From positions 1-64,000 of the IMG/VR virus record IMGVR_UViG_3300043418_000120: 64,000 nucleotides of DNA; one strand, written 5' to 3'. The position numbers were made by a program, and so were the translations under genes. Below are positions 1 to 64,000 of this stretch, piece after piece. Positions within the stretch are counted from its first letter, which is position 1. The number at the start of each line of letters is the position of its first letter. Under the pieces are notes generated by a model. It made no database searches, was not told the DNA's origin, and saw only the letters and a program-made list of their open reading frames with translations. Origin of the DNA: a virus.

Positions 1-317
1 CTGCTGTGCAAGAATCGCACACAATCACTGACGTGAACCAGAAGAACCAAGCTAGCATCGAAGACAGCCTATACTTCCGTATCCTTCCAGATACAACTAT
101 CGGCGGTGATGCTACAACTTATGGTGGTAACTATCCTCTGGCAACAGGTAAGGGACAGTTGACATACAGTGACGATGACACTAAATACATTGACCACTCG
201 TTTACTGTTGACAACCTAGATGCGTTCAATACTGCGGTGATCAAGATCGTTATGCGCTCTCGTAACCCAGCCTTCGTGTCTAAGGTGAAAGACCTTCGTA
301 TTATTGCTACTGCCTAA
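1..317 (+). CDS. 3' end of a large virion structural protein (VrlC/DUF4815-like baseplate-associated protein); 5'-truncated
   Basis: Frame is open to the window edge; C-terminus F..AVIKIVMRS.NPAFVSKVKDLRIIATA resembles the ends of large structural proteins in T4-like cyanophage-type genomes. Confidence 0.6.
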   Translation, partial: AVQESHTITDVNQKNQASIEDSLYFRILPDTTIGGDATTYGGNYPLATGKGQLTYSDDDTKYIDHSFTVDNLDAFNTAVIKIVMRSRNPAFVSKVKDLRIIATA

Positions 318-538
318 TGAATATTGTCCAAACTGATGAACCACACCTAGTCAAGAATACCGAGACTGGTGTGGTCCTAAATACTAATAAGACTGCGTAT
401 GAGAACTATCTTGCTCAGCGTGCTGCTAATGAGGCCAAGCGCCAACAAGTAGCTACGATTGAGCAAGAAGTCGACCAGTTAAAGGACGACGTTGCTGAAA
501 TCAAGCATCTGTTAAAACTACTATTAGAAAAGAAATAA
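317..538 (+). CDS. conserved hypothetical coiled-coil protein
   Basis: TAATG coupling; LVKNTETGVVLNTN...LKDDVAEIKHLLKLLL pattern typical of the gene after the VrlC-like gene. Confidence 0.7.
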   Translation: MNIVQTDEPHLVKNTETGVVLNTNKTAYENYLAQRAANEAKRQQVATIEQEVDQLKDDVAEIKHLLKLLLEKK

Positions 539-539
539 A

Positions 540-878
540 ATGGCAATAGTACAAGCACTCTACATGGACCAGGGAACAGATTTTTCCACTGGTATCACAT
601 TGTATGCTGACAACGGTATTCTCCCGCTCGATCTGACTGGGTACTCGTTCAAAGCACAAATGCGAAAGTCCTACTCTTCCTCAACAGCCTATACATTTAC
701 ATGTACAATTGGGAGTCCAACTACTGGACAGATTATTCTGACGATGGATTCGGCGGTCACAACTACCGTTAAATCTGGTCGTTATCTTTATGATATCGAG
801 ATGGTGGATTCCACTGGATATAAGTCGCGTCCAGTAGAAGGCGTTGTTATCGTATCGCCTCAGATTACTCAGATCTAA
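540..878 (+). CDS. small virion structural protein (BppU-like Ig fold)
   Basis: DQGTDF...DLTGY...AQMRKSY...GRYLYDIE...EGVVIVSPQIT motif set, common in T4-like virion clusters. Confidence 0.7.
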   Translation: MAIVQALYMDQGTDFSTGITLYADNGILPLDLTGYSFKAQMRKSYSSSTAYTFTCTIGSPTTGQIILTMDSAVTTTVKSGRYLYDIEMVDSTGYKSRPVEGVVIVSPQITQI

Positions 879-883
879 TCACT

Positions 884-929
884 AGAAACCCAACACTGTT
901 ATTATACAAGATAGCAGAATTATTGTCAA
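884..929 (-). promoter_or_regulatory. antisense sigma70 promoter with conserved 17-nt leader (copy A)
   Basis: Minus strand reads TTGACA-17nt-TATAAT-AACAGTGTTGGGTTTCT; same leader at 28514-28530 (-) and 51941-51957 (+). Confidence 0.75.
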
Positions 930-935
930 ATTTAA

Positions 936-3900
936 ATGTCAAATGCTAAGGGAACAGGAATCGGCAAGGCAAGTAACCAAGTTACAAAGGTTACGGCTAC
1001 ATCTCGTTCCGAAGCCAACGCAGTTGCTCAAGACCTAAGACGCTCGGTTCAGAAAGCAGTTGCTATGCCAGCTGCAGCTGTTCGAGCAGCCATGGCACAA
1101 AACCTTTCGGGAGCTGTTGCTGCCAAGGTTGCATATGATGTTCTAAGCCGATTCCTATCGCTTATCGAATCTGGTGTTGCCATCGACAAGGCAATGCTCA
1201 AGACTACCAAAGCTGCCATTGACACTGCTCACTCTAGCGATGGTATTCTATACAAGAAGGTCACTAAAGCCTTCAATGATATCTCTCACCTCAACGATGT
1301 TCTTGTTCGCGTAGTTAGCTACAACAGAACCTTTGCTGAGGCGACACATTCTGTTGACCAACCAGCCAAGAAACTATCGAAGACAAAGCCAGACACTGCG
1401 CATTCTTCGGATGCGCGCACAGTTGTTCTTGGTAAGCTCAAATCGGAATCCCTACAACTCTCAGAGAATTTTGCCAAGGTAGTTTCCTTTAAGAGACTAG
1501 CTGCTGATCCAGTCACACTTACTGAACTGGCTCTGAAGAAAATCACCAAAGGTAATGCTGATACAGCTGCCTTGGTTGAAAGTAAAACAAAGACAATTAG
1601 TAAACCGAAGGTTGAGATAATCAACCTTGCTGAACTGAAGAAGCTGAACTTCGGTAAGGTTGCCAATGAAATTCTGAGCACAAACGATGCTCGTCGCTTG
1701 CTGTTTACCAAGAAGATCAACGACTTCATCTCTGTTCTTGAATCCAGCGATGTTCGAATGGCAGCGGCCAACTATGGCAATAGCGGTGTCGATCTTGGTC
1801 ATATCTCTGATCAATTATCACGTCTGGTCTCTTTCGTAAGACTCTTCTCTGACGCAGCAAAAGCTCAAGAAACAACGAAACGAACGCTACAAAAGCGTCT
1901 TTCTGAGACTCCAAGAGCCACTGACAGAGTGACGCATGTGATGACGTTCAACCGTCTATTCACAGACACGTCTCACTCTACAGATGTGTTTAAACGTGTT
2001 ATTTCCTACAACCGAACAAAGAACGATGTTGCGCGATCAACAGATGCTGCTAAACGCACTGTCAATAAAGGCGCATTCGTTCGAACAGCCACTTCGGTTG
2101 ACTCATATTCGCGCAAGTTTACCAAGGCGAAAGCTGATATTGGCCGAGCAACTGATTCGTTCTCACGTCTTGTTACATTCAATCGCTCGTTCAATTCGAC
2201 TGCCACTTCAACGCACTCAATTGACGTTGTCGCTTTGGTCAAGAGCTTCAACAGAACATTTACTGAAGTTCCAAAGGCAGCTGACTCATTTGTTCGTTAT
2301 GTTTCTTACAAGCGTTTCTATACCGACACAGGCGCAGCGGCTGACAGCTTCTCGAAGGTTGTTACATACAACCGCAGCAAGCAAGACATTAGCACTGCGC
2401 TAGACGCATTCGCGAAGGTTGTTGAGTTCAACCGTACAAAGAGCGATGCGTCAACAGCCTCTGATAGTTTCAGTAAGGTATTGTTTGCGCCACGTTTGCG
2501 CCAAGATACATCAAGAGCTACTGATTTAATTACCGCAAAGGTAATCACGAAACGTCTAGAGTCATTGCTGCGAGCCAGCGATGATATGCGCATTAGCAGC
2601 TTCAACCATCCAGGCACATTCCCACCAGCGGATCGCCCAAGAGTTGCTGATCAATTCCGTAAATTTGTTTCGTTCATTCGTTCAGTTACTGATGTTGCTA
2701 AAGCGCAAGAGACAATCTCTAAGTCTCAAATCAAATCTGTTGGTGACAGCATTAGCTATGTCTGGGAAGATTACAACGAAACAAGTTATATCCTTGAGTT
2801 GCTACAGGGATATACGCCAGTTAGAACGGACAAGGTTCGTACAACTGAAACAACACCTAAGACGCTATCGAAGCGCATCCCTTACCAAGTTACATACTAT
2901 CCAGATTCTACATGGACTGACTATAACGAACTGTCGCTTGGCACTACCGTTGACCAAGAGCTTGTTCAAGAAGCATGGAATGTTCCATATACATTAGACT
3001 CTGACCTTGCTCGCCCAACAGATATCTTCACAAAGGTAGTCAACTACAGCCGACCAACTGCTGAAGTAATGACAGCGCCAGATGTTATGGGTAAACAGAT
3101 TGCTCGTACTGTTGGTGACAATCGCTCTAACACGTTCAACGACTTTGCTGATATTGCTTACTCGAACGAGTACTACTCAGGAGCAGGTGGTTATGGCGCG
3201 ACCATTACAATCACCAACAACTATCCTACTTACACAGTATCAGTAACAAACGCTGGATACAATTATACAGTTGGTCAACCATTCTCCATCCTCGTTGATG
3301 GAGGCGAGCCTTGCTCATTCACCGTGGCTACCATCAACGGTAATGGTGGTATTCTAACTGTTACTGGCGTGTCGGGTAAGCCACCTGTTGTTGCCACAAC
3401 AATCAAGAGTGGTTACTGGAACGACTTCGCTGAATTGACAATGGGTCTTGGTACTCTTGATCAATACACAGCACAATACAATGGTATCGTAATTAACTAT
3501 GTCTATCCTGGTCCATTCGCTGGTCAGAATGTTGGACCCGCTGTTCCTCTTCGCCGTAGCGTTATCGGCCAAGACTTGTTGTTTACTACAACTCCACGTT
3601 CTGATGGAGATAGTGCTAAGGGCGTCGACGCAGTTGGAAAGACAATTACTAAAGACGCAAGAATCTTTGTTCCTCAAGGCTTCTGGAATGACTTCGCGGA
3701 TTTGTCGTTCGGTAATGGTAGTGGTCTAGACCAAGAGCTGATTCAAAACTTCGCAACATCGAAACCAGAAAGTGTTTCTGTTGTTGGTGCAATGTCAGTT
3801 GCTACGCTGGGTCCAACAAAACGCAACCGCGACGAAGCGTTCGCGCAAGACGCGACGCCAAAGAAACTATCTAAGGGTACATTCGCTGAGCCTCTTGGTG

Positions 3901-6152
3901 CCAACGAAACCTTTGCTAAATTCTACGCTAAGTCTGCTGGTAAGTGGACACTGCAGGTATGGAATGACTTCGTAGATTACACCCACAACTTGCTTGAGAT
4001 GTCTCTAGACAATCAAGGCAACTACGAACTGATTCTTCTGCCTGAAACACTTGCTAAGAACGTATCTAAGCAAATGGTCTTCCCTCAATATGTGTGGAGA
4101 GACTATAACGAGTTGACATTTGGTTCTACTAATGACCAAGAACTTGTTGTCACATGGGCATCTACAGATAGCAGCGATATCTCTAGAGTGATGGACGATG
4201 CTCGTCGTAGCATCCAACCCAACAAGTCTGACACAATCAGTCTCGGCGAAGACAAGAGTAAAGAAATTACACTTGGTGCCATCGGTGATTCGCGCAACCC
4301 ATCAACGTTCCGTGACTACTTGGGTCTGTTCCCAGTTGGCTATACTGGCAGCAATGCTGTTCAAGATGAAGAACTGTTGCTGAAACTACATCCAGGCGAT
4401 CGTACGGACTTTGCTAAGATTGCTGACGCAGCGCCTAAGACATTTACAAAAGTTCCAGTAATCACGGTAAAGCCTTTCTGGTCGGACTTCAACGACTTGA
4501 CGTTTGGTACAACATACGACCAAGACCTACTACAGTTCCAAGATACTGTTCGTCCTGAAACATCAGTGGCTGCTGACTTGTTCCGTCGTGTCTTTACTGC
4601 TAAACGTACGTTCGCAGATGCGGTTATGGTTAAGGACTCGATGTTGTTGTCTGTCAATGGTGGACCCCTCTTCACATTGATTGACCGCAACGTTGATGTT
4701 GCTCGCTCAGCAGAAACGCAATCTCGTTTCTTATTGAAAGGCGTTGGTAATGTTAAGTCTTACTACAGTAATTGGTACGACTTCGCCGAGCTAGAAGCAG
4801 CAACTGAACTTGCTCAATATTACTCACGCCCAATCGACTCTACTCTTGATACAGGTAAGTTGGTCGACGTTAAGAAGCAAACCTTCTACAAACAAGCTGG
4901 TCGTGTTCAGAACATTCTGAACTACTTCGACACAGACTTGTACTACGATCGCGATCTGATCCAACAATTCGCCAACGACTATGTAACTGAAATTGGTTTG
5001 GCAACAGACAACTTTATCCGTGTTATCTCGCCGAAGAAGACTGAAGTATTAACTGCTCCTGATGTTAAGTCGTTTGAGATTACTAAGAGTACTGTTGGCG
5101 ACACATCAGTAAGCGTTTGGGCAGACTATCTTGACTTGTGGTTGGCAGATACAACCAACAAAATGCCAACGTACAAGATTGATACGTTGACGGTTCGCGA
5201 AGCCCACCCAATTACATATACAAAGAAAGCTGGTTCGAATCAATACCGTATCTTTGATGACATCTTCGGTTCGTTTATTTACACAGAACTCGAAGAGTTG
5301 GGCTCTACGCCTTACCGCAATGATATTGTGTCGGTTCGTGAGACGTTCACTCGCACATTCAATGCTGGTCGTACAAAGGCTGAGCCTTTGCAAGCTGCAG
5401 ATTCTGCGCCAAAGGCACTATCCAAGGGAACAAAGGCAGAACAGCAGTGGGCTCATGATACATCAGCTAAGACATACACCAAAGTTGGTGGCGCCAATGT
5501 GTTCAATATCTGGTCAGATTTTGCTGAGCTAGATCCACAACTTGAACTGGCTCAGTACTACCCAGACTATCGCCTTGAATATCTGAAGTCGATTGACGTT
5601 CGTGTCAACAAACTGACAAAGGCTCGTAGCGATATCGCTCTATCGGCTGATGCTGCTACGTTGAAGCCAAATAAAGGGCTATCTGAAACGCCAACAATGC
5701 TCGAAGGTATTGGTAAGTTCGCCAATATCGCTCAGGTTGGTAACTCAACACTGACAAGCTGGTACGATTCTAACGAAATTACCAGCTATGACCCAACTTT
5801 GATGACGTATGGTCAGGTTAAGACTATCCGTTTCGACAAAGTTACATACTCAGACACTGTTGGACGTCAGTTCAATAAGACTGCAGGTAAGTATAAGACA
5901 AGTATCTGGACTGACTTCTTGGAGCTAGACAGCTCTCAGGATCTAGCCCAGTACTATCCACCGTATGTAACCGAAATGCTGCGCACTGCAGACGGTTCTA
6001 CAAGACGTCTAAATAAAGGATTGAGCGAAAATCCAGTGAGCGCTGACTCGGGCACGGTAAGAGTGTTTGACAATGACTCTTATTTTATTGATTCGTCGCC
6101 CTATTATGCTGAGGATTACATGTCAGATGGCATTACAACCTCAACATTCTAA
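936..6152 (+). CDS. 1738-aa repeat-rich putative fibrous virion protein
   Basis: ~19-aa repeats (FxRxVSYNRxFxDxAxAxD-like) plus ~16 inserted WxDF/YxEL...DQELxQYY motifs; lies in the late structural cluster. Confidence 0.75.
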   Translation: MSNAKGTGIGKASNQVTKVTATSRSEANAVAQDLRRSVQKAVAMPAAAVRAAMAQNLSGAVAAKVAYDVLSRFLSLIESGVAIDKAMLKTTKAAIDTAHSSDGILYKKVTKAFNDISHLNDVLVRVVSYNRTFAEATHSVDQPAKKLSKTKPDTAHSSDARTVVLGKLKSESLQLSENFAKVVSFKRLAADPVTLTELALKKITKGNADTAALVESKTKTISKPKVEIINLAELKKLNFGKVANEILSTNDARRLLFTKKINDFISVLESSDVRMAAANYGNSGVDLGHISDQLSRLVSFVRLFSDAAKAQETTKRTLQKRLSETPRATDRVTHVMTFNRLFTDTSHSTDVFKRVISYNRTKNDVARSTDAAKRTVNKGAFVRTATSVDSYSRKFTKAKADIGRATDSFSRLVTFNRSFNSTATSTHSIDVVALVKSFNRTFTEVPKAADSFVRYVSYKRFYTDTGAAADSFSKVVTYNRSKQDISTALDAFAKVVEFNRTKSDASTASDSFSKVLFAPRLRQDTSRATDLITAKVITKRLESLLRASDDMRISSFNHPGTFPPADRPRVADQFRKFVSFIRSVTDVAKAQETISKSQIKSVGDSISYVWEDYNETSYILELLQGYTPVRTDKVRTTETTPKTLSKRIPYQVTYYPDSTWTDYNELSLGTTVDQELVQEAWNVPYTLDSDLARPTDIFTKVVNYSRPTAEVMTAPDVMGKQIARTVGDNRSNTFNDFADIAYSNEYYSGAGGYGATITITNNYPTYTVSVTNAGYNYTVGQPFSILVDGGEPCSFTVATINGNGGILTVTGVSGKPPVVATTIKSGYWNDFAELTMGLGTLDQYTAQYNGIVINYVYPGPFAGQNVGPAVPLRRSVIGQDLLFTTTPRSDGDSAKGVDAVGKTITKDARIFVPQGFWNDFADLSFGNGSGLDQELIQNFATSKPESVSVVGAMSVATLGPTKRNRDEAFAQDATPKKLSKGTFAEPLGANETFAKFYAKSAGKWTLQVWNDFVDYTHNLLEMSLDNQGNYELILLPETLAKNVSKQMVFPQYVWRDYNELTFGSTNDQELVVTWASTDSSDISRVMDDARRSIQPNKSDTISLGEDKSKEITLGAIGDSRNPSTFRDYLGLFPVGYTGSNAVQDEELLLKLHPGDRTDFAKIADAAPKTFTKVPVITVKPFWSDFNDLTFGTTYDQDLLQFQDTVRPETSVAADLFRRVFTAKRTFADAVMVKDSMLLSVNGGPLFTLIDRNVDVARSAETQSRFLLKGVGNVKSYYSNWYDFAELEAATELAQYYSRPIDSTLDTGKLVDVKKQTFYKQAGRVQNILNYFDTDLYYDRDLIQQFANDYVTEIGLATDNFIRVISPKKTEVLTAPDVKSFEITKSTVGDTSVSVWADYLDLWLADTTNKMPTYKIDTLTVREAHPITYTKKAGSNQYRIFDDIFGSFIYTELEELGSTPYRNDIVSVRETFTRTFNAGRTKAEPLQAADSAPKALSKGTKAEQQWAHDTSAKTYTKVGGANVFNIWSDFAELDPQLELAQYYPDYRLEYLKSIDVRVNKLTKARSDIALSADAATLKPNKGLSETPTMLEGIGKFANIAQVGNSTLTSWYDSNEITSYDPTLMTYGQVKTIRFDKVTYSDTVGRQFNKTAGKYKTSIWTDFLELDSSQDLAQYYPPYVTEMLRTADGSTRRLNKGLSENPVSADSGTVRVFDNDSYFIDSSPYYAEDYMSDGITTSTF

Positions 6153-6156
6153 ACAT

Positions 6157-6164
6157 TATAAATA
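6157..6164 (+). promoter_or_regulatory. T4-type late promoter
   Basis: TATAAATA upstream of the AGGAG RBS and the ATG at 6213. Confidence 0.75.
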
Positions 6165-6212
6165 AACCAGTAGAAATTTGATTCCTACCATAGATCTAAG
6201 GAGAAAAAAACA

Positions 6213-6680
6213 ATGATTTACGAAGACATGACAGCGGTTGGTCGCCTGACGATTCAGGTAATTGGACCAGACGGCACTGTTAAAGAAGAAAAACAAGTTA
6301 AGAACTTGGTTGTAGATTCTGGCAAGACATTTATTGCTGCTTCTATGTTGAAGACTACAACAAACTCGCCAGCTGCTATGACGCATATGGCTATCGGTAC
6401 AAACGGTACTGCTGCAGCTGCTGGTGATACGGCTCTGGGTGGTGAAGTTGGTACACGTGTTACGTTCTCACCTGCTGCGTCTAACGCAAGCAACGTGGTA
6501 ACATACGTTGGTACATTCCTACCTAACAACCCTGCTACTTCGCAAGGTATCCAAGAAGCTGCTATTTTCAATGGTTCTTCTGGTGGTACAATGTTGTGTC
6601 GTACAACTTTCAGCGTTGTTAACAAAGACCCAGCTGACACATTGGCTATCACTTGGACAATCACAATCAACGCGCCTTAA
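6213..6680 (+). CDS. virion structural protein (tail-fibre/collar-associated beta-sandwich)
   Basis: NLVVDSGK...MTHMAIGT...DTAL..E...EAAIFN....GTMLCRT.FSVVNK...DTL.ITWTIT family pattern. Confidence 0.7.
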   Translation: MIYEDMTAVGRLTIQVIGPDGTVKEEKQVKNLVVDSGKTFIAASMLKTTTNSPAAMTHMAIGTNGTAAAAGDTALGGEVGTRVTFSPAASNASNVVTYVGTFLPNNPATSQGIQEAAIFNGSSGGTMLCRTTFSVVNKDPADTLAITWTITINAP

Positions 6681-6694
6681 TATAAGGATTTGAT

Positions 6695-7159
6695 GTGACT
6701 GGACTAACGCTACGACAGTTAAGTAACGCAGGGGATTTCACTAAGGGATCCCCTCTTACTAATTCCGAGGGTGATCAAAACCTGATCACGTTGAAGGAAG
6801 GCGCAACTGTAACTGTGTTGGACGATCTGACGACAGCTTTTGATGGTATTACGAAGCAATTTTCATTGACATCGAACTCTATACCAGTATATGCTACAAG
6901 CCCCCACGCACTGCTGATCTCATTGGGTAACCTGATGCTTCAGCCGTACGTGGTCAACACTTATGAGCAGTATGTTTTCCCACAAGAAGTAGATGTTACG
7001 TTGAAAGGTAATTACACAATTACTGACAACATTATTACATTTACAGACGCCCCACTCTCCTCTCAGAAATTCTATGGAAGAGTACTTGGTAAGTTTGTCA
7101 ATGAGACTGATACAATTGCACGAAATATCTTCAAAGCGCTCCCAGTCGTGCTTTCCTGA
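6695..7159 (+). CDS. virion structural protein with fibre-type N-terminal anchor motif
   Basis: N-terminal LTLR...KGSPLTNSE.DQN motif seen in phage fibres; DDL...FDG..KQF.L...ITFTDAP domain. Confidence 0.6.
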   Translation: MTGLTLRQLSNAGDFTKGSPLTNSEGDQNLITLKEGATVTVLDDLTTAFDGITKQFSLTSNSIPVYATSPHALLISLGNLMLQPYVVNTYEQYVFPQEVDVTLKGNYTITDNIITFTDAPLSSQKFYGRVLGKFVNETDTIARNIFKALPVVLS

Positions 7160-7162
7160 TCA

Positions 7163-7170
7163 ACTAAATA
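7163..7170 (+). promoter_or_regulatory. late promoter variant ACTAAATA
   Basis: Same motif precedes g18 (19404) and nadM (58120); CCTAAATA precedes g19. Confidence 0.6.
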
Positions 7171-7202
7171 AAAGAACTTGGACCTAATCAACGGAGACTA
7201 AT

Positions 7203-10200
7203 ATGGCAAGAAACGTCCTACCTGATCAATATTACACATTCAATCCATCAACACGTACAATTACTCTTAGCCGTGCGGTTAAGCGTGAACAACTGTTGTT
7301 GATTACGAACGTGACAACAAATACTGTAATCTATAACTTCAGCGACCCAAACCTGAAGGCTACTAGCTATACCAACACATCAGGTGGTGTTGCGGCAAGT
7401 GGATCGGCAAGCGATGCGATTACAACTGTAGTTTTGAACTACAACACTTCATCAATGAACGCAGCCGACAAGTTGCAAATCATTGTTGACGAATACGAAA
7501 GCAAATTTGTTCCAGGCGAAACGCTAACTGACCCAGTGGGTAAGTTCCGTACTTCGGTTGGCCAAGCTCTTATCGATACCGACTTTGAATATGGCCTACA
7601 GCCAACTAAGTGGGAAATGCTAAGTCTTGTGAACAACAAGCAATCTATGTTTGTTAACTTGGACCGCCCTAACTTCGGTCGCGACCAAGCTGCAGCTACA
7701 ACTATCTCTAGCATTACTGCTACAAACGGTTCTCGCTTCATCCAAGTTACTGTCGGTTCTGCTGCTGGTTTCGCTATCGGTCAAGGTATCTTCATTCAAG
7801 ATTCTTACTGGGCTCCAGCTAACGGCTTCTTCATCATTGAAGCTCTAAGCTCAAACACTTTCACTTACCGCGCTCGCGAAACATGGGTGACTGGTTCTAC
7901 ACCAACAACAGCATTGTACGATGCTGACTTGCCAACTCAAATCTTTGACGCTCCGCAGTTCACTGGTGTTGGTTTCGGTGGTACAGTTTCTGCTGCTGTT
8001 TCTGGCCAAGCCGTTACAGTTACAACAACAAACCCACACGGCTTGTATGTTGGTAACGACATTATGATGGTCAACAACCAGAACTCTGGTACTACAGTTG
8101 CTGGTGTTGCTAACTCAACATATGGTAACCACCAAGTTGCTACAGTTCTAAACCCATTCCAGTTCGTGTACTACACTGACGCTACTGGTGGTACTGCTGG
8201 TACATTCGGTACTGACGCATTGGTTGCTAAGAACCACGGTAGCTCTATGCACCGCCCATTCGACGGTGGCGTAAACTTCTCGACAAACACTGGTTGGCAC
8301 GGTCAACAGATGATTCGTCAGACTCGTCGTTATTTCCGTTACCAATCTGGTAAGGGTATCCAATGTTCAACAGGTACTGCTCTGAAGACTCAGCTTTATG
8401 TTGACCAATTGAAGTCGTCAGGTTCTACAGTTACTGTGTTGACTAAGTTCCAACATGGTCTACAGCCAGGCATTAGCGTGAACATTGGTGGTTCAACTGA
8501 TACAGCATACAACGGCACATTTACTGTTGCTAACGTGCTTGACTCTTACCGCTTTACTTACATTGCTGGTTCTACACCTGCAAACACTGTAGCTCCAGGT
8601 AACGTATTCGCTACGATTTCTAGCTGGTACGGTGGTGTTAACCGCACAGGTATGTTTGATAACCAAAACGGTTTGTTCTTCGAATTTGATGGTCAACAAA
8701 TGTATGTTGTTCGTCGTAACTCGACTTACCAATTGGGTGGTTTCGCTTCTATCAACGCAAACAGTCACCAAGTAAACGGCTTCGCCCTAACTTCAGCTGT
8801 TGATTCTTCTGCTACTCCACAGTACAGCAAGCAATTGGCTCCTAACGACTACGTTGTTATCCGTGGTATGTCATACCGTGTTCTACACGTTATCGACGAT
8901 AGCACTTTCCACATTACTCCTCAGTACCGTGGTACATCTAACGCAACTAAAGTTGTTGTAAGCAAGACTCAAGAGTTCCGCGTGCCACAATCTCAGTGGA
9001 ACTTGGATCGTTGTGATGGTACAGGTCCATCGGGCTTCATCTTGGATCCAAACAAGATGCAAATGTACTACATCGACTACTCATGGTACGGCGCTGGTTG
9101 GGTACGTTTTGGTTTCCGTGCTGCTGATGGTAACATTGTTTACGTTCACAAGATCGTTAACAACAACCAAAACACCGAAGCCTACATGCGCTCTGGTAAC
9201 TTGCCAGCTCGTTACGAAACTAACACTTTCGCACCAAGCACAACAATCGTTTCTACTTTGAACAGTGGCGACACTTCTATCAGCGTTGCTGATACATCGA
9301 AGTTCCCATCTTCAGGTATCTTGATGGTTCGTTCAATGACTTCTACATCTGCTGGTCAGACAGAATTCATTAACTACACAAGCAAGTCGTCTAACACCTT
9401 CACAGGTCTAACACGTGGTCAAGCTGGCGCGTCATTGACGTTCACTGCTACTTCTGGTTCTACTGTGTTGTCTGGCGCTTCTACTGCTGGTGTTCAAATC
9501 GGTCAGTTCGTGTACACTGCAACTCCAGGCGAAATTCCACAAGGCGCATATGTTGTGTCGTTCGTGGCTAACACTTCAGTTACATTGAGCCGTGCTGTGA
9601 CTTCTTCTGGTTCTAAGACAGTGATCTTCGCGCCAATGGGTCAAACTGCTCAGACATTCGCTTACTCAGCGACTCGTCCAGTATCCGTTGAACTACACGC
9701 TCCATTCGTGGCAAGTACAATCCAACACTGGGGTACTTCTGTGATTATGGACGGTCGTTTCGATGACGATAAGTCGTTCGTGTTTACACGTGGTTCTACA
9801 ACAGCGTTCCCACTAGCAGCTTCGCTTGGTGTTACTAACGCTTTGATGTCGATCCGTGTTTCTCCAACTGTTTCTAACGGTAACGTGTCTTCGGTTCTTG
9901 GTTCTCGCGATCTGATCAACCGTATGCAAATGGTTCTTCGTCAGTTGGACATTTATACAAACGGTGCTGTTCTGGTAACATTGGTATTGAACGGTAAGCC
10001 TTCAACTAACAACACTTGGTTGAACCAAGGTGGTTCGAGCTTGGCTCAGTACTACATCTACGGTTCTGCTGCTACTGTGGTTGGTGGTGAAGTTATCGGT
10101 GGTTTCTATGTTAACCCTCCAGGTACTATCGGTTCAACTGCTTACACTGCTACGTCAATCGACTTGGCAATGGTTCGTGATATGGGCAACTCTATCACTG

Positions 10201-10334
10201 GTGGTGGTGCTGCTGGTACACAAACTCAGTACTACCCAGACGGTCCAGACGTGTTGACGATTATGGTGACTAACTTGACAGCTACCGCATCTAACGTATA
10301 CGGTCGTCTATCTTGGACTGAAGCTCAAGCCTAA
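7203..10334 (+). CDS. large virion structural/fibre protein, paralog 1
   Basis: Ser/Thr/Gly-rich beta protein; blocks LIDTDFEYG.QPTKWE, RQTRRYFRYQSGKG, MRSGNLPARYE, HWG.SVIMDGR.DDDKS and C-terminal RLSWTEAQA shared with 11842..15525. Confidence 0.75.
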   Translation: MARNVLPDQYYTFNPSTRTITLSRAVKREQLLLITNVTTNTVIYNFSDPNLKATSYTNTSGGVAASGSASDAITTVVLNYNTSSMNAADKLQIIVDEYESKFVPGETLTDPVGKFRTSVGQALIDTDFEYGLQPTKWEMLSLVNNKQSMFVNLDRPNFGRDQAAATTISSITATNGSRFIQVTVGSAAGFAIGQGIFIQDSYWAPANGFFIIEALSSNTFTYRARETWVTGSTPTTALYDADLPTQIFDAPQFTGVGFGGTVSAAVSGQAVTVTTTNPHGLYVGNDIMMVNNQNSGTTVAGVANSTYGNHQVATVLNPFQFVYYTDATGGTAGTFGTDALVAKNHGSSMHRPFDGGVNFSTNTGWHGQQMIRQTRRYFRYQSGKGIQCSTGTALKTQLYVDQLKSSGSTVTVLTKFQHGLQPGISVNIGGSTDTAYNGTFTVANVLDSYRFTYIAGSTPANTVAPGNVFATISSWYGGVNRTGMFDNQNGLFFEFDGQQMYVVRRNSTYQLGGFASINANSHQVNGFALTSAVDSSATPQYSKQLAPNDYVVIRGMSYRVLHVIDDSTFHITPQYRGTSNATKVVVSKTQEFRVPQSQWNLDRCDGTGPSGFILDPNKMQMYYIDYSWYGAGWVRFGFRAADGNIVYVHKIVNNNQNTEAYMRSGNLPARYETNTFAPSTTIVSTLNSGDTSISVADTSKFPSSGILMVRSMTSTSAGQTEFINYTSKSSNTFTGLTRGQAGASLTFTATSGSTVLSGASTAGVQIGQFVYTATPGEIPQGAYVVSFVANTSVTLSRAVTSSGSKTVIFAPMGQTAQTFAYSATRPVSVELHAPFVASTIQHWGTSVIMDGRFDDDKSFVFTRGSTTAFPLAASLGVTNALMSIRVSPTVSNGNVSSVLGSRDLINRMQMVLRQLDIYTNGAVLVTLVLNGKPSTNNTWLNQGGSSLAQYYIYGSAATVVGGEVIGGFYVNPPGTIGSTAYTATSIDLAMVRDMGNSITGGGAAGTQTQYYPDGPDVLTIMVTNLTATASNVYGRLSWTEAQA

Positions 10335-10341
10335 TGTAAAA

Positions 10342-11397
10342 ATGACAACTCAACTTTCTTTACCACAAAATGGTTTAAGAGTTGGTAATCAAATCGTGGC
10401 TGATGGCGACTCTGTCGCTCTCGGTCACGACGTTGGGGTAGAAAATAATCTACGTGTCGGCAACACTGTTTATGCGAACCGTGTTGCCACACCATTTGTA
10501 ACAGCGAAGCATAAGATTCTTAATGCTCCGCTTGTTATTGATTGTAACTACACTAAACATAACATTACCCTCTGCGCAAGCCCAAGAGGTATTACGTTTA
10601 ACAACGTTCCACCTACGACAGATGGCAACTTTGTTGTAACGGTCTACCTGAACCAAGATTCGGTTGGTGGTAGAGTTATGACTTGGCCAACAAATATCAC
10701 ATGGCCAAACACTGGTCAGACGGCAAACGCCCCCATCCTCCCTATCCTTCAGACATACTCCTACAAAGTGGATGTGTTTGAATTTGTCACATTTGATGGT
10801 GGCTCGAATTGGTACGCATATCAATTGAACCCACTAGTGACAAGCCCAGACGTGAGTGCTATTCAATACGCATTGATGAATAGTCAGCTCTCCAATTTCT
10901 CTGGAAGCATTGTTCAAGTCAAGCAGGTGCTATCGACAGCCCAACTAAACTTCGGCAGCGGTGGTGTTTACCTTGACGTTATGACTATGCAGTTCCGACC
11001 AAAATATAAAGCATCTAGACTGATGATATCTGCTGAGTTGAAACACGGCACAGGTACATCATCATACTCATCAGACTTTATGTTTACACTTGGCACTACA
11101 CCTTTACCTAACTATGGTAGTGGTGGCGCTATCAGTAACGCTAACGAAGCGCAAGCTGTTCACTTCGGTGGATACCAACAGGCTACTGATACAAACCATG
11201 TTGAATTTAAACAAGGTACAATTTTCTACGACCACGGCGCAGATCCAGGCACAATCCTTGACCTACGTTTGAGAGGTCGTCATGCTGACGCATGGGCAGC
11301 GCAAGGTATTATCTTGAATCGTTCGTGGGGCGCGCCCAACGGGCAGTATACTGCATATAACTGCTCATCATTTACAATTATGGAATATCTACCATGA
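10342..11397 (+). CDS. tail fibre / receptor-binding protein
   Basis: L.QD..GGR..TWP...DVFEFVTFDGG.NW domain plus C-terminal GSIVQVKQ...SSFTIME domain; followed by a chaperone gene. Confidence 0.65.
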   Translation: MTTQLSLPQNGLRVGNQIVADGDSVALGHDVGVENNLRVGNTVYANRVATPFVTAKHKILNAPLVIDCNYTKHNITLCASPRGITFNNVPPTTDGNFVVTVYLNQDSVGGRVMTWPTNITWPNTGQTANAPILPILQTYSYKVDVFEFVTFDGGSNWYAYQLNPLVTSPDVSAIQYALMNSQLSNFSGSIVQVKQVLSTAQLNFGSGGVYLDVMTMQFRPKYKASRLMISAELKHGTGTSSYSSDFMFTLGTTPLPNYGSGGAISNANEAQAVHFGGYQQATDTNHVEFKQGTIFYDHGADPGTILDLRLRGRHADAWAAQGIILNRSWGAPNGQYTAYNCSSFTIMEYLP

Positions 11398-11810
11398 TAT
11401 ATGACTATACTGACATCATCATTGCTACTAGCAAAGTGGCTGCTGAGAAACAAGTTGCCTATCATTTTGTTGATGAGGTTACCACTGCAGAACAATTCAA
11501 AGAACGTATTCGTTTCTATGATGGTGAAGACTGGTTGATTCCTAACTGGGAAGATGAACAGCCATTGACATGGGAAGAAATGGTTGTGCGTATCGACGAT
11601 ACCCAACTACAAACAGCCCTGAATAAATGTAAAGACGAAGCCCGTAAGCTGTTGTCTGAATCAGACTGGGCAGCGACAATTGATGTTCAGCAGCAATTAG
11701 AGAACCCTCTAGAATGGTTGGCATATAGAGAAGAAGTAAGACGATTGTTCGTCAATCCTGTAGCCAACCCTGTGTTCCCAACGAAACCACTGTCTCGTTG
11801 GAGCATATAA
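11394..11810 (+). CDS. tail fibre assembly chaperone
   Basis: ARKLLSESDW...WLAYREEVR...FPTKP motif of fibre assembly chaperones; ATGA coupling to the fibre gene. Confidence 0.7.
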   Translation: MIYDYTDIIIATSKVAAEKQVAYHFVDEVTTAEQFKERIRFYDGEDWLIPNWEDEQPLTWEEMVVRIDDTQLQTALNKCKDEARKLLSESDWAATIDVQQQLENPLEWLAYREEVRRLFVNPVANPVFPTKPLSRWSI

Positions 11811-11813
11811 ATA
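11806..11813 (+). promoter_or_regulatory. T4-type late promoter
   Basis: TATAAATA upstream of GGAG and the ATG at 11842. Confidence 0.75.
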
Positions 11814-11841
11814 ACATAAAGAATACATAACGGAGCATTCC

Positions 11842-14800
11842 ATGGCTAAGAAAGTCTTAACAGAACAGTACTATACCTTTTCGCCTTCAACACGTACAGT
11901 TGTTATCCCGAAGTCGATTCAGCGCGAGTACCTGATTCTTGTTACCAACGTAACACAGAACAAGGTTATCTACAATTTCAGCGACCCCAACTTAACAGCT
12001 ACCAACTATACTGTTAACAACGGCGTTACAACAATTGCCCTGAACTACAACACAACAACGATGTCTGCAACTGACTCGTTGCAGTTTGTGTACGATGACA
12101 CCATTCAGGAAATGGCGCCAGCCGAAGCTCAGGTTGACTCCGTTGGCAAGATGCGCGTCTCTGAACCAGAATCGTTGATCGATACTGACTTTGAATATGG
12201 CACACAACCAACTAAGTGGGAAAACCTTGCTACGTTGAACGGTCGTCCATCTTTCTTTGTTGACTACCAAGCTCCAATCGCAGTGGCTGACGTTCGCGCA
12301 ACGAACGGTAGCAAGACTATGGCTCTTTGGGCTACGTATACTGCTGGTACTGGCAACGGCACATCTGTTCTTCTTTCTTCTACATTCACAGGTTCAGGCA
12401 CTGCGTTCTTGACGCAAGTGTTCCCTGGATATGCTCTTTACAACGCAAGCGATGTGTTGATTGGTACTGTCTCTTCAGTTGAAAGCGACACCTCTCTAAC
12501 GCTACAAGCTAACGCTGCCGTTGCTATTACTGGCGCGGCTTTCCGTATCGCTCCTCAAGTGTTGCCTGCTGTTGGTAACCCAATTCAAGTTCAAGACACA
12601 TTGCTACCAGCTGCTAACGGTGGTTTCTTGATCGAAGCATCGGCACCAGATATCGGTAACAGCCGTTGGGTTCTGTCATATCGCGGCACTTCTAACTTCA
12701 CTGGCACAACTGGTTCAATCTTCAACACTGGTTCTACATTGACATATGCTGGTCAGTTCTATTCTAACTCAGCAATCTCATTGTCAGCTGTTGGTGTTTA
12801 TAGCGCAACTGCTGCTGGTTCAGCTGCTAACGACATCTTGTTGGTTGTTACATCAGCAAGAAACCACGGTCTATCGGTCGGTAACCTAGTTTATTTGACT
12901 GGTACTGCTACTGTTTCTTTGGGCACTCAGCCTGGAGGCGCATCATATACCGTTGTTGCTGTATACAGCCCAACTAAGTTTGGTGTTATCATGGCTGCTG
13001 GTTCATCAGTTCCAACAATCTCTGCTATCAACACTCTGACTGCTTATGTTCGTAACGAAGCAACGTTCTCTCACCGTCCATATGATGGCGGTGTTCGTTT
13101 CTCTACTAACAATAACAGCCACAACTATCAAGCACTTCGCCAGACTCGTCGTTATTTCCGTTACCAATCTGGTAAAGGTATTCAGTTCTCTACTGGCGCT
13201 GTTCTACGTCCAAACTTCTCGATTGACGGTTTGACTTATAACGCTGGTACTGGTGCTATCACTGCTACTACAAAAGAGTACCACAACTTGCAGCCAGGAG
13301 ATACGTTTAACGTCTTCGGCGCAAACGAAACACAATACAACGGTAACTTCACAATCGTTGACGTTAACAGCCGTTACGAATTTACATACATTCCTCTGTC
13401 AACACCAAGCGCAACAGCTGCTTCTGGTTTCCCACAGATTGCCATTACTACATGGCGTGGCGCTTCTTGCCGTCTAGGTATGTTCGACCAACAGAACGGT
13501 TTCTACTTTGAGTATGATGGTGTTCAACTATCTGCTGTTAAGCGTAGCTCCGTTACTCAGTTGTCTGGTCTTGTTGCGACAACAAACGGTTCCGACCAAG
13601 TTGTTTCAGTAACAACATTGGGCACTGGTAAGCAAACAAAGTTCACAAAGCAATTGGTTCCAGGCGAATGGGTTGTTATTCGTGGCCAATCTTACCGTGT
13701 TATGGAGGTTATCAATGACCAACGTATCCGTATCAACCCAGAGTACCGTGGTTCTTCATTGACTGCTGGTGTTATCTGTAAGACTGTTGACTCTAAGTAT
13801 CCACAAAATACATGGAACATCGATCGTGCTGACGGTTATGGTCCATCGGGCTTTACGCTTGACTTGAACAAGATGCAAATGTTCTATGCTGATTACGCAT
13901 GGTACGGTGCTGGCGCAATCCGCTTCGGTTTCAAGAACCAGACTGGTAACATTACATACTGCCACAAGATTATCAACTCTAACGTGAACACTCGTTCATA
14001 CATGCGCTCTGGTAACTTGCCAGCTCGTTATGAAGTTAATACCTTTGTGCCATACACAGCTCTAGCTGCTGATTTTACATCAGGCTCAACAACTCTAACT
14101 GTTGCTAGCACTGCCGACTTCCCATCTTCAGGTACTCTGTTGATTGGCGATCCAGGACGTGACGCTGCCGACGCTGCTCTAACAGGTGGCGCTCCAGGAA
14201 CTGGCGATTACTTTGAGTATGTTACTTACTCAAGCAAGACAGATACTACGTTCACAATTAGCCAACGTGGTGGTGGACTTGGTATGACTGGCACTACCTT
14301 TGCTGGCTACCGCTCTAACTACTTCGTAACAAGTGGTGGTACAGTTACAACTACATCAGGTTCTAACACAGTAACAACGTCAAAGGCGTTTACTGTTAAC
14401 AGCCCAGGCAACTCTCTGAACATGGCGCCAATCGGCTCATATGTAACTGGTACAAACATTCCAGAAAACACATTCATCGCTGGTTACAACTCTGTAACAT
14501 CGACAATCGAATTGAGCCAAGCTGCTACTGGTTCGGGTGCGATTACTGACTTCATCATCTACTCGATGGCGAATACTACAGGTGGCGCTAACAACTCTGG
14601 TGGTCTACACACTTACTCAGCGACTGGCCCAACAATCCCTGTGTATCTACACAGCCAAGCCTTTGCTCCTACAGCTAACCACTGGGGTTGCTCGGTGATT
14701 ATGGACGGTAGATACGATGACGATAAGTCTTTGGTGTTTACTGCTGGTAACTCTGCTTATGTTACTAACTACACATCAAGCGCGAACGCTGCGATCAGCT

Positions 14801-15525
14801 TGCGTATGGCTCCGTCAGTTGACTCTGGCGCGACAGGTCTATTGGGTGTGAAGGAAATTATCAACCGCATGCAGTTGAAGCTGAACTCTCTTGGTGTTAC
14901 ATCAAACGGCGCGTTCTTCGTTCGCGTTATCTTGAATCCTAAGTTTGTTACAAACGCTCCAACATTCCAAGCAGTTGGTGGTTCTAGCTTGTCACAAATT
15001 GCTTACCACCCATCGGGCACACAAATCTCTGGTGGTGAAACTGTGTTCGCGTTCTACTCTGACGCTGGCGGTGGTGGTAACAACTACACAACAACCAGCT
15101 TCGACTTGACACAAGTTCGTGACTTGGGCAACTCAGTTCTTGGTGGTGGTACTTCTAACACATTGAACTTGACATCAAGCGCGTCGCCAAACGCTGGCTT
15201 CTACCCAGACGGTCCAGACATTATCACTATCGTTGCGTCGAACGTTCTGACTCCAGTAACAATCGCCCCAACAACAGTTACTGTAGGTTCTCCAGTTACA
15301 ACTCTATCAGATACTACTGGTTTCGACGTGAACTGGGTTGTAACTGCTAACGGCGGTGGTGGTGTACCAATTGGTTCTATTGTTAAGTCAGTAACGCCAA
15401 ACGCTGGTGGTAACTTTACCGTGGCATTCTCAAAGAACGCTACTTCTGCGATCAACGGTACTCTGGTAATTTCACCTCCAGGCAACATCGCTGCTCGTCT
15501 ATCATGGACAGAGGCTCAGGCTTAA
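11842..15525 (+). CDS. large virion structural/fibre protein, paralog 2
   Basis: Colinear conserved blocks with 7203..10334 plus extra inserted beta modules. Confidence 0.75.
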   Translation: MAKKVLTEQYYTFSPSTRTVVIPKSIQREYLILVTNVTQNKVIYNFSDPNLTATNYTVNNGVTTIALNYNTTTMSATDSLQFVYDDTIQEMAPAEAQVDSVGKMRVSEPESLIDTDFEYGTQPTKWENLATLNGRPSFFVDYQAPIAVADVRATNGSKTMALWATYTAGTGNGTSVLLSSTFTGSGTAFLTQVFPGYALYNASDVLIGTVSSVESDTSLTLQANAAVAITGAAFRIAPQVLPAVGNPIQVQDTLLPAANGGFLIEASAPDIGNSRWVLSYRGTSNFTGTTGSIFNTGSTLTYAGQFYSNSAISLSAVGVYSATAAGSAANDILLVVTSARNHGLSVGNLVYLTGTATVSLGTQPGGASYTVVAVYSPTKFGVIMAAGSSVPTISAINTLTAYVRNEATFSHRPYDGGVRFSTNNNSHNYQALRQTRRYFRYQSGKGIQFSTGAVLRPNFSIDGLTYNAGTGAITATTKEYHNLQPGDTFNVFGANETQYNGNFTIVDVNSRYEFTYIPLSTPSATAASGFPQIAITTWRGASCRLGMFDQQNGFYFEYDGVQLSAVKRSSVTQLSGLVATTNGSDQVVSVTTLGTGKQTKFTKQLVPGEWVVIRGQSYRVMEVINDQRIRINPEYRGSSLTAGVICKTVDSKYPQNTWNIDRADGYGPSGFTLDLNKMQMFYADYAWYGAGAIRFGFKNQTGNITYCHKIINSNVNTRSYMRSGNLPARYEVNTFVPYTALAADFTSGSTTLTVASTADFPSSGTLLIGDPGRDAADAALTGGAPGTGDYFEYVTYSSKTDTTFTISQRGGGLGMTGTTFAGYRSNYFVTSGGTVTTTSGSNTVTTSKAFTVNSPGNSLNMAPIGSYVTGTNIPENTFIAGYNSVTSTIELSQAATGSGAITDFIIYSMANTTGGANNSGGLHTYSATGPTIPVYLHSQAFAPTANHWGCSVIMDGRYDDDKSLVFTAGNSAYVTNYTSSANAAISLRMAPSVDSGATGLLGVKEIINRMQLKLNSLGVTSNGAFFVRVILNPKFVTNAPTFQAVGGSSLSQIAYHPSGTQISGGETVFAFYSDAGGGGNNYTTTSFDLTQVRDLGNSVLGGGTSNTLNLTSSASPNAGFYPDGPDIITIVASNVLTPVTIAPTTVTVGSPVTTLSDTTGFDVNWVVTANGGGGVPIGSIVKSVTPNAGGNFTVAFSKNATSAINGTLVISPPGNIAARLSWTEAQA

Positions 15526-15526
15526 T

Positions 15527-16282
15527 ATGTCAGCACCTACTACACGAGAAGGCTTTACCGACTACTGCCTGCGCAAGCTAGGTGCGCCAGTAGTCGAGAT
15601 TAACGTCGACGACGATCAAGTTTCCGATCGCGTCGACGAAGCCCTACAATACTACAACGAATACCACTATGATGGTGTCGAGCGTATCTACCTGAAGCAC
15701 CAAATCACTCAGGATGATATTGACAATGGGTCTATCCCATTGAGCGACCTAATCATTGGTGTTCGTAATATCTTCCCAGTCACTGGTGACAACACAGCAA
15801 GCAGCGGATCTTCTGGTCTATTCAACTTGCAGTATCAGTTGCGCCTGAACGACTTGTATGACTTGACTAATACTAGTATTGTTTATTACAGCACGGTTCG
15901 CGATTATATTGCTACTCTTGACTTGATGCTCAATGGCACTAAGCCTTTGCGCTTCAACAAGCATCAGAATCGTTTATCTATTGACATGAACTGGGCGCAG
16001 AGCGTCGTGGTTGGGCAATACCTAATCGTTGACTGCTACCGTGCTCTTGATCCAGTAACATGGACTGACGTGTGGAATGATATGTGGTTGAAGCGTTATG
16101 CGACAGCTCTAATCAAGAAGCAATGGGCAACTAATATCAAGAAGTTCTCTGGTATTGCTCTTCCAGGTGGTGTTACGCTTGATGGCGATAAGCTATACGC
16201 TGAGGCTACTGAAGAGATCCACGCTCTTGAAGACCAGATGCAAACAAACTACTCACTACCACCTGACTTCATGCTAGGCTAA
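15527..16282 (+). CDS. gp13: neck protein
   Basis: YCLRKLGAPVVEINVDDDQ...W.K.YATALIK.QW..N..KF....LPGGVTL.G; synteny. Confidence 0.95.
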   Translation: MSAPTTREGFTDYCLRKLGAPVVEINVDDDQVSDRVDEALQYYNEYHYDGVERIYLKHQITQDDIDNGSIPLSDLIIGVRNIFPVTGDNTASSGSSGLFNLQYQLRLNDLYDLTNTSIVYYSTVRDYIATLDLMLNGTKPLRFNKHQNRLSIDMNWAQSVVVGQYLIVDCYRALDPVTWTDVWNDMWLKRYATALIKKQWATNIKKFSGIALPGGVTLDGDKLYAEATEEIHALEDQMQTNYSLPPDFMLG

Positions 16283-16283
16283 A

Positions 16284-17033
16284 ATGGCACGTAACGTATA
16301 CTTCACCCAAGGCACTCGTAGTGAACAATATCTCGTTGAGGACTTAATCGTCGAGTCCTTGAGAATTTATGGTCAGGATGTATTCTACATTCCTCGAGTT
16401 CTAGTCAACAAGGACATCGTCTTTGGTGAAGACGTGCTGTCTAAATTTGAAGCAGCCTACCAAATCGAAATGTATTTCGAGAACGTAGACGACATGGGTG
16501 GGCAAGGTGCATTCCTACAAAAGTTTGGTCTTGAGATTGAGAAGTCTGCCACTCTTGTTTGTGCTCGACGCACTTGGGAACAGCTGATCGGACGCCACGG
16601 CGTTACTCGCATCCCTTCACGTCCAGCTGAAGGCGACCTAATCTATTTCCCACTGACAAAGAGATTGTTTGAAGTGCGCTTTGTTGAGCACGAAGATCCA
16701 TTCTATCAGTTGGGTAAGCTATATGTGTTCAAGCTGAAGATTGAAACATTCCAGTACGCCAGCGAGAAGCTGGAAACTGGTATCGGAGAGATCGATGCTA
16801 TCGAAGGCAACTTCTCTTATGACCAACCTTATGTGAGAACAGAGGCTGGCGATTTCCTTGACACTGAAGCTGGCGAAGACGTTATCGTTGAGGACGCTGC
16901 CGATCCTGAGACTGACTACTCAAACAATGAAGACTTTGAGAAGCCAGCAGCTTACATCAAACCACCATCGACACCCGCATCATTGATTGACTTCAGCGAA
17001 GCTAATCCATTCGGAGACGTAACCGATGCTTAA
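16284..17033 (+). CDS. gp14: neck protein
   Basis: ESLRIYGQDVFYIPR...RPAEGDLIYFP...FEVRFVEHEDPFYQLGK; C-terminal DFSE.NPFG. Confidence 0.95.
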   Translation: MARNVYFTQGTRSEQYLVEDLIVESLRIYGQDVFYIPRVLVNKDIVFGEDVLSKFEAAYQIEMYFENVDDMGGQGAFLQKFGLEIEKSATLVCARRTWEQLIGRHGVTRIPSRPAEGDLIYFPLTKRLFEVRFVEHEDPFYQLGKLYVFKLKIETFQYASEKLETGIGEIDAIEGNFSYDQPYVRTEAGDFLDTEAGEDVIVEDAADPETDYSNNEDFEKPAAYIKPPSTPASLIDFSEANPFGDVTDA

Positions 17034-17808
17034 TCATCCACACTTCTATCACGGTACGGTTAGAAACAGTATTGTCGTATTCGGCAAGATGTTCAGCGAC
17101 TTGTATATCAAGCGCGATAACAAAGACGGAACACCAAACCAATTCGTCAAGGTGCCAATCACATACGGTCCAAAGGAAAAGTGGCTCGTTCGTTCAGAAG
17201 AAGATCCAGAGTTGAACCGTCCAGTTGAGATTGTTCTGCCAAGACTATCCTTTGAGATTACTGACTTCTCTTACGACACTCAGCGCAAGCTACACTCCCT
17301 CAACAGACTTGTTGTTGAAGATCCAACGGATGGCACAAAGCGCAAGGAGCAGTTTGCTCCAGTTCCATACAACTTGACAATTCAGTTGTATCTAATTTCC
17401 AAGACTCAAGAAGACGCACTTCAAGTTGTTGAGCAAATCTTGCCTTTCTTCACACCACATTATAATCTTACTGTCAATCTAGACCCAGAGATGGGCTACA
17501 GCTTCGACGTTCCAACAGTGCTAAATAGTGTATCGCTCACCGACGACTACGAAGGTGCCTTTGAAACTAAACGAACTGTTGTATACACACTAACATTCAC
17601 AATGAAGACTCAGATGTTTGGCCCAGTGGCTACATCGAATGTTATCAAAACTGTTAACTCTAATATCAATCAGACAACAACAGATAAAATGGATGTTACT
17701 ACAACGAAGACGCTTGCGACTTATACTGCCAGCGTCTCCCCTGACACTACACCGATTGGTACTGATCCAATCCCAGTTGATGAGGCTTGGACACTAGGCG
17801 GATTTTAA
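17026..17808 (+). CDS. gp15: tail sheath stabilizer / tail terminator
   Basis: FYH..VR.SIV.FG..F, VPITYGPKEK, LPRLSFEI, QVVEQILPFF.P. Confidence 0.95.
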   Translation: MLNHPHFYHGTVRNSIVVFGKMFSDLYIKRDNKDGTPNQFVKVPITYGPKEKWLVRSEEDPELNRPVEIVLPRLSFEITDFSYDTQRKLHSLNRLVVEDPTDGTKRKEQFAPVPYNLTIQLYLISKTQEDALQVVEQILPFFTPHYNLTVNLDPEMGYSFDVPTVLNSVSLTDDYEGAFETKRTVVYTLTFTMKTQMFGPVATSNVIKTVNSNINQTTTDKMDVTTTKTLATYTASVSPDTTPIGTDPIPVDEAWTLGGF

Positions 17809-19391
17809 TGGCAACAGGTTATAATGCAAACCCCAATCTAAAACCAATTGGGGTACAAGTTGATTGGACCCAAGACACTTTTCAAGAATATTTGAAGTGC
17901 TCTCAGGATCCAGTTTACTTCATCGACAATTATTGTTACATCGTCACCATTGACCATGGTCTTCAGCCATTCAAATTGTATGAATGTCAGAAGGAGAAGG
18001 TCAAACTCATCCATGACAACCGTAAGGTAATTCTTATGGAGGGTCGTCAACAAGGTAAGACTACTACGTCCGCTGCCTACATTCTCTGGTACACAATCTT
18101 CAACGACGCAAAGAACGTAGCTATTCTGGCTAACAAGGCGTCCACATCACGCGAAATTCTTTCTCGTTATCAGTTGATGTACGAGAACTTGCCTCTATGG
18201 ATGCAGCAAGGTATCAAGACATGGAACAAGGGCGACTTGGAATTAGAGAACGGCTCAAAGGTATTTACGGCAGCTACGACAGCTGCTGGTATTCGTTCTA
18301 AGTCTGTTAACTTGTTGTATATCGACGAAGCAGCTATTATTCCTAACAACGTTGCCGAAGCCTTCTTTACCTCTGTCTACCCAACTATTTCCGCTGGTAC
18401 GACATCTAAGATCCTTATTACATCAACACCACTTGGCTACAACCACTTCTGGAAATTCTGGAATGATGCTGAGAAAGGTCGCAATGACTTTGTTCCTATG
18501 TTCATCCCTTACTGGAAAATTCCAGGGCGTGATGCTAAGTGGGCTGATGAACAGAAGCGTCAGCTTGGTGAGTTGAAGTACAACCAAGAAGTTGAATGTA
18601 AGTTCCTTGGTTCTAGCTTGACATTGGTCGACGCAAGTACAATTGCAAAACTATCCCCAGATGAAATTATACATAGTAAGGATGGTCTAGACTTGACTGA
18701 GTTCCCAAAGAAGGGACACCAGTACTGTGTTGTGGCTGACGTAGCGAAGGGTGTGGGTGGTGACTACTCAGCCTTTGTTATTGTTGACATGACAGAAGCG
18801 CCATACAAGATGGTGGGTAAATATAGACATAACAAAATTTCGCCTCTGTTGTATCCAAACGTAATCCACAAGGTTGCGTGTGACTACAACGATGCATATG
18901 TATTGGTTGAAATCAACATCAGCGAGCAGGTGGCTTACATTCTCCACGACGAACTGATGTATGAAAACTTAATCTTCGTGAACCGTACTGCCAATGGACA
19001 GGTTGTCTCTGGTGGTTTCGGTGGTGGTAAGACTCAATTTGGTGTGGTGACTGACAAAAAGGTCAAGCGCACTGGATGCCACAACTTCAAGAGTCTGATT
19101 GAAGAAAATAAACTGATTGTAAACGATATCGACACTATCTCTGAGATCTCAACGTTCATTGAAACAAAGGGCTCTTACTCAGCGGATGAAGGATATCATG
19201 ATGACTTGGTTATGCCATTGGTATTATTTGGCTGGTTGACATCTAACTCATACTTCAAGGAATTGAGTATCAAAGACCATAATCTGAGAAGACTTATGTA
19301 CGAGAAGCAGATGTTAGCGATTGAAGAGGAGCTGACTCCCTTTGGATTCATCGATGATGGTCGTCCAGACGAGGTGCTTCAGAATTTCTGA
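17808..19391 (+). CDS. gp17: terminase large subunit
   Basis: Walker A GRQQGKTT, Walker B YIDEAA, TSTP.G coupling motif, nuclease DVAKGVGGDYS and HDDLVM; start taken at the ATG overlapping the g15 stop. Confidence 0.97.
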   Translation: MATGYNANPNLKPIGVQVDWTQDTFQEYLKCSQDPVYFIDNYCYIVTIDHGLQPFKLYECQKEKVKLIHDNRKVILMEGRQQGKTTTSAAYILWYTIFNDAKNVAILANKASTSREILSRYQLMYENLPLWMQQGIKTWNKGDLELENGSKVFTAATTAAGIRSKSVNLLYIDEAAIIPNNVAEAFFTSVYPTISAGTTSKILITSTPLGYNHFWKFWNDAEKGRNDFVPMFIPYWKIPGRDAKWADEQKRQLGELKYNQEVECKFLGSSLTLVDASTIAKLSPDEIIHSKDGLDLTEFPKKGHQYCVVADVAKGVGGDYSAFVIVDMTEAPYKMVGKYRHNKISPLLYPNVIHKVACDYNDAYVLVEINISEQVAYILHDELMYENLIFVNRTANGQVVSGGFGGGKTQFGVVTDKKVKRTGCHNFKSLIEENKLIVNDIDTISEISTFIETKGSYSADEGYHDDLVMPLVLFGWLTSNSYFKELSIKDHNLRRLMYEKQMLAIEEELTPFGFIDDGRPDEVLQNF

Positions 19392-19403
19392 AAATGCTGA
19401 TTT

Positions 19404-19411
19404 ACTAAATA
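19404..19411 (+). promoter_or_regulatory. late promoter variant ACTAAATA
   Basis: Intergenic, upstream of the g18 RBS AGGAG. Confidence 0.65.
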
Positions 19412-19471
19412 AAAGAATGAAACAAGGGTTGTTATAACAACGACAAATAATCGTATCAAGGAGACATAGCC

Positions 19472-21550
19472 ATGCCATTTCAAGTTTCTCCAGGAGTTTC
19501 AGTTGTAGAGAAGGATCTCTCACTGGTAATTCCTCAAATTGCAGCGTCAATCGGTGCAACAGCAGGATTCTTCCGCTGGGGACCTGCCGAGCAGCCAATT
19601 ACACTTTCTAATGAGAGTGATTTGGCAACAACATTCGGAACACCAAAAGGTGTTAACGACTTCGTTGCGCGCTCGTTCTTTACAGCTGCCAACTTCCTAT
19701 CATATTCAAGCAATATGGTAGTTATCCGCGCACTTCCATACACTACTGGTGTGTCTGACGCAAAGAATGCTTTGTCTGAAGACGTAACTGGCATCACTAT
19801 TAAAAGCAGCGATGATTACCTATCTAATTGGTACGGTACTACTTCAACTGCTACTACATGGGTTGCTCGTTATCCAGGCGCTATGGGTAACTCGCTAAAA
19901 GTTTCTGTTGCCGATGCTGACTCATTCAGCAACGTTGCTACAGGTACTATCTCATCTACTCAATCTTCAACTGCTCTAGCAATCACTGGTGGTGCTATCA
20001 CTACTCAAGCTGCTGTTGGTACTGTTGTGCAATTCTGGTCTGGCGCTGCTGGTACTGGTACATTGTTGGGTACATCTTCTATCGCTGCTATCGCTTCTGC
20101 TACTGCCGCTACACTGACAAGCAACCCTAACGTAACTGGTGTTACTTCTATCGTGTTCCGTTGGGAATATGCTGATCAATTCGTCCAAGCTCCAGGCACT
20201 TCTGCTTATGCTGCTGGTAACGGTTTGGCTGCTGCTAAAGACGAAATGCACATTGTTGTTGTTGACCGTCTTGGTTACTTCAGCGGCGTTCAAGGTACTG
20301 TTCTAGAAAAGTATGCGTTCCTATCAAAGGCATCTGATGCTGTTTTGAACGATGGCACTGCCAACTACTACAAGACTCAATTGAACCGCAACTCTGATTA
20401 TATCTGGGACTTGCGCGAAATCGACGCTATCGTTACATCAACATACTTGAACACAACTTCTGCTTCTGCGTTCGGCGTTTCTATCTCTGCCCAAGGCATG
20501 AACGGTAACGTAGTATTCAAGACAATGAAGCGTCCATATACAACTTACCTTGGTTACAACCTGACAGAATCTTCTGGCGCTATTGCTATCCAAACAAACG
20601 GTAAGGGTATTGATGGTTTTACAGTATCGTCTAAGGCTCACGATGCTAACATCAAGTCTGGTTTGATCGCTGCTTTTGGTCTTCTAACTAACACAGAAAA
20701 CGTTGACGTTGGTCTGATTGCTGTTGGTGAAGTTGAATCTGTTGTTGCTAACTATGTCATCAACAGCGTTGCTGAAGTGCGCAAAGACTGTATCGCATTC
20801 GTGTCAGCTGCTGTTGACTCAGGTACTGCTTTGACTGTTGCTACTAAGTCTTCTGACTTCAATAACCTAGTTGCTTACCGCACTGCTTCTACTTATGCTG
20901 TGAACGTATCAAGCTCTTATGCTTCTATGGACTCTGGCTACAAGTATATGTACGACAAGTACAACGACAAGTATACTTACGTCCCATTGAACGGCGACAT
21001 CGCTGGTCTATGTGCTCGTACTGACTACAAAGCTGACCCATGGTTCTCTCCAGGTGGTTACAACCGTGGCGTTATCAAGAACGTTGTTAAGTTGGCGTAC
21101 AACCCAAGCCAAGCTGAACGTGACACATTGTACAAGAATGGTATCAACCCAGTTGTTACATTCCCAGGACAAGGCACAGTTCTATTCGGCGACAAAACAT
21201 TGTTGACTAAGCCAAGTGCGTTTGATCGTATCAACGTTCGTCGCTTGTTCATCATCCTAGAAAAGTCTATCTCTACTGCTTCTAAGTACCAACTGTTCGA
21301 ATTTAACGATGGTTTCACTCGTGCTCAGTTCCGTAACTTGGTTGAACCGTTCCTACGTGACGTTCAAGGTCGTCGTGGTATCTATGACTTCAAGGTTGTT
21401 TGCGATGAATCAAATAACACAGGTCAAATTATCGACACGAACCAATTCGTTGCTGATATCTACATCAAGCCAGCTCGCTCTATCAACTTCATTACATTGA
21501 ACTTTGTTGCTGCTAGAACAAGCGTGAACTTTGAAGAGATCGGTGGATAA
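19472..21550 (+). CDS. gp18: tail sheath protein
   Basis: FQVSPGVSVVEKDL, WFSPGGYNRG, GDKT...PSAFDRINVRRLF, KPARSINFITLNFVA. Confidence 0.97.
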   Translation: MPFQVSPGVSVVEKDLSLVIPQIAASIGATAGFFRWGPAEQPITLSNESDLATTFGTPKGVNDFVARSFFTAANFLSYSSNMVVIRALPYTTGVSDAKNALSEDVTGITIKSSDDYLSNWYGTTSTATTWVARYPGAMGNSLKVSVADADSFSNVATGTISSTQSSTALAITGGAITTQAAVGTVVQFWSGAAGTGTLLGTSSIAAIASATAATLTSNPNVTGVTSIVFRWEYADQFVQAPGTSAYAAGNGLAAAKDEMHIVVVDRLGYFSGVQGTVLEKYAFLSKASDAVLNDGTANYYKTQLNRNSDYIWDLREIDAIVTSTYLNTTSASAFGVSISAQGMNGNVVFKTMKRPYTTYLGYNLTESSGAIAIQTNGKGIDGFTVSSKAHDANIKSGLIAAFGLLTNTENVDVGLIAVGEVESVVANYVINSVAEVRKDCIAFVSAAVDSGTALTVATKSSDFNNLVAYRTASTYAVNVSSSYASMDSGYKYMYDKYNDKYTYVPLNGDIAGLCARTDYKADPWFSPGGYNRGVIKNVVKLAYNPSQAERDTLYKNGINPVVTFPGQGTVLFGDKTLLTKPSAFDRINVRRLFIILEKSISTASKYQLFEFNDGFTRAQFRNLVEPFLRDVQGRRGIYDFKVVCDESNNTGQIIDTNQFVADIYIKPARSINFITLNFVAARTSVNFEEIGG

Positions 21551-21579
21551 TCCTAAATAAAGAAACAGGAGAGAAATAA

Positions 21580-22182
21580 ATGGCAAATATTGATGCATTC
21601 AAAGCCAATCTGCTTGGGGGTGGTGCTCGTGCGAACCAGTTCTTCGTACAACTAACATTCCCAACTTATGTGGCAGGTGGAGCACTACTGAGCAGCAAAG
21701 CGCAATTCGTATGTAAAGGCGCGCAGCTTCCAGGCTCAACCATCGACAATACACCAGTAAACTTCCGTGGTCGCCAAGTAAACTTGGCTGGTGAGCGTAC
21801 GTTCGCCCCATGGACAATTACTATTCTTAACGACAACGACTTCGCATTGCGTAACGCAATGGAGGCGTGGATGAATGGTATCAACGACGTGGCTAATAAC
21901 ACAGGTCGTTTGGCACCTACTCAGTACCAAGTTGACTTGGACGTGTATCAATTGGATCGCAACGGCGCTCCAGTTAAGCACTATAAGTTTGTTGATGCTT
22001 ACCCAACTGAAGTGTCTGCTATCGAATTGAACTTCGATACAAACAACCAGATTGAAGAGTTCACAACAACCTTCCAATACAACTACTGGACATCTGAGTC
22101 TAGCACAAATGGATTCGGTGGCTTGATCACTGGTTCTACTAATATCAACATTGGTGGAATTAACGTACCGTTGAATCTGTAA
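21580..22182 (+). CDS. gp19: tail tube protein
   Basis: GGGARAN.F, FRGR...LAGERTF..WTIT..ND, IEEF..TFQY. Confidence 0.96.
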   Translation: MANIDAFKANLLGGGARANQFFVQLTFPTYVAGGALLSSKAQFVCKGAQLPGSTIDNTPVNFRGRQVNLAGERTFAPWTITILNDNDFALRNAMEAWMNGINDVANNTGRLAPTQYQVDLDVYQLDRNGAPVKHYKFVDAYPTEVSAIELNFDTNNQIEEFTTTFQYNYWTSESSTNGFGGLITGSTNINIGGINVPLNL

Positions 22183-22204
22183 TTATTGAGTGAGTGGAGA
22201 TAGT

Positions 22205-23791
22205 ATGCAATTTTTTGGTTTTGAGATTAAGCGTAAGAAGCAAGAGGACTATCTTGAATCAGTAGTTAATCCTACGGTTGAAGATGGTTCTACCCTTGTT
22301 GCGAGTCAGGCTGGTTACTATGCCCAGACTCTCAACATGGACACTGTTATCCAAAGCGACACCGATCTCATCAAGAAGTATCGTGAAATTTCTGGCTTCG
22401 TTGAAGTCGACGCTGCCGTTGAAGATATTATCAACGAAGCAATCGTAGTCGAAGGCAACGAAAAGCCAGTTCAGTTGAATCTAGACAACATCAAACTCTC
22501 GGACAATGTGAAGACAATCTTCCACCAAGAGTTTGATAATGTCCTAGGTTTGCTTGGTTTTCATATCAAGGGTCATGACATTTTCCGTACATGGTATGTC
22601 GATGGTCGTACGCACTATCAGGTGTTGCTTGATCCAGAGAACCCTAAAGACGGTATCAAAGAGCTACGATATGTAGATGCTCTTAAGATCCGCAAGGTTA
22701 AAGAAGTTGTCAAAGAACGCGATCGTTCTACTGGCACAGACGTCATTAAACAGACCAAAGAGTATTACATCTACAATGAAAAGGGTGTGATTACTTCTAC
22801 TCAACAAGGTACACGCCTTTCGGCTGACTCTGTTGTTTCAGCTACTTCTGGTCTAGTAGACTTGGGTAAGAATATGGTTCTTAGCCACCTACACAAAGCA
22901 ATTAAACCAACGAATCAATTGAAAATGATTGAAGACTCGTTGGTCATTTATCGTGTAAGCCGTGCGCCTGAACGTCGTATTTTCTACATCGACGTAGGTA
23001 ACTTACCAAAAATCAAAGCAGAACAATACATTCGTGACATCATGAATAAGTATCGTAATAAACTTGTTTACGATGCTAACACTGGTGAGATTAAAGACGA
23101 CCGTAAGCATATGTCTATGCTTGAGGACTTCTGGATGCCTCGTCGCGAAGGTGGTAAGGGTACTGAAATTACTACACTTCCAGGCGGCCAATCATTGGGT
23201 CAACTAGAAGACGTCCAGTACTTTAAGAAGAAATTGTATCAAGCATTGAACGTGCCTATGTCTCGCCAAGAGCAAGACGGTGGTGGTTTCAACCTTGGAC
23301 GTGGTTCTGAAATTTCCCGTGATGAAGTTAAGTTTGCGAAGTTTATTGATAGACTACGTATGCGCTTCTCACAGTTGTTCTTGAACATTCTGCGTGTTCA
23401 GTTGGTTGTTAAGGGTGTTATTCGTGAAGAAGAGTGGGATGAACTTGCTTCTCTTATTCGCTTCGACTTCAAGAAAGACAACTACTACGCTGAACTTAAA
23501 GAATCTGAAATTATCAACGGTCGTGTTGCTATGATTACAGCAATGGACCCATTTGTTGGAAAATACTATTCTAAACAATACATCCAATCTAAGATCCTAC
23601 GTATGAATGACGAAGAGATTGAAGAGATCGAAAAGCAAATTGAAACTGAACGCGATACTGACATGGATCTAGCTGATCACCAAGGCACTCTAGCTGGTGT
23701 GACACAGACAGCCCAACAGGTATACCTACAAAAGAACGCGCCACCTGAAACTCAAGAGGCGTCGCCAACTAACCAACAAGGAGCCAAATAA
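22205..23791 (+). CDS. gp20: portal protein
   Basis: YRVSRAPERRIFYIDVGNLPK.KAEQY, MLEDFWMPRREGGKGTEITTLPGG. Confidence 0.98.
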   Translation: MQFFGFEIKRKKQEDYLESVVNPTVEDGSTLVASQAGYYAQTLNMDTVIQSDTDLIKKYREISGFVEVDAAVEDIINEAIVVEGNEKPVQLNLDNIKLSDNVKTIFHQEFDNVLGLLGFHIKGHDIFRTWYVDGRTHYQVLLDPENPKDGIKELRYVDALKIRKVKEVVKERDRSTGTDVIKQTKEYYIYNEKGVITSTQQGTRLSADSVVSATSGLVDLGKNMVLSHLHKAIKPTNQLKMIEDSLVIYRVSRAPERRIFYIDVGNLPKIKAEQYIRDIMNKYRNKLVYDANTGEIKDDRKHMSMLEDFWMPRREGGKGTEITTLPGGQSLGQLEDVQYFKKKLYQALNVPMSRQEQDGGGFNLGRGSEISRDEVKFAKFIDRLRMRFSQLFLNILRVQLVVKGVIREEEWDELASLIRFDFKKDNYYAELKESEIINGRVAMITAMDPFVGKYYSKQYIQSKILRMNDEEIEEIEKQIETERDTDMDLADHQGTLAGVTQTAQQVYLQKNAPPETQEASPTNQQGAK

Positions 23792-23991
23792 TGGACCAAG
23801 ATATCAGAGACCTAATTGATTCTATCATCGATGAAAATCCAGTTGAATCAGAGAAGATTTTTAGCAACCTAATGACCAACCGCATTGCCGATCGCATTGA
23901 CGTACAGCGTCAAGAAGTTGCCAACAGTTACTTCAACCCAGTTGCTGAAGTAGAAGAAGAAGAGACAGAAGAAGCAAATGAAGCTGAATGA
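23791..23991 (+). CDS. gp67: prohead core protein (gp67-like)
   Basis: Small acidic protein directly after the portal gene; synteny. Confidence 0.7.
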   Translation: MDQDIRDLIDSIIDENPVESEKIFSNLMTNRIADRIDVQRQEVANSYFNPVAEVEEEETEEANEAE

Positions 23992-24532
23992 TTTTGTAAA
24001 GAAATTGTATAGTGACAAAGGAAACTACGGAAACGTAGTTTCTGTCTCGTCGCATTACGACCACCAAATCATTGAGAACGCTGAGGGCGAGTTTTTCGTC
24101 AACGGCATTCTAGCAGAATCAGTAGATTCTTTAGACGAGGCCAAGAGATACGTAGAAGTACAAGAATTAGCAAGTAAAACTAAAATCAAACTATACGAAG
24201 ACATCTCAGAAACCAAACTAGCAGGCATCATTAAGAAACACCACGACACTAAGATTACAACAAAATTAGTAGAATCATATCTTACTCTTGCCTCGTCTAA
24301 AGTATTTACAATCGACCCAGTTCTCCTTGAGATGAGAACAACATACAAAACTTCTAACATCTTTGAAGACAAGATTGACTTCAAGTTGAATGATGGTAAA
24401 CAAGTTGCCATTAGCGAAGAGACTGTAACGAAGATTGCGACACTACTAAATAAGTCTAATCATAAGGAAGAGATTATTGAGTACATGCGCGAAAGTACTG
24501 ATAATTTCCTGGCAGTAGTCAGACAACTATAA
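23978..24532 (+). CDS. hypothetical head-assembly-region protein
   Basis: 184-aa ORF at the gp68 position; no recognised motif. Confidence 0.6.
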   Translation: MKLNDFVKKLYSDKGNYGNVVSVSSHYDHQIIENAEGEFFVNGILAESVDSLDEAKRYVEVQELASKTKIKLYEDISETKLAGIIKKHHDTKITTKLVESYLTLASSKVFTIDPVLLEMRTTYKTSNIFEDKIDFKLNDGKQVAISEETVTKIATLLNKSNHKEEIIEYMRESTDNFLAVVRQL

Positions 24533-24541
24533 GGATAAGCC

Positions 24542-24967
24542 ATGGCTGTCACAAAAACAATTCTAAAAAATACAAACCTTGAGACTATCATCAAGGTTGG
24601 TGGCACATCAGGTACTGCTAACATTACGTTGGCAACTGATTGTCTTGCTGGCTCTCAAGAACTAGATGGCGCTACTCAGGTAGCAAACATCACTGGTTAC
24701 ATGGTATCGGGCTTACTGACATCAGCAATTACTGTTACTCGCAATGCCCAACCTCTAATGACATTCGCTCCAGAAAACAGCGGTGTTCTAGATTTCCAAG
24801 GTCAAGGTTTTGCTGATACAACAAACAACACTTCTGACTTGGCTGTTACAATCGGCACAGCAGAAGCGCATATCTTTATCAAGATCCGCAAAGTAAGCGG
24901 ATACAAGCCTAAAGTAGAAACTGCTACATTCGGTGGTGGTGATAACCCAGCGGTAGCAGGAGCGTAA
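24542..24967 (+). CDS. hypothetical virion protein
   Basis: RBS AAGGA; beta-rich 141 aa immediately before g21; CTAAATA near 24446. Confidence 0.65.
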   Translation: MAVTKTILKNTNLETIIKVGGTSGTANITLATDCLAGSQELDGATQVANITGYMVSGLLTSAITVTRNAQPLMTFAPENSGVLDFQGQGFADTTNNTSDLAVTIGTAEAHIFIKIRKVSGYKPKVETATFGGGDNPAVAGA

Positions 24968-24968
24968 G

Positions 24969-25622
24969 ATGAAACTAATTAGAGAAGTCTTTGAACAGAC
25001 CAGCTTTATCGTCGAGGAAAAGCTCGGCAAAGGTAAGACGTACTTTATCGAAGGCGTCTTCCTTCAATCAAATTTGAAGAACCGTAACGGTCGTATGTAC
25101 CCAGAGTCCACAATGGACCGTGAGGTAAACCGTTACTTGAAAGAAGCAATCAAGTCGAACCGTGCGTACGGCGAACTTGGTCACCCAGACACACCATCTA
25201 TCAACTTGGATCGTGTGTCGCATCTTATTGTTGACCTCCGCAAAGAAGGCACTAACTGGATGGGTAAAGCAAAGATTTTGGACACACCAATGGGCAATAT
25301 CGCTAAGGGATTGCTGGATGGTGGTGCGAATTTAGGTGTATCAAGCCGAGCGCTTGGTTCACTGAAAATGAATAATGAGGGTATCAACGTTGTTCAAGAT
25401 GACTTTATGTTGTCGACAGCAGCAGATATCGTCGCCGACCCAAGCGCTCCAGATGCCTTCGTTCGTGGCATTATGGAGGGAGTAGAGTGGGTATATGTTG
25501 ATGGAAAGTATGTGGAAAAGCAGATCGAAGAAGCAAAGAGAGCTATCATGGCGACCCCTTCTAAGAGATTAAACGAGCAGTCGCTCATCCAGTTTCGAAA
25601 GTTTTTAACTTCTTTGAAGTAA
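24969..25622 (+). CDS. gp21: prohead protease
   Basis: IEGVFLQ...NRNGR.YP, GELGHP, GVSSRALGSL, DIVADPSAPDAFV. Confidence 0.97.
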   Translation: MKLIREVFEQTSFIVEEKLGKGKTYFIEGVFLQSNLKNRNGRMYPESTMDREVNRYLKEAIKSNRAYGELGHPDTPSINLDRVSHLIVDLRKEGTNWMGKAKILDTPMGNIAKGLLDGGANLGVSSRALGSLKMNNEGINVVQDDFMLSTAADIVADPSAPDAFVRGIMEGVEWVYVDGKYVEKQIEEAKRAIMATPSKRLNEQSLIQFRKFLTSLK

Positions 25623-25634
25623 GAATTTAATTCT

Positions 25635-25642
25635 TATAAATA
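25635..25642 (+). promoter_or_regulatory. T4-type late promoter
   Basis: TATAAATA upstream of g22. Confidence 0.8.
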
Positions 25643-25693
25643 GAATCTAACGAAACGAATCGGACATAACCTACTAAAAACAGGAGACTATAA

Positions 25694-26707
25694 ATGTCAG
25701 TTGAACAGAAAATTGCACAATTGCTAGCTGAATCTAAAAAACTTGAACAACAAGCTGAAGAAGTTGTTGTTGAAGAAGTTGAAGAACTTGACGAGACAGC
25801 AGCATCAGAAACAATCAAAACCAAAGCTCCAGCAGCTGGTGGTGGCGATAACCCAGACAATGCTAAGAATGCTCCAGCTAAAAAGCCAGAAGCAGGTACT
25901 AGCAAAGACAACTCTAAGTCAGGTCAAGGCGGTAACGGTGGTACGCCATCGGGCTTGCCAGTTAAAGACCCAGCTACATACAAAGCACCAGTTGTTGACG
26001 TAAAAGAAGACGTGGCAGCTTTGGTTGATGGTGAAGACCTATCAGAAGAGTTCAAAGAAAAAGCAGCTACTATTTTTGAAGCAGCTGTAGTATCTCGTAT
26101 CAAGACAGAAATTGTCAAGATCCAAGAGCAATATGACGCACAGCTCGTAGAAGAGTTCGTGAAGATTAAAGAGGAAATTGTTGAAAAGGTTGATGGATAC
26201 CTCGGCTATGTTGTCGAGCAGTGGATGAAAAATAATGAACTTGCCCTCGAAAGCGGTATCAAGTCAGAGCTAGCTGAGTCCTTCATTGAAGGTATGAAGC
26301 GTGTATTCCAAGAACACTACGTTGATATTCCTGCAGAAAAGTACGATGTACTTGGTGCTTTGGAAGAAGAAGTTGGTGAGTTGGAAAGCAAACTGAACGA
26401 ATCCGTTAATGCAAACATTGAAATGAGCAAACAAATCGCAGAAATGCAACGCGCTGGTATCATCGCTGATTTGAGTGAAGGTCTAACCGTTACTGAATCA
26501 GAGAAGTTCGAAGCTCTAGCAGAAGATATCGTTTGCGAAGACGTGGCTACTTACACTAAGAAGCTACAAACTATTCGTGAATCATACTTCAAGCACGCAG
26601 CTCCAGTTGCTAAGACTGAAGTGTCGAGCGAACCAGCCGCTGAAGAGCAAATGATCTCTGAATCAGTTGCCCAATATGCTGCAGCGTTTGCCAAACTAAG
26701 CAAATAA
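25694..26707 (+). CDS. gp22: prohead scaffold protein
   Basis: LSEEFKEKAATIFEAAV, VDGYLGYVVEQWM..N..A, IRESYF. Confidence 0.95.
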   Translation: MSVEQKIAQLLAESKKLEQQAEEVVVEEVEELDETAASETIKTKAPAAGGGDNPDNAKNAPAKKPEAGTSKDNSKSGQGGNGGTPSGLPVKDPATYKAPVVDVKEDVAALVDGEDLSEEFKEKAATIFEAAVVSRIKTEIVKIQEQYDAQLVEEFVKIKEEIVEKVDGYLGYVVEQWMKNNELALESGIKSELAESFIEGMKRVFQEHYVDIPAEKYDVLGALEEEVGELESKLNESVNANIEMSKQIAEMQRAGIIADLSEGLTVTESEKFEALAEDIVCEDVATYTKKLQTIRESYFKHAAPVAKTEVSSEPAAEEQMISESVAQYAAAFAKLSK

Positions 26708-26734
26708 ATTTAAAACCTTTTCAGGAGAAAAACT

Positions 26735-28090
26735 ATGATGTTAAGAGAAGACCTCGTTAAAAAGTGGAACCCAATCCTTGAGCATGAAAGCATGCCAAGC
26801 ATTCAGGACAAGTATCGTAAAGAAGTTACGGCTGTTCTACTAGAGAACCAAGAAAAAGCATTGCGTGAAGAACGCAGCGCATTGTTTGAAACTGTTCCAG
26901 CTAACGCTAACTATAACGGTTCAAGCACTAACCCAGACACAGGCGGTGTTGCTAAGTACGATCCAATCTTGATCAACTTGGTACGTCGTTCAGCTCCACA
27001 AATGATCGCTTATGACATTTGCGGTGTTCAACCTATGACTGGCCCAACTGGCTTGATCTTCGCAATGAAGAGCCGTTACGGTAGCCAAGGCGGTACAGAA
27101 GCATTCTACAACGAAGCAGATACAGAGTTCTCTGGTGCTGACTTGGGTGCTAACACTAACCAAACAGCTATCTCTGGTAGCAACTGGTTCAACACAGTTA
27201 ACCAAGCTGGCGGTATGACTACTGCTCAAGCTGAAGGTGGCTACAGCTCATCATCAACTGGTGCGTCTCCAGCTTCAGATCCAGGTCCTGGTTCTACTAC
27301 GTTCAACCAAATGGCATTCAGCATCGAAAAGACTAGCGTAACAGCTAAGTCACGTGCTTTGAAGGCTGAGTACTCAATCGAATTGGCACAAGACTTGAAG
27401 TCAGTGCACGGTTTGGATGCTGAGTCTGAGTTGAGCAACATTCTGTCAACAGAAATCTTGGCTGAAATCAACCGTGAAGTTATCCGTACTGTGTATTACA
27501 CAGCTAAGAGCGGTGCTGCTTCTGGTACAGTTACAACAGCTGGTGTGTTTGACTTGGATACTGACTCTAACGGTCGTTGGTCTGTTGAAAAGTTCAAGGG
27601 TCTATTGTTCCAAATCGAACGCGATGCGAACGCTATTGCCCAAGAAACACGTCGTGGTAAGGGTAACTTCATCCTGTGTTCATCTGACGTTGCGTCAGCT
27701 CTGTCTATGGCTGGTGTTCTTGACTACGCTCCTGCTTTGTCTACAAACTTGACAGTTGATGACACAGGTAACACTTTCGCTGGTGTGTTGAACGGTAAGT
27801 ACAAAGTGTACATCGATCCATACGCATCTAACGGTGGTGCTAACGACCAGTTCTACGTTGTTGGTTACAAAGGCGCTTCTGCTTTTGACGCTGGCGTGTT
27901 CTACTGCCCATACGTTCCATTGCAAATGGTTCGCGCTGTTGACCCTAACACCTTCCAACCTAAGATTGGTTTCAAGACTCGTTACGGCATGGCTGCTAAC
28001 CCATTCGCGCAAGGTACTACTTTGGCTACATCGATTGGTTCAAACAACAACGTGTACTACCGTCGCGTTCGTGTACAGAACATTCTGTAA
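26735..28090 (+). CDS. gp23: major capsid protein
   Basis: GVQPMTGPTGLIFAM, RALKAEYSIELAQDLK..HGLDAE.EL, FYCPYVPLQMVRA, FQPKIGFKTRYG. Confidence 0.99.
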   Translation: MMLREDLVKKWNPILEHESMPSIQDKYRKEVTAVLLENQEKALREERSALFETVPANANYNGSSTNPDTGGVAKYDPILINLVRRSAPQMIAYDICGVQPMTGPTGLIFAMKSRYGSQGGTEAFYNEADTEFSGADLGANTNQTAISGSNWFNTVNQAGGMTTAQAEGGYSSSSTGASPASDPGPGSTTFNQMAFSIEKTSVTAKSRALKAEYSIELAQDLKSVHGLDAESELSNILSTEILAEINREVIRTVYYTAKSGAASGTVTTAGVFDLDTDSNGRWSVEKFKGLLFQIERDANAIAQETRRGKGNFILCSSDVASALSMAGVLDYAPALSTNLTVDDTGNTFAGVLNGKYKVYIDPYASNGGANDQFYVVGYKGASAFDAGVFYCPYVPLQMVRAVDPNTFQPKIGFKTRYGMAANPFAQGTTLATSIGSNNNVYYRRVRVQNIL

Positions 28091-28121
28091 TTGATGAAGC
28101 TGGCATAGACCAGTGCTTTAC

Positions 28122-28146
28122 AAGGGGACTTCGGTCCCCTTTTTTA
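28122..28146 (+). terminator. intrinsic terminator after g23
   Basis: AAGGGGAC-TTCG-GTCCCCTT followed by a T-run (cUUCGg tetraloop). Confidence 0.9.
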
Positions 28147-28185
28147 TTGCCTTATTGTAAAGGGGCTTTGTGAAATTCCCTTTTC

Positions 28186-28193
28186 TATAAATA
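28186..28193 (+). promoter_or_regulatory. T4-type late promoter for the HNH gene
   Basis: TATAAATA followed by AAGGAG and the ATG at 28210. Confidence 0.75.
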
Positions 28194-28209
28194 ATAGAAA
28201 GGAGTTTAT

Positions 28210-28500
28210 ATGCAAGAATGCCCAATATGTAAAAAAGAATTTAAGAAAAGGTCAAATAAGATTTTTTGTTCTAGAAGATGCAAGAACATAAATCGAATGA
28301 AGCCATGGGTTCGACACAAAAAGGATAATTGTGAAGAGTGTGGATTCATACCCAAACATAAGTGCCAACTTGACGTTGACCACATAGATGGCGATAAGGA
28401 AAATAATAATTCCTTAAATTACAAAACACTTTGTGCAAACTGTCATAGGTTGAAGACATTTCTTTGTGGCGACTTTTACTCTAAGGAATACAGATCTTAA
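28210..28500 (+). CDS. free-standing HNH endonuclease with zinc fingers
   Basis: CPIC..FCSRRC N-terminus; CEECG...DVDHIDGDKENN...LCANCHRLKT; visibly AT-rich. Confidence 0.85.
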   Translation: MQECPICKKEFKKRSNKIFCSRRCKNINRMKPWVRHKKDNCEECGFIPKHKCQLDVDHIDGDKENNNSLNYKTLCANCHRLKTFLCGDFYSKEYRS

Positions 28501-28513
28501 CATCATTCCTATC

Positions 28514-28559
28514 AGAAACCCAACACGGTTATTATACAAGGTTCCCTCTTATTGGTCAA
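28514..28559 (-). promoter_or_regulatory. antisense sigma70 promoter with conserved 17-nt leader (copy B)
   Basis: Minus strand reads TTGACC-17nt-TATAAT-AACCGTGTTGGGTTTCT. Confidence 0.75.
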
Positions 28560-28584
28560 ATAAATAGTGGAACAAGGAGATCCT

Positions 28585-29145
28585 ATGACAACACCAACAG
28601 TACCTGCTGAGTGGAAAACGAAAATCCCAGATAACATCAATCCATTGTCACCAAGTGGCTTCAAGTTTAAGATTGCGAAGCTGCCACAATTGGAATTTTT
28701 CTGCCAGACAGTCAACCTACCTGCCATCACATTGGGCGAACCAATGTTCGGAACACCGTTCACGCCTATCCCAATTCCAGGTGAAACGCTTACGTTCGGA
28801 GACCTGACAGTCCAATTCCTAGTCGACGAAGACATGCATAACTTTCGAGCACTTCAGGGCTGGCTCTATGGTTTGGGCTTCCCAACAGATTACCAACAGT
28901 ATGTGAACTTCCAAAAGCTAGACACCGTTGTTGGTGGCACAGCTGGTGGTACGGACTTGACCCGTAACTACTCAGACGCTTCGCTCTTTATTTTGACAAA
29001 TAATAACAGTGAGAATATAATTGTAAACTTCAAGAACATGTTCCCAACATCTCTTGAAAGCCTTACATTTTCGGGCGTCGAATCTGACGTCAACTACCTG
29101 ATCGGTAGTGCTACCTTTAAATTTACGTATTACGAATTCACATAA
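28585..29145 (+). CDS. gp3: tail tube terminator / tail completion protein
   Basis: N.LSPSGFKF.I.KLP.LEFFCQ..NLP, FLVDEDM.N, F.N.FPTSL; GGAG RBS. Confidence 0.9.
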   Translation: MTTPTVPAEWKTKIPDNINPLSPSGFKFKIAKLPQLEFFCQTVNLPAITLGEPMFGTPFTPIPIPGETLTFGDLTVQFLVDEDMHNFRALQGWLYGLGFPTDYQQYVNFQKLDTVVGGTAGGTDLTRNYSDASLFILTNNNSENIIVNFKNMFPTSLESLTFSGVESDVNYLIGSATFKFTYYEFT

Positions 29146-29160
29146 TACAATGGAGTTGTT

Positions 29161-29598
29161 ATGAATCTTGAACAATTGATGGAAAGTTGGAAGAATGACT
29201 GTGTGATTGACGACAATCATCTCGGCGAAGCCTCAACAGATTCTCCCAACCTTCATTCGAAATATATCGGCTACTTGGTCAACTTTAAGCTGAAGCTAGC
29301 AAAGACCAAGGGTGAGTACAACATGCTTAGAAAGAACAAATTCCGCTACTATCGCGGCGAGCTTGGTCGTCAAGAGTTAGAAGACCTTGGATGGATTCAG
29401 TGGCAAGGCGTCAAGCCTTTGAAGAATGAGATGGACGAATTCCTCTCTGGTGACACTGACCTTGTTCAAATGGAACAAAAAGTAGAATATCTAAATACAA
29501 TTGTGATGTTCCTTGAATCGGTCATGGGACAAATCCGCTCACGAGATTTCCAGATTAAGAATGGAATTGAGTGGAAGAAATTTCTAGTTGGAATGTAA
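29161..29598 (+). CDS. uvsY: recombination mediator UvsY
   Basis: W..DC.ID, P.LHSKY, YY.G, R.FQIKN.IEW.KF..G. Confidence 0.93.
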   Translation: MNLEQLMESWKNDCVIDDNHLGEASTDSPNLHSKYIGYLVNFKLKLAKTKGEYNMLRKNKFRYYRGELGRQELEDLGWIQWQGVKPLKNEMDEFLSGDTDLVQMEQKVEYLNTIVMFLESVMGQIRSRDFQIKNGIEWKKFLVGM

Positions 29599-31085
29599 TG
29601 AAAATATACGTAGAACAAGTTGATGATGTAAATATCCGTGTGTTCTCTGAATGGGGAATTGAACAGGAGTTGAGTGCGTTCTTCACATTCGAAGTGCCAG
29701 GAGCTAAGTTTACTCCAAAGTATAAGGCTCGACTGTGGGACGGTAAGATTCGCTTGTATAATCTACAGCGTAAGACCCTACTTGCTGGTCTCTATAACTA
29801 CGTCAAGGAATTTGCTAACCGCAATGGTTACCAGTTCATTGATGCACCAAACGCATCATACAAGAAACTCCCAGTAAACGACTACACATACGAAGAGGTC
29901 GAGAACTTCGCTGAAGACCTCCAACTCTCAGCACGTGGCGAGCCAATTGATATTCGTGACTACCAGATTGAAGCGATTCAGAAGGGTATGAATGAACATC
30001 GTTGTTTGCTTCTATCACCTACCGCATCTGGTAAATCCCTAATCCTTTACACTCTCATGCGTCACTACGTTGGCGAAGGGAAGAAGTGTATTCTGATTGT
30101 TCCAACCACATCGTTGGTTGAACAGATGTATGCTGACTTTGAAGAATACTCAAGCGTAAACCTATGGCGCGTCTCTAAGAACTGCCAAAAGTTGTACAGC
30201 GGTTTCACTAAAGACATTACATCACCTGTGTTGATTACAACATGGCAGTCTATCTACAAGCAACCAAAGGCTTGGTTCGATCAGTTTGATGTTTGTTTCG
30301 GCGACGAGGCTCACCAATTCAAAGCAGCATCATTGAACACTGTCATGGAAAAGATGACATCAATTCCTTACCGCATTGGTACAACAGGAACATTAGATGG
30401 TAAGCAAGTTCACCGTCTTGTTCTTGAGGGCATGTTTGGTCCAGTGCACCGTGTGACAACTACTAAGGCATTGATGGACACAAACCGAGTTGCCCAACTA
30501 AATATTACATGTCTACTGCTGAAATATGACGAGGAAACCCGTAAAGCGCGCAAGAATAATTTATACCAAGACGAGATGGACTTTCTAGTCAAGAACTCAA
30601 AGCGTAATCGTTTCATCGTAAATCTTGCGAAATCATTAAAAGGCAACACCCTTGTTCTGTTTCAGTATGTAGATAAACACGGTAAGGTTCTTTACGACAT
30701 GTGTAAAGATTTTCCTGATCGTGAAGTTCACATTGTTCACGGCGATATCAAAGTAGATGAGCGTGAATCAATCCGTCACAAAGCAGCAAAGCATGACAAC
30801 ATGCTGGTGTTCGCTTCTTATGGTACATTCTCAACAGGTGTTAACATGCCTTCGATTGAGAACGTAATCTTCGCTAGTCCTAGCAAATCTAAGATCCGCA
30901 ACTTACAGTCTATCGGTCGTGGCTTGCGCCTGAACGAAGGTAAGACACACTGTAACTTGTATGACATTGCTGATGACTTGACTCATAAGGCGTGGAAGAA
31001 CCACACATTGGGCCACTTCATGGAGCGTGTTAAGTTGTATTCAGAAGAACAATTTAAAAGCAAGATTGTAGAGGTGGATCTATGA
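29598..31085 (+). CDS. uvsW: SF2 DNA/RNA helicase UvsW
   Basis: WDGKIRL, SPTASGKS, GDEAH, GTTGTL, QSIGRGLR, YDIADD. Confidence 0.96.
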   Translation: MKIYVEQVDDVNIRVFSEWGIEQELSAFFTFEVPGAKFTPKYKARLWDGKIRLYNLQRKTLLAGLYNYVKEFANRNGYQFIDAPNASYKKLPVNDYTYEEVENFAEDLQLSARGEPIDIRDYQIEAIQKGMNEHRCLLLSPTASGKSLILYTLMRHYVGEGKKCILIVPTTSLVEQMYADFEEYSSVNLWRVSKNCQKLYSGFTKDITSPVLITTWQSIYKQPKAWFDQFDVCFGDEAHQFKAASLNTVMEKMTSIPYRIGTTGTLDGKQVHRLVLEGMFGPVHRVTTTKALMDTNRVAQLNITCLLLKYDEETRKARKNNLYQDEMDFLVKNSKRNRFIVNLAKSLKGNTLVLFQYVDKHGKVLYDMCKDFPDREVHIVHGDIKVDERESIRHKAAKHDNMLVFASYGTFSTGVNMPSIENVIFASPSKSKIRNLQSIGRGLRLNEGKTHCNLYDIADDLTHKAWKNHTLGHFMERVKLYSEEQFKSKIVEVDL

Positions 31086-31528
31086 GAGATTATAGAGTTA
31101 TCCGCATGAAGACAGGGGAGTCCTATTTGTGTATTGTGGACGAAGAAACCCACGATGAAATCACATTTTTATTCCCTCTTGTTGTCAATACCCACACTAT
31201 TCCAGTAGCTGACAACGTTCTCCGCGAAATCCACTCTACAACTGTTATGTGTCCTTTTACTGAAGAACGCCACTTTATGATGAAGCAGAGTGAGATATCC
31301 TTCACAAAGCCAATGGGCGAGAAGGCTATCACCTACTACATCGAAATGCTGAACACTCATGAGGAGATTGATACGCTCAAAGCCTACTCTCTTCATGACA
31401 TCATTGAAGATATCGAAATCGATGACGAGCTAGATGATAAGACTAGAGCTTTACTCAACAGCATGGAAGAAATTGAGAATGAGACTGACGATCCTACTGC
31501 CCTGACTGGCAATAAGACACTACATTGA
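31082..31528 (+). CDS. conserved hypothetical protein (Sm-like fold) between uvsW and g55
   Basis: VIRMKTGE.YLC start, acidic tail ending KTLH; usual T4-like synteny. Confidence 0.7.
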   Translation: MRDYRVIRMKTGESYLCIVDEETHDEITFLFPLVVNTHTIPVADNVLREIHSTTVMCPFTEERHFMMKQSEISFTKPMGEKAITYYIEMLNTHEEIDTLKAYSLHDIIEDIEIDDELDDKTRALLNSMEEIENETDDPTALTGNKTLH

Positions 31529-31535
31529 AATATAT

Positions 31536-31564
31536 TTGACAACTACTCAGTTGTCAGGTATAAT
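31536..31564 (+). promoter_or_regulatory. sigma70 promoter of g55
   Basis: TTGACA-17nt-TATAAT. Confidence 0.8.
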
Positions 31565-31594
31565 GGTATATTATTTAAAACTTGGAGTAAATAT

Positions 31595-32179
31595 ATGACG
31601 ACCCCAACGATTTCGCCGAAAGCGAAGCCACACTATGTTAGCAATGCCGATTTTCTTGAGGCGATGAAAGCCTATCGAGAAAAGGTTCTAGAAGCAGCTG
31701 CAGCTGGAGAAGAGAAGCCAAGAGTTCCTGAGTACATCGGTGAATGCTTGTTTAAGATCGCTACTCATCTATCCTACAAACATAACTTTATCAATTACAC
31801 CTATCGTGAGGACATGATCCTCGATGGCGTGGAGAATTGCTTACAGTACATTAGCAATTTCGATCCCACTAAGTCAAGTAACCCCTTCGCTTACTTCACT
31901 CAAATCATTTACTATGCGTTCATTCGAAAAATTCAAAAAGAAAAGAAACAAACATACATCAAGAACCGTATGATCATGGAGATCCCATTCGAAATGTTCG
32001 AGCTACAAGAACAGGACGAGGGTGGCGAATACTCAAACTCTATGATGGATTATCTACGCAACAACAACGATTCTGACTACAACCTACCAAAGAAGAAGCC
32101 TGTGAAGAAGCGTGCTCTTTCATCACTAGAAGTGTTCTTTGAAGAAAATGGAGATGTGACTGATGAAGACAATGTATAA
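31595..32179 (+). CDS. gp55: late-transcription sigma factor
   Basis: HYVSN..FL, YIGEC..KIA..LS...NF.NYTYREDMI.DG.ENC, NPFAYFTQIIYYAF.R.I.KEKKQ. Confidence 0.96.
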   Translation: MTTPTISPKAKPHYVSNADFLEAMKAYREKVLEAAAAGEEKPRVPEYIGECLFKIATHLSYKHNFINYTYREDMILDGVENCLQYISNFDPTKSSNPFAYFTQIIYYAFIRKIQKEKKQTYIKNRMIMEIPFEMFELQEQDEGGEYSNSMMDYLRNNNDSDYNLPKKKPVKKRALSSLEVFFEENGDVTDEDNV

Positions 32180-32342
32180 AGTAACTTACCGTTCAAGTGG
32201 CTCTCCCGATGTGGAGTTTCGCTGGTTCACTACCACTGAAGAAGCAGCTGACTTCGCAGGTAAATTGGGGGATCGTTTCATTGAGATGAAAGAGTACAGC
32301 CAACCAGAGAATTATCCACCAGCAGAATTGGATTTTAGTTAA
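32163..32342 (+). CDS. small hypothetical protein (59 aa, not in ORF track)
   Basis: MKTMYKVTYRSSGSPDVEFRWF...LDFS; fills the g55-g47 gap, TAATG coupling to g47. Confidence 0.6.
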   Translation: MKTMYKVTYRSSGSPDVEFRWFTTTEEAADFAGKLGDRFIEMKEYSQPENYPPAELDFS

Positions 32343-33409
32343 TGAGAGTAGCAATTATTACAGACCAGCACTTCGGTGCTCGCAATGACAGCGTTGCGTT
32401 TTTGAATTTCTATGAAAAGTTCTATGACAATGTGTTCTTCCCAACACTTGAACAGACGGGCATTGACACTGTTCTTATTCTTGGTGACACATTTGATCGA
32501 CGTAAGTATGTGAACTTCTATGCTCTTCAGCGAGCAAAGGAAATGTTCTTTGATAAACTAGCAGCTGCGAATATCCGCGTGTATATGTTGGCTGGTAATC
32601 ATGACACCTACTACAAGAACACCAATGAGGTGAACTCGCCAGACTTATTGCTTCGTGAGTATTCTAACATCTCCGTGATCGATCGTCCGCAAACAATTCA
32701 TCTAGACTACGGCAACACCAATGCTGATGTGTTGATGCTACCTTGGATTTGTGCTGATAACTATGCTGAGTCGATGGCTGAATTGACAAACACAACAGCT
32801 ACTCTGTGTATGGGTCACTTAGAGTTGGCTGGCTTCGCAATGTACCGTGGGATGGATTCGCATGAAGGAATGGATAAAAACATTTTCGATAAGTTTGATC
32901 GGGTGTTCTCTGGTCATTATCATCATAAGTCTGATGATGGACATATCTTCTATCTCGGAAACCCTTACGAGCTTACGTGGCAGGACTATAACGATCCCCG
33001 AGGATTCCACTTGTTCGATCCAAACACAAGAGAGCTCGAGTTCGTACGAAATCCTTATACAATGTTCACGCGAATCGAATACGACGATAAAGAACAAGAG
33101 CCAATCAACCTTGACTCACTGGATCTGAAAGAACAGTATGTGAAATTGGTTGTGGTCAATAAGACTGACTACTATAAATTTGACCAATTTACTCAGAAGC
33201 TGTATAATAAGGGCTGTCATGAAGTCAAGATCGTTGAGAACTTCTCTGAGTATGAAGAAGGCGCGATTGATGGTGACATCAACTTAGAAGATACCATGTC
33301 GGTGTTGGATAACTACATTGATTCGATTCAGACAGAGTCTGATAAAGAACGAATCAAACAGTATATGAAAACTTTGTATACTGAAGCTGTGAATGTGGAG
33401 GTCGTTTGA
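32342..33409 (+). CDS. gp47: Mre11/SbcD-like recombination endonuclease
   Basis: TDQHFG, LGDTFD.RK, GNHD, GHLE, SGHYH. Confidence 0.96.
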   Translation: MRVAIITDQHFGARNDSVAFLNFYEKFYDNVFFPTLEQTGIDTVLILGDTFDRRKYVNFYALQRAKEMFFDKLAAANIRVYMLAGNHDTYYKNTNEVNSPDLLLREYSNISVIDRPQTIHLDYGNTNADVLMLPWICADNYAESMAELTNTTATLCMGHLELAGFAMYRGMDSHEGMDKNIFDKFDRVFSGHYHHKSDDGHIFYLGNPYELTWQDYNDPRGFHLFDPNTRELEFVRNPYTMFTRIEYDDKEQEPINLDSLDLKEQYVKLVVVNKTDYYKFDQFTQKLYNKGCHEVKIVENFSEYEEGAIDGDINLEDTMSVLDNYIDSIQTESDKERIKQYMKTLYTEAVNVEVV

Positions 33410-35118
33410 TTATTTTTGAATCAGTTGAGTGGGCAAACTTTTTGTCTACTGGCAACAAAGCAAACAAAGTAATTCTGAACCGCTCATCATCAACATTGAT
33501 TGTTGGTAAGAACGGCGAAGGTAAGAGCACGATCCTTGACGCCTTGTGCTTTGGTTTGTTTGGTAAACCTTTCCGCGATATTAACAAGCCACAGTTGATC
33601 AACAGTATCAATGGCAAGAACTGTTCCGTTACTGTTGAGTTCAGTGTGGCTGGTAAGTCATACAAAATCATCAGAGGTATGAAGCCAACAGTGTTTCAGA
33701 TTATCTGTAACGGCGAGGTTATCAACCAAGACGCAGCAGCTAAAGATTACCAAAAGGTTCTTGAGCAACAAATTTTAAAGCTGAACTACAAGACATTCAC
33801 GCAAGTGGTTATCTTGGGTTCAGCCTCTTTTGTTCCATTCATGCAGTTGCCTGGAGGTCAGCGTCGTGATGTTATTGAAGACATTCTTGACATCCGTGTG
33901 TTTAGTACCATGAACACATTATTGAAGCAACGCATGCAGGAGACTAAAGATGAGATTGCGTCAACTGAAGCAGCACTCGCGCTGGCGCGTGAGAGGGTTG
34001 TTGCTCAACAGAAAACCATTACTCTCTTGCAAGAAAGTCGAGCGAGTAATGTTTCAGCTGTATCGAAAAAGATTGAAGATAATGTGGTCGCTATCGAAAC
34101 CAGCTCTCAACACATTGATGTTCTCAATGAAGACATTGAGAAACTTAAACAGAGCATCGAAGACAGGAAGACTGTACTTGACGACATCGAGAAAGCCAAG
34201 AGAATTGCTCAGAGCAAGACGAGTAAGATATCTGACCTCTCCTCAACCGTGGAGTTTTTCAAAGGCAACGATGCGTGCCCACAGTGTGAGCAGGGTATCC
34301 CGCATGATCACAAGTCCAGAATTATTGACCAAATCACAGTAGAGATGGGTAAGAATGAGCAGATGGTTGAGGAGTTGTCCGCAGCAATGATCAAACTCAA
34401 TGCTCGTCTTGAACACATCAACGCTGTTCAGGAACAGATTACTGACAAGAACATTGAAGTGTCAACAGCCAACCAAACCGTTACTGTTCTGAACAAACTC
34501 AATAAGCAGCTGGCAGCTGAACTTGAAGAGATGAAGAAAGACACTGGTAATGTGGACGATGAGAAGGCTAAGTTGAAAGAGATGGCAGCTGCTGCTATCG
34601 CACACTTGGATCGTAAGACACAGTTGATTGACAAGCGTCAGTATGAAGAAGTTGCTGGATTGTTGCTGAAAGACTCAGGAATTAAAACAACAATTATCCG
34701 TGAGTATCTGCCTGTGATGAACAAGCTGATCAACAAATATCTGACAGCCATGGACTTCTATGTTCACTTTGAGCTTGACGAAACCTTTACCGAAAGTATC
34801 AAGGCTCGTCACCGCGATGAGTTTACTTACGCAAGTTTCTCTGAGGGTGAGAAGATGCGTATTGACTTGGCTATCCTGTTCACATGGCGTCAAGTAGCTA
34901 AGATGAAGAACAGCGTCAACACCAACCTGTTGATTCTTGATGAGATCTTTGACTCAAGCCTTGACGTAGCAGGAACAGATTATTTCTTGTCTCTGATGAA
35001 CGCTATGGGCGAACATACTAATGTGTTTGTTATCAGCCACAAGGGCGATCAGCTGTTTGACAAGTTCCACTCAGTAATTAAGTTCGAAAAGCATAACGAA
35101 TTTTCTGTGATTGCTTGA
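33406..35118 (+). CDS. gp46: Rad50/SbcC-like recombination ATPase
   Basis: GKNGEGKST, CPQC zinc hook, FSEGEK signature, ILDEIFD, ISHK. Confidence 0.96.
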   Translation: MIIFESVEWANFLSTGNKANKVILNRSSSTLIVGKNGEGKSTILDALCFGLFGKPFRDINKPQLINSINGKNCSVTVEFSVAGKSYKIIRGMKPTVFQIICNGEVINQDAAAKDYQKVLEQQILKLNYKTFTQVVILGSASFVPFMQLPGGQRRDVIEDILDIRVFSTMNTLLKQRMQETKDEIASTEAALALARERVVAQQKTITLLQESRASNVSAVSKKIEDNVVAIETSSQHIDVLNEDIEKLKQSIEDRKTVLDDIEKAKRIAQSKTSKISDLSSTVEFFKGNDACPQCEQGIPHDHKSRIIDQITVEMGKNEQMVEELSAAMIKLNARLEHINAVQEQITDKNIEVSTANQTVTVLNKLNKQLAAELEEMKKDTGNVDDEKAKLKEMAAAAIAHLDRKTQLIDKRQYEEVAGLLLKDSGIKTTIIREYLPVMNKLINKYLTAMDFYVHFELDETFTESIKARHRDEFTYASFSEGEKMRIDLAILFTWRQVAKMKNSVNTNLLILDEIFDSSLDVAGTDYFLSLMNAMGEHTNVFVISHKGDQLFDKFHSVIKFEKHNEFSVIA

Positions 35119-35166
35119 CTTTAATTCGGTTCTAGGGTATAATCAATGCTTAAACAGGAGAAGAAG

Positions 35167-35313
35167 ATGCCCTTTAAAACCGACTCTGAATTAGCCGAAT
35201 TTTTAGATTTTTTGGCCGACCTTTCGTTAAGCGGCGAGACTTTTGAAATCTGTCTCGGTGCGCTTAAACTTCAAACGGCTCTTAAAGAAGCCTACGGCGA
35301 AAACCTAATTTAA
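35167..35313 (+). CDS. 48-aa microprotein (paralog of 47438..47584)
   Basis: MPFKTDSELAEFLDFLADLSLSGETFEICLGALKLQTALKEAYGENLI; own promoter TTGACT-17-TATAAT (35115-35143) and AGGAG RBS. Confidence 0.75.
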   Translation: MPFKTDSELAEFLDFLADLSLSGETFEICLGALKLQTALKEAYGENLI

Positions 35314-35319
35314 GTCAAT

Positions 35320-35374
35320 ACCCCTACGGACAGTAGGGGTTTTGGTTTACTTTAAATAGATGTTCAGGTATAAT
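35320..35374 (+). repeat. palindrome-promoter cassette header (divergent copy)
   Basis: CCCCTAC-ggaca-GTAGGGG then TTTACT-17-TATAAT. Confidence 0.75.
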
Positions 35375-35398
35375 CAAGCTATGGAAAGGGGAAATGAT

Positions 35399-35845
35399 AT
35401 GAGAAAAGGCGAAATGTTAGACAAGGCTCTGTTACTTGCTACCAACTCTCACCATGGGCAGTTCGACAAGGGTGGCGCTCCCTACATTCTCCACCCAATC
35501 AAGGTTATGCACTACATCAAGTCTGACGATGAAGAACTGATGTGTATGGCTCTCCTACATGATGTTGTAGAGGACTGTGACGTTACCTTTGTGGACTTGG
35601 AAGCCATCGGCATGAGCAAGCGTGTTATTGATGCTGTTCGCTGCTTGACTAAGCAACGTGGCCAAACCCTTGCTGAGTACAAGGAGGTCATCTTCTCGAG
35701 CCGTGACGCGATGCGTGTCAAGATGGCTGACTTACGACACAACAGCGATATCCGTCGTCTGAAGGGCGTGACTGAGAAGGATCTGGTTCGTATGGAAAAG
35801 TACCATAGGTTCTATCTTGAGATCCAAGCAAAACTGGCTGAGTGA
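35399..35845 (+). CDS. HD-domain small alarmone hydrolase-like protein (Mesh1/SpoT HD family)
   Basis: H.GQ.DK.G.PYI.HP, ALLHDVVED, VKMAD..HN. Confidence 0.85.
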   Translation: MRKGEMLDKALLLATNSHHGQFDKGGAPYILHPIKVMHYIKSDDEELMCMALLHDVVEDCDVTFVDLEAIGMSKRVIDAVRCLTKQRGQTLAEYKEVIFSSRDAMRVKMADLRHNSDIRRLKGVTEKDLVRMEKYHRFYLEIQAKLAE

Positions 35846-35907
35846 AAGTGCTTGACATTTATTCAGCTTTGATGTATAATTGATCCATCTTAACAAGGAG
35901 TTTATAG

Positions 35908-36621
35908 ATGAAACGTGCAATTGTGCCAGTTCTACTGGCGATGATGCTTGCTATGTCAGGCGTCGCAGATGCCAAAGGTGGTGGTAGTTCTGGTGGCGGT
36001 GGTCACGGAGGTGGTGGTGGTGGTCATGCCAGTTCAGCTGGTGGTCGCTCGTCTTCAAGTTTCTCTTCGGCTGGTTCTTCAGCAGGTAAGGGTGGTTATA
36101 ACTCAGGTTCGTATGCTGCTGCGCGACCTGCTGCTCCAGCTCCAGCAGCCCCTACTGCTCGTACCACAACTACAACTACATCGACAACAACTCACACCCG
36201 AACAGCTGGTGGTGGTATGGTTGGTGGTGGAATGTATTACGGTGGGATGGGTATGGGTTACGGATACTCGAACGGTTTACTGACTGGTTTGATTATCGGT
36301 AACATGATGCACCCACATAACACTGTTGTTTACACTGGCGGTGGTCAGTACAGTAACAACGCACTGTTGTATCCTGATGGTCGTGTTGTTAATCAACAAG
36401 GTTATCAAGTAGGTACATATCAGAATGGGCAGTTTACTGCTATGAATGGTGGAATGGTTGCTCAACAAGCACCAGCTGATGCTTTGAACAGCGCACCACA
36501 ACAAGTCGCACAGCCTGTGATCATTAAGTCTGGTCCATCCGCTGGCGATATTATCGGCATGATTTTGCTTGGCTTTATCTGTGTCATCTTGTTCATTATC
36601 TTGATTGGAATTATTGTATGA
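35908..36621 (+). CDS. Gly-rich exported protein with C-terminal membrane anchor
   Basis: Signal peptide MKR...ADA|K, Gly/Ser/Thr low complexity, hydrophobic C-terminus; promoter TTGACA-17-TATAAT at 35852. Confidence 0.75.
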   Translation: MKRAIVPVLLAMMLAMSGVADAKGGGSSGGGGHGGGGGGHASSAGGRSSSSFSSAGSSAGKGGYNSGSYAAARPAAPAPAAPTARTTTTTTSTTTHTRTAGGGMVGGGMYYGGMGMGYGYSNGLLTGLIIGNMMHPHNTVVYTGGGQYSNNALLYPDGRVVNQQGYQVGTYQNGQFTAMNGGMVAQQAPADALNSAPQQVAQPVIIKSGPSAGDIIGMILLGFICVILFIILIGIIV

Positions 36622-36968
36622 GTTCACTTGCTATCGTTGCTGTTTTTCTTTTCCTACTAATTATTGTAGTTCTTATCATTCGGGAGACTTCTATGTGGAA
36701 TTATTACGACGTTGGTCCTGACGAAGAAGTCACGACAACCACAACTACAACCACGACAACAACTGTTGATGAAGGTTCTGGTTACGCGCAACCTGCCCGT
36801 CCGCTGGGTCTGAATGTCAATGGCATTCCTATCGTTGGCATGCTTCAACGTCAGTACGAAGGCACCACGCCTTATGTTATTGATCCAGTCGACAAGGATA
36901 AGGTTTTCCTGAACACCCGCGATGATATCTACGAAGATGGCGCTGGTAAAGTCTGGGGATTAGTCTAA
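36618..36968 (+). CDS. membrane-anchored protein with poly-Thr linker
   Basis: N-terminal TM helix, Thr run; ATGA coupling. Confidence 0.7.
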   Translation: MSSLAIVAVFLFLLIIVVLIIRETSMWNYYDVGPDEEVTTTTTTTTTTTVDEGSGYAQPARPLGLNVNGIPIVGMLQRQYEGTTPYVIDPVDKDKVFLNTRDDIYEDGAGKVWGLV

Positions 36969-37288
36969 TGAAGTATCCTCCCATAGGTTGGGAGGATGTG
37001 AATATTACCACCAATGATTATGCCATTGGTGGTAAACTCATTACAGCAAGCATATCCGTCGACGAACTAAGATACGAAGAGATAATCAGTAAGCCAAATG
37101 GTAGAGAAGAAATACGTAAGGCTCTTGTTGAACAGCTTGCGCAAGAAATGTTAAATAGGTCATTGGTTGAGATTAACCAAAGAGATGATCCGCTGACACT
37201 TACGAAAGTAATCGTCGCCCGTGCTTATGTTGCCCCCGACTCAACCGTTAAAATCCTACGCACAATTGCGAACAATAAAATATTATGA
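36968..37288 (+). CDS. hypothetical protein
   Basis: TAATG-coupled ORF. Confidence 0.65.
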   Translation: MKYPPIGWEDVNITTNDYAIGGKLITASISVDELRYEEIISKPNGREEIRKALVEQLAQEMLNRSLVEINQRDDPLTLTKVIVARAYVAPDSTVKILRTIANNKIL

Positions 37289-37452
37289 CAGATGAAGAAG
37301 TAGTTACCTACTACAACGACATGGTTGACTACTTCGGCAGTCTCCCAAACTTTGAGCATGAGCCAATTCGTTTCGCTTACTATGTGCGCCTATTTAAATA
37401 CATGAGAGAACGAAATGAACGTGTCCCTGATAACAACGACAACGAGACCTGA
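37285..37452 (+). CDS. small conserved T4-like hypothetical protein (55 aa, not in track)
   Basis: MTDEEV...FGSLPNFEHEPIRFAYYVRLF; ATGA coupling. Confidence 0.65.
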   Translation: MTDEEVVTYYNDMVDYFGSLPNFEHEPIRFAYYVRLFKYMRERNERVPDNNDNET

Positions 37453-37714
37453 GGGTGTTAAGTGGTGGAACGAAGCAGACCCAACTGCTTCAGCTGCGTA
37501 TGGTGAGTTTATTAACAGTCACCCAGCAGTAATTGAACGCGAAGTTCAGAATGTTGATGAGAATACCATCATTGCGCGCATCGTATTGCCTGATGCTGCT
37601 TCGCTTGGTGAGTTCTTACTAGATCTTCACGCAACACCATTCTACATCTCACGACAGCTGTATAACAAAGAGAATGGCATTGTTCAGCTGCCTAGCTACT
37701 CATTTACATCGTAA
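37415..37714 (+). CDS. hypothetical protein
   Basis: TTTRPEGVKWW start; 3' end overlaps the convergent PP-loop gene. Confidence 0.6.
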   Translation: MNVSLITTTTRPEGVKWWNEADPTASAAYGEFINSHPAVIEREVQNVDENTIIARIVLPDAASLGEFLLDLHATPFYISRQLYNKENGIVQLPSYSFTS

Positions 37715-38798
37715 AGGGATTGTTGGGGTTGTAGTAATCATTGGGGTTGAAATCCGCAATAATCTCATGGGCATCATTGAATGCCTCCCCGATGATTCTG
37801 TATTTGTACACATTGGTCAGGCTACCTGTCTTGACCTTGTTTAGAAAATAGTCTTCATCTTTATTGAATGCGAAGATATCCTGCTTCGCAATGTTCTTGT
37901 AATCTTTCCAGCTAGGAATGATTCTAACATCAGGATTACTGACACTCCACAACTGGAAATCGTCAGTCTCATAAAAATGTTTCATATGTTGTCTGTCCCA
38001 TTCCTTGTTGATACCAGTGGCTTGGGATGGGATGGTCAGCATATAGATTCGGTAGTGAACATTCTGCCACTTGAATCCGAAATTATACCACCAGAAGAAA
38101 TCGCTGTTCTTCTCTAGATCTAGTCCATAGGCTTTGGCCGATGCCAGAATGCCATCAATCATCAGATACGAAACTCTGGTGTCTTGGATCTTTCGATTCA
38201 CATACTCAAACATAACTTCTCTGTTGAACTTTGCGTTCAGCATATCAGCGCCATCAGTAATAAGATAGTTGCGCATCATGTCACTACCAAACAGTTGATC
38301 GTTCAACTCGCCAGTTACGATGATTGCTTTACCATCAAAGACCCATGGCGTATACTCACTGCTGATCAATTCAAAGTTTGGTAGCACATAGTCATGATAG
38401 AAGTTTGGGTTCTCCATCATTGACTTAGAATTCATGACAATCTTAATCTTGCCCTTCAGTTGAGCAATGCTGTAGTTGCGTAGGAAAGACACTAGGATGT
38501 TTGTGCTATCAATACCACCACTCCAGTATACTTTCAAAGGCTTGCCCGTTGCTTCTGATAAGTCAAACAATTCCTTTGCTCTGTTGTCACAACAATCAGT
38601 GTACGATAGATTGGTTGTTCTGAGTGTTGGTAGCTTACATGTGTCGGCAATTGATAGACGCAACGGTTGCTGGAATGTTTCAGTTCTATCACAGACACCA
38701 ACAGCCAGTGGTAGGTAACGATAGAGCTTACGCCACTCTTCAATGTTGTCAAGTTTCTCCGTGACAATCAGAGGGTTGTAGTAGTATAACGATTTCAT
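37704..38798 (-). CDS. asparagine-synthetase-like PP-loop ATP pyrophosphatase lacking a glutaminase domain
   Basis: WSGGIDST PP-loop; TGELNDQLFG resembles AsnB SGEGADELFG; no N-terminal Cys Ntn domain. Confidence 0.75.
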   Translation of the reverse strand: MKSLYYYNPLIVTEKLDNIEEWRKLYRYLPLAVGVCDRTETFQQPLRLSIADTCKLPTLRTTNLSYTDCCDNRAKELFDLSEATGKPLKVYWSGGIDSTNILVSFLRNYSIAQLKGKIKIVMNSKSMMENPNFYHDYVLPNFELISSEYTPWVFDGKAIIVTGELNDQLFGSDMMRNYLITDGADMLNAKFNREVMFEYVNRKIQDTRVSYLMIDGILASAKAYGLDLEKNSDFFWWYNFGFKWQNVHYRIYMLTIPSQATGINKEWDRQHMKHFYETDDFQLWSVSNPDVRIIPSWKDYKNIAKQDIFAFNKDEDYFLNKVKTGSLTNVYKYRIIGEAFNDAHEIIADFNPNDYYNPNNPFTM

Positions 38799-39439
38799 GA
38801 TAGATACGAGTTGGTCCAGAACTCTCGAAGCATATATTCCTTTGCTTTGTTTATCTGTTCTTGTGTATCACACTGATTGATTTTGTCTTTCCATTTGTCA
38901 GCCAATGCTTGAATGCGAAACTTGACATTGGTATCTGAATCAATCTGTAGCTTGAGTTCTTTATACGCATGCTCAACTGGCTTCATCATAACCTTTGCGT
39001 ACTCTTCAATACACTTGGTATAGTAACCTTCTTCTGGCTTACACATATCCAGTTGTTGTGTAGCAATCAAAGTGAACGGCTCCCAGCTTCTTCGGTTCGT
39101 TCTTGCTAACGCATGTTCGGTATGTGTTTCCCAAATGGCAAAGGCATTTTGTCTTGCTCTTGCTATCTCGCGGTTCTTGATCCAATCAGGTGTAACATCA
39201 GCAACGTTGCGCTCTTTGAGTTTGATTCCTGTTGGCGCCAAGTCAAGCACCCAAACCTTTGAGTGAAAGAAGTTTCGGTTCTGAAAATTCTTGAAGTGGG
39301 GAGAATTCATTTCCGTCAATCCGAACACCATTGAGTCAGCAATGCCAGCTGAGATGGCATGGGCAGTTACAGGGCGTGGTGAGAATGTGTACACGCAGAG
39401 GTTCTCTGCGCTGACAATGAGATACTTCATGTCAATCAT
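38795..39439 (-). CDS. hypothetical protein coupled to the PP-loop enzyme
   Basis: 214-aa ORF with ATGA overlap; minus-strand CTAAATA late-type motif near 39524-39530. Confidence 0.7.
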   Translation of the reverse strand: MIDMKYLIVSAENLCVYTFSPRPVTAHAISAGIADSMVFGLTEMNSPHFKNFQNRNFFHSKVWVLDLAPTGIKLKERNVADVTPDWIKNREIARARQNAFAIWETHTEHALARTNRRSWEPFTLIATQQLDMCKPEEGYYTKCIEEYAKVMMKPVEHAYKELKLQIDSDTNVKFRIQALADKWKDKINQCDTQEQINKAKEYMLREFWTNSYLS

Positions 39440-39585
39440 GGTAAGCCTTTGGGAATTTGAAACAGGTCGAAGAGTAATGGTTATCGAACAGCATCTTGTA
39501 AGTCATCAAAATCATATGTGGAATATTTAGTTGACAAATATATACATGACAGGTATAATTGTCGTAATGAATTGAAAGGACACCA

Positions 39586-40209
39586 ATGAGAGAACCAGTC
39601 GTACAACCGATCTTTCCAACACCAATCACAATCTCCCAAATCGAACGCGACTTCACACCCGAAGAACGACAGTTCTTTGCCAGCCAGAACAGCAACCAAG
39701 CAAAGAACGTTGGTAATAGAATGGGCAAGGATAACTACGTGTTGAATCAACCAGCTCTTGCTGGCATCAAGCAAGAAATTGATGGTGTCCTGAAGCAATA
39801 TGTTGACAACATCATGAATCCAATCAGCAAGGACATTGAACTTTATGTCACACAGTCATGGTTGAACTACACAAAGGCTGGTGAATGGCACCACAAACAT
39901 ACACATTCTAACAGTGTAATCAGCGGTGTGTTCTATGTTGCTGCCGATGAGAATCTTGATAAGATTTGTTTCATTAATGACACTTACCGTACCATCAAAA
40001 TTCCAGCTGTTGAGAACAATCATTTCAACGCAGACACATGGTACTTCACAGTTAAAACAGGGTTGCTTGTCCTGTTCCCATCACACCTACAACACATGGT
40101 TGAGATGAAAGAAAGCAAGCATAAGAACACCCGAATCAGCCTTGCGTTTAACACATTCATTCGCGGCACCTTGGGTCAGAACAACGCACTAACGGAATTG
40201 AAATTATGA
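39586..40209 (+). CDS. 2OG-Fe(II) oxygenase (TIGR02466-like)
   Basis: IFPTPI, QSWLN, H..HTH.NS.ISGVFY, LFPS.L.H.V, RISLAFN; promoter TTGACA-17-TATAAT at 39531. Confidence 0.88.
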   Translation: MREPVVQPIFPTPITISQIERDFTPEERQFFASQNSNQAKNVGNRMGKDNYVLNQPALAGIKQEIDGVLKQYVDNIMNPISKDIELYVTQSWLNYTKAGEWHHKHTHSNSVISGVFYVAADENLDKICFINDTYRTIKIPAVENNHFNADTWYFTVKTGLLVLFPSHLQHMVEMKESKHKNTRISLAFNTFIRGTLGQNNALTELKL

Positions 40210-40685
40210 TGTTGAAAGAGATGCAAAAGTTTGCTAAGCACATGCATGGCACCTACGTGGCGTTTCAAGTTGATGCTCTAAGCGCAGCCAAACTTGATCA
40301 CTTCTGCCAGACACGATTGGGTTTAGGTCATGACAGAGTTCACGCTAGCAAGTACCACACAACAGTCATCTACTCACGTAGCCCTGTTCCTGATGCTGAA
40401 GACTTGTCCGAAAAGACAAGCGCATGGGGGAAGGCTATCGGCTATGACATTTTCCAAACAAACGGCGAGCGCTGTCTTGTTATGCTTGTTGAATGCGAAG
40501 ATGCTACTAACCTAAATGCTGCTCTCGGTCGTCGTGGTGCAACTTCAGACTTTCCAACATACAATGCGCACATCACATTGAGCTATGCATTCAACGGCGA
40601 CGAGCGCGAGCTGCCTTTGCCTGACTTCAGAATCACATACGATCGTGTTGTCGTTGAACCACTTGACCCTTTACACATAGATTAA
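40206..40685 (+). CDS. acb1: anti-CBASS 2H phosphoesterase (T4 gp57B/Acb1 homolog)
   Basis: GTYVA, HTTVIYSR, GATSDFPTYNAHITLSY and EPL match T4 57B motifs GLYVA, HSTICYSR, GATHDFDDYTPHITLSY and EPL (recalled). Confidence 0.85.
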   Translation: MMLKEMQKFAKHMHGTYVAFQVDALSAAKLDHFCQTRLGLGHDRVHASKYHTTVIYSRSPVPDAEDLSEKTSAWGKAIGYDIFQTNGERCLVMLVECEDATNLNAALGRRGATSDFPTYNAHITLSYAFNGDERELPLPDFRITYDRVVVEPLDPLHID

Positions 40686-40687
40686 AT

Positions 40688-40900
40688 ATGAATGAAATTA
40701 AAGAACAACTGCAAGAGTTACATGTAGCAGTAGTGGAACTTAAGACTGAGCGTGATCAACTACGCGAGCGTGTTGCTTATCTTGAGAAGCTCAACCTAAT
40801 CCTTGCTGAGAAACATTCAACATACCCATCACCATCCCCACTGGGACCAAACACTTGGCCAACACAACAGCCATGGGTTGTAGGTCCAACAATTGACTAA
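40688..40900 (+). CDS. hypothetical coiled-coil protein
   Basis: Heptad pattern; operon packing. Confidence 0.6.
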   Translation: MNEIKEQLQELHVAVVELKTERDQLRERVAYLEKLNLILAEKHSTYPSPSPLGPNTWPTQQPWVVGPTID

Positions 40901-40907
40901 GGAAACT

Positions 40908-41117
40908 ATGACAGATCCAGTATACATTGATCCACTTGTTCGTCTCAAACAAGAGCGCGAATTGAAGAAGGCAAAGAAGAAAGTCCGCAAGGAAGTTGCC
41001 TTGAAAGTAGGAGACAAAATGGCACGCAAGCTCGTGAAGCATGCGGCTAACAAAGTAATGAGCGACGCTTCATTTGAACAACGCATCATGAAGAAATCAG
41101 CAGCGAGAGGTGGATAA
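40908..41117 (+). CDS. small basic hypothetical protein
   Basis: AAGGA RBS; Lys-rich. Confidence 0.6.
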   Translation: MTDPVYIDPLVRLKQERELKKAKKKVRKEVALKVGDKMARKLVKHAANKVMSDASFEQRIMKKSAARGG

Positions 41118-41415
41118 GATGACGATTATGATTTTACATTTGATCACAGGTGAAGATGTCATCGGTGATGTAACACCAGCCAACGGTGTTCTTGAAGTTA
41201 AGAACGCATGTACCATTGGACCACGTCAAGATCCAAACACAGGGCAAGTGAAGATTGGCCTTGCACCCTTTAATCCTTACACTGAAGACAAGACGATTGT
41301 GATTTACCCACATGCTGTTGTGTCCGATGCTGTTCCTGCTCAGGAAATTGTCAACTCATACAATCAAGTGTATGGCGCTGGCATTCAAGTTGTGAGTTCA
41401 CTCGCAGGTCTATAA
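41110..41415 (+). CDS. conserved T4-like Sm-fold hypothetical protein
   Basis: LITGEDVIG...IGLAPF.PY...YNQVYGAGI. Confidence 0.7.
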   Translation: MDKMTIMILHLITGEDVIGDVTPANGVLEVKNACTIGPRQDPNTGQVKIGLAPFNPYTEDKTIVIYPHAVVSDAVPAQEIVNSYNQVYGAGIQVVSSLAGL

Positions 41416-41418
41416 GCA

Positions 41419-41742
41419 ATGGCTAATGTCTATCGTCTAAAAGAATGTCCGCATTGTGGTGCTGAGCATCGCAAGCGTGGACCCTACTGTTCTCGTAGTT
41501 GTGGCAACCACCGCACATATACTGAATCGCAGAAGGAAGACAAACGTGTTGCAATGCGCAAGTTTATGAACAGTGAGAATGAAGTTGCTGAGAAGCAACG
41601 CTGGCTGATCACACAACAACGCAGAGCTGACGGACGGACAGAGGCTGAGCTCTACGCAGAGATGGAAGAGTATGGTGTGATACCACCAACGGATATAGGC
41701 TTCAGCTACGAGAAGGACGCTGACGGCGATATCTGGTTCTAA
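41419..41742 (+). CDS. zinc-finger protein
   Basis: CPHCG.EHRKRGPYCSRSCGN. Confidence 0.65.
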   Translation: MANVYRLKECPHCGAEHRKRGPYCSRSCGNHRTYTESQKEDKRVAMRKFMNSENEVAEKQRWLITQQRRADGRTEAELYAEMEEYGVIPPTDIGFSYEKDADGDIWF

Positions 41743-41858
41743 AACCAAAGACTTACATTTCGATAACCCTACCATGTGTAGGGTTTTTCACATTGGTGCT
41801 TGCCTTTAATTCCGAACAGAGGTATAATCAATCTATTGAAAGACGAAAAGGATACGAT

Positions 41859-42275
41859 ATGATGAAGGCTGGCGTTTACTACATTGGTGACCTGTGCTAC
41901 GTGATGCATGATTGCTGGGATGAGTTCTGTGACCTTACTATCAAAGGCAATGAGTGCCTGAGTGGTGAGTTTACTATGAAGGATGGTCGCCGTTTCGCTA
42001 CCTACTCTACCAAGTATGGTGATGGTTTGTACCCAACAAACGTAGGCGCTAACCTTTCCGTTGATGCTGGTCTGATTGGTTGTATCCTTGTCAGCGACAT
42101 CCGTGACCCTGAAGCTACCGAAGCAGCAATGAAGTCTCTCGGCACTATCGTCGAGTTCGGTACTGACTTTGTTACTGGTGGTTCGCGCGAGACAGGTACA
42201 ATACAGTTTGGTCGTGTTGTTGTTGAGACAGGCGATTTTTATGATGATGAGGAAGATGAGTATGACTGCGAATAA
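41859..42275 (+). CDS. conserved phage hypothetical protein
   Basis: GVYYIGDLCYV...T.YGDG.Y...VDAGLIGC; start set by the header RBS. Confidence 0.75.
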   Translation: MMKAGVYYIGDLCYVMHDCWDEFCDLTIKGNECLSGEFTMKDGRRFATYSTKYGDGLYPTNVGANLSVDAGLIGCILVSDIRDPEATEAAMKSLGTIVEFGTDFVTGGSRETGTIQFGRVVVETGDFYDDEEDEYDCE

Positions 42276-42582
42276 TGCGTTGATGGTTGAACAACTTGGT
42301 CTGTTGGCTGAGAAGGGCGTGATGGTTCAAATGCGCAGCCGATTTGAGTATGAGGTGTTTGGTTTCTACAAGAGCAACAGCGTTGTTGTGAACCTGCCTA
42401 TGCAAACAGTAACAGCACGCTACGGTGAAGTTGATGAGTTTGCTGCTGAAGGTTTGTTTGATGCTTTGGTTGAACTCAACTACAGCTGGTGGTCGCGCAG
42501 CCATGCACGCTACGATGGTTGGTCCCGCCCATCCCCTGAGTGGGAAAAGTTGTTCGAAGCTGCTGGTCTCGAGGTCGATTGA
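42262..42582 (+). CDS. hypothetical protein
   Basis: GFYKS...ARY...W; RBS GAGG. Confidence 0.65.
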   Translation: MTANNALMVEQLGLLAEKGVMVQMRSRFEYEVFGFYKSNSVVVNLPMQTVTARYGEVDEFAAEGLFDALVELNYSWWSRSHARYDGWSRPSPEWEKLFEAAGLEVD

Positions 42583-42630
42583 CTTTAATTAGCAGCTCAG
42601 GTATAATTGTTGATCATTGAAAGGATTGTT

Positions 42631-42942
42631 ATGTCTAATTTTATTACTTTTTCCACAAATACCACAGCTGTTCCTGTAGAGGCTGGTGGAATTTTGAATG
42701 GGTATAAGCTCAACTCTATTCTACACAGTGGTCGCAAAATTTCTCTAGCGCAGAACGCCTATTACTACATCCCATACACAAACACAATTGTGTCTTTCCG
42801 CGGATCAAAGGCCAAAGCGATGGTTCGTAGCGATGACGGCAAGTACAGTTTCATCGAGAAATTTACTGACCGCAAAGGGCACTGGACTTTTAAGGTTGAT
42901 TCAGCCATGGTTCACGAGGCTGCGCTGACCATGTTCCGATAA
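42631..42942 (+). CDS. hypothetical protein
   Basis: Own promoter TTGACT-17-TATAAT at 42579; stop TAA is part of the next header. Confidence 0.7.
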   Translation: MSNFITFSTNTTAVPVEAGGILNGYKLNSILHSGRKISLAQNAYYYIPYTNTIVSFRGSKAKAMVRSDDGKYSFIEKFTDRKGHWTFKVDSAMVHEAALTMFR

Positions 42943-43022
42943 CCCTACAGCTCGTAGGGGCTTTACTTTAATTCGGATTCGAGGTATAATCAATCTATTG
43001 TGAGAAAAGAAAGGTTTTGATT

Positions 43023-43229
43023 ATGGGTTTCGAGTCTGTTGTGTTGGCTAAGGTTCGTGAAGTGTTGGTTGCTGTTCCTAGCTACCAAGCAAATTTTGTG
43101 AACGGTACGCTGTTCGTTGAGTGCTCTGTCCGTGACGCTATCCGTCTCGAGACAGCTCTGCTTGAGAAATTGCGCTGCGGCATCATCCTGAGTCGCGTTG
43201 GTGATGAGTCTGCGTTTGACTTTGTTTAA
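43023..43229 (+). CDS. hypothetical protein
   Basis: First gene after header 42940. Confidence 0.65.
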   Translation: MGFESVVLAKVREVLVAVPSYQANFVNGTLFVECSVRDAIRLETALLEKLRCGIILSRVGDESAFDFV

Positions 43230-43238
43230 GGGGCTGGT

Positions 43239-43385
43239 ATGAGAGTTTCGTTTCGTAATGTCCGTATCAATGAACTGTTCAGCTGCAATGGTAACCTATA
43301 CTACAAAAAGTCAAGCCGTACAGCTGTGCTGATGTCAGCCAACCGTACATTCTATATGTCACAACATGACAACTGTCTGATCTGA
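43239..43385 (+). CDS. 48-aa hypothetical protein (not in track)
   Basis: MRVSFRNVRINELFSCNGNLYYKKSSRTA...; AAGGGG RBS. Confidence 0.6.
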   Translation: MRVSFRNVRINELFSCNGNLYYKKSSRTAVLMSANRTFYMSQHDNCLI

Positions 43386-43392
43386 GGTGCTT

Positions 43393-43656
43393 ATGACAAT
43401 CAAAATGTATAAGAGTGAGTATGTGAGTAAAGAAGAAACCGCTCGCCAATGTGTTGTCGCTGAACAAGTGGCCATCGAGTTTCAGGAAGAGTTTGCTGCT
43501 ATGTGTGAGAAGTATAAGGTAGAATTCTCTGTTCGTGAAAAGACTAGCGGATATAGCACCTACGTGGAAGGCATTGATGTCGACTTTGATGGCATTTATG
43601 AAGATGGCACAACCGTTCGTCCATACTTTACCATTCAGTTTGGTAGCACAATCTAA
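43393..43656 (+). CDS. hypothetical protein
   Basis: GAGG RBS; operon packing. Confidence 0.6.
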   Translation: MTIKMYKSEYVSKEETARQCVVAEQVAIEFQEEFAAMCEKYKVEFSVREKTSGYSTYVEGIDVDFDGIYEDGTTVRPYFTIQFGSTI

Positions 43657-43665
43657 GGAATCAAA

Positions 43666-43848
43666 ATGAACATCCAAACTGTAGCAGAAAATCTGCGTAA
43701 CACAATCGCGGGCAAGAAGGCGATGTTGGCTGGCATCAAAGACAACGGCAAAGAAGGATATTATATACTGTCGCATATGCTGAGTATGAACATTGAAGAG
43801 TTGGAGAAAATTCTGGCTGATGTTGACCAATGTTTGGTGGAGCAGTGA
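43666..43848 (+). CDS. hypothetical helical protein
   Basis: AAGGA RBS. Confidence 0.6.
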   Translation: MNIQTVAENLRNTIAGKKAMLAGIKDNGKEGYYILSHMLSMNIEELEKILADVDQCLVEQ

Positions 43849-44186
43849 TGACCCTGACTGACTTGGTCTCTCGTCAAGGCAACAAGTGCTACTACTGCAG
43901 TTGCGAAATGAATCAGACTAAGAAGTCACCGAATCAAGCTACGGTTGAGCACTTGGTTGACAAGTGGTCTAGCCCAAAGCATCGTAAGATTGAATGCACT
44001 TCTAACCTAGTCGCTGCTTGCTTTCAGTGTAACAATAGTCGTGGTGCGGCTCGTAATAGAATTGCTCGCGACTACTACAAAACGCAAGCTGCCAAGAAGA
44101 GTATGAAACTGGCGGTGGCGTCTATCTCGAGTCGTCAATTGTATTCGTTGTTTGGTCCAGTACCACAAACCCTATTCGTCATGTAA
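43848..44186 (+). CDS. HNH endonuclease-like protein
   Basis: QGNKCYYC...ATVEH...NLVAACFQCNNSRG. Confidence 0.8.
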   Translation: MTLTDLVSRQGNKCYYCSCEMNQTKKSPNQATVEHLVDKWSSPKHRKIECTSNLVAACFQCNNSRGAARNRIARDYYKTQAAKKSMKLAVASISSRQLYSLFGPVPQTLFVM

Positions 44187-44195
44187 GGAATTGAA

Positions 44196-45221
44196 ATGCG
44201 TAAACTTGCTAAGATTGTTAAGATCGACAACCTGACACCCATCGATGGTGCTGATAAAATTGAAGTTGCCACTGTTGGTGGTTGGAAAGTTGTAGCCCAG
44301 AAGGGTCTATACAACGTTGGCGACTTGGCTGTGTATTTTGAGATTGACTCATGGATTCCAACCGAGTTGGCACCATTCTTGTCTAAGGGCAAAGAGCCTC
44401 GTGAGTTTGAAGGTGTCAAGGGCGAACGCCTAAAGACTATCAAGCTGCGTGGGCAGTTGTCACAAGGTTTGTTGATGCCACTGTCTGAAGTAATTTCTAT
44501 TGCTGGTTGCTGGTCACCAATCCAAGAGGGCGATGATGTTACAGAGTACTTGAACATCAAGAAGTGGGAAAAGCCAATGAATGCTCAGTTGGCAGGTGTG
44601 TGTCGTGGTAATTTTCCATCACTGATTCCAAAGACTGATCAAGAGCGTGTTCAAAACTTGAAGAAGGAAATTGGTGCTGCTCAGAACGATGTGTTTGAAG
44701 TCACTGAAAAGTGCGAAGGTTCTTCAATGACTGTGTACCAAATGGTTGTTGAAGGTGAGATGACATTCGGTGTGTGTTCACGTAACATGGACTTGAAGGA
44801 AACTGAAGGTAACTCTTTCTGGGCTACTGCGCGCAAGGATGACATTGAAGCAAAGATGCGTGCTGTTGATGAGTTCTGGTCATTCGCAATTCAAGGTGAG
44901 TTGATTGGTCCAGGCATTCAAGGTAACATCTATGGATTGAAAGAACCAAAGTTTGTTGTGTTTGATGTGTACGACATTCAAGCAGGTGAATACTTGCCAC
45001 CAGATGCTCGTCGTGAGTTGATTGCTGGTATGGGGTTGAACCATGTGCCAGTGTTGAACGAACGCTATGTGTTGACTCAAACCGTTGATGAGATCATCGC
45101 TTCTGCTGAAGGTCAATCGACCATTGCCAAGGTAGAGCGCGAAGGTATTGTGTTCAAGCAAGCCATGGGTGGATTCTCATTCAAAGCGATCAGCAACGCC
45201 TATCTTTTGGGCGAAAAGTAA
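44196..45221 (+). CDS. RNA ligase (DRB0094/Rnl5-type, N-terminal OB domain)
   Basis: RKLA...I.GAD.IE...VGGW, PKTDQER.QN, motif I TEKCEGSS, QGELIG, FDVY, REGIVFK, FKAISN. Confidence 0.9.
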   Translation: MRKLAKIVKIDNLTPIDGADKIEVATVGGWKVVAQKGLYNVGDLAVYFEIDSWIPTELAPFLSKGKEPREFEGVKGERLKTIKLRGQLSQGLLMPLSEVISIAGCWSPIQEGDDVTEYLNIKKWEKPMNAQLAGVCRGNFPSLIPKTDQERVQNLKKEIGAAQNDVFEVTEKCEGSSMTVYQMVVEGEMTFGVCSRNMDLKETEGNSFWATARKDDIEAKMRAVDEFWSFAIQGELIGPGIQGNIYGLKEPKFVVFDVYDIQAGEYLPPDARRELIAGMGLNHVPVLNERYVLTQTVDEIIASAEGQSTIAKVEREGIVFKQAMGGFSFKAISNAYLLGEK

Positions 45222-45294
45222 CCCTACCATCAGTAGGGTTACTGGTTTACTTTAATTCAGAACTCAGGTATAATCAATCTATTGAAACAAAGGA

Positions 45295-45666
45295 ATGATC
45301 ATGAACGACAACTACAGTATCCCCTCCTATACATTTGCTCGCTCTGGCGCTATCACCCGCGAGTTTCTGGCCAACTTACCTTTCCGTCTCTTCAAGGACA
45401 GCGACTATCTGGCATTCGCAGGCGTCGAGAGCCCAGTACCTTTGATCGCTGAGGTCGAAGGCGACTTTGAAAGTTTCATCGTGATTGTTGACGGTGATAC
45501 TGCTGAGATGTACGTTGCCAATGAAGATGGTGCATTTGATATTGTGGATGCTGTTGGGTTCATCTCAGAGTTACAGTATGGCCCAACCAAGGATGAGTTG
45601 ATTCGTGAAGCGCGCATCAAAATCAATGAGTTGCAAGCAACCCTGCGTAAACTGGAAGCCCAATGA
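45295..45666 (+). CDS. hypothetical protein
   Basis: First gene after header 45219. Confidence 0.7.
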   Translation: MIMNDNYSIPSYTFARSGAITREFLANLPFRLFKDSDYLAFAGVESPVPLIAEVEGDFESFIVIVDGDTAEMYVANEDGAFDIVDAVGFISELQYGPTKDELIREARIKINELQATLRKLEAQ

Positions 45667-46004
45667 TCTACGCATCCTTCAAGAAGCGCAAGCCACGTAA
45701 ACCCAACGCGGAACAGCGTGCTCTAGCAAAGTCATGGTCTGACATGGTAGCGCAGTACGAGCCCAAGAAACCTATTGCCCCATCCAAGGACACAGGATTC
45801 GTGTACAAGCTCAATGCGCCTGTTGGTCGCGAGACGCCTAAGATCCCATCACGCGCAACGGCTGGTGGTAATGGTTCATGGCGTCCCAACCCTGTCTACA
45901 CAGGCGACAAGATCAAGGGCATCGGCACAATGCACAAGAGCAACGCAGTGCCAGTGTTCAGCGACGAGGAAGCCCAAGACATTGCTAAGATGCGCCGAGG
46001 ATAA
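45663..46004 (+). CDS. conserved T4-like basic hypothetical protein
   Basis: YTG..I.GIGTMHKSNAVPVF...A.DIAKMRR motif. Confidence 0.75.
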   Translation: MIYASFKKRKPRKPNAEQRALAKSWSDMVAQYEPKKPIAPSKDTGFVYKLNAPVGRETPKIPSRATAGGNGSWRPNPVYTGDKIKGIGTMHKSNAVPVFSDEEAQDIAKMRRG

Positions 46005-46082
46005 CCCTACTGTTCGTAGGGGCTTTACTTTAATTCGGATTCGCGGTATAATCAATCCATTGAAACAGAAAAGGAAAACAAA

Positions 46083-46277
46083 ATGACTAAGCTCCCTCGC
46101 AACGTGGTGTCTGTAACTGTGGTTGATGGCGTAACCTTTACCGTGTACAAGTCTCGCAAGACTCCAAAGTCTACATGGCGCTCTGGCAAAGTCAGCCGTA
46201 CTGGTTCAACAGGTACATCTGGTTTTGCTATTGGTTTCCCAAGCCGCTCTACCATCGGTGGTGGTGTTCAGGAATGA
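46083..46277 (+). CDS. small basic hypothetical protein
   Basis: After header 46002. Confidence 0.6.
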   Translation: MTKLPRNVVSVTVVDGVTFTVYKSRKTPKSTWRSGKVSRTGSTGTSGFAIGFPSRSTIGGGVQE

Positions 46278-46453
46278 CTGTGGGTACAGACAACCAAACC
46301 TATGAGCAAGGCGTTGCCGATGCTCAGCTTGACCTGATGGGTGGTTGGGTTGATGAACACACAACAGCACAGGAAGTCATAGACCAACTGACAATTGCTG
46401 TTGGTGCCAGCCAAGAGTACATTCAGGGCTACTTGACTGTGGTTGGCGTATAA
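46274..46453 (+). CDS. hypothetical protein (59 aa)
   Basis: ATGA coupling; stop inside header 46451. Confidence 0.6.
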   Translation: MTVGTDNQTYEQGVADAQLDLMGGWVDEHTTAQEVIDQLTIAVGASQEYIQGYLTVVGV

Positions 46454-46521
46454 CCCTACTACTCGTAGGGGCTTTACTTTAATTCGGTTCTAGAGTATAA
46501 TCAATCTATTGAAACAAAGGA

Positions 46522-46722
46522 ATGATTATGACAGTCATCAAGGCAACTTCTTACGGTGAGATTGGTATTGACCCTGAAGCAAGTCCAGGCAACGGACAGT
46601 TCTACGCCATGACTTATGATGGCGAACTCAATGCCTGTGGTTACGAAACCGCAGAGGAAGCGTGGGCTGAACTTGAGTATGTCGCCTGTGGTATTGAAGA
46701 CGCTGTGTTGGAGGAAGTATGA
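46522..46722 (+). CDS. small acidic hypothetical protein
   Basis: After header 46451. Confidence 0.65.
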   Translation: MIMTVIKATSYGEIGIDPEASPGNGQFYAMTYDGELNACGYETAEEAWAELEYVACGIEDAVLEEV

Positions 46723-47003
46723 GTTTGCCAAAGTTAAAAGTCAAGCTGATGTTGCGCGATCCCAGCTGGACGCCTATCTTTGAGGATGGCAACCCATGGG
46801 CTGTGAACAAAGACAGCTACCTGATTGAGCAAGAACGCGAAGTTGAGGTTGTTCAGCTTAACCTTAACACTGGTGGCATGCGCATCCGCTGGAATGAGCC
46901 TGACGCCACCAAGAAGAAAGGCTACGTGGTTGAGAGCTGTGACATATCCATCGACCACTTCTACAAGCACTACCACATCATCCAGATGCCAGAACGCACA
47001 TAA
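46719..47003 (+). CDS. hypothetical protein
   Basis: GGAGG RBS; stop inside header 47001. Confidence 0.65.
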   Translation: MSLPKLKVKLMLRDPSWTPIFEDGNPWAVNKDSYLIEQEREVEVVQLNLNTGGMRIRWNEPDATKKKGYVVESCDISIDHFYKHYHIIQMPERT

Positions 47004-47078
47004 CCCTACTGTTCGTAGGGGCTTTACTTTAATTCGGTTCTAGAGTATAATCAATCTATTGAAAGACGAAAGGTTGAT

Positions 47079-47363
47079 ATGTCCCGCTCTTATAACCCAC
47101 TTGATTACATCCCCCACTTGATCGTCGGCTGCATCATCGCTATGCCTCTGTTCCTGTTTGTGTGTGCTATTGATCAAGGCTTTGGCTCCGATAAGGTTTT
47201 GGACACGTACTCAGGTCAGAAGTCAGTTTGTACTCGCTACCAGTTCAATAGCAGCTTGAAGGTTACCCAGTGTGTTGAGCGTGTGATGGTTGCTGCTACC
47301 TGTAAGAAGATTGAGCACACAGGTCCCGTGTTTGGTGTGTTCACCAATGAGCGTTGCGAATAA
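47079..47363 (+). CDS. membrane protein with Cys-containing exported domain
   Basis: N-terminal TM; single-gene cassette. Confidence 0.65.
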   Translation: MSRSYNPLDYIPHLIVGCIIAMPLFLFVCAIDQGFGSDKVLDTYSGQKSVCTRYQFNSSLKVTQCVERVMVAATCKKIEHTGPVFGVFTNERCE

Positions 47364-47437
47364 CCCTACAACCTGTAGGGGCTTTACTTTAATTCGGAAC
47401 TCAGGTATAATCAATCTATTGAAACAAAGGGCTGATT

Positions 47438-47584
47438 ATGAAAAACTACGTGTTTGTGACTGATTCTGAACTCGCTGAATTCTTGAAAAAATTGGGTGAC
47501 CTGTCGCTTGAGGCTGATACCTTTGAAGTGGCGTTGGCTGCTTTGCGTCTTCAAACTTTGTTGAAAACCGCTTACGGTGTGTGA
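47438..47584 (+). CDS. 48-aa microprotein (paralog of 35167..35313)
   Basis: MKNYVFVTDSELAEFLKKLGDLSLEADTFEVALAALRLQTLLKTAYGV; single-gene cassette. Confidence 0.75.
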   Translation: MKNYVFVTDSELAEFLKKLGDLSLEADTFEVALAALRLQTLLKTAYGV

Positions 47585-47672
47585 GTGAATAAACCCTACT
47601 ACCCGTAGGGTTATCGCTTTACAATAATTCGGATTGGTAGTATAATCAATCTATTGAAACAAAAGGCTGACT

Positions 47673-48062
47673 ATGTACTCGTTCTCTCCACTCGCTTCTA
47701 TCCCTGCTTGCCATGATGGTTTCGGCATCATCGTTGCTCTGTGTATCTTCATCACAGTTATCGTTCTGATGAACGAAGCCGAGCTGTTCTTTCAGTGGTT
47801 CTTTGTGGCTACTGTGACATGTGTACTTGCTTACTTTGTGTCCTACAGCTGGACTGACCAGACGCCCAAAACCTTTGTGAATGAGAAGGTGACAGCTACC
47901 TTTGTCAGCTTTGAGGCTGAGGGCTACAAAGAGAAGTCAGGCAAGAGCTACGTAGACAAGCACTTCACCTATGTTGTGTACAATGTCAACGGCTCCAACG
48001 TCCTGTTGTCTGCTACTCCTGGCCAAACCTATCCACAATCTGTCATCCTGTACAAGAACTAA
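47673..48062 (+). CDS. two-TM membrane protein
   Basis: Two hydrophobic helices; single-gene cassette. Confidence 0.7.
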   Translation: MYSFSPLASIPACHDGFGIIVALCIFITVIVLMNEAELFFQWFFVATVTCVLAYFVSYSWTDQTPKTFVNEKVTATFVSFEAEGYKEKSGKSYVDKHFTYVVYNVNGSNVLLSATPGQTYPQSVILYKN

Positions 48063-48143
48063 TAACCCTACAGGCTGTAGGGGCTTTACTTTAATTCGGA
48101 ACTCAGGTATAATCAATCCATTGAAACAGAAAAGGAAATCGAA

Positions 48144-48332
48144 ATGAAACCTACAACATGGGAAGTTTGTTTTGACTATGGCCCACATATGAGTGATACA
48201 GTAAAGGTCAAGGCCAGTTCAGAAGACGAAGCCATTGCCAAAGTAGAGAAGGCGGCAGAGAAAAAAGGTCGCAGTATTGATATCAACTGGGCGAAATCAG
48301 CAGAGCAAGGTGTGGCGGAGGAATACGCATGA
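48144..48332 (+). CDS. hypothetical protein
   Basis: VKASSEDEAIAK; after header 48063. Confidence 0.65.
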   Translation: MKPTTWEVCFDYGPHMSDTVKVKASSEDEAIAKVEKAAEKKGRSIDINWAKSAEQGVAEEYA

Positions 48333-48565
48333 TTGAGTACAAAACCGCTGAGGAAGCAATCGCAGCCAACATCAAGGCGATGGGTGATGACGGTTTCATT
48401 GAGTTTAATGGAATGAACTGCAACGACTACCTTGATGACGATGAGATGTTCTGCGATGGCTGGGATGGTGTTGATCGCCGCTGTGACTGTGGCAACCGCA
48501 GAGTCAGCTGGACAACTGAGCAGGACAGCAAGGGCAATTGGTCAGCTTACGCGGAGGCATACTGA
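48329..48565 (+). CDS. Cys-rich hypothetical protein
   Basis: GMNC...CDGWDG..RRC.CGNRRV.W. Confidence 0.7.
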   Translation: MIEYKTAEEAIAANIKAMGDDGFIEFNGMNCNDYLDDDEMFCDGWDGVDRRCDCGNRRVSWTTEQDSKGNWSAYAEAY

Positions 48566-48804
48566 TGGTGGGTCTAAAAGAATGGTTTGAAGCCAAAGCC
48601 TATAAGCCCAAGTATGAGTTTGGTGCTCGTGTGATTGGCAAGTACCGTAAGATGCCCTTTGTTGGTTGTGTGGGCACAGATGGCATCCGTTCAGAGGAGG
48701 AAGGACCAATCCTAACTGTTACGCTGGACCTGCCTCTGATGGTAGATGGCATACCTCGAACTGTGTTAATTGTCAAGCACAAAGATGTAAAACCCTACAA
48801 GTAG
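48565..48804 (+). CDS. SH3-like hypothetical protein
   Basis: YKPKYEFGARV.G...PFVG.VG...LDLP; TGATG coupling. Confidence 0.6.
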   Translation: MVGLKEWFEAKAYKPKYEFGARVIGKYRKMPFVGCVGTDGIRSEEEGPILTVTLDLPLMVDGIPRTVLIVKHKDVKPYK

Positions 48805-48864
48805 TAGGGGAATGGTTTACAATAATTCGGATTGGAGGTATAATCAATCTATTGAAACGAAGGA

Positions 48865-49032
48865 ATGACAATGGAATACATTATACTTACTGACAGCCGT
48901 TCTGACGCCCTTGCTGGTGATGTGACTTGGCACCTGTCCCAAGGCTGGGAATTGGTTGGTGGTGTAAGCCTTTCCGTTGCTCCAGGTGGCTGGACTTCAT
49001 ACGCTCAGGCTATGAAGAAGGACTCAAAATGA
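48865..49032 (+). CDS. DUF1737-like small protein (55 aa, not in track)
   Basis: V..HL..GWELVGGVS.....YAQAM. Confidence 0.6.
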   Translation: MTMEYIILTDSRSDALAGDVTWHLSQGWELVGGVSLSVAPGGWTSYAQAMKKDSK

Positions 49033-49310
49033 CTGTTACAATCGCTCTGAACACGCTCCCTCCAGGCATGGAATTTGACTGGGAAGGCAACCCTCGCTAC
49101 AAGAAAAGTTGGTATCAGGTGTTTGAGTGTACCGATGCTACTGACCACTGGAGCTATGACGCCTCCAAGCTGTTGTTTGAGTCAGACTGCCTAGCCAAGT
49201 CGCACAGCTTTGCCTATGACACATGGCTCAAGGACGAGGCTAAAATCTTCACAATCATCCAAGCCTGTGATGAGTCATGCCGTGGTGGCTATGGCTTTGA
49301 TGAGTATTAA
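49029..49310 (+). CDS. hypothetical protein
   Basis: ATGA coupling; stop inside header 49308. Confidence 0.6.
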   Translation: MTVTIALNTLPPGMEFDWEGNPRYKKSWYQVFECTDATDHWSYDASKLLFESDCLAKSHSFAYDTWLKDEAKIFTIIQACDESCRGGYGFDEY

Positions 49311-49384
49311 CCCTACTACTCGTAGGGGCTTTACTTTAATTCGGTTCTAGAGTATAATCAATCTATTGAAACAAAGGAACCGAA

Positions 49385-49477
49385 ATGACTGATTATGAAA
49401 AGCCCCTTCTTGAAGACATGACTGATACCGTTGTGCTCTATGTGTTGTGTGCTATCTTGATCATGGTGGTGATGTAA
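49385..49477 (+). CDS. 30-aa membrane peptide (not in track)
   Basis: MTDYEKPLLEDMTDTVVLYVLCAILIMVVM; header RBS, TAATG coupling. Confidence 0.5.
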   Translation: MTDYEKPLLEDMTDTVVLYVLCAILIMVVM

Positions 49478-49779
49478 TGTTCAGTTTCTTCAAATCCAAA
49501 CCTACCAAGCCAGCGATCCCAGAGATTATGCGTCGCTACCGCTACACATGCTCATGCGGCGAGCACACTGACCTTGAGTGGTGCCCTGCCTGTGGTATCC
49601 GTAACACATACAAGTGGAACGGCAGCAAGGGCTATCCAACCCGCGCAAAGGCGTCGCCAGCGATCACTACCTCGTCCTCGGACAGCTACGTGGACATGAG
49701 CTCGTCCTTCAGCAGCTACAGCAGCTCGGACAGCTCATGCTCTAGTGACGGTGGCAGCTGCTCGGGTGGTGGCGAATAA
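49477..49779 (+). CDS. zinc-ribbon protein with Ser/Gly-rich tail
   Basis: CSCG...CPACG; C-terminus SSSDSSCSSDGGSCSGGGE. Confidence 0.65.
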   Translation: MFSFFKSKPTKPAIPEIMRRYRYTCSCGEHTDLEWCPACGIRNTYKWNGSKGYPTRAKASPAITTSSSDSYVDMSSSFSSYSSSDSSCSSDGGSCSGGGE

Positions 49780-49858
49780 CCCTACAGCTCGTAGGGGCTT
49801 TACTTTAATTCGGATTGGTAGTATAATCAATCTATTGTGAGAAAAGAAAGGTTTTGAT

Positions 49859-50008
49859 ATGATTCGCGTTGTTACTGGTTTCCTGATTGTGTTTGGTGCT
49901 GTGGGTGGTCTTGATAATGCTACTGACTCTAACCTGTTGCCCTTGGTAGCTATCGCGGTTGCTGGCTTGGCCATCATGGCAGCTGGTCTGAGCAAGGTGA
50001 CCAAATGA
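49859..50008 (+). CDS. 49-aa two-TM membrane protein (not in track)
   Basis: MIRVVTGFLIVFGAVGGLD...LVAIAVAGLAIMAAG. Confidence 0.6.
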   Translation: MIRVVTGFLIVFGAVGGLDNATDSNLLPLVAIAVAGLAIMAAGLSKVTK

Positions 50009-50148
50009 GCTACATCCTGATCACTCCAACGGGCAAGACCTATACCTTCTACCTGAAGGCTGTCGCACAAACGTATCTGCAAGCCTATGGTGGTACACTG
50101 ATTACCCCTACCACTGGTAAGGTCATTTCCGAAACTGCTTGCGCATAA
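50005..50148 (+). CDS. 47-aa hypothetical protein (not in track)
   Basis: MSYILITPTGKTYTFYLKAVAQTY..AYGGTL; reads through header 50103. Confidence 0.55.
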   Translation: MSYILITPTGKTYTFYLKAVAQTYLQAYGGTLITPTTGKVISETACA

Positions 50149-50174
50149 TTCGGATCTAGAGTATAATCAATCCT

Positions 50175-50378
50175 ATGATGAACGAAATTAGAATTGAACG
50201 TGCCTTCGGGATGGATAAGCTGGGTCGCGATGTACCTGTGGGCTTTGACATCTATGTGGATGGCAACTGGGGCAACCGTTTCCGCACCCTGCGTGAGTGC
50301 AAGGTAGCGCTCGCTGCTGATGGCATCCAGTATAACCCTACCATGCGTAAGGTTATTTCCGAAAGTGCTTTACGTTAA
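50175..50378 (+). CDS. hypothetical protein
   Basis: After header 50103; reads through header 50333. Confidence 0.55.
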   Translation: MMNEIRIERAFGMDKLGRDVPVGFDIYVDGNWGNRFRTLRECKVALAADGIQYNPTMRKVISESALR

Positions 50379-50427
50379 TTCGGTTTCGACGTATAATTAC
50401 TCTATTGATTTGAAAGAAAGACTGAAA

Positions 50428-51351
50428 ATGACTAATACCGTGAAGACCTCTGTTTCGTTTGATAAAGTTTCTGGCAAGTACACTGTTCAGATTGGTGATC
50501 AAAAGCCTTTCAAGACTGCCAAGAAGAGCCATATTGAATGGAAATTCAAGCAGGTCACAGGTATGGACATGGACTATGACTCTATCGTGGCTGGTGAGGT
50601 TGAGGCTAAGCAAGCCAAGGACAATAAGTTCGGTATCAACGCTCGCTTCGCCTTTGTTGAGCAGCTGGTCTCAATGGTTGCTGACGGTGTTCAGCCTAGT
50701 GCCGTGATCACTGGTGAGGGTGGTCTGGGTAAGACTCACACTGTTACTAAGACGCTGGCTGCTAAGGGCTACACCGATATCTCCGATTTGAGTGAGTTCG
50801 CAGTTGGCTCAACTCTGGCTCGTAAGTCATTCAAGACAATCAAGGGCTTCTCAACCGCAAAGGGCTTGTACCGCACTCTGTTTGAGAACAATAAGTCAGT
50901 TATCGTGTTTGACGACTGCGACGCTGTGCTCAAGGATCCAGTTGCTCTCAATGTGTTGAAGTCAGCCCTGGACAGCTACGGCAAGCGCATTATCAGCTGG
51001 AACGCTGAGTCGGGTGATGACCTGCCTCGTAGCTTCAACTTTGAGGGTCGTGTGATTTTCATCTCCAACATGGACCAATCTAAAATCGACCAAGCAATTC
51101 GTAGCCGCTCGATGATGATTGACCTGAGCATGACTACCGAGCAGAAGATTGACCGTATGGAAACAATTGCTGCTAGCCCTGACTTCATGCCTGAGTATTC
51201 AGCTGAGATCAAGCAAGATGCATTGAACCTGATCCGTGAACTCAAGGACGACGCCAAGGAAATCAGCCTGCGTACGCTTATCGCAATCAGCAAGGTGCGC
51301 GCAGCTAACAAAGAATGGAAAGCTCTGGCAGAATACATGCTGGTAGCCTAA
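50428..51351 (+). CDS. AAA+ ATPase
   Basis: Walker A GEGGLGKT, Walker B VFDDCD, IFISN sensor, AIRSR Arg finger. Confidence 0.88.
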   Translation: MTNTVKTSVSFDKVSGKYTVQIGDQKPFKTAKKSHIEWKFKQVTGMDMDYDSIVAGEVEAKQAKDNKFGINARFAFVEQLVSMVADGVQPSAVITGEGGLGKTHTVTKTLAAKGYTDISDLSEFAVGSTLARKSFKTIKGFSTAKGLYRTLFENNKSVIVFDDCDAVLKDPVALNVLKSALDSYGKRIISWNAESGDDLPRSFNFEGRVIFISNMDQSKIDQAIRSRSMMIDLSMTTEQKIDRMETIAASPDFMPEYSAEIKQDALNLIRELKDDAKEISLRTLIAISKVRAANKEWKALAEYMLVA

Positions 51352-51389
51352 TCAGTACTACGTTTAACCGAAGACAGAAAGAGAATATT

Positions 51390-51590
51390 ATGAAGAATTT
51401 TGACATGACTACAGTAAGCACTAAGCTCGCTCTTGACATTATGACTGGAGTAAAGGTTGATATGGAGAAGGTACAAGAGCAGTACGCATTAGGCAACTAC
51501 ACTACAATCAAGTTGATCGATCGAGTGATTAGCAAGGTAGAGAGTCTAACAGAGGCAGAGGTTGCTCCTGAGGGCACTACCATTCAGTGA
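51390..51590 (+). CDS. hypothetical protein
   Basis: 66-aa ORF from the ATG at 51390. Confidence 0.5.
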   Translation: MKNFDMTTVSTKLALDIMTGVKVDMEKVQEQYALGNYTTIKLIDRVISKVESLTEAEVAPEGTTIQ

Positions 51591-51911
51591 CACGCCGACC
51601 TGAGGCAGCTGCGCTGCTTTGTAGCGGAGTCTAATAAATAGCGTTCGCTCTCGCTACAGGCGTGGTTGGGTGTGTTCGTCTTAACCTGTTCGGTATCTTG
51701 CACGCACAAATACCCCTTCGTAAATGACCCATCCTGCAGCATAAATGTCAAGTAAAACCTACGTTCGGAAGGGTTTTTCATTGACTTTTTCGTCAAAAAA
51801 GACTATAATCACAGAGTGATTATGTGGTAGCCCCTTACCCCTTTGGACAGCATAAGAGTGGTTACATATGGAGGTATTGGTGGAAGCCTTGGTGGATGTT
51901 CGGAGATAGTC

Positions 51912-51957
51912 TTGACATATATTCCCATATGCTGTATAATAACAGTGTTGGGTTTCT
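51912..51957 (+). promoter_or_regulatory. sigma70 promoter with conserved 17-nt leader (copy C)
   Basis: TTGACA-17nt-TATAAT-AACAGTGTTGGGTTTCT. Confidence 0.8.
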
Positions 51958-52041
51958 GAATGATGTAATGGTAACAGTAGTCAGTAGATGACTTACTCCA
52001 TGAGAATCAGATGAACAGTTGACTGACTCCATGGAGAAACG

Positions 52042-52215
52042 ATGAAAGGTTTGGCAATGGAACTGAGCATGCTAGAGGTTATGATGTATGTAGGCAACTA
52101 CATGGATATGAATGACATGACAAGCATAAGACACATTACTGCTAGGGATCTAGAACGAATGGCAGAAGACTTGGAAATTTCCGTGGGAGCACTAGTGGAT
52201 ATACTTGACGCTTGA
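52042..52215 (+). CDS. 57-aa putative HTH microprotein (not in track)
   Basis: GGAGA RBS; TARDLERMAEDLEISVGALVDIL resembles a helix-turn-helix. Confidence 0.45.
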   Translation: MKGLAMELSMLEVMMYVGNYMDMNDMTSIRHITARDLERMAEDLEISVGALVDILDA

Positions 52216-52451
52216 CATTTATGGGAGAATCAGGTATAATTGCTTGACATATAAGGGGGTAGGGTCACTGGAGACGAAGTTAATTTCGGGTCCCCTTGGA
52301 GTTGGTCGGGTCCCCTTCGGCTTGACCCGCCCCAATTATTTCTTTAATCCCTAAAAAGATTCCCCTGATCCAAAGCTGAAGATTTCCGATGAAAGTCGCT
52401 GAAAAAATCGCTGCAAAAATTTTTGAGCTGCAAAGCTGTTTGGAAGATATT

Positions 52452-52649
52452 ATGGAAAAGTACTTGGTAAAGGCTCAACACTATGACATGGCGGTTGGCT
52501 TGGAGGTTTGGTTGGTTCGAGAGGCAACACCCCAGACAGAGTTTTATGGCAAGAAGTATTGGTTGGTTACAACTAATCCGGACAAGGTGGTGGCAGACGA
52601 TGGCTACCTTCGAATTATCCCCGACAGCAAACTGGAGCCAGCTCCATGA
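52452..52649 (+). CDS. hypothetical protein
   Basis: GGAAG RBS before the ATG at 52452. Confidence 0.55.
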   Translation: MEKYLVKAQHYDMAVGLEVWLVREATPQTEFYGKKYWLVTTNPDKVVADDGYLRIIPDSKLEPAP

Positions 52650-52825
52650 GTGACCACAATTTCAACCGAAAGCTGAACACCGTGGGCATGTTCATTTACT
52701 GTGGCAAATGTGGTTTGGTTCGCCTAGGAAATAAGGCAACACAAAAAGCGATTACCAAGCCTTGTGGTGGTTTACGAGATTTGGATGACGAAGCCTACTT
52801 GAAGGTAAAGGGAACGAAGCGATGA
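52646..52825 (+). CDS. 59-aa His/Cys zinc-finger protein (not in track)
   Basis: H.F.....YCGKCGLV.....KPC; ATGA coupling at both ends. Confidence 0.6.
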   Translation: MSDHNFNRKLNTVGMFIYCGKCGLVRLGNKATQKAITKPCGGLRDLDDEAYLKVKGTKR

Positions 52826-53276
52826 TAGATGTAATTGTTTGGCTGCTCATTGGGGCAATTGGTATGTTGATTGGCTCAATCGTGGGAGTCTATTTTGATA
52901 ACGGTTCGGTTAGCCCCGATTGCTGGATTGGACTGGCCATTGTTTGGGGCTTGCCCCTTTGTGGTTGTGCTTGCGAACTTGGGGATTAACATGGCAGATA
53001 TTACGGTAGGTACGATAATTTTGGCGATTGCTATTGGCTCTATGTATGGAGCAGCCGTTGGTTGGATGTTCTTTGGCGGTATGCTGATACTCTTTGGCTT
53101 GGTTCAGGTTATTGTGGGTAAGAAATGATTGGAACAATCTAATGATTTGGTTGTTATTGGTTATCTTCATACTCCCTCTCTGCTGTATAGCTGCTTGGTT
53201 TGTGGCTGTGAGTAAGGCGAGTGATGATCGATATGAGCGTGAGCTGGATAGAATTTATGGTAGGAGACGGAAATGA
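52822..53276 (+). other. run of three tiny membrane-protein genes (52822-52989, 52991-53128, ~53125-53276)
   Basis: Hydrophobic short ORFs, tightly packed. Confidence 0.5.
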
Positions 53277-53647
53277 TGGATAATTTTGAAAAATGGTTCT
53301 TTGAGGGTGAGGAATTCTCCCTTCGTGCTGAGCGTTTCTATGAATCCTTGGAGGCTATGGAGTCTCCAGCGGCAAAGGAAGCTAACTTGGTTCTTTGGCT
53401 GAAGGCTGCGTTTGAAGCTGGCTATGCTGCTGGGTATGTGTCTGGAGTTGATGCTACGGAAAAATCCGTTGCCCTTCGGGAAAATGCCTTGGCTGGAGAG
53501 GAGAACCACGCAGGGGATGGAGGATACTCTATTGGTAACCGAGAAGACCATGATGCGTTTGTTATGCTGCGACTTGGTCTGGCATCAAAGCAGGAGTTGG
53601 CTGAGTACTATCGTAAACTTGATGCTGGCGAGTGGCCACTGTCATGA
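53273..53647 (+). CDS. hypothetical protein
   Basis: FEKWF.E.E.FSLRAERFYE...WLKAAFEAG. Confidence 0.65.
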   Translation: MMDNFEKWFFEGEEFSLRAERFYESLEAMESPAAKEANLVLWLKAAFEAGYAAGYVSGVDATEKSVALRENALAGEENHAGDGGYSIGNREDHDAFVMLRLGLASKQELAEYYRKLDAGEWPLS

Positions 53648-53943
53648 GAACAATTTACAAATATCCATTGACCGTTGACCACCTACAGGTTATCGAGGCT
53701 CCACTGCCAGCTCGAGTGTTATCTGTTAAGAACCAGAACGGTACACTGTGCGCTTGGGTTCAGGTGGACACTACTTGTACTGGACCAGGATGGTGGCCAC
53801 GTGAGCGCGAGTTTATGATTCTGGCAACTGGTCAAGAGATGCCTAACGAATGGGTCATGGAAGACTACCACTTTATTGACACCGTGTTGGTGGGCGACTT
53901 GGTTTGGCATGTGTACTGTAAGAATTATAAGGAAGAGTTGTGA
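53644..53943 (+). CDS. conserved phage hypothetical protein
   Basis: MRTIYKYPL...LSV..Q...L.AW..VD...TG...TV..G.LVWHVY. Confidence 0.7.
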   Translation: MRTIYKYPLTVDHLQVIEAPLPARVLSVKNQNGTLCAWVQVDTTCTGPGWWPREREFMILATGQEMPNEWVMEDYHFIDTVLVGDLVWHVYCKNYKEEL

Positions 53944-54227
53944 ATACTGAACTGATCAATGGAATCTCCAAGAAGGCAATTGAGCAAGTGAATGCTGAGT
54001 GTCCTGGACTTGGACCGACTGACTGGATCGAAGTGTACAATCGAATGTTCGCAGAGCTGGTTGTTCAGGAATGTGCTGCTCAGTGTGAAGTTGTAGCCGA
54101 TGGAGCTGATGCTGTTGCTAAGGGATCCTTCGTGACTGATGCTGGTCGTATGCTTCATGAGGGTATGTGGGGTGGTGCTAAGAATTGTGCTGCCAGAATT
54201 AAGAATCGTTTTGGGGATACTGAATGA
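53940..54227 (+). CDS. hypothetical protein
   Basis: FAELVVQECA..C...IKNRFG, a common phage family pattern. Confidence 0.65.
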   Translation: MNTELINGISKKAIEQVNAECPGLGPTDWIEVYNRMFAELVVQECAAQCEVVADGADAVAKGSFVTDAGRMLHEGMWGGAKNCAARIKNRFGDTE

Positions 54228-54430
54228 TACTTGCTACAATCGGATATGTGTTTGTGTTGCTCGTTGCGCTTTATTTTACAGCTGTGACACTTGCCTTTGG
54301 CTTTGGTACTCTGTTGATGAGTAATGAGATCGATCCAGTTGCTTGGGTATTCGCATCTATCACAGCTGCTCTTTGGTTTACCGTTTGGCAGCTTGCTCCG
54401 TTCACTGTATCGTTTACGGTTACTACATGA
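54224..54430 (+). CDS. two-TM membrane protein
   Basis: Hydrophobic; ATGA coupling. Confidence 0.6.
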   Translation: MILATIGYVFVLLVALYFTAVTLAFGFGTLLMSNEIDPVAWVFASITAALWFTVWQLAPFTVSFTVTT

Positions 54431-54732
54431 TGGATGATCCATTCAAGATTGATCGAGACGCCCAGCTTGCTCCAGGCGTTACGTATGGCGATGCTCTAGA
54501 TGCAGCTGCTCTTGAGCTGGCCAAGGAAATTGATAAAGAAGTGATTCATATGATGACGAAAGTAAAAGAGCCCTGCCTAGAATGTGGTGAAGAGTCCGAC
54601 TGGATTCGACATACTCAGTTCGCTGGCGACCATCCGTACTGCGATAAGCATGCTCGACTAGAGAAAGACTTCGGCGAGGATGACTCCTACGCATTTTGGT
54701 CAAAGATTGTACACCCACCAAAGGAAATGTGA
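54427..54732 (+). CDS. zinc-binding hypothetical protein
   Basis: CLECG....WIRHTQFAGDHPYCDKHA. Confidence 0.65.
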   Translation: MMDDPFKIDRDAQLAPGVTYGDALDAAALELAKEIDKEVIHMMTKVKEPCLECGEESDWIRHTQFAGDHPYCDKHARLEKDFGEDDSYAFWSKIVHPPKEM

Positions 54733-54947
54733 TGAATTGGAAAATTGTTATTGGATTGTTTGTAGGCTTGCTTACTATGTCTTTCGTAAGCCTGTGGGCG
54801 TACTTGGTTGGCGCCTTCTGTGCTGCTAATTTTGATATGTCTCAGTGGGATCCGTTTGGTCGTTTCATGCTGGGTGTTCTAGGTGGTGGCGCAGCTGCTG
54901 TCAGTGGATGTGTTATGTTCGTAGCTGTTGTTGAGAGCCGACCATGA
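54732..54947 (+). CDS. two-TM membrane protein
   Basis: Hydrophobic helices. Confidence 0.6.
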   Translation: MNWKIVIGLFVGLLTMSFVSLWAYLVGAFCAANFDMSQWDPFGRFMLGVLGGGAAAVSGCVMFVAVVESRP

Positions 54948-55339
54948 CTGCCTTCAGAAAATTTATTACCGATGCTATCGAAAAACATTCAGTTGCTCCG
55001 ACACGTGAGGAAACGGCAACGCTTGTTCTTCGCGAAGTGCTACAATATGTTTACGATGTCTTTGGTGCAAGTAAAGATTCGGAGAACAACACAGCTTACG
55101 GACATGGGTATCATGATGGTATCGATGCTGCGCAGACTCTCATTGGAAACATCCTTGAAGTTATCCCGCGCAGGTTTCTTCGTGGCGACCGTGTTCGCGC
55201 AACGATGAATGCTGGTTTCCACAAAGGTGCTTGTGGTGTTGTTGAGTTCGTTGAGCCATCATATAATCGTGTATGGGTTCTTCGCGATAATGCATCAACT
55301 CCAGTGTACTACCATCCTGACGAGTTGGAGTTCGAATAA
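54944..55339 (+). CDS. hypothetical protein with C-terminal KOW/SH3-like domain
   Basis: GDRVR...G..GVVEFVE...Y.PDELE. Confidence 0.6.
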   Translation: MTAFRKFITDAIEKHSVAPTREETATLVLREVLQYVYDVFGASKDSENNTAYGHGYHDGIDAAQTLIGNILEVIPRRFLRGDRVRATMNAGFHKGACGVVEFVEPSYNRVWVLRDNASTPVYYHPDELEFE

Positions 55340-55518
55340 TGGCTAGACCTTACATTCCAGAACCTTCTCTTGAGACTCAGGCTCGCTCGATTCTGAAGCG
55401 GATCGCCGAGTTCTTGGGATGTAAGGTTACAATCGAATTTCGGTATCGCGATGGAACCCACCACTGCGCGACCTTTGACTACAGGGAAGACCTTACTGGT
55501 GGTAAGGTTATTCCTTGA
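55339..55518 (+). CDS. 59-aa hypothetical protein (not in track)
   Basis: MARPYIPEPSLETQARSILKRIAEFLG...; reads through the palindrome at 55491. Confidence 0.5.
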   Translation: MARPYIPEPSLETQARSILKRIAEFLGCKVTIEFRYRDGTHHCATFDYREDLTGGKVIP

Positions 55519-55543
55519 CATTTATTGTTATTAGAGGTATAAT
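55491..55543 (+). repeat. palindrome-promoter header variant
   Basis: CCTTAC-tggtg-GTAAGG then TTGACA-17-TATAAT. Confidence 0.65.
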
Positions 55544-55566
55544 TAAGTTTTTAAGATGGAGTTGAT

Positions 55567-55995
55567 ATGAAAGAGTTTACATTTGGGACGAAGTCCTGGC
55601 ACCTGTATCTGGCAAATTTTGGTCAGGATAGTTTCTCCCGAATCACGAAGGGCGACGAGACTGACCTGTGTTCCTATACGCGCCGAGTGCTTGCTGGTTT
55701 GTTCTGGTTCAGCGTCGCTGCGATTTTGATCACAACAGCAGCTACCGTTACCCTGTTGGGTTTCTATGACATCGCGATGTGGTTGTTTACTGATATTCCA
55801 CGCATGGATGTGTTTGGTGTTATCGTCTCAATAATTTTAGTCTCAGTCACAATTCTCTTGACAATCTATGGTATCAAATATTTTATCGATACCCGAGATA
55901 TCAAAATCATTCCAAGCATTCCTGAGGATTCATTCGTTGGTCTGACATATAAGCGTGTTAAGAACAAGACTTGTTTCAAAATTAAATTCCAGTAA
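55567..55995 (+). CDS. two-TM membrane protein
   Basis: SWH.YL...DLCSY.R, two TMs, YKRVKNK.C.KIKF. Confidence 0.7.
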   Translation: MKEFTFGTKSWHLYLANFGQDSFSRITKGDETDLCSYTRRVLAGLFWFSVAAILITTAATVTLLGFYDIAMWLFTDIPRMDVFGVIVSIILVSVTILLTIYGIKYFIDTRDIKIIPSIPEDSFVGLTYKRVKNKTCFKIKFQ

Positions 55996-56004
55996 GAGGT
56001 TGGT

Positions 56005-56433
56005 ATGGATACAGATAAAGATTTCGATGACGGTAACTGGATGCTCAACTATCCAAAGATCGCCGAGTCCAATAATTTTGCTCCCGTAGTTCGGATGCTT
56101 GCCATCGATCTTCAGAAGTGTCCATACCTTTCCGTGGGCGACTTTCTCAAGAACATGAGCGACATCGGTCTTAATGAGTTGATGGAGCTGTCTGGCGATA
56201 AGGCTGAGATGGATGAGGCTACGCTAGAGCAGATGATGATTCTGACATTGATGTTGTCTCGAGCCGAAGGTTCAGAAGACTTTAATATGGACGAGACTGG
56301 TCGACAGGTTGGCGTACTTCGTATGCTGATTACCTGCGAGTCGTTGGCTCGTAAAGGTTTGATTCGTGTGTTCCATGAGAACATGACATTGGGTACAGAT
56401 ATGGGCGACAAGCCTGTGGCGGAGAAATTATGA
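56005..56433 (+). CDS. hypothetical protein
   Basis: GAGG RBS; PYLSVGDFL...E.LARKGL. Confidence 0.7.
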   Translation: MDTDKDFDDGNWMLNYPKIAESNNFAPVVRMLAIDLQKCPYLSVGDFLKNMSDIGLNELMELSGDKAEMDEATLEQMMILTLMLSRAEGSEDFNMDETGRQVGVLRMLITCESLARKGLIRVFHENMTLGTDMGDKPVAEKL

Positions 56434-56609
56434 CAGCACCAGCATGGAAGAAGCGTAAGATTGAGACTGAGCGAGTTCGTCGAATGACCAAGGAAGAGTT
56501 CATGATTGAGTGGGTATTCCTTCGCGCAAGTTTCCGTGAAGACTTCTCAGGTACAGCTGCTGCTCGTGCTGCTGAGGAAGTCTGGAACGAAATCCAAAAG
56601 AGAAAATAA
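56430..56609 (+). CDS. 59-aa hypothetical protein (not in track)
   Basis: GGAG RBS, ATGA coupling. Confidence 0.55.
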
Positions 56610-56610
56610 T

Positions 56611-56955
56611 ATGTTCGAGTTTCGATGGTATAATAATGGTGCTCTTCGTCAACTACAGTACCGAGTGTATCAGAATGTAACTGTTTATGCTGGCATTCCT
56701 AGTCATCAGTTCAAAACAGACACTGCTAAGATGGAGTGGTCAGGCTGGAAGGTTGTTCCTGAACATTATGAGCCATCTGTAACTATCGACGCTGCTCTTG
56801 TCGCTAAACTTCGTGATGAGACTGACTGTCCGATGATGCATTGTAAGAAGGCTCTAGTAATTTGTAACGGCGACTTTGCTGCTGCTAAAGAGTATCTTCG
56901 TAGTGGACGCCTTACAAGTTTCCAACTGACAACAATGAGAGAAAGAATTTCGTGA
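56611..56955 (+). CDS. phage protein fused to an EF-Ts N-terminal (UBA-like) domain
   Basis: [39 protein letters not shown] vs EF-Ts [24 protein letters not shown]...NGD. Confidence 0.75.
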
Positions 56956-57072
56956 AGTGGTATGACTATTTAAAATCGAACAAGCAACACACAGCTGGTG
57001 AAGATTTGGCAGATTCAGTTGCCCTCTTCATCATTTTGGGTCTTGTGATGTTCATGGTCTTTGGAACATAAT

Positions 57073-57285
57073 ATGAAACAAGTAAAATACTGTACAGATT
57101 GTAAGTGGTCGAAACCCGAAATCAATTCAGAGTGGAACCTTCGTTGCGCTCACCCTGAGGTTAATGCTCGAGACCCTTGGGCTTTGTCTGCTAAAGTGAT
57201 TGGCGGGACATCTTGTCGCGAGGAACGCGAAGTTCGCTGGTTTGCCACTTGTGGTATGAAAGGTAAGTTATGGATGGCCAAGTAA
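57073..57285 (+). CDS. Cys-rich zinc-binding protein
   Basis: CTDCKW...C.HP...C..ER.....CG..GK. Confidence 0.65.
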   Translation: MKQVKYCTDCKWSKPEINSEWNLRCAHPEVNARDPWALSAKVIGGTSCREEREVRWFATCGMKGKLWMAK

Positions 57286-57641
57286 CACTGTTGCTGATAT
57301 TCCTGTTGTTTACAAAACACTTCATTGTAGACTTTCCTCTTCAGACAGAATATCAATGGCGTAACAAGGGAACCTACCTGCATCCAGGTGGTTTGCTACA
57401 TGCTAGTTGTCATGCTGGTGCGACACTGATGTGTTTCGCTTGGTATGCTCCGCTTGCTGCTTACTTCTTAGCTGCGATTGACTTCTTTGTTCACTATCAC
57501 ATTGACTGGGCGAAGATGAACATTAATGCTAAGTATGGTTGGAAGGCTGACTCTCACCCTGAGTTCTGGTATTTACTTGGACTCGATCAGTTCTTACATG
57601 CGGTAACATACATTGGGTTGGTCTATCTAGTAACACCATAA
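57270..57641 (+). CDS. DUF3307-like membrane protein
   Basis: KHF..DF.LQ, H...H, HYHID..K, GLDQ.LH. Confidence 0.8.
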   Translation: MDGQVTLLLIFLLFTKHFIVDFPLQTEYQWRNKGTYLHPGGLLHASCHAGATLMCFAWYAPLAAYFLAAIDFFVHYHIDWAKMNINAKYGWKADSHPEFWYLLGLDQFLHAVTYIGLVYLVTP

Positions 57642-57651
57642 GGAGTGTGAC

Positions 57652-57795
57652 ATGAAGTACAGTAAAGATATGATTATGCAGGTTCGTGAATTGATGGAAC
57701 GTCACTGCGATGTCGTTGCTATTGCTCACCGCCTTAACTTTGATGTTTCTGATGTTCAGACAATCATCGAAATCATAAAACAAGTTGTTACTTGA
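57652..57795 (+). CDS. 47-aa HTH-like microprotein (not in track)
   Basis: AGGAG RBS; DVVAIAHRLNFDVSDVQTII. Confidence 0.55.
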   Translation: MKYSKDMIMQVRELMERHCDVVAIAHRLNFDVSDVQTIIEIIKQVVT

Positions 57796-58091
57796 TGGGA
57801 CTACGATATAGAAACCGAGTTGGCACTAAGGATGCTTGGATAAACATTTCCAAGTCTGGTGTGTCGACTTCGTTTAAGTTTGGTGATGACATTACTGTCA
57901 ACAGCAAGCAAGGAACTACTGTCAATCTTGGTGGTGGTTTCTACTGGAAGTCAAGCAAACCAAAAAGTAAACGATTAGACTTACCTTCTGGTGAGATGTC
58001 TGACATGACATTTACCATCATCAGCGGCATCTTCGCATGCCTTGGATGGGCGTTGTTCTTTTTGTTCGTATATTTTTGTTTTTTCGCTTGA
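57795..58091 (+). CDS. DUF4236-like membrane protein
   Basis: MGLRYR.....W.NISKSGVS.S.......TVN......TVNL..G; C-terminal TM. Confidence 0.75.
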   Translation: MGLRYRNRVGTKDAWINISKSGVSTSFKFGDDITVNSKQGTTVNLGGGFYWKSSKPKSKRLDLPSGEMSDMTFTIISGIFACLGWALFFLFVYFCFFA

Positions 58092-58127
58092 CATTAAACT
58101 CAAGTTCAGGTATAATTGAACTAAATA
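58088..58127 (+). promoter_or_regulatory. tandem sigma70 and late-type promoter of nadM
   Basis: TTGACA-17-TATAAT immediately followed by ACTAAATA. Confidence 0.7.
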
Positions 58128-58171
58128 AAAGAAAGAGACTGGCAGTCAGTCTCTAAATTCTAGGAGCTAGA

Positions 58172-59143
58172 ATGAAAACAGGTATCTTCATCGGGCGCTT
58201 TCAACCCGCTCACCAAGGTCATGTCCACGCTCTGGGCATCGCATCTACCCAAGTAGATAAACTCTACATCCTCGTCGGTTCAGCCAATGCTTGCCGATCA
58301 ATCAAAAACCCTTGGACATTTTCAGAACGTGCTGCTCGCTTGCGTCAAAAGTTGCGCAACGAAGGTATCAGCAACTTTGAGATTGTTCCACTGAACGACC
58401 ACCCCTACAACGATTCGCAATGGATCGCCGATGTTCGAGCAACAGCTGAACATTATGACATGGGCGCACCAACACTGTTCGGCCACATGAAAGACGGTAA
58501 CGATTACTTGCGTTGGTTTCCTGACTGGAAATTCCGCGACATCGAAGCACAGTACAACATGAACGCAACTCAGATTCGTCAACGCATGTTTGAGTTGAAA
58601 GATCCTGACATGCCCGAAACCGTTCGCGCCGACTACGCTTACTACGAGAAAGAGAAGGCTACATTTGGAAACTACCCATTCCCCGAAACACTCAACTTCA
58701 ACTGCTCTGACGCTGTCCTCGAGTGTCAAGGTCACGTTCTGCTCATCCAACGCAAGTTTGCTCCAGGCGCAGGTAGTTGGGCGCTCCCAGGAGGCTTTCG
58801 TAATCAACGTGAGACTTTTCTCGACTGTGCCATCCGAGAGTTGCAAGAAGAAACCAACGTAAGAGTGCCAGAGAAAGTTCTTCGCGGTTCAATCGTTAAG
58901 ACTGAATTGTTCGATGACCCTCGTCGCTCGTTCGGCATCCCTCGCAACAGCTTGGCTGTGTACATGCGAATCAGCCCTAATCCTGATGGTAGCATGCCAC
59001 GAGCCAACGGTGCCGATGACGCTGCCGAATGCCGCTGGGTGTCCTTGACAGACGCTCTCAACAAGTATGAGTTGTATGACGACCATGCTGCTATCATCTC
59101 GAAAATCACTGGTGTCATGCCTTTACCAGCTTTCGTGAAATAA
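58172..59143 (+). CDS. nadM: bifunctional NMN adenylyltransferase / Nudix hydrolase
   Basis: FIGRFQPAHQGH, GS...KNP, ATQIR; Nudix box GGF.NQ.ET..DCAIRELQEET; ADDA. Confidence 0.93.
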   Translation: MKTGIFIGRFQPAHQGHVHALGIASTQVDKLYILVGSANACRSIKNPWTFSERAARLRQKLRNEGISNFEIVPLNDHPYNDSQWIADVRATAEHYDMGAPTLFGHMKDGNDYLRWFPDWKFRDIEAQYNMNATQIRQRMFELKDPDMPETVRADYAYYEKEKATFGNYPFPETLNFNCSDAVLECQGHVLLIQRKFAPGAGSWALPGGFRNQRETFLDCAIRELQEETNVRVPEKVLRGSIVKTELFDDPRRSFGIPRNSLAVYMRISPNPDGSMPRANGADDAAECRWVSLTDALNKYELYDDHAAIISKITGVMPLPAFVK

Positions 59144-59206
59144 GTGCTTGACATTTATTTCAAATTAAGGTATAATAAACTGTAACAACAAAGTAAGGAG
59201 CTTACT

Positions 59207-60607
59207 ATGAAACTCGCTAAAAACATTCTTCTGAACACTGACAGCTACAAAGTCTCGATGTTCAAACAGTATCCCGCTGGCACAACTGGTGTCTACTCTT
59301 ACATTGAGAGTCGTGGCGGTCGTTATGATGAAACCCTGATGTTTGGTCTCCAAGCATTCATTAAGGAATACCTCTGTGTCCCAATCACCCAAGCCGATAT
59401 TGATGTTGCAGATGAAATTCTTACAGCCCACGGCGAGCCGTTTAATCGTGAGGGCTGGCAATACATCCTTGATAAGCACCAAGGCTTCTTGCCTTTGGTC
59501 ATTCGTGCTGTACCTGAAGGTACTGTGGTCCCTGTCTCGAATGTACTGGCGACTGTCGAAAACACAGACCCAGAGTGTTTCTGGTTAACAACTTATCTTG
59601 AGACTGCCTTGCTCCGTGCCGTTTGGTATGGTACTACTGTGGCTACTCAATCTTACACAATCAAGAAAGTGATTCTTGACTACTTGGAGAAAACTGGTGA
59701 TCCATCAGCTATTGATTTTAAATTGCACGATTTTGGTGCTCGTGGTGTTTCTAGCATGGAGTCTGCAGGCTTGGGTGGTGCAGCCCACTTGGTTAATTTT
59801 ATGGGTACTGATACTATCACTGGCATTCTGTACGCTCGTGAATATTATGGGGCTGGTATTGCTGGATTCTCCATTCCAGCCGCAGAGCACAGTACAATCA
59901 CTTCTTGGGGTCGTGACAACGAAGTAAAAGCCTATGAAAACATGCTTACTCAGTTTGCTCGTCCTGGCTCAATCGTTGCTGTTGTATCAGATTCTTATGA
60001 TGTTTACAACGCTGCGTCAAAACTCTGGGGAGAGCAACTTCGTGAACAAGTTGTTGCTAGTGGCGCAACTGTTGTTATTCGTCCTGACTCAGGCGATCCT
60101 GTTGAAGTTAATCGTAAGCTGATTGAAATTTTGGGAGCAAAGTTTGGATACACAACAAACGCAAAAGGATTCAAAGTCCTTAACAATGTTCGACTTATCC
60201 AAGGGGATGGGGTCAATGAAATGTCCATCCGAACTATTCTTGGTACATTCATGGCGTTGGGATGGTCAGCTGACAACATTGCCTTCGGTATGGGCGGTGC
60301 ATTGTTACAACAAGTCGATCGAGACACCCAACGATTTGCGATGAAGTGTTCTTCTATCAAGGTTGATGGAATCTGGATCAATGTTCAGAAAGATCCTGTT
60401 ACTGACAGCGGTAAGAAGTCAAAGGCTGGTCGCGTTACCTTGTGGACCAACTCTGGTGGTGAGTTTGCTTCGGCAGTAACTCCACCTACTGGTTGGAGCG
60501 ACAAAGGTATCGGTGGCTGGACAGATGCTCTGGTGCCTGTGTACTGGAACGGTAACTTGAGCAAAGATTATACTTTCGCTGAAGTTCGAGCAAATGCTCG
60601 CAAATAA
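59207..60607 (+). CDS. nadV: nicotinamide phosphoribosyltransferase
   Basis: TDSYK, HDFGARG, SIPAAEHS, VVSDSYD, IRPDSG, IQGDG, FGMGGALLQ, KDP.TD.GK.SK.G; own promoter at 59148. Confidence 0.96.
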   Translation: MKLAKNILLNTDSYKVSMFKQYPAGTTGVYSYIESRGGRYDETLMFGLQAFIKEYLCVPITQADIDVADEILTAHGEPFNREGWQYILDKHQGFLPLVIRAVPEGTVVPVSNVLATVENTDPECFWLTTYLETALLRAVWYGTTVATQSYTIKKVILDYLEKTGDPSAIDFKLHDFGARGVSSMESAGLGGAAHLVNFMGTDTITGILYAREYYGAGIAGFSIPAAEHSTITSWGRDNEVKAYENMLTQFARPGSIVAVVSDSYDVYNAASKLWGEQLREQVVASGATVVIRPDSGDPVEVNRKLIEILGAKFGYTTNAKGFKVLNNVRLIQGDGVNEMSIRTILGTFMALGWSADNIAFGMGGALLQQVDRDTQRFAMKCSSIKVDGIWINVQKDPVTDSGKKSKAGRVTLWTNSGGEFASAVTPPTGWSDKGIGGWTDALVPVYWNGNLSKDYTFAEVRANARK

Positions 60608-60681
60608 ATGAAAATACCCCTTGACTTTAATAGAGTCTTGGGGTATAATTGTGGTTGATTTTGATTTGAAAGATTTTTGTA

Positions 60682-61779
60682 ATGTCACATTTTTTCCGTA
60701 ACGGTAACACTTTCCGCATCGCCGACGACAACGCTCTCGATATTCATAAGCACTTACCTGTTGGTAATTACACTGTGAAGCAGGATCCATTTGGCAACTT
60801 CTTCTTGGAGATGATTGACTCATTCCCCAAGCCAAAGAAGCTGTATGGTAACACGGTTCGTCATGCCGATCGTATCATCCAGACATTCTTGTCTCGCGAT
60901 GTGTCGACAGGTGTTCTGTTGAACGGTGAGAAGGGTTCTGGTAAGACTTTGCTTGCTAAGCAGTTGGGCATTGTCTGTGCTGCTATGGACATCCCTACCA
61001 TCGTTATCAACAACGACTGGCACGGTGATGGTTTTAACAAACTGATCCAAGACATCGATCAGCCTTGCGTTATCTTGTTCGACGAGTTCGAGAAGGTTTA
61101 CGGTGAGGAAGAACAACAAGCCATCTTGACATTAATGGACGGTGTGTTCCCAACCAAGAAGTTGTTTGTTCTGACTTGTAATGACAAGTGGCGCATCAAC
61201 TCTCATATGCGTAACCGTCCAGGTCGTTTGTTCTACATGTTAGAATTCCGTGGTTTGGATGTTGACTTCATCACTGAGTACTGCGAAGATAACTTGGACG
61301 ACAAGTCTCACATCAACCGCATCTGTCAGTTGTCAGCCTTGTTTGCTGAATTCAACTTCGACATGTTGAAGGCTCTTGTTGAGGAAATGAACCGCTACCA
61401 AGAAGACCCTCGTGCTGCTATGGAGATGTTGAATGCCAAGCCAGAGTACGATGGTGGTTCTAAGTACAATGTGGCGGTGTTGCATAACGGCAAGCCTGTC
61501 GAAAAGGTAAACCCATCTACTTGGGAAGGCAACCCACTGTCAACCAGCAAGGTTCGTGTCTACTTCTCAGCTCCACCTGCTGTGGCTAAGAAGCGTAAGG
61601 ACAACGATGGCATCGAGTTGGAAGCCGACGAAGACGACTGGAACGATATCTCAGTTGGTCAAACCGAACTGGTCCAAGTCCTCCCACAGGAAGGCAAGTT
61701 CATCTACAAGACTGGTGAGACAGTCGTTACCCTGACTAAGCATCAGGACGTAAAGTTCGTCCATTGGGACGCTCTTTAA
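60682..61779 (+). CDS. AAA+ ATPase
   Basis: GEKGSGKT, LFDEFEK, LTCN, NRPGR; promoter at 60621. Confidence 0.9.
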   Translation: MSHFFRNGNTFRIADDNALDIHKHLPVGNYTVKQDPFGNFFLEMIDSFPKPKKLYGNTVRHADRIIQTFLSRDVSTGVLLNGEKGSGKTLLAKQLGIVCAAMDIPTIVINNDWHGDGFNKLIQDIDQPCVILFDEFEKVYGEEEQQAILTLMDGVFPTKKLFVLTCNDKWRINSHMRNRPGRLFYMLEFRGLDVDFITEYCEDNLDDKSHINRICQLSALFAEFNFDMLKALVEEMNRYQEDPRAAMEMLNAKPEYDGGSKYNVAVLHNGKPVEKVNPSTWEGNPLSTSKVRVYFSAPPAVAKKRKDNDGIELEADEDDWNDISVGQTELVQVLPQEGKFIYKTGETVVTLTKHQDVKFVHWDAL

Positions 61780-61781
61780 GA

Positions 61782-61897
61782 TAACCCTACAGATTGTAAG
61801 GGTTTGCAAGCCCCTACAGGCGGTAATCCTGTAGGGGCTTTACATTTAATCAAGATTCAGGTATAATTACTCTATTGATTTGATAAGAAGACTGATA
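61782..61897 (+). repeat. double-palindrome cassette header
   Basis: CCCTAC-agatt-GTAAGG, then perfect 13-bp inverted repeat 61808-61840, TTTACA-17-TATAAT, and a leader shared with header 50333. Confidence 0.8.
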
Positions 61898-64000
61898 ATG
61901 ACGAAAATTACCAATGACCTCGCTACTCGCCTGTTGGCTCAAGAAAACTTGATGATCAACCGCGCACCCGTCAAGACTGCATCTTTCAACGTACTGCACC
62001 GAATCTTGACTCTGCCAATGTGGCAAAACATGACTCCCGAGATCGAGGAGATGTTGAAGGCTCACGAAGTTGGCCACGCCCTTTACACTGACGAATCGAT
62101 CTTCGCAGGACATCAAACTAAAAACCCAAAACTGCCTTTCGGCTACCTGAACATCCTTGAAGATGCGCGCATCGAGAAATTGATGAAGCGTAAGTATCCT
62201 GGCTTGCGTAAAGTATTCACGCAAGGTTATGTTGAATTGAACAACCGCGACTTCTTCGGTCTCATGGGTAAGCCTCGTAAGCTGCAGTTGATCGATCGTA
62301 TCAACCTGTGGTTCAAAGTTGGATACGCGTCTGGTGTCAAATTTTCTGTCGCTGAGAAGTACTTGGTCGAGAAGGCTGAGAAGATGGAAACCATCAGCGA
62401 TGTCGTTGACTTGGCTAAGACTATCTACGCATTCTCATTGCGCGAAAAGCAAAAAGCCCTTGATGCTTTGAAGAGTTCTGCTGACTACAAGAAATTGAAA
62501 GAAGAAGAGAAGAAAGACATCGAGGAAGACCTCGAACTAGAAGCTCTGATGGACGAAGATGAGAAATTCTTTGACGATGACGATTGGTCCAGCTCACCTC
62601 CCGAATATACAGAACCAGACGAAGATACGCCTGAGGAAGACCTCGAGCAAGTAAAGGTTCGTAGCAATGAGACAGCTGCTGGTGACAGTTATGAGGCTGA
62701 TGTAGATGGCGAAACCCTTGACACCGACATGTCTCAAGAAGACTTGAAAGAGTTAGAATCTGTTACCAACAAAGCCTTTGACGAAAAGCTCGCCACTGCT
62801 GCTGACACAAGCACTGAGTATGTCTACTTGGGTTTGCCCGACACATCTAAGATGAATGCGAAGGTAGACTACAAGACTGTCGTTCGTGAAACCAATGCTC
62901 TCTTGGATGGTAAGAAACATCAATTCCACATCACTTCTTACTACAAAGAGTACGAAGATTTTAAGGTTGAGAACAGCCGTGTCGTCAACTATCTCTACAA
63001 AGAATTTGAGATGAAGAAGGCTGCTTCTGCTTACAAGCGCACCTCTACTGCAAAGACTGGTGTTCTTGATGTGGCGAAGATTGCTTCTTACCGAATCCGC
63101 GAAGACTTGTTCAAGCAAATTACTATCACCAAAGATGGTCAGAAGCATGGCATGTTGTTTACGATCGACTGGTCAGGTTCTATGAACGAATACTTGCACG
63201 AAACTGTCAAGCAAGTTATCTCATTGGCAACCTTCTGCTATCGTGCCAAGATTCCGTTCGAAGTATATGCATTCAGCGACAACGTCGATGGTGGCAGTCG
63301 TTATGACGACTACCGTGGTAGCATCGATCTTGATTCTACTTACGATAAAGGTAAGTTTGTTATCGATCAACGATTCCAAATGTTGGAGTTCTTCAGTCAC
63401 CGCATGACCGTGAGCGAGTTCAATACTATGTGCCGTAACTTGTTTGTTATGTCGCGTTCGGATGATGCTCGTCAATGGGTGCCTTCTCGCGATAAAGATA
63501 TGCAGAATGTTGCACTATATTCTCACCCTGCGAAGTACCAATTGAACGGCACACCTTTGAATGAAGCGATGGTTTGGTTCTACAACTACTGTGGCGAATT
63601 CAAGCGTAACAACCAAGTTGAGAAGTTGACATTGATCAAATTGACCGATGGCGATGCTCACGGTTTCCAACGCTACATTACTGATCGTAATGACCGTGGC
63701 GCTTGGGATTCTCGTTACATTGAGAGAACTCGTTATGCTTACAACGAAGTCGAACGTCAACATGTTCGCTACAAGATTGAGACTTTGTTGCAAGACGATG
63801 TTACCAAGAAGACTTACAACTACACACCAGAAGATGCTACTAACATTATCTGCAAAATGATCCAAGATCGTTATGAAGCTGCTGTTGTTGGTTATCACGT
63901 AGTTGGTTCTGGTCGCCGTGAGTTGACTTACACTTTACAACGCTACCGCATTGCTGACGAAAAGACTGCTCGCGAGGCTTTGGCCATCGACATCCGTAAG
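61898..64000 (+). CDS. HExxH metallopeptidase-like / VWA (CobT-like) protein; 3'-truncated, absent from ORF track
   Basis: LLAQENL...TASF....R.LTLP.W...HEVGHALYT, N.LEDARIEK.....YPG, acidic linker, MIDAS DWSGSM, GTPLNE, LTDG. Confidence 0.85.
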   Translation, partial: MTKITNDLATRLLAQENLMINRAPVKTASFNVLHRILTLPMWQNMTPEIEEMLKAHEVGHALYTDESIFAGHQTKNPKLPFGYLNILEDARIEKLMKRKYPGLRKVFTQGYVELNNRDFFGLMGKPRKLQLIDRINLWFKVGYASGVKFSVAEKYLVEKAEKMETISDVVDLAKTIYAFSLREKQKALDALKSSADYKKLKEEEKKDIEEDLELEALMDEDEKFFDDDDWSSSPPEYTEPDEDTPEEDLEQVKVRSNETAAGDSYEADVDGETLDTDMSQEDLKELESVTNKAFDEKLATAADTSTEYVYLGLPDTSKMNAKVDYKTVVRETNALLDGKKHQFHITSYYKEYEDFKVENSRVVNYLYKEFEMKKAASAYKRTSTAKTGVLDVAKIASYRIREDLFKQITITKDGQKHGMLFTIDWSGSMNEYLHETVKQVISLATFCYRAKIPFEVYAFSDNVDGGSRYDDYRGSIDLDSTYDKGKFVIDQRFQMLEFFSHRMTVSEFNTMCRNLFVMSRSDDARQWVPSRDKDMQNVALYSHPAKYQLNGTPLNEAMVWFYNYCGEFKRNNQVEKLTLIKLTDGDAHGFQRYITDRNDRGAWDSRYIERTRYAYNEVERQHVRYKIETLLQDDVTKKTYNYTPEDATNIICKMIQDRYEAAVVGYHVVGSGRRELTYTLQRYRIADEKTAREALAIDIRK

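Follow-up and report, generated by a model that had tools for sequence, protein, structure and literature searches.

A sigma70-type promoter on the minus strand, followed directly by a conserved box, lies at 884–929 between the stop codon of gene 540–878 (5 nt away) and the ATG of gene 936–6152 (6 nt away), and points into a tail-fibre/structural module. The window, to which these positions refer, covers the initial 64 kb of a virus record of 173,880 bp (G+C content 44%), which comes from a metagenome and represents an uncultivated phage. The genome is that of a T4-like myovirus, encoding portal, sheath, major capsid, UvsW-like helicase and SbcC-like proteins. Its capsid protein is ∼63% identical to the capsid proteins of Methylophilales phage Melnitz and of cyanomyoviruses, and a DNA similarity search found no nucleotide-level relative of the window among cultured phages. 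The structural genes annotated here fall within the stretch that extends from ∼141 kb over the record ends to 29 kb, and the cumulative GC skew of the genome has its minimum near 16–20 kb and its maximum near 142 kb. Below, G000 denotes this genome, G001 (complete) and G002–G005 are relatives, and L-numbers are loci of relatives.

The promoter and box at 884–929 belong to a motif, TTGAC(A/C)-17-TATAAT-AAC-N-GTGTTGGGTTT, of which five copies (A–E), sharing a box of 17–20 bp, are found in the whole genome, three of them in the window. The copies and the neighbouring features referred to in the text are as follows, in window positions unless the genome is named:

Copy A: 884–929, minus strand; −35 (TTGACA) 929–924, −10 906–901, box 900–884 = AACAGTGTTGGGTTTCT
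First gene under A: 540–878, plus strand; 112 aa, related to tail-fibre assembly proteins (phrog_1084 / phrog_3304)
Copy B: 28514–28559, minus strand; −35 (TTGACC) 28559–28554, −10 28536–28531, box 28530–28514 = AACCGTGTTGGGTTTCT
First gene under B: 28210–28500, plus strand; 96-aa HNH endonuclease-like protein, own late-type promoter TATAAATA
Late-type promoter motif AATAAATA: 28559–28566, plus strand; for the tail-tube-like gene (ATG 28585), overlapping the −35 of B by one base
Copy C: 51912–51957, plus strand; −35 51912–51917, −10 51935–51940, box 51941–51957 = AACAGTGTTGGGTTTCT
Copy C including the upstream motif: 51897–51957, plus strand; TGTTCGGA-N7-TTGACA-17-TATAAT-AACAGTGTTGGGTTTCT, in sense orientation
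TGTTCGGA octamer: 51897–51904 (C) and genome 126794–126801 (E, outside the window)
57-codon ORF behind C: 52042–52215, plus strand; Shine-Dalgarno GGAG, small acidic protein that looks helix-turn-helix-like
Copy D: genome 98,634–98,679, minus strand; outside the window
Copy E: genome 126,809–126,854, plus strand; outside the window, box ending in GA and not CT

A promoter family with a box in fixed register

An earlier note on this DNA had described three near-consensus sigma70 promoters, at 884–929 (−), 28514–28559 (−) and 51912–51957 (+), each followed by the same 17 nt. Positions, strands and the shared sequence are confirmed for A, B and C; the count of three holds for the window, but the genome, with D and E added, has five. 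That note had also stated that the promoter spacers are largely different, in agreement with our comparison of the five copies, in which 5–10 of 17 spacer positions are identical as against 14–17 of 17 in the box. The search for further copies that it had proposed returned, besides the two in this genome, ∼30 promoter-linked copies in related phages. No copy of the motif is expected by chance in the genome, and the 23-nt pattern TATAATAACNGTGTTGGGTTTCT, from TATAAT to the end of the box, gives three matches in the window, even with three mismatches allowed, and none in 100 shuffles. Copies A, C and D of G000 have 23–26 identical bases in common.

Strong sigma70-type promoters, defined as having at most one mismatch to TTGACA-16/18-TATAAT, number 44 in the genome. 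The five boxed promoters carry (T/C)TG before the −10 and the box after it; some 36 other strong promoters are without the box and have the common appearance gcTTGACAtttat...aGGTATAATtg. The TG before TATAAT lies at −14/−13 and therefore does not form a canonical extended −10. Such an element, which would have suggested resistance to an AsiA-like factor, was rejected with the TG one base off, and AsiA was not found encoded in the genome. The promoters match the sigma70 consensus and not the MotA-type middle promoter. In this genome the box is present on all three strong minus-strand promoters versus 2 of 41 on the plus strand (Fisher p = 7.6e-4), and the strong sigma70 promoters of the structural block, from ∼141 kb to 29 kb, are A, B and one 1-mismatch match at 169,618.

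Generic promoters of the gcTTGACAtttat...aGGTATAATtg type stand before small genes at window 29000–64000 (for example 35880, 39559, 55543, 58116, 59176) and on to ∼140 kb, and several of those inspected are preceded by a short palindrome, which fits the promoter-early stem-loop (PeSL) cassettes of T4-like phages (PMC2839356, PMC4122927). Past the late block, the first sigma70 promoter met on the plus strand is a perfect TTGACA-17-TATAAT at 28993–29021, within the 3′ part of the tail-tube-like gene; it lies ∼500 bp from B in divergent orientation and leads into the UvsW-like gene. At 31500–31564, behind the gene that follows UvsW, a palindromic promoter region, TTGACAACTACTCAGTTGTCA, reads as a −35 on either strand, and the same site carries an antisense box promoter in L012 and L168. 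Three tandem promoters before the tRNA region at genome 127536–127760 (locus L005) have a common start sequence, GTTCTGATGT, which resembles the end of the CT-class box with an extension (GTTTCTGAT); sequence conservation at start sites may be more widespread in this genome.

The exact 20 specified bases of the motif are found in 13 IMG/VR and 17 metagenome contigs, with fewer than one match expected by chance in IMG/VR by our own estimate. The exact motif has no match in 185,579 prokaryote genomes, which therefore offer no host promoter or prophage as a clue; cultured phages yielded chance matches only, and a literature search for the sequence returned only unrelated eukaryotic matches. Searches of IMG/VR with 14-base sub-patterns gave mostly chance matches in coding DNA and added few variant copies. 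The ∼30 promoter-linked copies, variants included, have the consensus TATAAT followed by AAC N GTGTT GGGTTT (G/C)(A/T), often then T(G), with an invariant offset of the box to the −10; 14 of the 17 positions are at 86–95% and position 4 alone is free.

Conservation is also seen site by site. At the A site, four phages (G000–G003) retain the −35, the −10 and 16–17 of 17 box positions but have drifted spacers; between G000 and G001 the proteins encoded on either side show identities of 72% and 41%, the former value belonging to the homologue of 540–878, which occupies the same position. At the D site the box is kept in five phages and the spacer has again drifted. The three copies of G001 (A-, D- and E-type) differ mutually, yet keep C-A-GTGT-N-(G/T)GG-(T/G)TT-GA, so that conservation is not merely homogenisation within one genome. 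The module itself comes and goes. At the D site of G002, G005 and G004 the stop codon runs straight into the terminator, G001 is without copy B and without its HNH gene, the copy at the UvsW site of other relatives is absent from G000 and G001, and an HD-hydrolase gene, 92% identical between G004 and G000, is headed by a box promoter in the former and by a generic one in the latter. Judged from such sequence comparisons, the module is portable. The promoter-plus-box element is real, conserved and previously undescribed.

The box around the expected transcription start

Since the conserved part adjoins the −10, its first ∼6 bases (AAC-N-GT) precede the expected start and are not 'leader'. With a start at the G seven bases downstream of the −10, the box would span −6 to ∼+11 and the RNA would begin GUUGGGUUU. 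The earlier note had placed the conservation in the transcript start; the start region is indeed conserved, but in the ∼30-copy matrix positions −6 to −1 (AAC-N-GT), which would not be transcribed from this start, are as conserved as +1 to +9.

Further upstream, TGTTCGGA stands exactly 7 bp before the −35 in C, in E, in the E-type copy of G001, in L014 and in L018, where the N7 and the spacer have drifted. The rest of the genome shows no enrichment of this octamer, whose sequence is similar to the box core (G)TGTTGGG and which may be a second site for the same factor as the box. Partial forms (CTTTCGGA and similar) are seen at D-type sites. The possibility that TTCGGA is the leftover of a tetraloop hairpin was also considered; it holds at the D site, where TTCGGA belongs to a terminator flank that is present also without the module, and fails at C and E, where no hairpin can form at the TTCGGA site. 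Conservation of the untranscribed −6 to −1, together with TGTTCGGA at a fixed distance, favours recognition at the level of DNA. We read the box as a putative DNA-level control site, acting through RNA polymerase or a phage or host factor, rather than as a structured RNA leader.

No Rfam family matches at or beside the elements. There is no shared RNA fold, the first 125 nt of A–D (88 nt for E) folding differently; fold z-scores lie between +0.9 and −1.5 for four copies and are low only for E (−2.95), through pairing with the next promoter. A leaderless mini-ORF (GTG TTG GGT TTC stop) was rejected, being lost in the GA-class copies, with third codon positions conserved too by eye. RfaH/ops-like recruitment was likewise rejected, as no NusG paralogue was found encoded in the genome. 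Inspection by eye, against the rrnB leader, revealed no conserved boxA-like sequence 3′ of the box, whether in the copies themselves or in their orthologues; E. coli rrnB boxC, ctgtgtggg, resembles C-N-GTGT-T-GGG of the box, which is one base longer, in a match too short to weigh.

Genes opposite and downstream of the copies

Antisense copies always lie 5–20 nt past the stop codon of the opposing gene (A 5, B 13 and D 8 nt). Copy A is directed at 540–878, and on its other side the giant structural gene 936–6152 encodes 1738 aa. Copy B faces first the HNH gene and then the major capsid gene. The HNH gene lies between the terminator of the capsid gene and the tail-tube-like gene, where G001 has an unrelated small ORF; it looks like a free-standing homing endonuclease insertion, with which copy B may have arrived. 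In T4, homing-endonuclease genes have no early promoters of their own (PMC2988022), which fits B facing the HNH gene. Copy D is placed behind a lysis cassette made up of a weakly holin-like gene, for a coiled-coil protein of 106 aa, and an Rz-like spanin; on one side of D is the stop codon of this 106-aa gene and on the other a plus-strand terminator preceding the primase gene. In relatives, the antisense module is found directly behind UvsW (L009) or behind a small gene after UvsW (L012, L168). The earlier note's statement that A and B fire against structural or late genes is thus borne out, for the tail-fibre module and for the HNH and capsid genes, respectively.

Where a target has a readable gene-proximal promoter, it is of the late type. 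The late-promoter motif of the genome is [ACT]TAAATA, with a plus:minus bias of 9:0 for TATAAATA and 24:4 for CTAAATA, and it is present ahead of the HNH and tail-tube-like genes as well as of the 106-aa gene before D. The motif was not found directly upstream of 540–878, the first target of A, nor within 80 nt upstream of the 1738-aa gene, which probably needs read-through across A.

The transcripts of the antisense copies do not appear to encode protein. After A or B there is no minus-strand ORF of at least 60 aa, AUG is absent from the initial 125 nt transcribed from A, and downstream of B there is just a 29-codon ORF with a cramped AGGA (by eye), in keeping with the earlier claim that neither copy has a credible downstream gene. 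That note had also envisaged that the conserved sequence might simply be the 5′ UTR of conserved small antisense ORFs; no conserved minus-strand ORF was found after A or D. No minus-strand intrinsic terminator was found downstream of A, B or D, and for B none before the capsid gene, so that an untranslated RNA might be ended early by Rho.

About half of all copies are ordinary sense promoters, and the box is therefore not an antisense-specific device. Copy C lies ∼100 nt upstream of the 57-codon ORF 52042–52215. Its product is probably a distant relative, on the evidence of an alignment (21% identity to the first sequence of the family), of the 50–66-aa proteins encoded after the box promoter in L014, L262 and L054, although BLAST gave no link to that family. 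The family is very acidic with a helix-turn-helix-like middle (window 52042–52215, L014:1379–1579(−), L262:1252–1446(+), L054:1881–2033(−)), has no Pfam or PHROG match and is encoded right behind the box promoter in several phages; some members end EWHDFDPDC. In relatives, the start codon of the small acidic proteins follows the box by 4–31 nt, most with a recognisable Shine-Dalgarno sequence. Autoregulation by the small protein behind C-type copies was weakened as an idea: the proteins are very acidic and have a generic promoter in other relatives (L288–L294), so they do not make convincing autoregulators. Between copy E and the mazG-like gene downstream lie a hairpin and a generic promoter, an arrangement shared with G001, and in relatives the box also precedes the HD-domain hydrolase gene. 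In a metagenome relative, L263:5200–5401, a box-variant promoter whose box ends in TTTTT lies ∼105 nt before a tRNA-Asp gene. After the third promoter of the C locus, a G-rich stretch at 52212–52390 bears repeats (GGGGGTAGGG, then TCGGGTCCCCTT twice), has no ORF of at least 60 aa and no Rfam match, and may be a small RNA.

Proposed early transcription against late genes

Our preferred reading, to which we assign a probability of about 0.5, is that the copies constitute a distinct, portable class of host-sigma70, early-type promoters, carried by uncultivated T4-like phages of one clade, whose antisense members would silence late genes early, with the box as their shared control. The class is defined by TTGACA-17-TATAAT and the box AAC-N-GTGTTGGGTTT-(GA/CT) in invariant register, and some copies have TGTTCGGA 7 bp before the −35. 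In sense orientation, the module stands before small early genes, mazG or a tRNA; in antisense orientation, it always follows a late-gene stop codon at a distance of a few bases. There, host RNA polymerase would at early times transcribe backwards through the tail-fibre module (A), the HNH and capsid genes (B) and the lysis cassette (D), and convergent early transcription together with cis-antisense RNA would keep these late genes silent until transcription passes from sigma70 to late. The box, contacted at the start point by RNA polymerase or another factor, would give the whole promoter class a common on/off behaviour. Silencing by a comparable logic has been proposed for the antisense RNAs of phage PAK_P3 and is established for lambda OOP. 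Early antisense RNA against premature late expression was one of two options raised in the earlier note, and the anatomy, which it fits well, suggests it. We infer the early timing, the existence and effect of the antisense RNAs and a binder of the box from the motif and its copies, their register, orientation and neighbours, and their conservation. That sigma70-type promoters would be early is carried over by analogy from T4-like phages.

The same module could also be a neutral mobile cassette of the PeSL type that spreads through recombination, its antisense insertions into short gaps between genes being tolerated by-products and the box hitch-hiking or homogenised by gene conversion. Its presence or absence at orthologous sites, the box promoter of the HD-hydrolase gene in G004 versus the generic one in G000, the 23–26 identical bases in A, C and D of G000 and the documented PeSL cassettes of T4-like phages (PMC2839356, PMC4122927) are all compatible with this. 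We nevertheless consider it unlikely, since G001 keeps the box at 14–17 of 17 positions though its three copies differ, with no homogenisation there, since spacers drift and the box does not, and since the antisense bias (p = 7.6e-4) is accompanied by repeated placement behind late stop codons in several independent contexts. A different role for the box would be that of an RNA 5′ tag, the first 10–12 nt (GUUGGGUUU...) being recognised on the transcript for stabilisation, processing or Rho resistance. Untranslated antisense RNAs and tRNA precursors would need such a tag most, and the box is enriched on non-coding units (A, B, D, the tRNA-Asp unit of L263 and the long leaders of C and E); its fixed register to the −10 also sets the RNA 5′ end, and its core C-N-GTGT-N-GGG is loosely like the GU-rich boxC of the E. 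coli rrnB leader, ctgtgtggg. However, the boxC match is one base off and only 8–9 nt long, no boxA-like partner (by eye), Rfam family or NusG paralogue accompanies it, the copies have no common secondary structure and unremarkable z-scores in four cases, and conservation extends to the untranscribed −6 to −1 and the upstream TGTTCGGA, which together make an RNA tag distinctly unlikely.

The other option of the earlier note, polarised R-loop priming sites at which, as in T4 oriF/oriG, a transcript left paired with its template would serve as primer for the leading strand, is very unlikely on the present evidence. There is no consistent A+T-rich unwinding element downstream: AT content over 40, 60 and 100 nt falls at genome percentiles of 0.30–0.98, with A and D unremarkable and B, E and, less clearly, C moderately AT-rich. 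The orientation order − − + − + bears no relation to cumulative GC skew, against which that note had proposed to plot it; many copies lie directly before translated genes with a Shine-Dalgarno sequence, or before tRNA; and some close relatives lack the module at orthologous sites. In favour of priming sites are an RNA that would start G/U-only and contain GGG, a copy adjoining uvsW in relatives and the fact that T4 origins are promoters without a common sequence (PMC3016281); this last also cuts the other way, a conserved specific sequence being no feature of T4 origins. A roadblock or insulator, in which held RNA polymerase or convergent transcription would stop plus-strand read-through and the antisense RNA would have no role, would account for copies exactly at gene boundaries, for D between a gene end and a plus-strand terminator and for B overlapping a late promoter by one base. 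It would, however, harm the 1738-aa gene after A, which probably depends on read-through across A, and the sense copies do not fit it, so that we regard it as highly improbable.

The preferred reading of an early-type promoter class that silences late genes can be taken one step further, in a form that we hold to be possible but doubtful. The box and TGTTCGGA (at ∼−46) would then be operators of a dedicated regulator that switches a small promoter set across the genome jointly on or off, and with it an antisense programme aimed at lysis, capsid, tail-fibre and, in relatives, UvsW genes, and this circuit would replace the early/late strand segregation of T4 where genes face one way. The promoter class, with its preference for antisense placement, would offer a testable handle on how T4-like phages without AsiA/MotA, and with genes nearly all in one direction, silence late genes at early times and schedule their expression. 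As the promoters are near the E. coli consensus, start point, promoter escape and the effect of the box could be tested in vitro without the phage's own host. If the box is an operator or an RNA polymerase-contact element, it would be a new cis-element in phage transcription control; if it is neutral, the case documents antisense spread of promoter cassettes.

Several known systems resemble the elements in part. In the T4 origins oriF and oriG, a pre-late promoter is joined by an A+T-rich unwinding element, and no particular sequence is required (PMC3016281). They are similar in that the transcript of a pre-late promoter need not encode anything, and in some relatives a copy lies near uvsW; they differ in that the elements described here have a specific sequence and no consistent AT-rich region. 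PeSLs are short portable early-promoter modules whose presence differs between close relatives (PMC2839356, PMC4122927), as it does here at the D site, for B in G001 and in the promoter swap of the HD-hydrolase gene. The generic promoter class of this genome fits the PeSL arrangement of an early promoter with an upstream stem-loop terminator and co-oriented small genes. In the box class, by contrast, only D has an adjacent hairpin, A and B are without a stem-loop, the conserved −6 to +11 box is an additional feature, and three of five copies run against the neighbouring genes; a literature search gave no account of PeSLs employed in antisense.

In placement there is a resemblance to the OOP RNA of phage lambda, for which the promoter pO, just past the cII stop codon, fires back, the cis-antisense RNA lowering expression of that gene. 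OOP is a discrete 77-nt RNA with its own terminator. The promoters studied here have the same position behind a stop codon, but no terminator was found and there is no sequence similarity. As in RNAs of the OOP or anti-late type, A, B and D are promoters opposite a coding gene and without a gene of their own, and an early-type promoter faces a late-type target, by sequence only, at the HNH gene and the 106-aa gene before D; no terminator gives A, B or D a discrete transcript end. The 'anti-late' RNA of T4 is a consequence of the opposite strands occupied by its early and late genes, whereas the present genome would require dedicated promoters. Early antisense RNAs over structural genes have also been described in Pseudomonas phage PAK_P3 and proposed to prevent leaky late expression, in a study that mentions lambda OOP (PMC4933390). 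The elements of this genome are like those of PAK_P3 and T4 in that antisense units, expected to be early, are aimed at structural or late genes. They are unlike either in that the antisense promoters, known here from sequence alone, belong to one sequence family with a start-site box, lie precisely behind stop codons and come from a family that is used in sense as well.

Follow-up and report, generated by a model that had tools for sequence, protein, structure and literature searches.

A cluster of probable PeSL-type early-promoter headers with an operator-like palindrome in an uncultured T4-like phage

The window, a stretch of 64,000 nucleotides, belongs to an uncultured T4-like phage whose 173.9-kb genome, rated 100% complete, carries the T4-like markers gp23, gp55, UvsX, UvsY, a UvsW-like helicase and gp46/47. 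Its capsid protein is at most 67% identical to those of cultured phages, which places it in an uncultured branch. Within 41.76–50.43 kb, small genes are interspersed with 14 copies of a header whose promoters all face the + strand; three outlying copies bring the window to the 17 counted in the initial annotation, and a degenerate copy lies at 51757 (Table 1). Because L201, a JGI assembly contig of 99.9% identity, carries the same gene order, the array is not an assembly chimera. Genome-wide, the palindrome of the header (at most one mismatch, 5-nt centre) occurs at 20 sites, compared with 0–1 in 30 base-shuffled genomes, and 14 of 23 genome sites are packed into 8.7 kb.

Table 1. Headers, cargo and recombination genes of the phage. 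Positions are those of the window unless marked as genome positions.
Feature	Position	Strand	CCCTAC start	Remarks
UvsY and UvsW-like helicase	29161..31085	+		general recombination
gp47 and gp46	32342..35118	+		SbcD-like, SbcC-like recombination nuclease
Outlying header	35318..35401	+	35322	precedes metal-dependent phosphohydrolase gene
H1	41763..41861	+	41767	dyad, 16-nt link, -35 TTGCCT, -10 TATAAT, leader, SD, ATG
Cargo region	41859..50378	+		28 ORFs, all +, mostly 30–138 aa and mostly of no known family
Palindrome-less header promoter copy	42579..42633	+		upstream stop TGA inside its -35
H2	42939..43025	+	42943	2-nt link; TAA is the stop of a 103-aa ORF
HNH endonuclease	43848..44186	+		before RNA ligase; present in some relatives, absent in others
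RNA ligase, 341 aa	44196..45221	+		stop provided by H3
H3	45218..45303	+	45222	7-nt link
H4	46001..46085	+	46005	strain L214: centre and spacer swapped for H2 alleles
H5	46450..46530	+	46454	same as H11 over 72 bp
H6	47000..47081	+	47004	
H7	47360..47440	+	47364	left half reappears in L202 chimeric header
H8	47590..47675	+	47594	7-nt link
H9	48062..48146	+	48066	strain L215: right half and first gene replaced
H10	48789..48873	+	48793	6-nt link; upstream ORF ends within dyad; first gene missing in L212
H11	49307..49387	+	49311	first short ORF missing in L212
H12	49776..49861	+	49780	
H13	50102..50180	+	50106	16-nt link, one C-A mispair, inside upstream ORF
H14	50332..50430	+	50336	16-nt link, one C-A mispair, inside upstream ORF
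AAA-like protein (phrog_1250)	50428..51351	+		conserved; ends the array
Outlying header	55487..55569	+	55491	variant half-sites, inside upstream ORF
Outlying header	61781..61867	+	61785	two tandem palindromes
UvsX	genome 79635-80360			beyond the window

Each header is read in the order upstream stop, palindrome, sigma-70 -35/-10, SD and ATG, and every unit possesses its own -35/-10 and SD. In precisely the eight copies that the initial annotation had named, the upstream ORF ends on the header TAA; this TAA belongs to the outer arm of the palindrome and is no separate element. At four sites (48793, 50106, 50336 and 55491) the upstream ORF enters or crosses the palindrome. The pair described as identical over 72 bp was found to be H5 and H11, and the “GC” link between palindrome and -35, given there as part of the unit, is present in 8/14 copies, the others having 6–7 or 16 nt. 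From their match to the consensus, the headers are predicted to be early promoters for host sigma-70. Pattern scans of public collections with the exact promoter core returned no matches.

The cargo had been described as one to five genes per unit with anti-host functions. The unit behind H2 holds six genes, including the RNA ligase, and the only products recognised among the scanned cargo are this ligase, the HNH nuclease, the AAA-like protein and two families of unknown function, which leaves an anti-host role unsupported. The slot behind the palindrome-less promoter copy is variable across strains, being empty or occupied by either the 103-aa ORF or an HNH gene.

This organization is that of the promoter-early stem-loop (PeSL) cassettes of the T4-type phages RB49/phi1, T4/PST and KVP40/nt-1 (PMC2839356; PMC4122927). 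The PeSL comparison made in the initial annotation held for the anatomy, the T4-type setting, the hyperplastic region of small ORFans and the indels and replacements whose ends lie in headers. Upstream stop, palindrome, sigma-70 promoter, SD and ATG together correspond to the published definition (PMC2839356), the density is similarly high (RB49 has eight in ~5 kb), and the T4/PST promoter consensus TTTACW-17-TAYWAT matches the header promoter. Indels and replacements at units, chimeric units and the lack of a dedicated recombinase are likewise shared. The palindrome sequence is a different one: the published stem-loops differ among themselves in sequence and position and are interpreted as terminators, whereas the dyad here has a fixed sequence, a centre that is always 5 bp long and a discrete set of distances to the -35. 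The present phage further differs in coming from an uncultured branch and in that gene conversion among its units could be quantified. The array was found in none of the cultured relatives.

Close relatives for comparison were gathered by protein look-ups, with the AAA-like protein as anchor. The initial annotation had proposed the headers as sites of gene gain, loss and reordering, and the comparison bears this out. L121 and L122–L124 differ by a 579-bp two-ORF unit flanked by two headers; where it is missing, one chimeric header is left, with the switch just past the -35 box, ~25 bp downstream of the dyad; this is the only clean header-to-header event and concerns a sister species, not strains of this phage. 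Gene order between headers is not fixed either, as L202, from a 172.7-kb contig, has shared genes in a different order and, between p94 and d68, a header composed of the left half of H7 and an H2-like right half. Among strains at 92–99% identity, one or both ends fall in a header for 6/7 changes in gene content, while the flanks align collinearly over ~9 kb. Alleles also move between headers: 8/21 changed centre or spacer segments exactly match the allele of a paralogue (0.22 expected), corresponding to ~6 independent events, and in L214 6/30 dyad-centre positions differ while the coding sequence differs by 0.6%.

Breakpoints are enriched in headers per base (p = 3e-4), but not when headers are compared with other gene junctions (8/13 vs 15/29, p = 0.34). 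For this reason the headers are, by this comparison of genomes, frequent but not exclusive sites of gene exchange, and selection for intact genes could explain where breakpoints are found. The image of a plug-and-play system was overstated, since a single event is clean from header to header and many involve an ordinary gene junction on one side; genes also relocate at junctions without headers. A reading in which the headers are merely conserved promoters, illegitimate recombination occurs anywhere and survivors persist only at gene boundaries would accommodate this lack of enrichment, one deletion by short microhomology away from headers, and a cargo gene that phages with different headers carry at 77–81% nucleotide identity. 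We nevertheless consider it improbable, as it leaves unexplained the swaps of paralogue alleles, the chimeric header of the 579-bp indel and the chimeric headers at reordered genes.

The array also recalls an integron, in which small unrelated genes stand in a row and a repeated palindromic element, often containing the upstream stop, lies between them, and this had been the initial interpretation; the parallel was already drawn in the PeSL paper (PMC2839356). Of the gene content cited in its support, UvsY, the UvsW-like helicase and gp46/47 are indeed present, and the absence of a recombinase extends beyond the window: the suggested genome search for tyrosine integrase (PF00589), serine resolvase (PF00239) and Y1 transposase (PF01797) gave no Pfam match in the phage genome, although a host enzyme might stand in. 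Integron cassettes are mostly promoterless and read from one Pc promoter, whereas each unit here has its own promoter and SD, and the headers occur without IntI, attC bottom-strand architecture or an Rfam match. Given that no recombinase was found, that every unit has its own promoter and that crossovers fall at differing places downstream of the palindrome with no fixed crossover base, the header array, as judged from these genomes, is not an integron. In layout, an inverted repeat with a fixed short spacer does resemble a recombinase core site, and several replacements terminate at the header TAA, such that the 10-5-10 dyad could be the core of an integron-like site-specific system. This is largely refuted and in our view highly improbable: besides the missing recombinase families, the centres are highly variable (63 different among 91) when tyrosine recombinases usually require matching spacers, the mapped switch points vary from event to event and fall downstream of the dyad, and in the related phage G008 the headers, identical over up to 79 bp, form a homogenised array that lacks the dyad altogether. 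Similarity to REP/RAYT elements is confined to the GTAG tetranucleotide and the GTAGGG/CCCTAC hexamers; the header arms are in the opposite order and tied to promoters, and the phage lacks a Y1 HUH transposase (PF01797 search).

What the palindrome does can be judged from its conservation. It is a clade-wide 25-bp dyad (10-5-10) whose centre is 5 nt long in 84/94 sites of other genomes, and its distance to the -35 is restricted to 2–3, 6–8 or 14–17 nt. The flanks are symmetric and degenerate, with ±12 conserved beyond ±11, where pairing is at chance level. Mispairs occur in 17/91 sites, G-U (12) not being clearly favoured over C-A (9). The fixed 5-bp centre, the discrete -35 spacing and the tolerated mispairs lead us to favour, on balance, a putative DNA operator of a dimeric protein over a terminator, which would make the early accessory genes a regulon. 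Lambda CI and Cro bind 17-bp operators as dimeric helix-turn-helix regulators, and the header dyad shares with these sites an odd length, a free centre, independent half-site variants and fixed placement by a sigma-70 promoter, although no cognate protein has been identified for it. The classical PeSL view, which takes the palindrome for an intrinsic terminator hairpin that insulates the units and whose sequence is kept by descent and homogenisation only, is a less likely but still serious possibility. The palindrome sits close behind stop codons, short-link copies have 6 T among the next 8 nt and pass a terminator scan, nine array copies passing it, and compensatory variants fit a hairpin (CCCCAC/GTGGGG in 8 sites; covariation at ±5 and ±9, p ≤ 0.002); termination has been demonstrated for one RB49 PeSL stem-loop (PMC2839356). 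A hairpin does not account for a loop of constant length 5 among phages whose median protein identity is only 50–70%, for the gaps in spacing to the -35 or for recurrent mispairs, many copies have only 2–4 T after the stem, and those within ORFs would cut the mRNA ahead of the stop.

A candidate for the regulator is a protein of 131 aa (genome 67529-67924) present in 7/7 complete dyad-bearing genomes, the model of which (pLDDT 80) has a winged-helix-like topology. Foldseek returned nothing at E ≤ 0.001, the highest Z reached was 4.2, Atlas matches were below 0.9 and a sequence search of the PDB was empty. As the protein is also encoded by the dyad-less phages G008 and G009, we regard it as a weak lead to a dyad-binding regulator. 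Three further ideas about the dyad were rejected. Compensation for a weak -35 holds here (14/17 vs 1/18) but fails in the other genomes pooled (p = 0.74). “Address-coded” centres are out, as centres change at orthologous positions and recur between positions. A host regulon found no backing, the 25-bp motif giving single scattered matches to unrelated taxa in prokaryote genomes, with no lineage prominent among the matches listed. A literature search for the motif, with subscription journals mostly outside its reach, found nothing relevant.

Recombination might also be directed to the headers by more than plain homology, through a protein bound to the dyad or a cruciform that gp46/47 or endonuclease VII would cut, a possibility that Arbiol et al. 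raised for PeSLs (PMC2839356) and with which the fast turnover of dyad centres in L214 is compatible. We think this unlikely, given that the dyad-less array of G008 homogenises too and that in most relatives the dyad sits at isolated, stable promoters. It is similarly doubtful that one protein would both define a clade-wide early-gene regulon through the palindrome and steer recombination to the headers.

Taken together, the array is probably a set of PeSL-type early-promoter headers in a T4-like hyperplastic region that recombine by the general recombination of the phage, with a palindrome that is likely an operator. Each header would drive host sigma-70 transcription of one to six small genes. 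The outcome of recombination is seen in the comparison of genomes; UvsX, UvsY, UvsW and gp46/47 are the presumed enzymes and would act on non-allelic headers because the copies share 21–72 bp of identity. Crossovers in the shared promoter core would delete, insert or reorder units and leave a chimeric header, its left half from the header of the upstream gene and its right half from that of the downstream gene. Short exchange tracts would copy alleles between headers and keep the copies similar, which in turn permits further exchange, and a site-specific recombinase would be unnecessary. The palindrome would act as a 25-bp operator through which a dimeric DNA-binding protein co-regulates this promoter class; some copies may in addition terminate transcription weakly.

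The mechanism is thus of the known PeSL kind, and the operator-like palindrome is the twist. PeSL-mediated shuffling has so far been documented in three phage pairs (PMC2839356; PMC4122927); this case carries it into an uncultured T4-like branch and adds evidence at population level that non-allelic headers exchange alleles. That the switch points fall in the promoter core and not in the palindrome speaks for plain homologous recombination and against a dedicated recombinase. With a defined 25-bp motif and three allowed spacings, the operator idea is open to direct testing. If the dyad is an operator, an early promoter class would be controlled via an upstream site, unlike in the MotA/AsiA system of T4, and any gene arriving behind a header would enter the regulon at once. 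Should the same protein also steer recombination, it would answer what Arbiol et al. 2010 (PMC2839356) left open.

The record is a virus of 173,880 bp, rated complete, whose first 64 kb form the window. Its T4-like markers are gp23, gp55, UvsX (at 79.6 kb) and the UvsY, gp46/47 and UvsW (a UvsW-like helicase) named in the initial annotation, and its capsid protein shares no more than 67% identity with those of cultured phages. About 90 bases at window 60–150 recur among the genome's final 150 bases, within a repetitive ORF; the genome is probably circularly permuted, with the contig starting inside a repeat.

All 14 header copies reported for the array (H1–H14) and the three outliers are present; the genome holds 20 such sites against 0–1 in shuffled genomes, far over chance. 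The TAA is the stop codon of the upstream gene in the 8 copies for which this was stated, and the two copies identical over 72 bases are H5 and H11, the median header pair sharing 21 identical bases. The "GC" link between the palindrome (dyad) and the −35 box holds as 2 nt in 8 copies, but is 6–7 nt in three and 16 nt in three. Part by part, the header matches the definition of the promoter-early stem-loop (PeSL) cassettes to which it had been likened: upstream stop codon, stem-loop, sigma-70 promoter, SD and start codon (Arbiol et al., PMC2839356). PeSLs sit in hyperplastic regions of T4-type phages, where mini-circles were demonstrated, a comparison with integrons was drawn and no recombinase was found (Arbiol et al., PMC2839356); they also occur in T4/PST and KVP40/nt-1 (Comeau et al., PMC4122927). 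The present array was sought in cultured phages and found in none.

Seven gene-content differences were mapped among strain-level contigs, which were obtained via protein look-ups (92–99% identity). Ahead of H2, L220–L222 have an empty slot, L224 has an HNH gene and the present phage a 103-aa ORF; L220 also lacks an 87-aa ORF via short microhomology, and its sequence as far as H3 is replaced. In L215 the first gene behind H9 is replaced, and L212 is without the first ORFs behind H10 and H11. Of the 14 breakpoints, 8 fall in headers, an enrichment per base (p = 3e-4) but not against gene junctions (p = 0.34), which are the fairer null. Allele swaps and chimeras are, at the level of sequence, the stronger evidence. 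Of 21 centre or spacer segments that differ between orthologous headers, 8 match a paralogue's exact allele (0.22 expected by point mutation), representing about six independent events. In the sister-species contig L121, two headers flank a 579-bp two-ORF unit; L122–L124 have a single header there, equal to the left one until just past the −35 box and to the right one thereafter. Contig L202 has shared genes in a different order, and its headers at the junctions combine the left half of the header belonging to the upstream gene with the leader of the one belonging to the downstream gene. Exchange inside headers is therefore shown by comparison; its enzymes we infer.

The cargo comprises 28 ORFs, all on the plus strand, and the only families recognised among those scanned are an RNA ligase, an HNH nuclease and two of unknown function, so the anti-host role initially proposed for these genes is hypothetical. 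The gene at window 46528–46722 recurs with 77–81% nucleotide identity in phages lacking the present header (L225:3348–3545, L235:2068–2265), so cargo passes between header families. The paralogous 48-aa ORFs listed below suggest an earlier duplication or relocation of a unit. The promoter reading the ORF directly upstream of the array has no dyad. The gene-poor stretch downstream, which had no match in Rfam, is possibly a non-coding RNA. At the tandem palindromes, the second resembles a true hairpin, as the family norm does not.

Coordinates of features in and around the array and in related genomes
Feature	Position	Remarks
Paralogous 48-aa ORF pair, 65% identical	window 35167–35313 and 47438–47584	each behind a header-type promoter
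ORF directly upstream of array	window 40206–40685	homologues with 96% identity, found in L220 and L224, are labelled Acb1 (anti-CBASS) in Pfam
Gene-poor stretch	window 51590–52040	contains two promoters and, at 51757, a degenerate dyad; strain L212 conserves it well
Two tandem palindromes	window 61781–61840	7-nt loop on a long perfect stem in the second
MoxR-like AAA ATPase and 131-aa protein	genome 66320–67924 (L355:2320–3924)	pair conserved clade-wide
Candidate 131-aa ORF	genome 67529–67924	3' of the MoxR-like ATPase gene
Three clustered dyad-bearing promoters	genome 126873–127607 (L358)	
Array of related phage G008 (L500)	27.1–32.0 kb	11 homogenised early promoters, TGTACA −35 box, no palindrome

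An integron-like system, as initially proposed, is not borne out: a genome search found no tyrosine, serine or Y1-HUH recombinase, each unit has its own promoter, and switch points are variable and lie downstream of the dyad. With 63 different sequences among 91 sites, dyad centres are too varied for matching overlap regions. The G008 array, which has no dyad, is as homogenised as the present one (up to 79 bp identity; three copies have 58–79 bp in common), so the palindrome is not needed for such repeat arrays.

At least 12 related genome records contain the dyad, mostly with 4–14 isolated promoters bearing it in each genome; more distant relatives lack it. Its profile is a symmetric 25-mer, AWRMCCCTAC-N5-GTAGGGKYWT, whose outer arm includes the stop-serving TAA. 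The centre is 5 nt at 84 of 94 sites outside the present genome; positions ±12 are conserved, and ±11 pair at chance level only. Across 91 sites, phylogenetically dependent despite de-duplication, the −35 box lies 2–3, 6–8 or 14–17 nt away, never 4–5 or 9–13; distances of 6–7 and 16–17 differ by one helical turn. Half-site variants arise independently on either arm, mispairs are common with no clear preference for G-U over C-A, and four sites lie within ORFs. Centre, spacing, flanks, half-site variants, mispairs and in-ORF sites are typical of DNA that a dimer recognises, and we lean towards a putative operator bound by a dimeric protein, even though two positions covary, many copies come after a stop codon and the tail of short-link copies is rich in T. 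Palindrome self-correction is established for T4, and symmetric changes could alternatively come from it; the dyad may also act as both operator and terminator.

Whether a protein binds the PeSL stem-loop was left open by Arbiol et al. (PMC2839356). As a lead only, the 131-aa ORF is a candidate dyad-binding protein: it is in all seven complete dyad-bearing genomes, the promoter of the MoxR-like ATPase gene carries a dyad, and in related phages G002 and G003 a dyad precedes the candidate's own gene. It also occurs in the dyad-less G008 and G009, and its fold matches are weak. The protein weakly resembles the N-terminal domain of the adjoining ATPase.

This is a real, dense and well-documented array of PeSL type and no integron, and there is evidence of homologous exchange in it; its novelty lies in the sequence of the header, the statistics on conversion and a dyad that resembles an operator.
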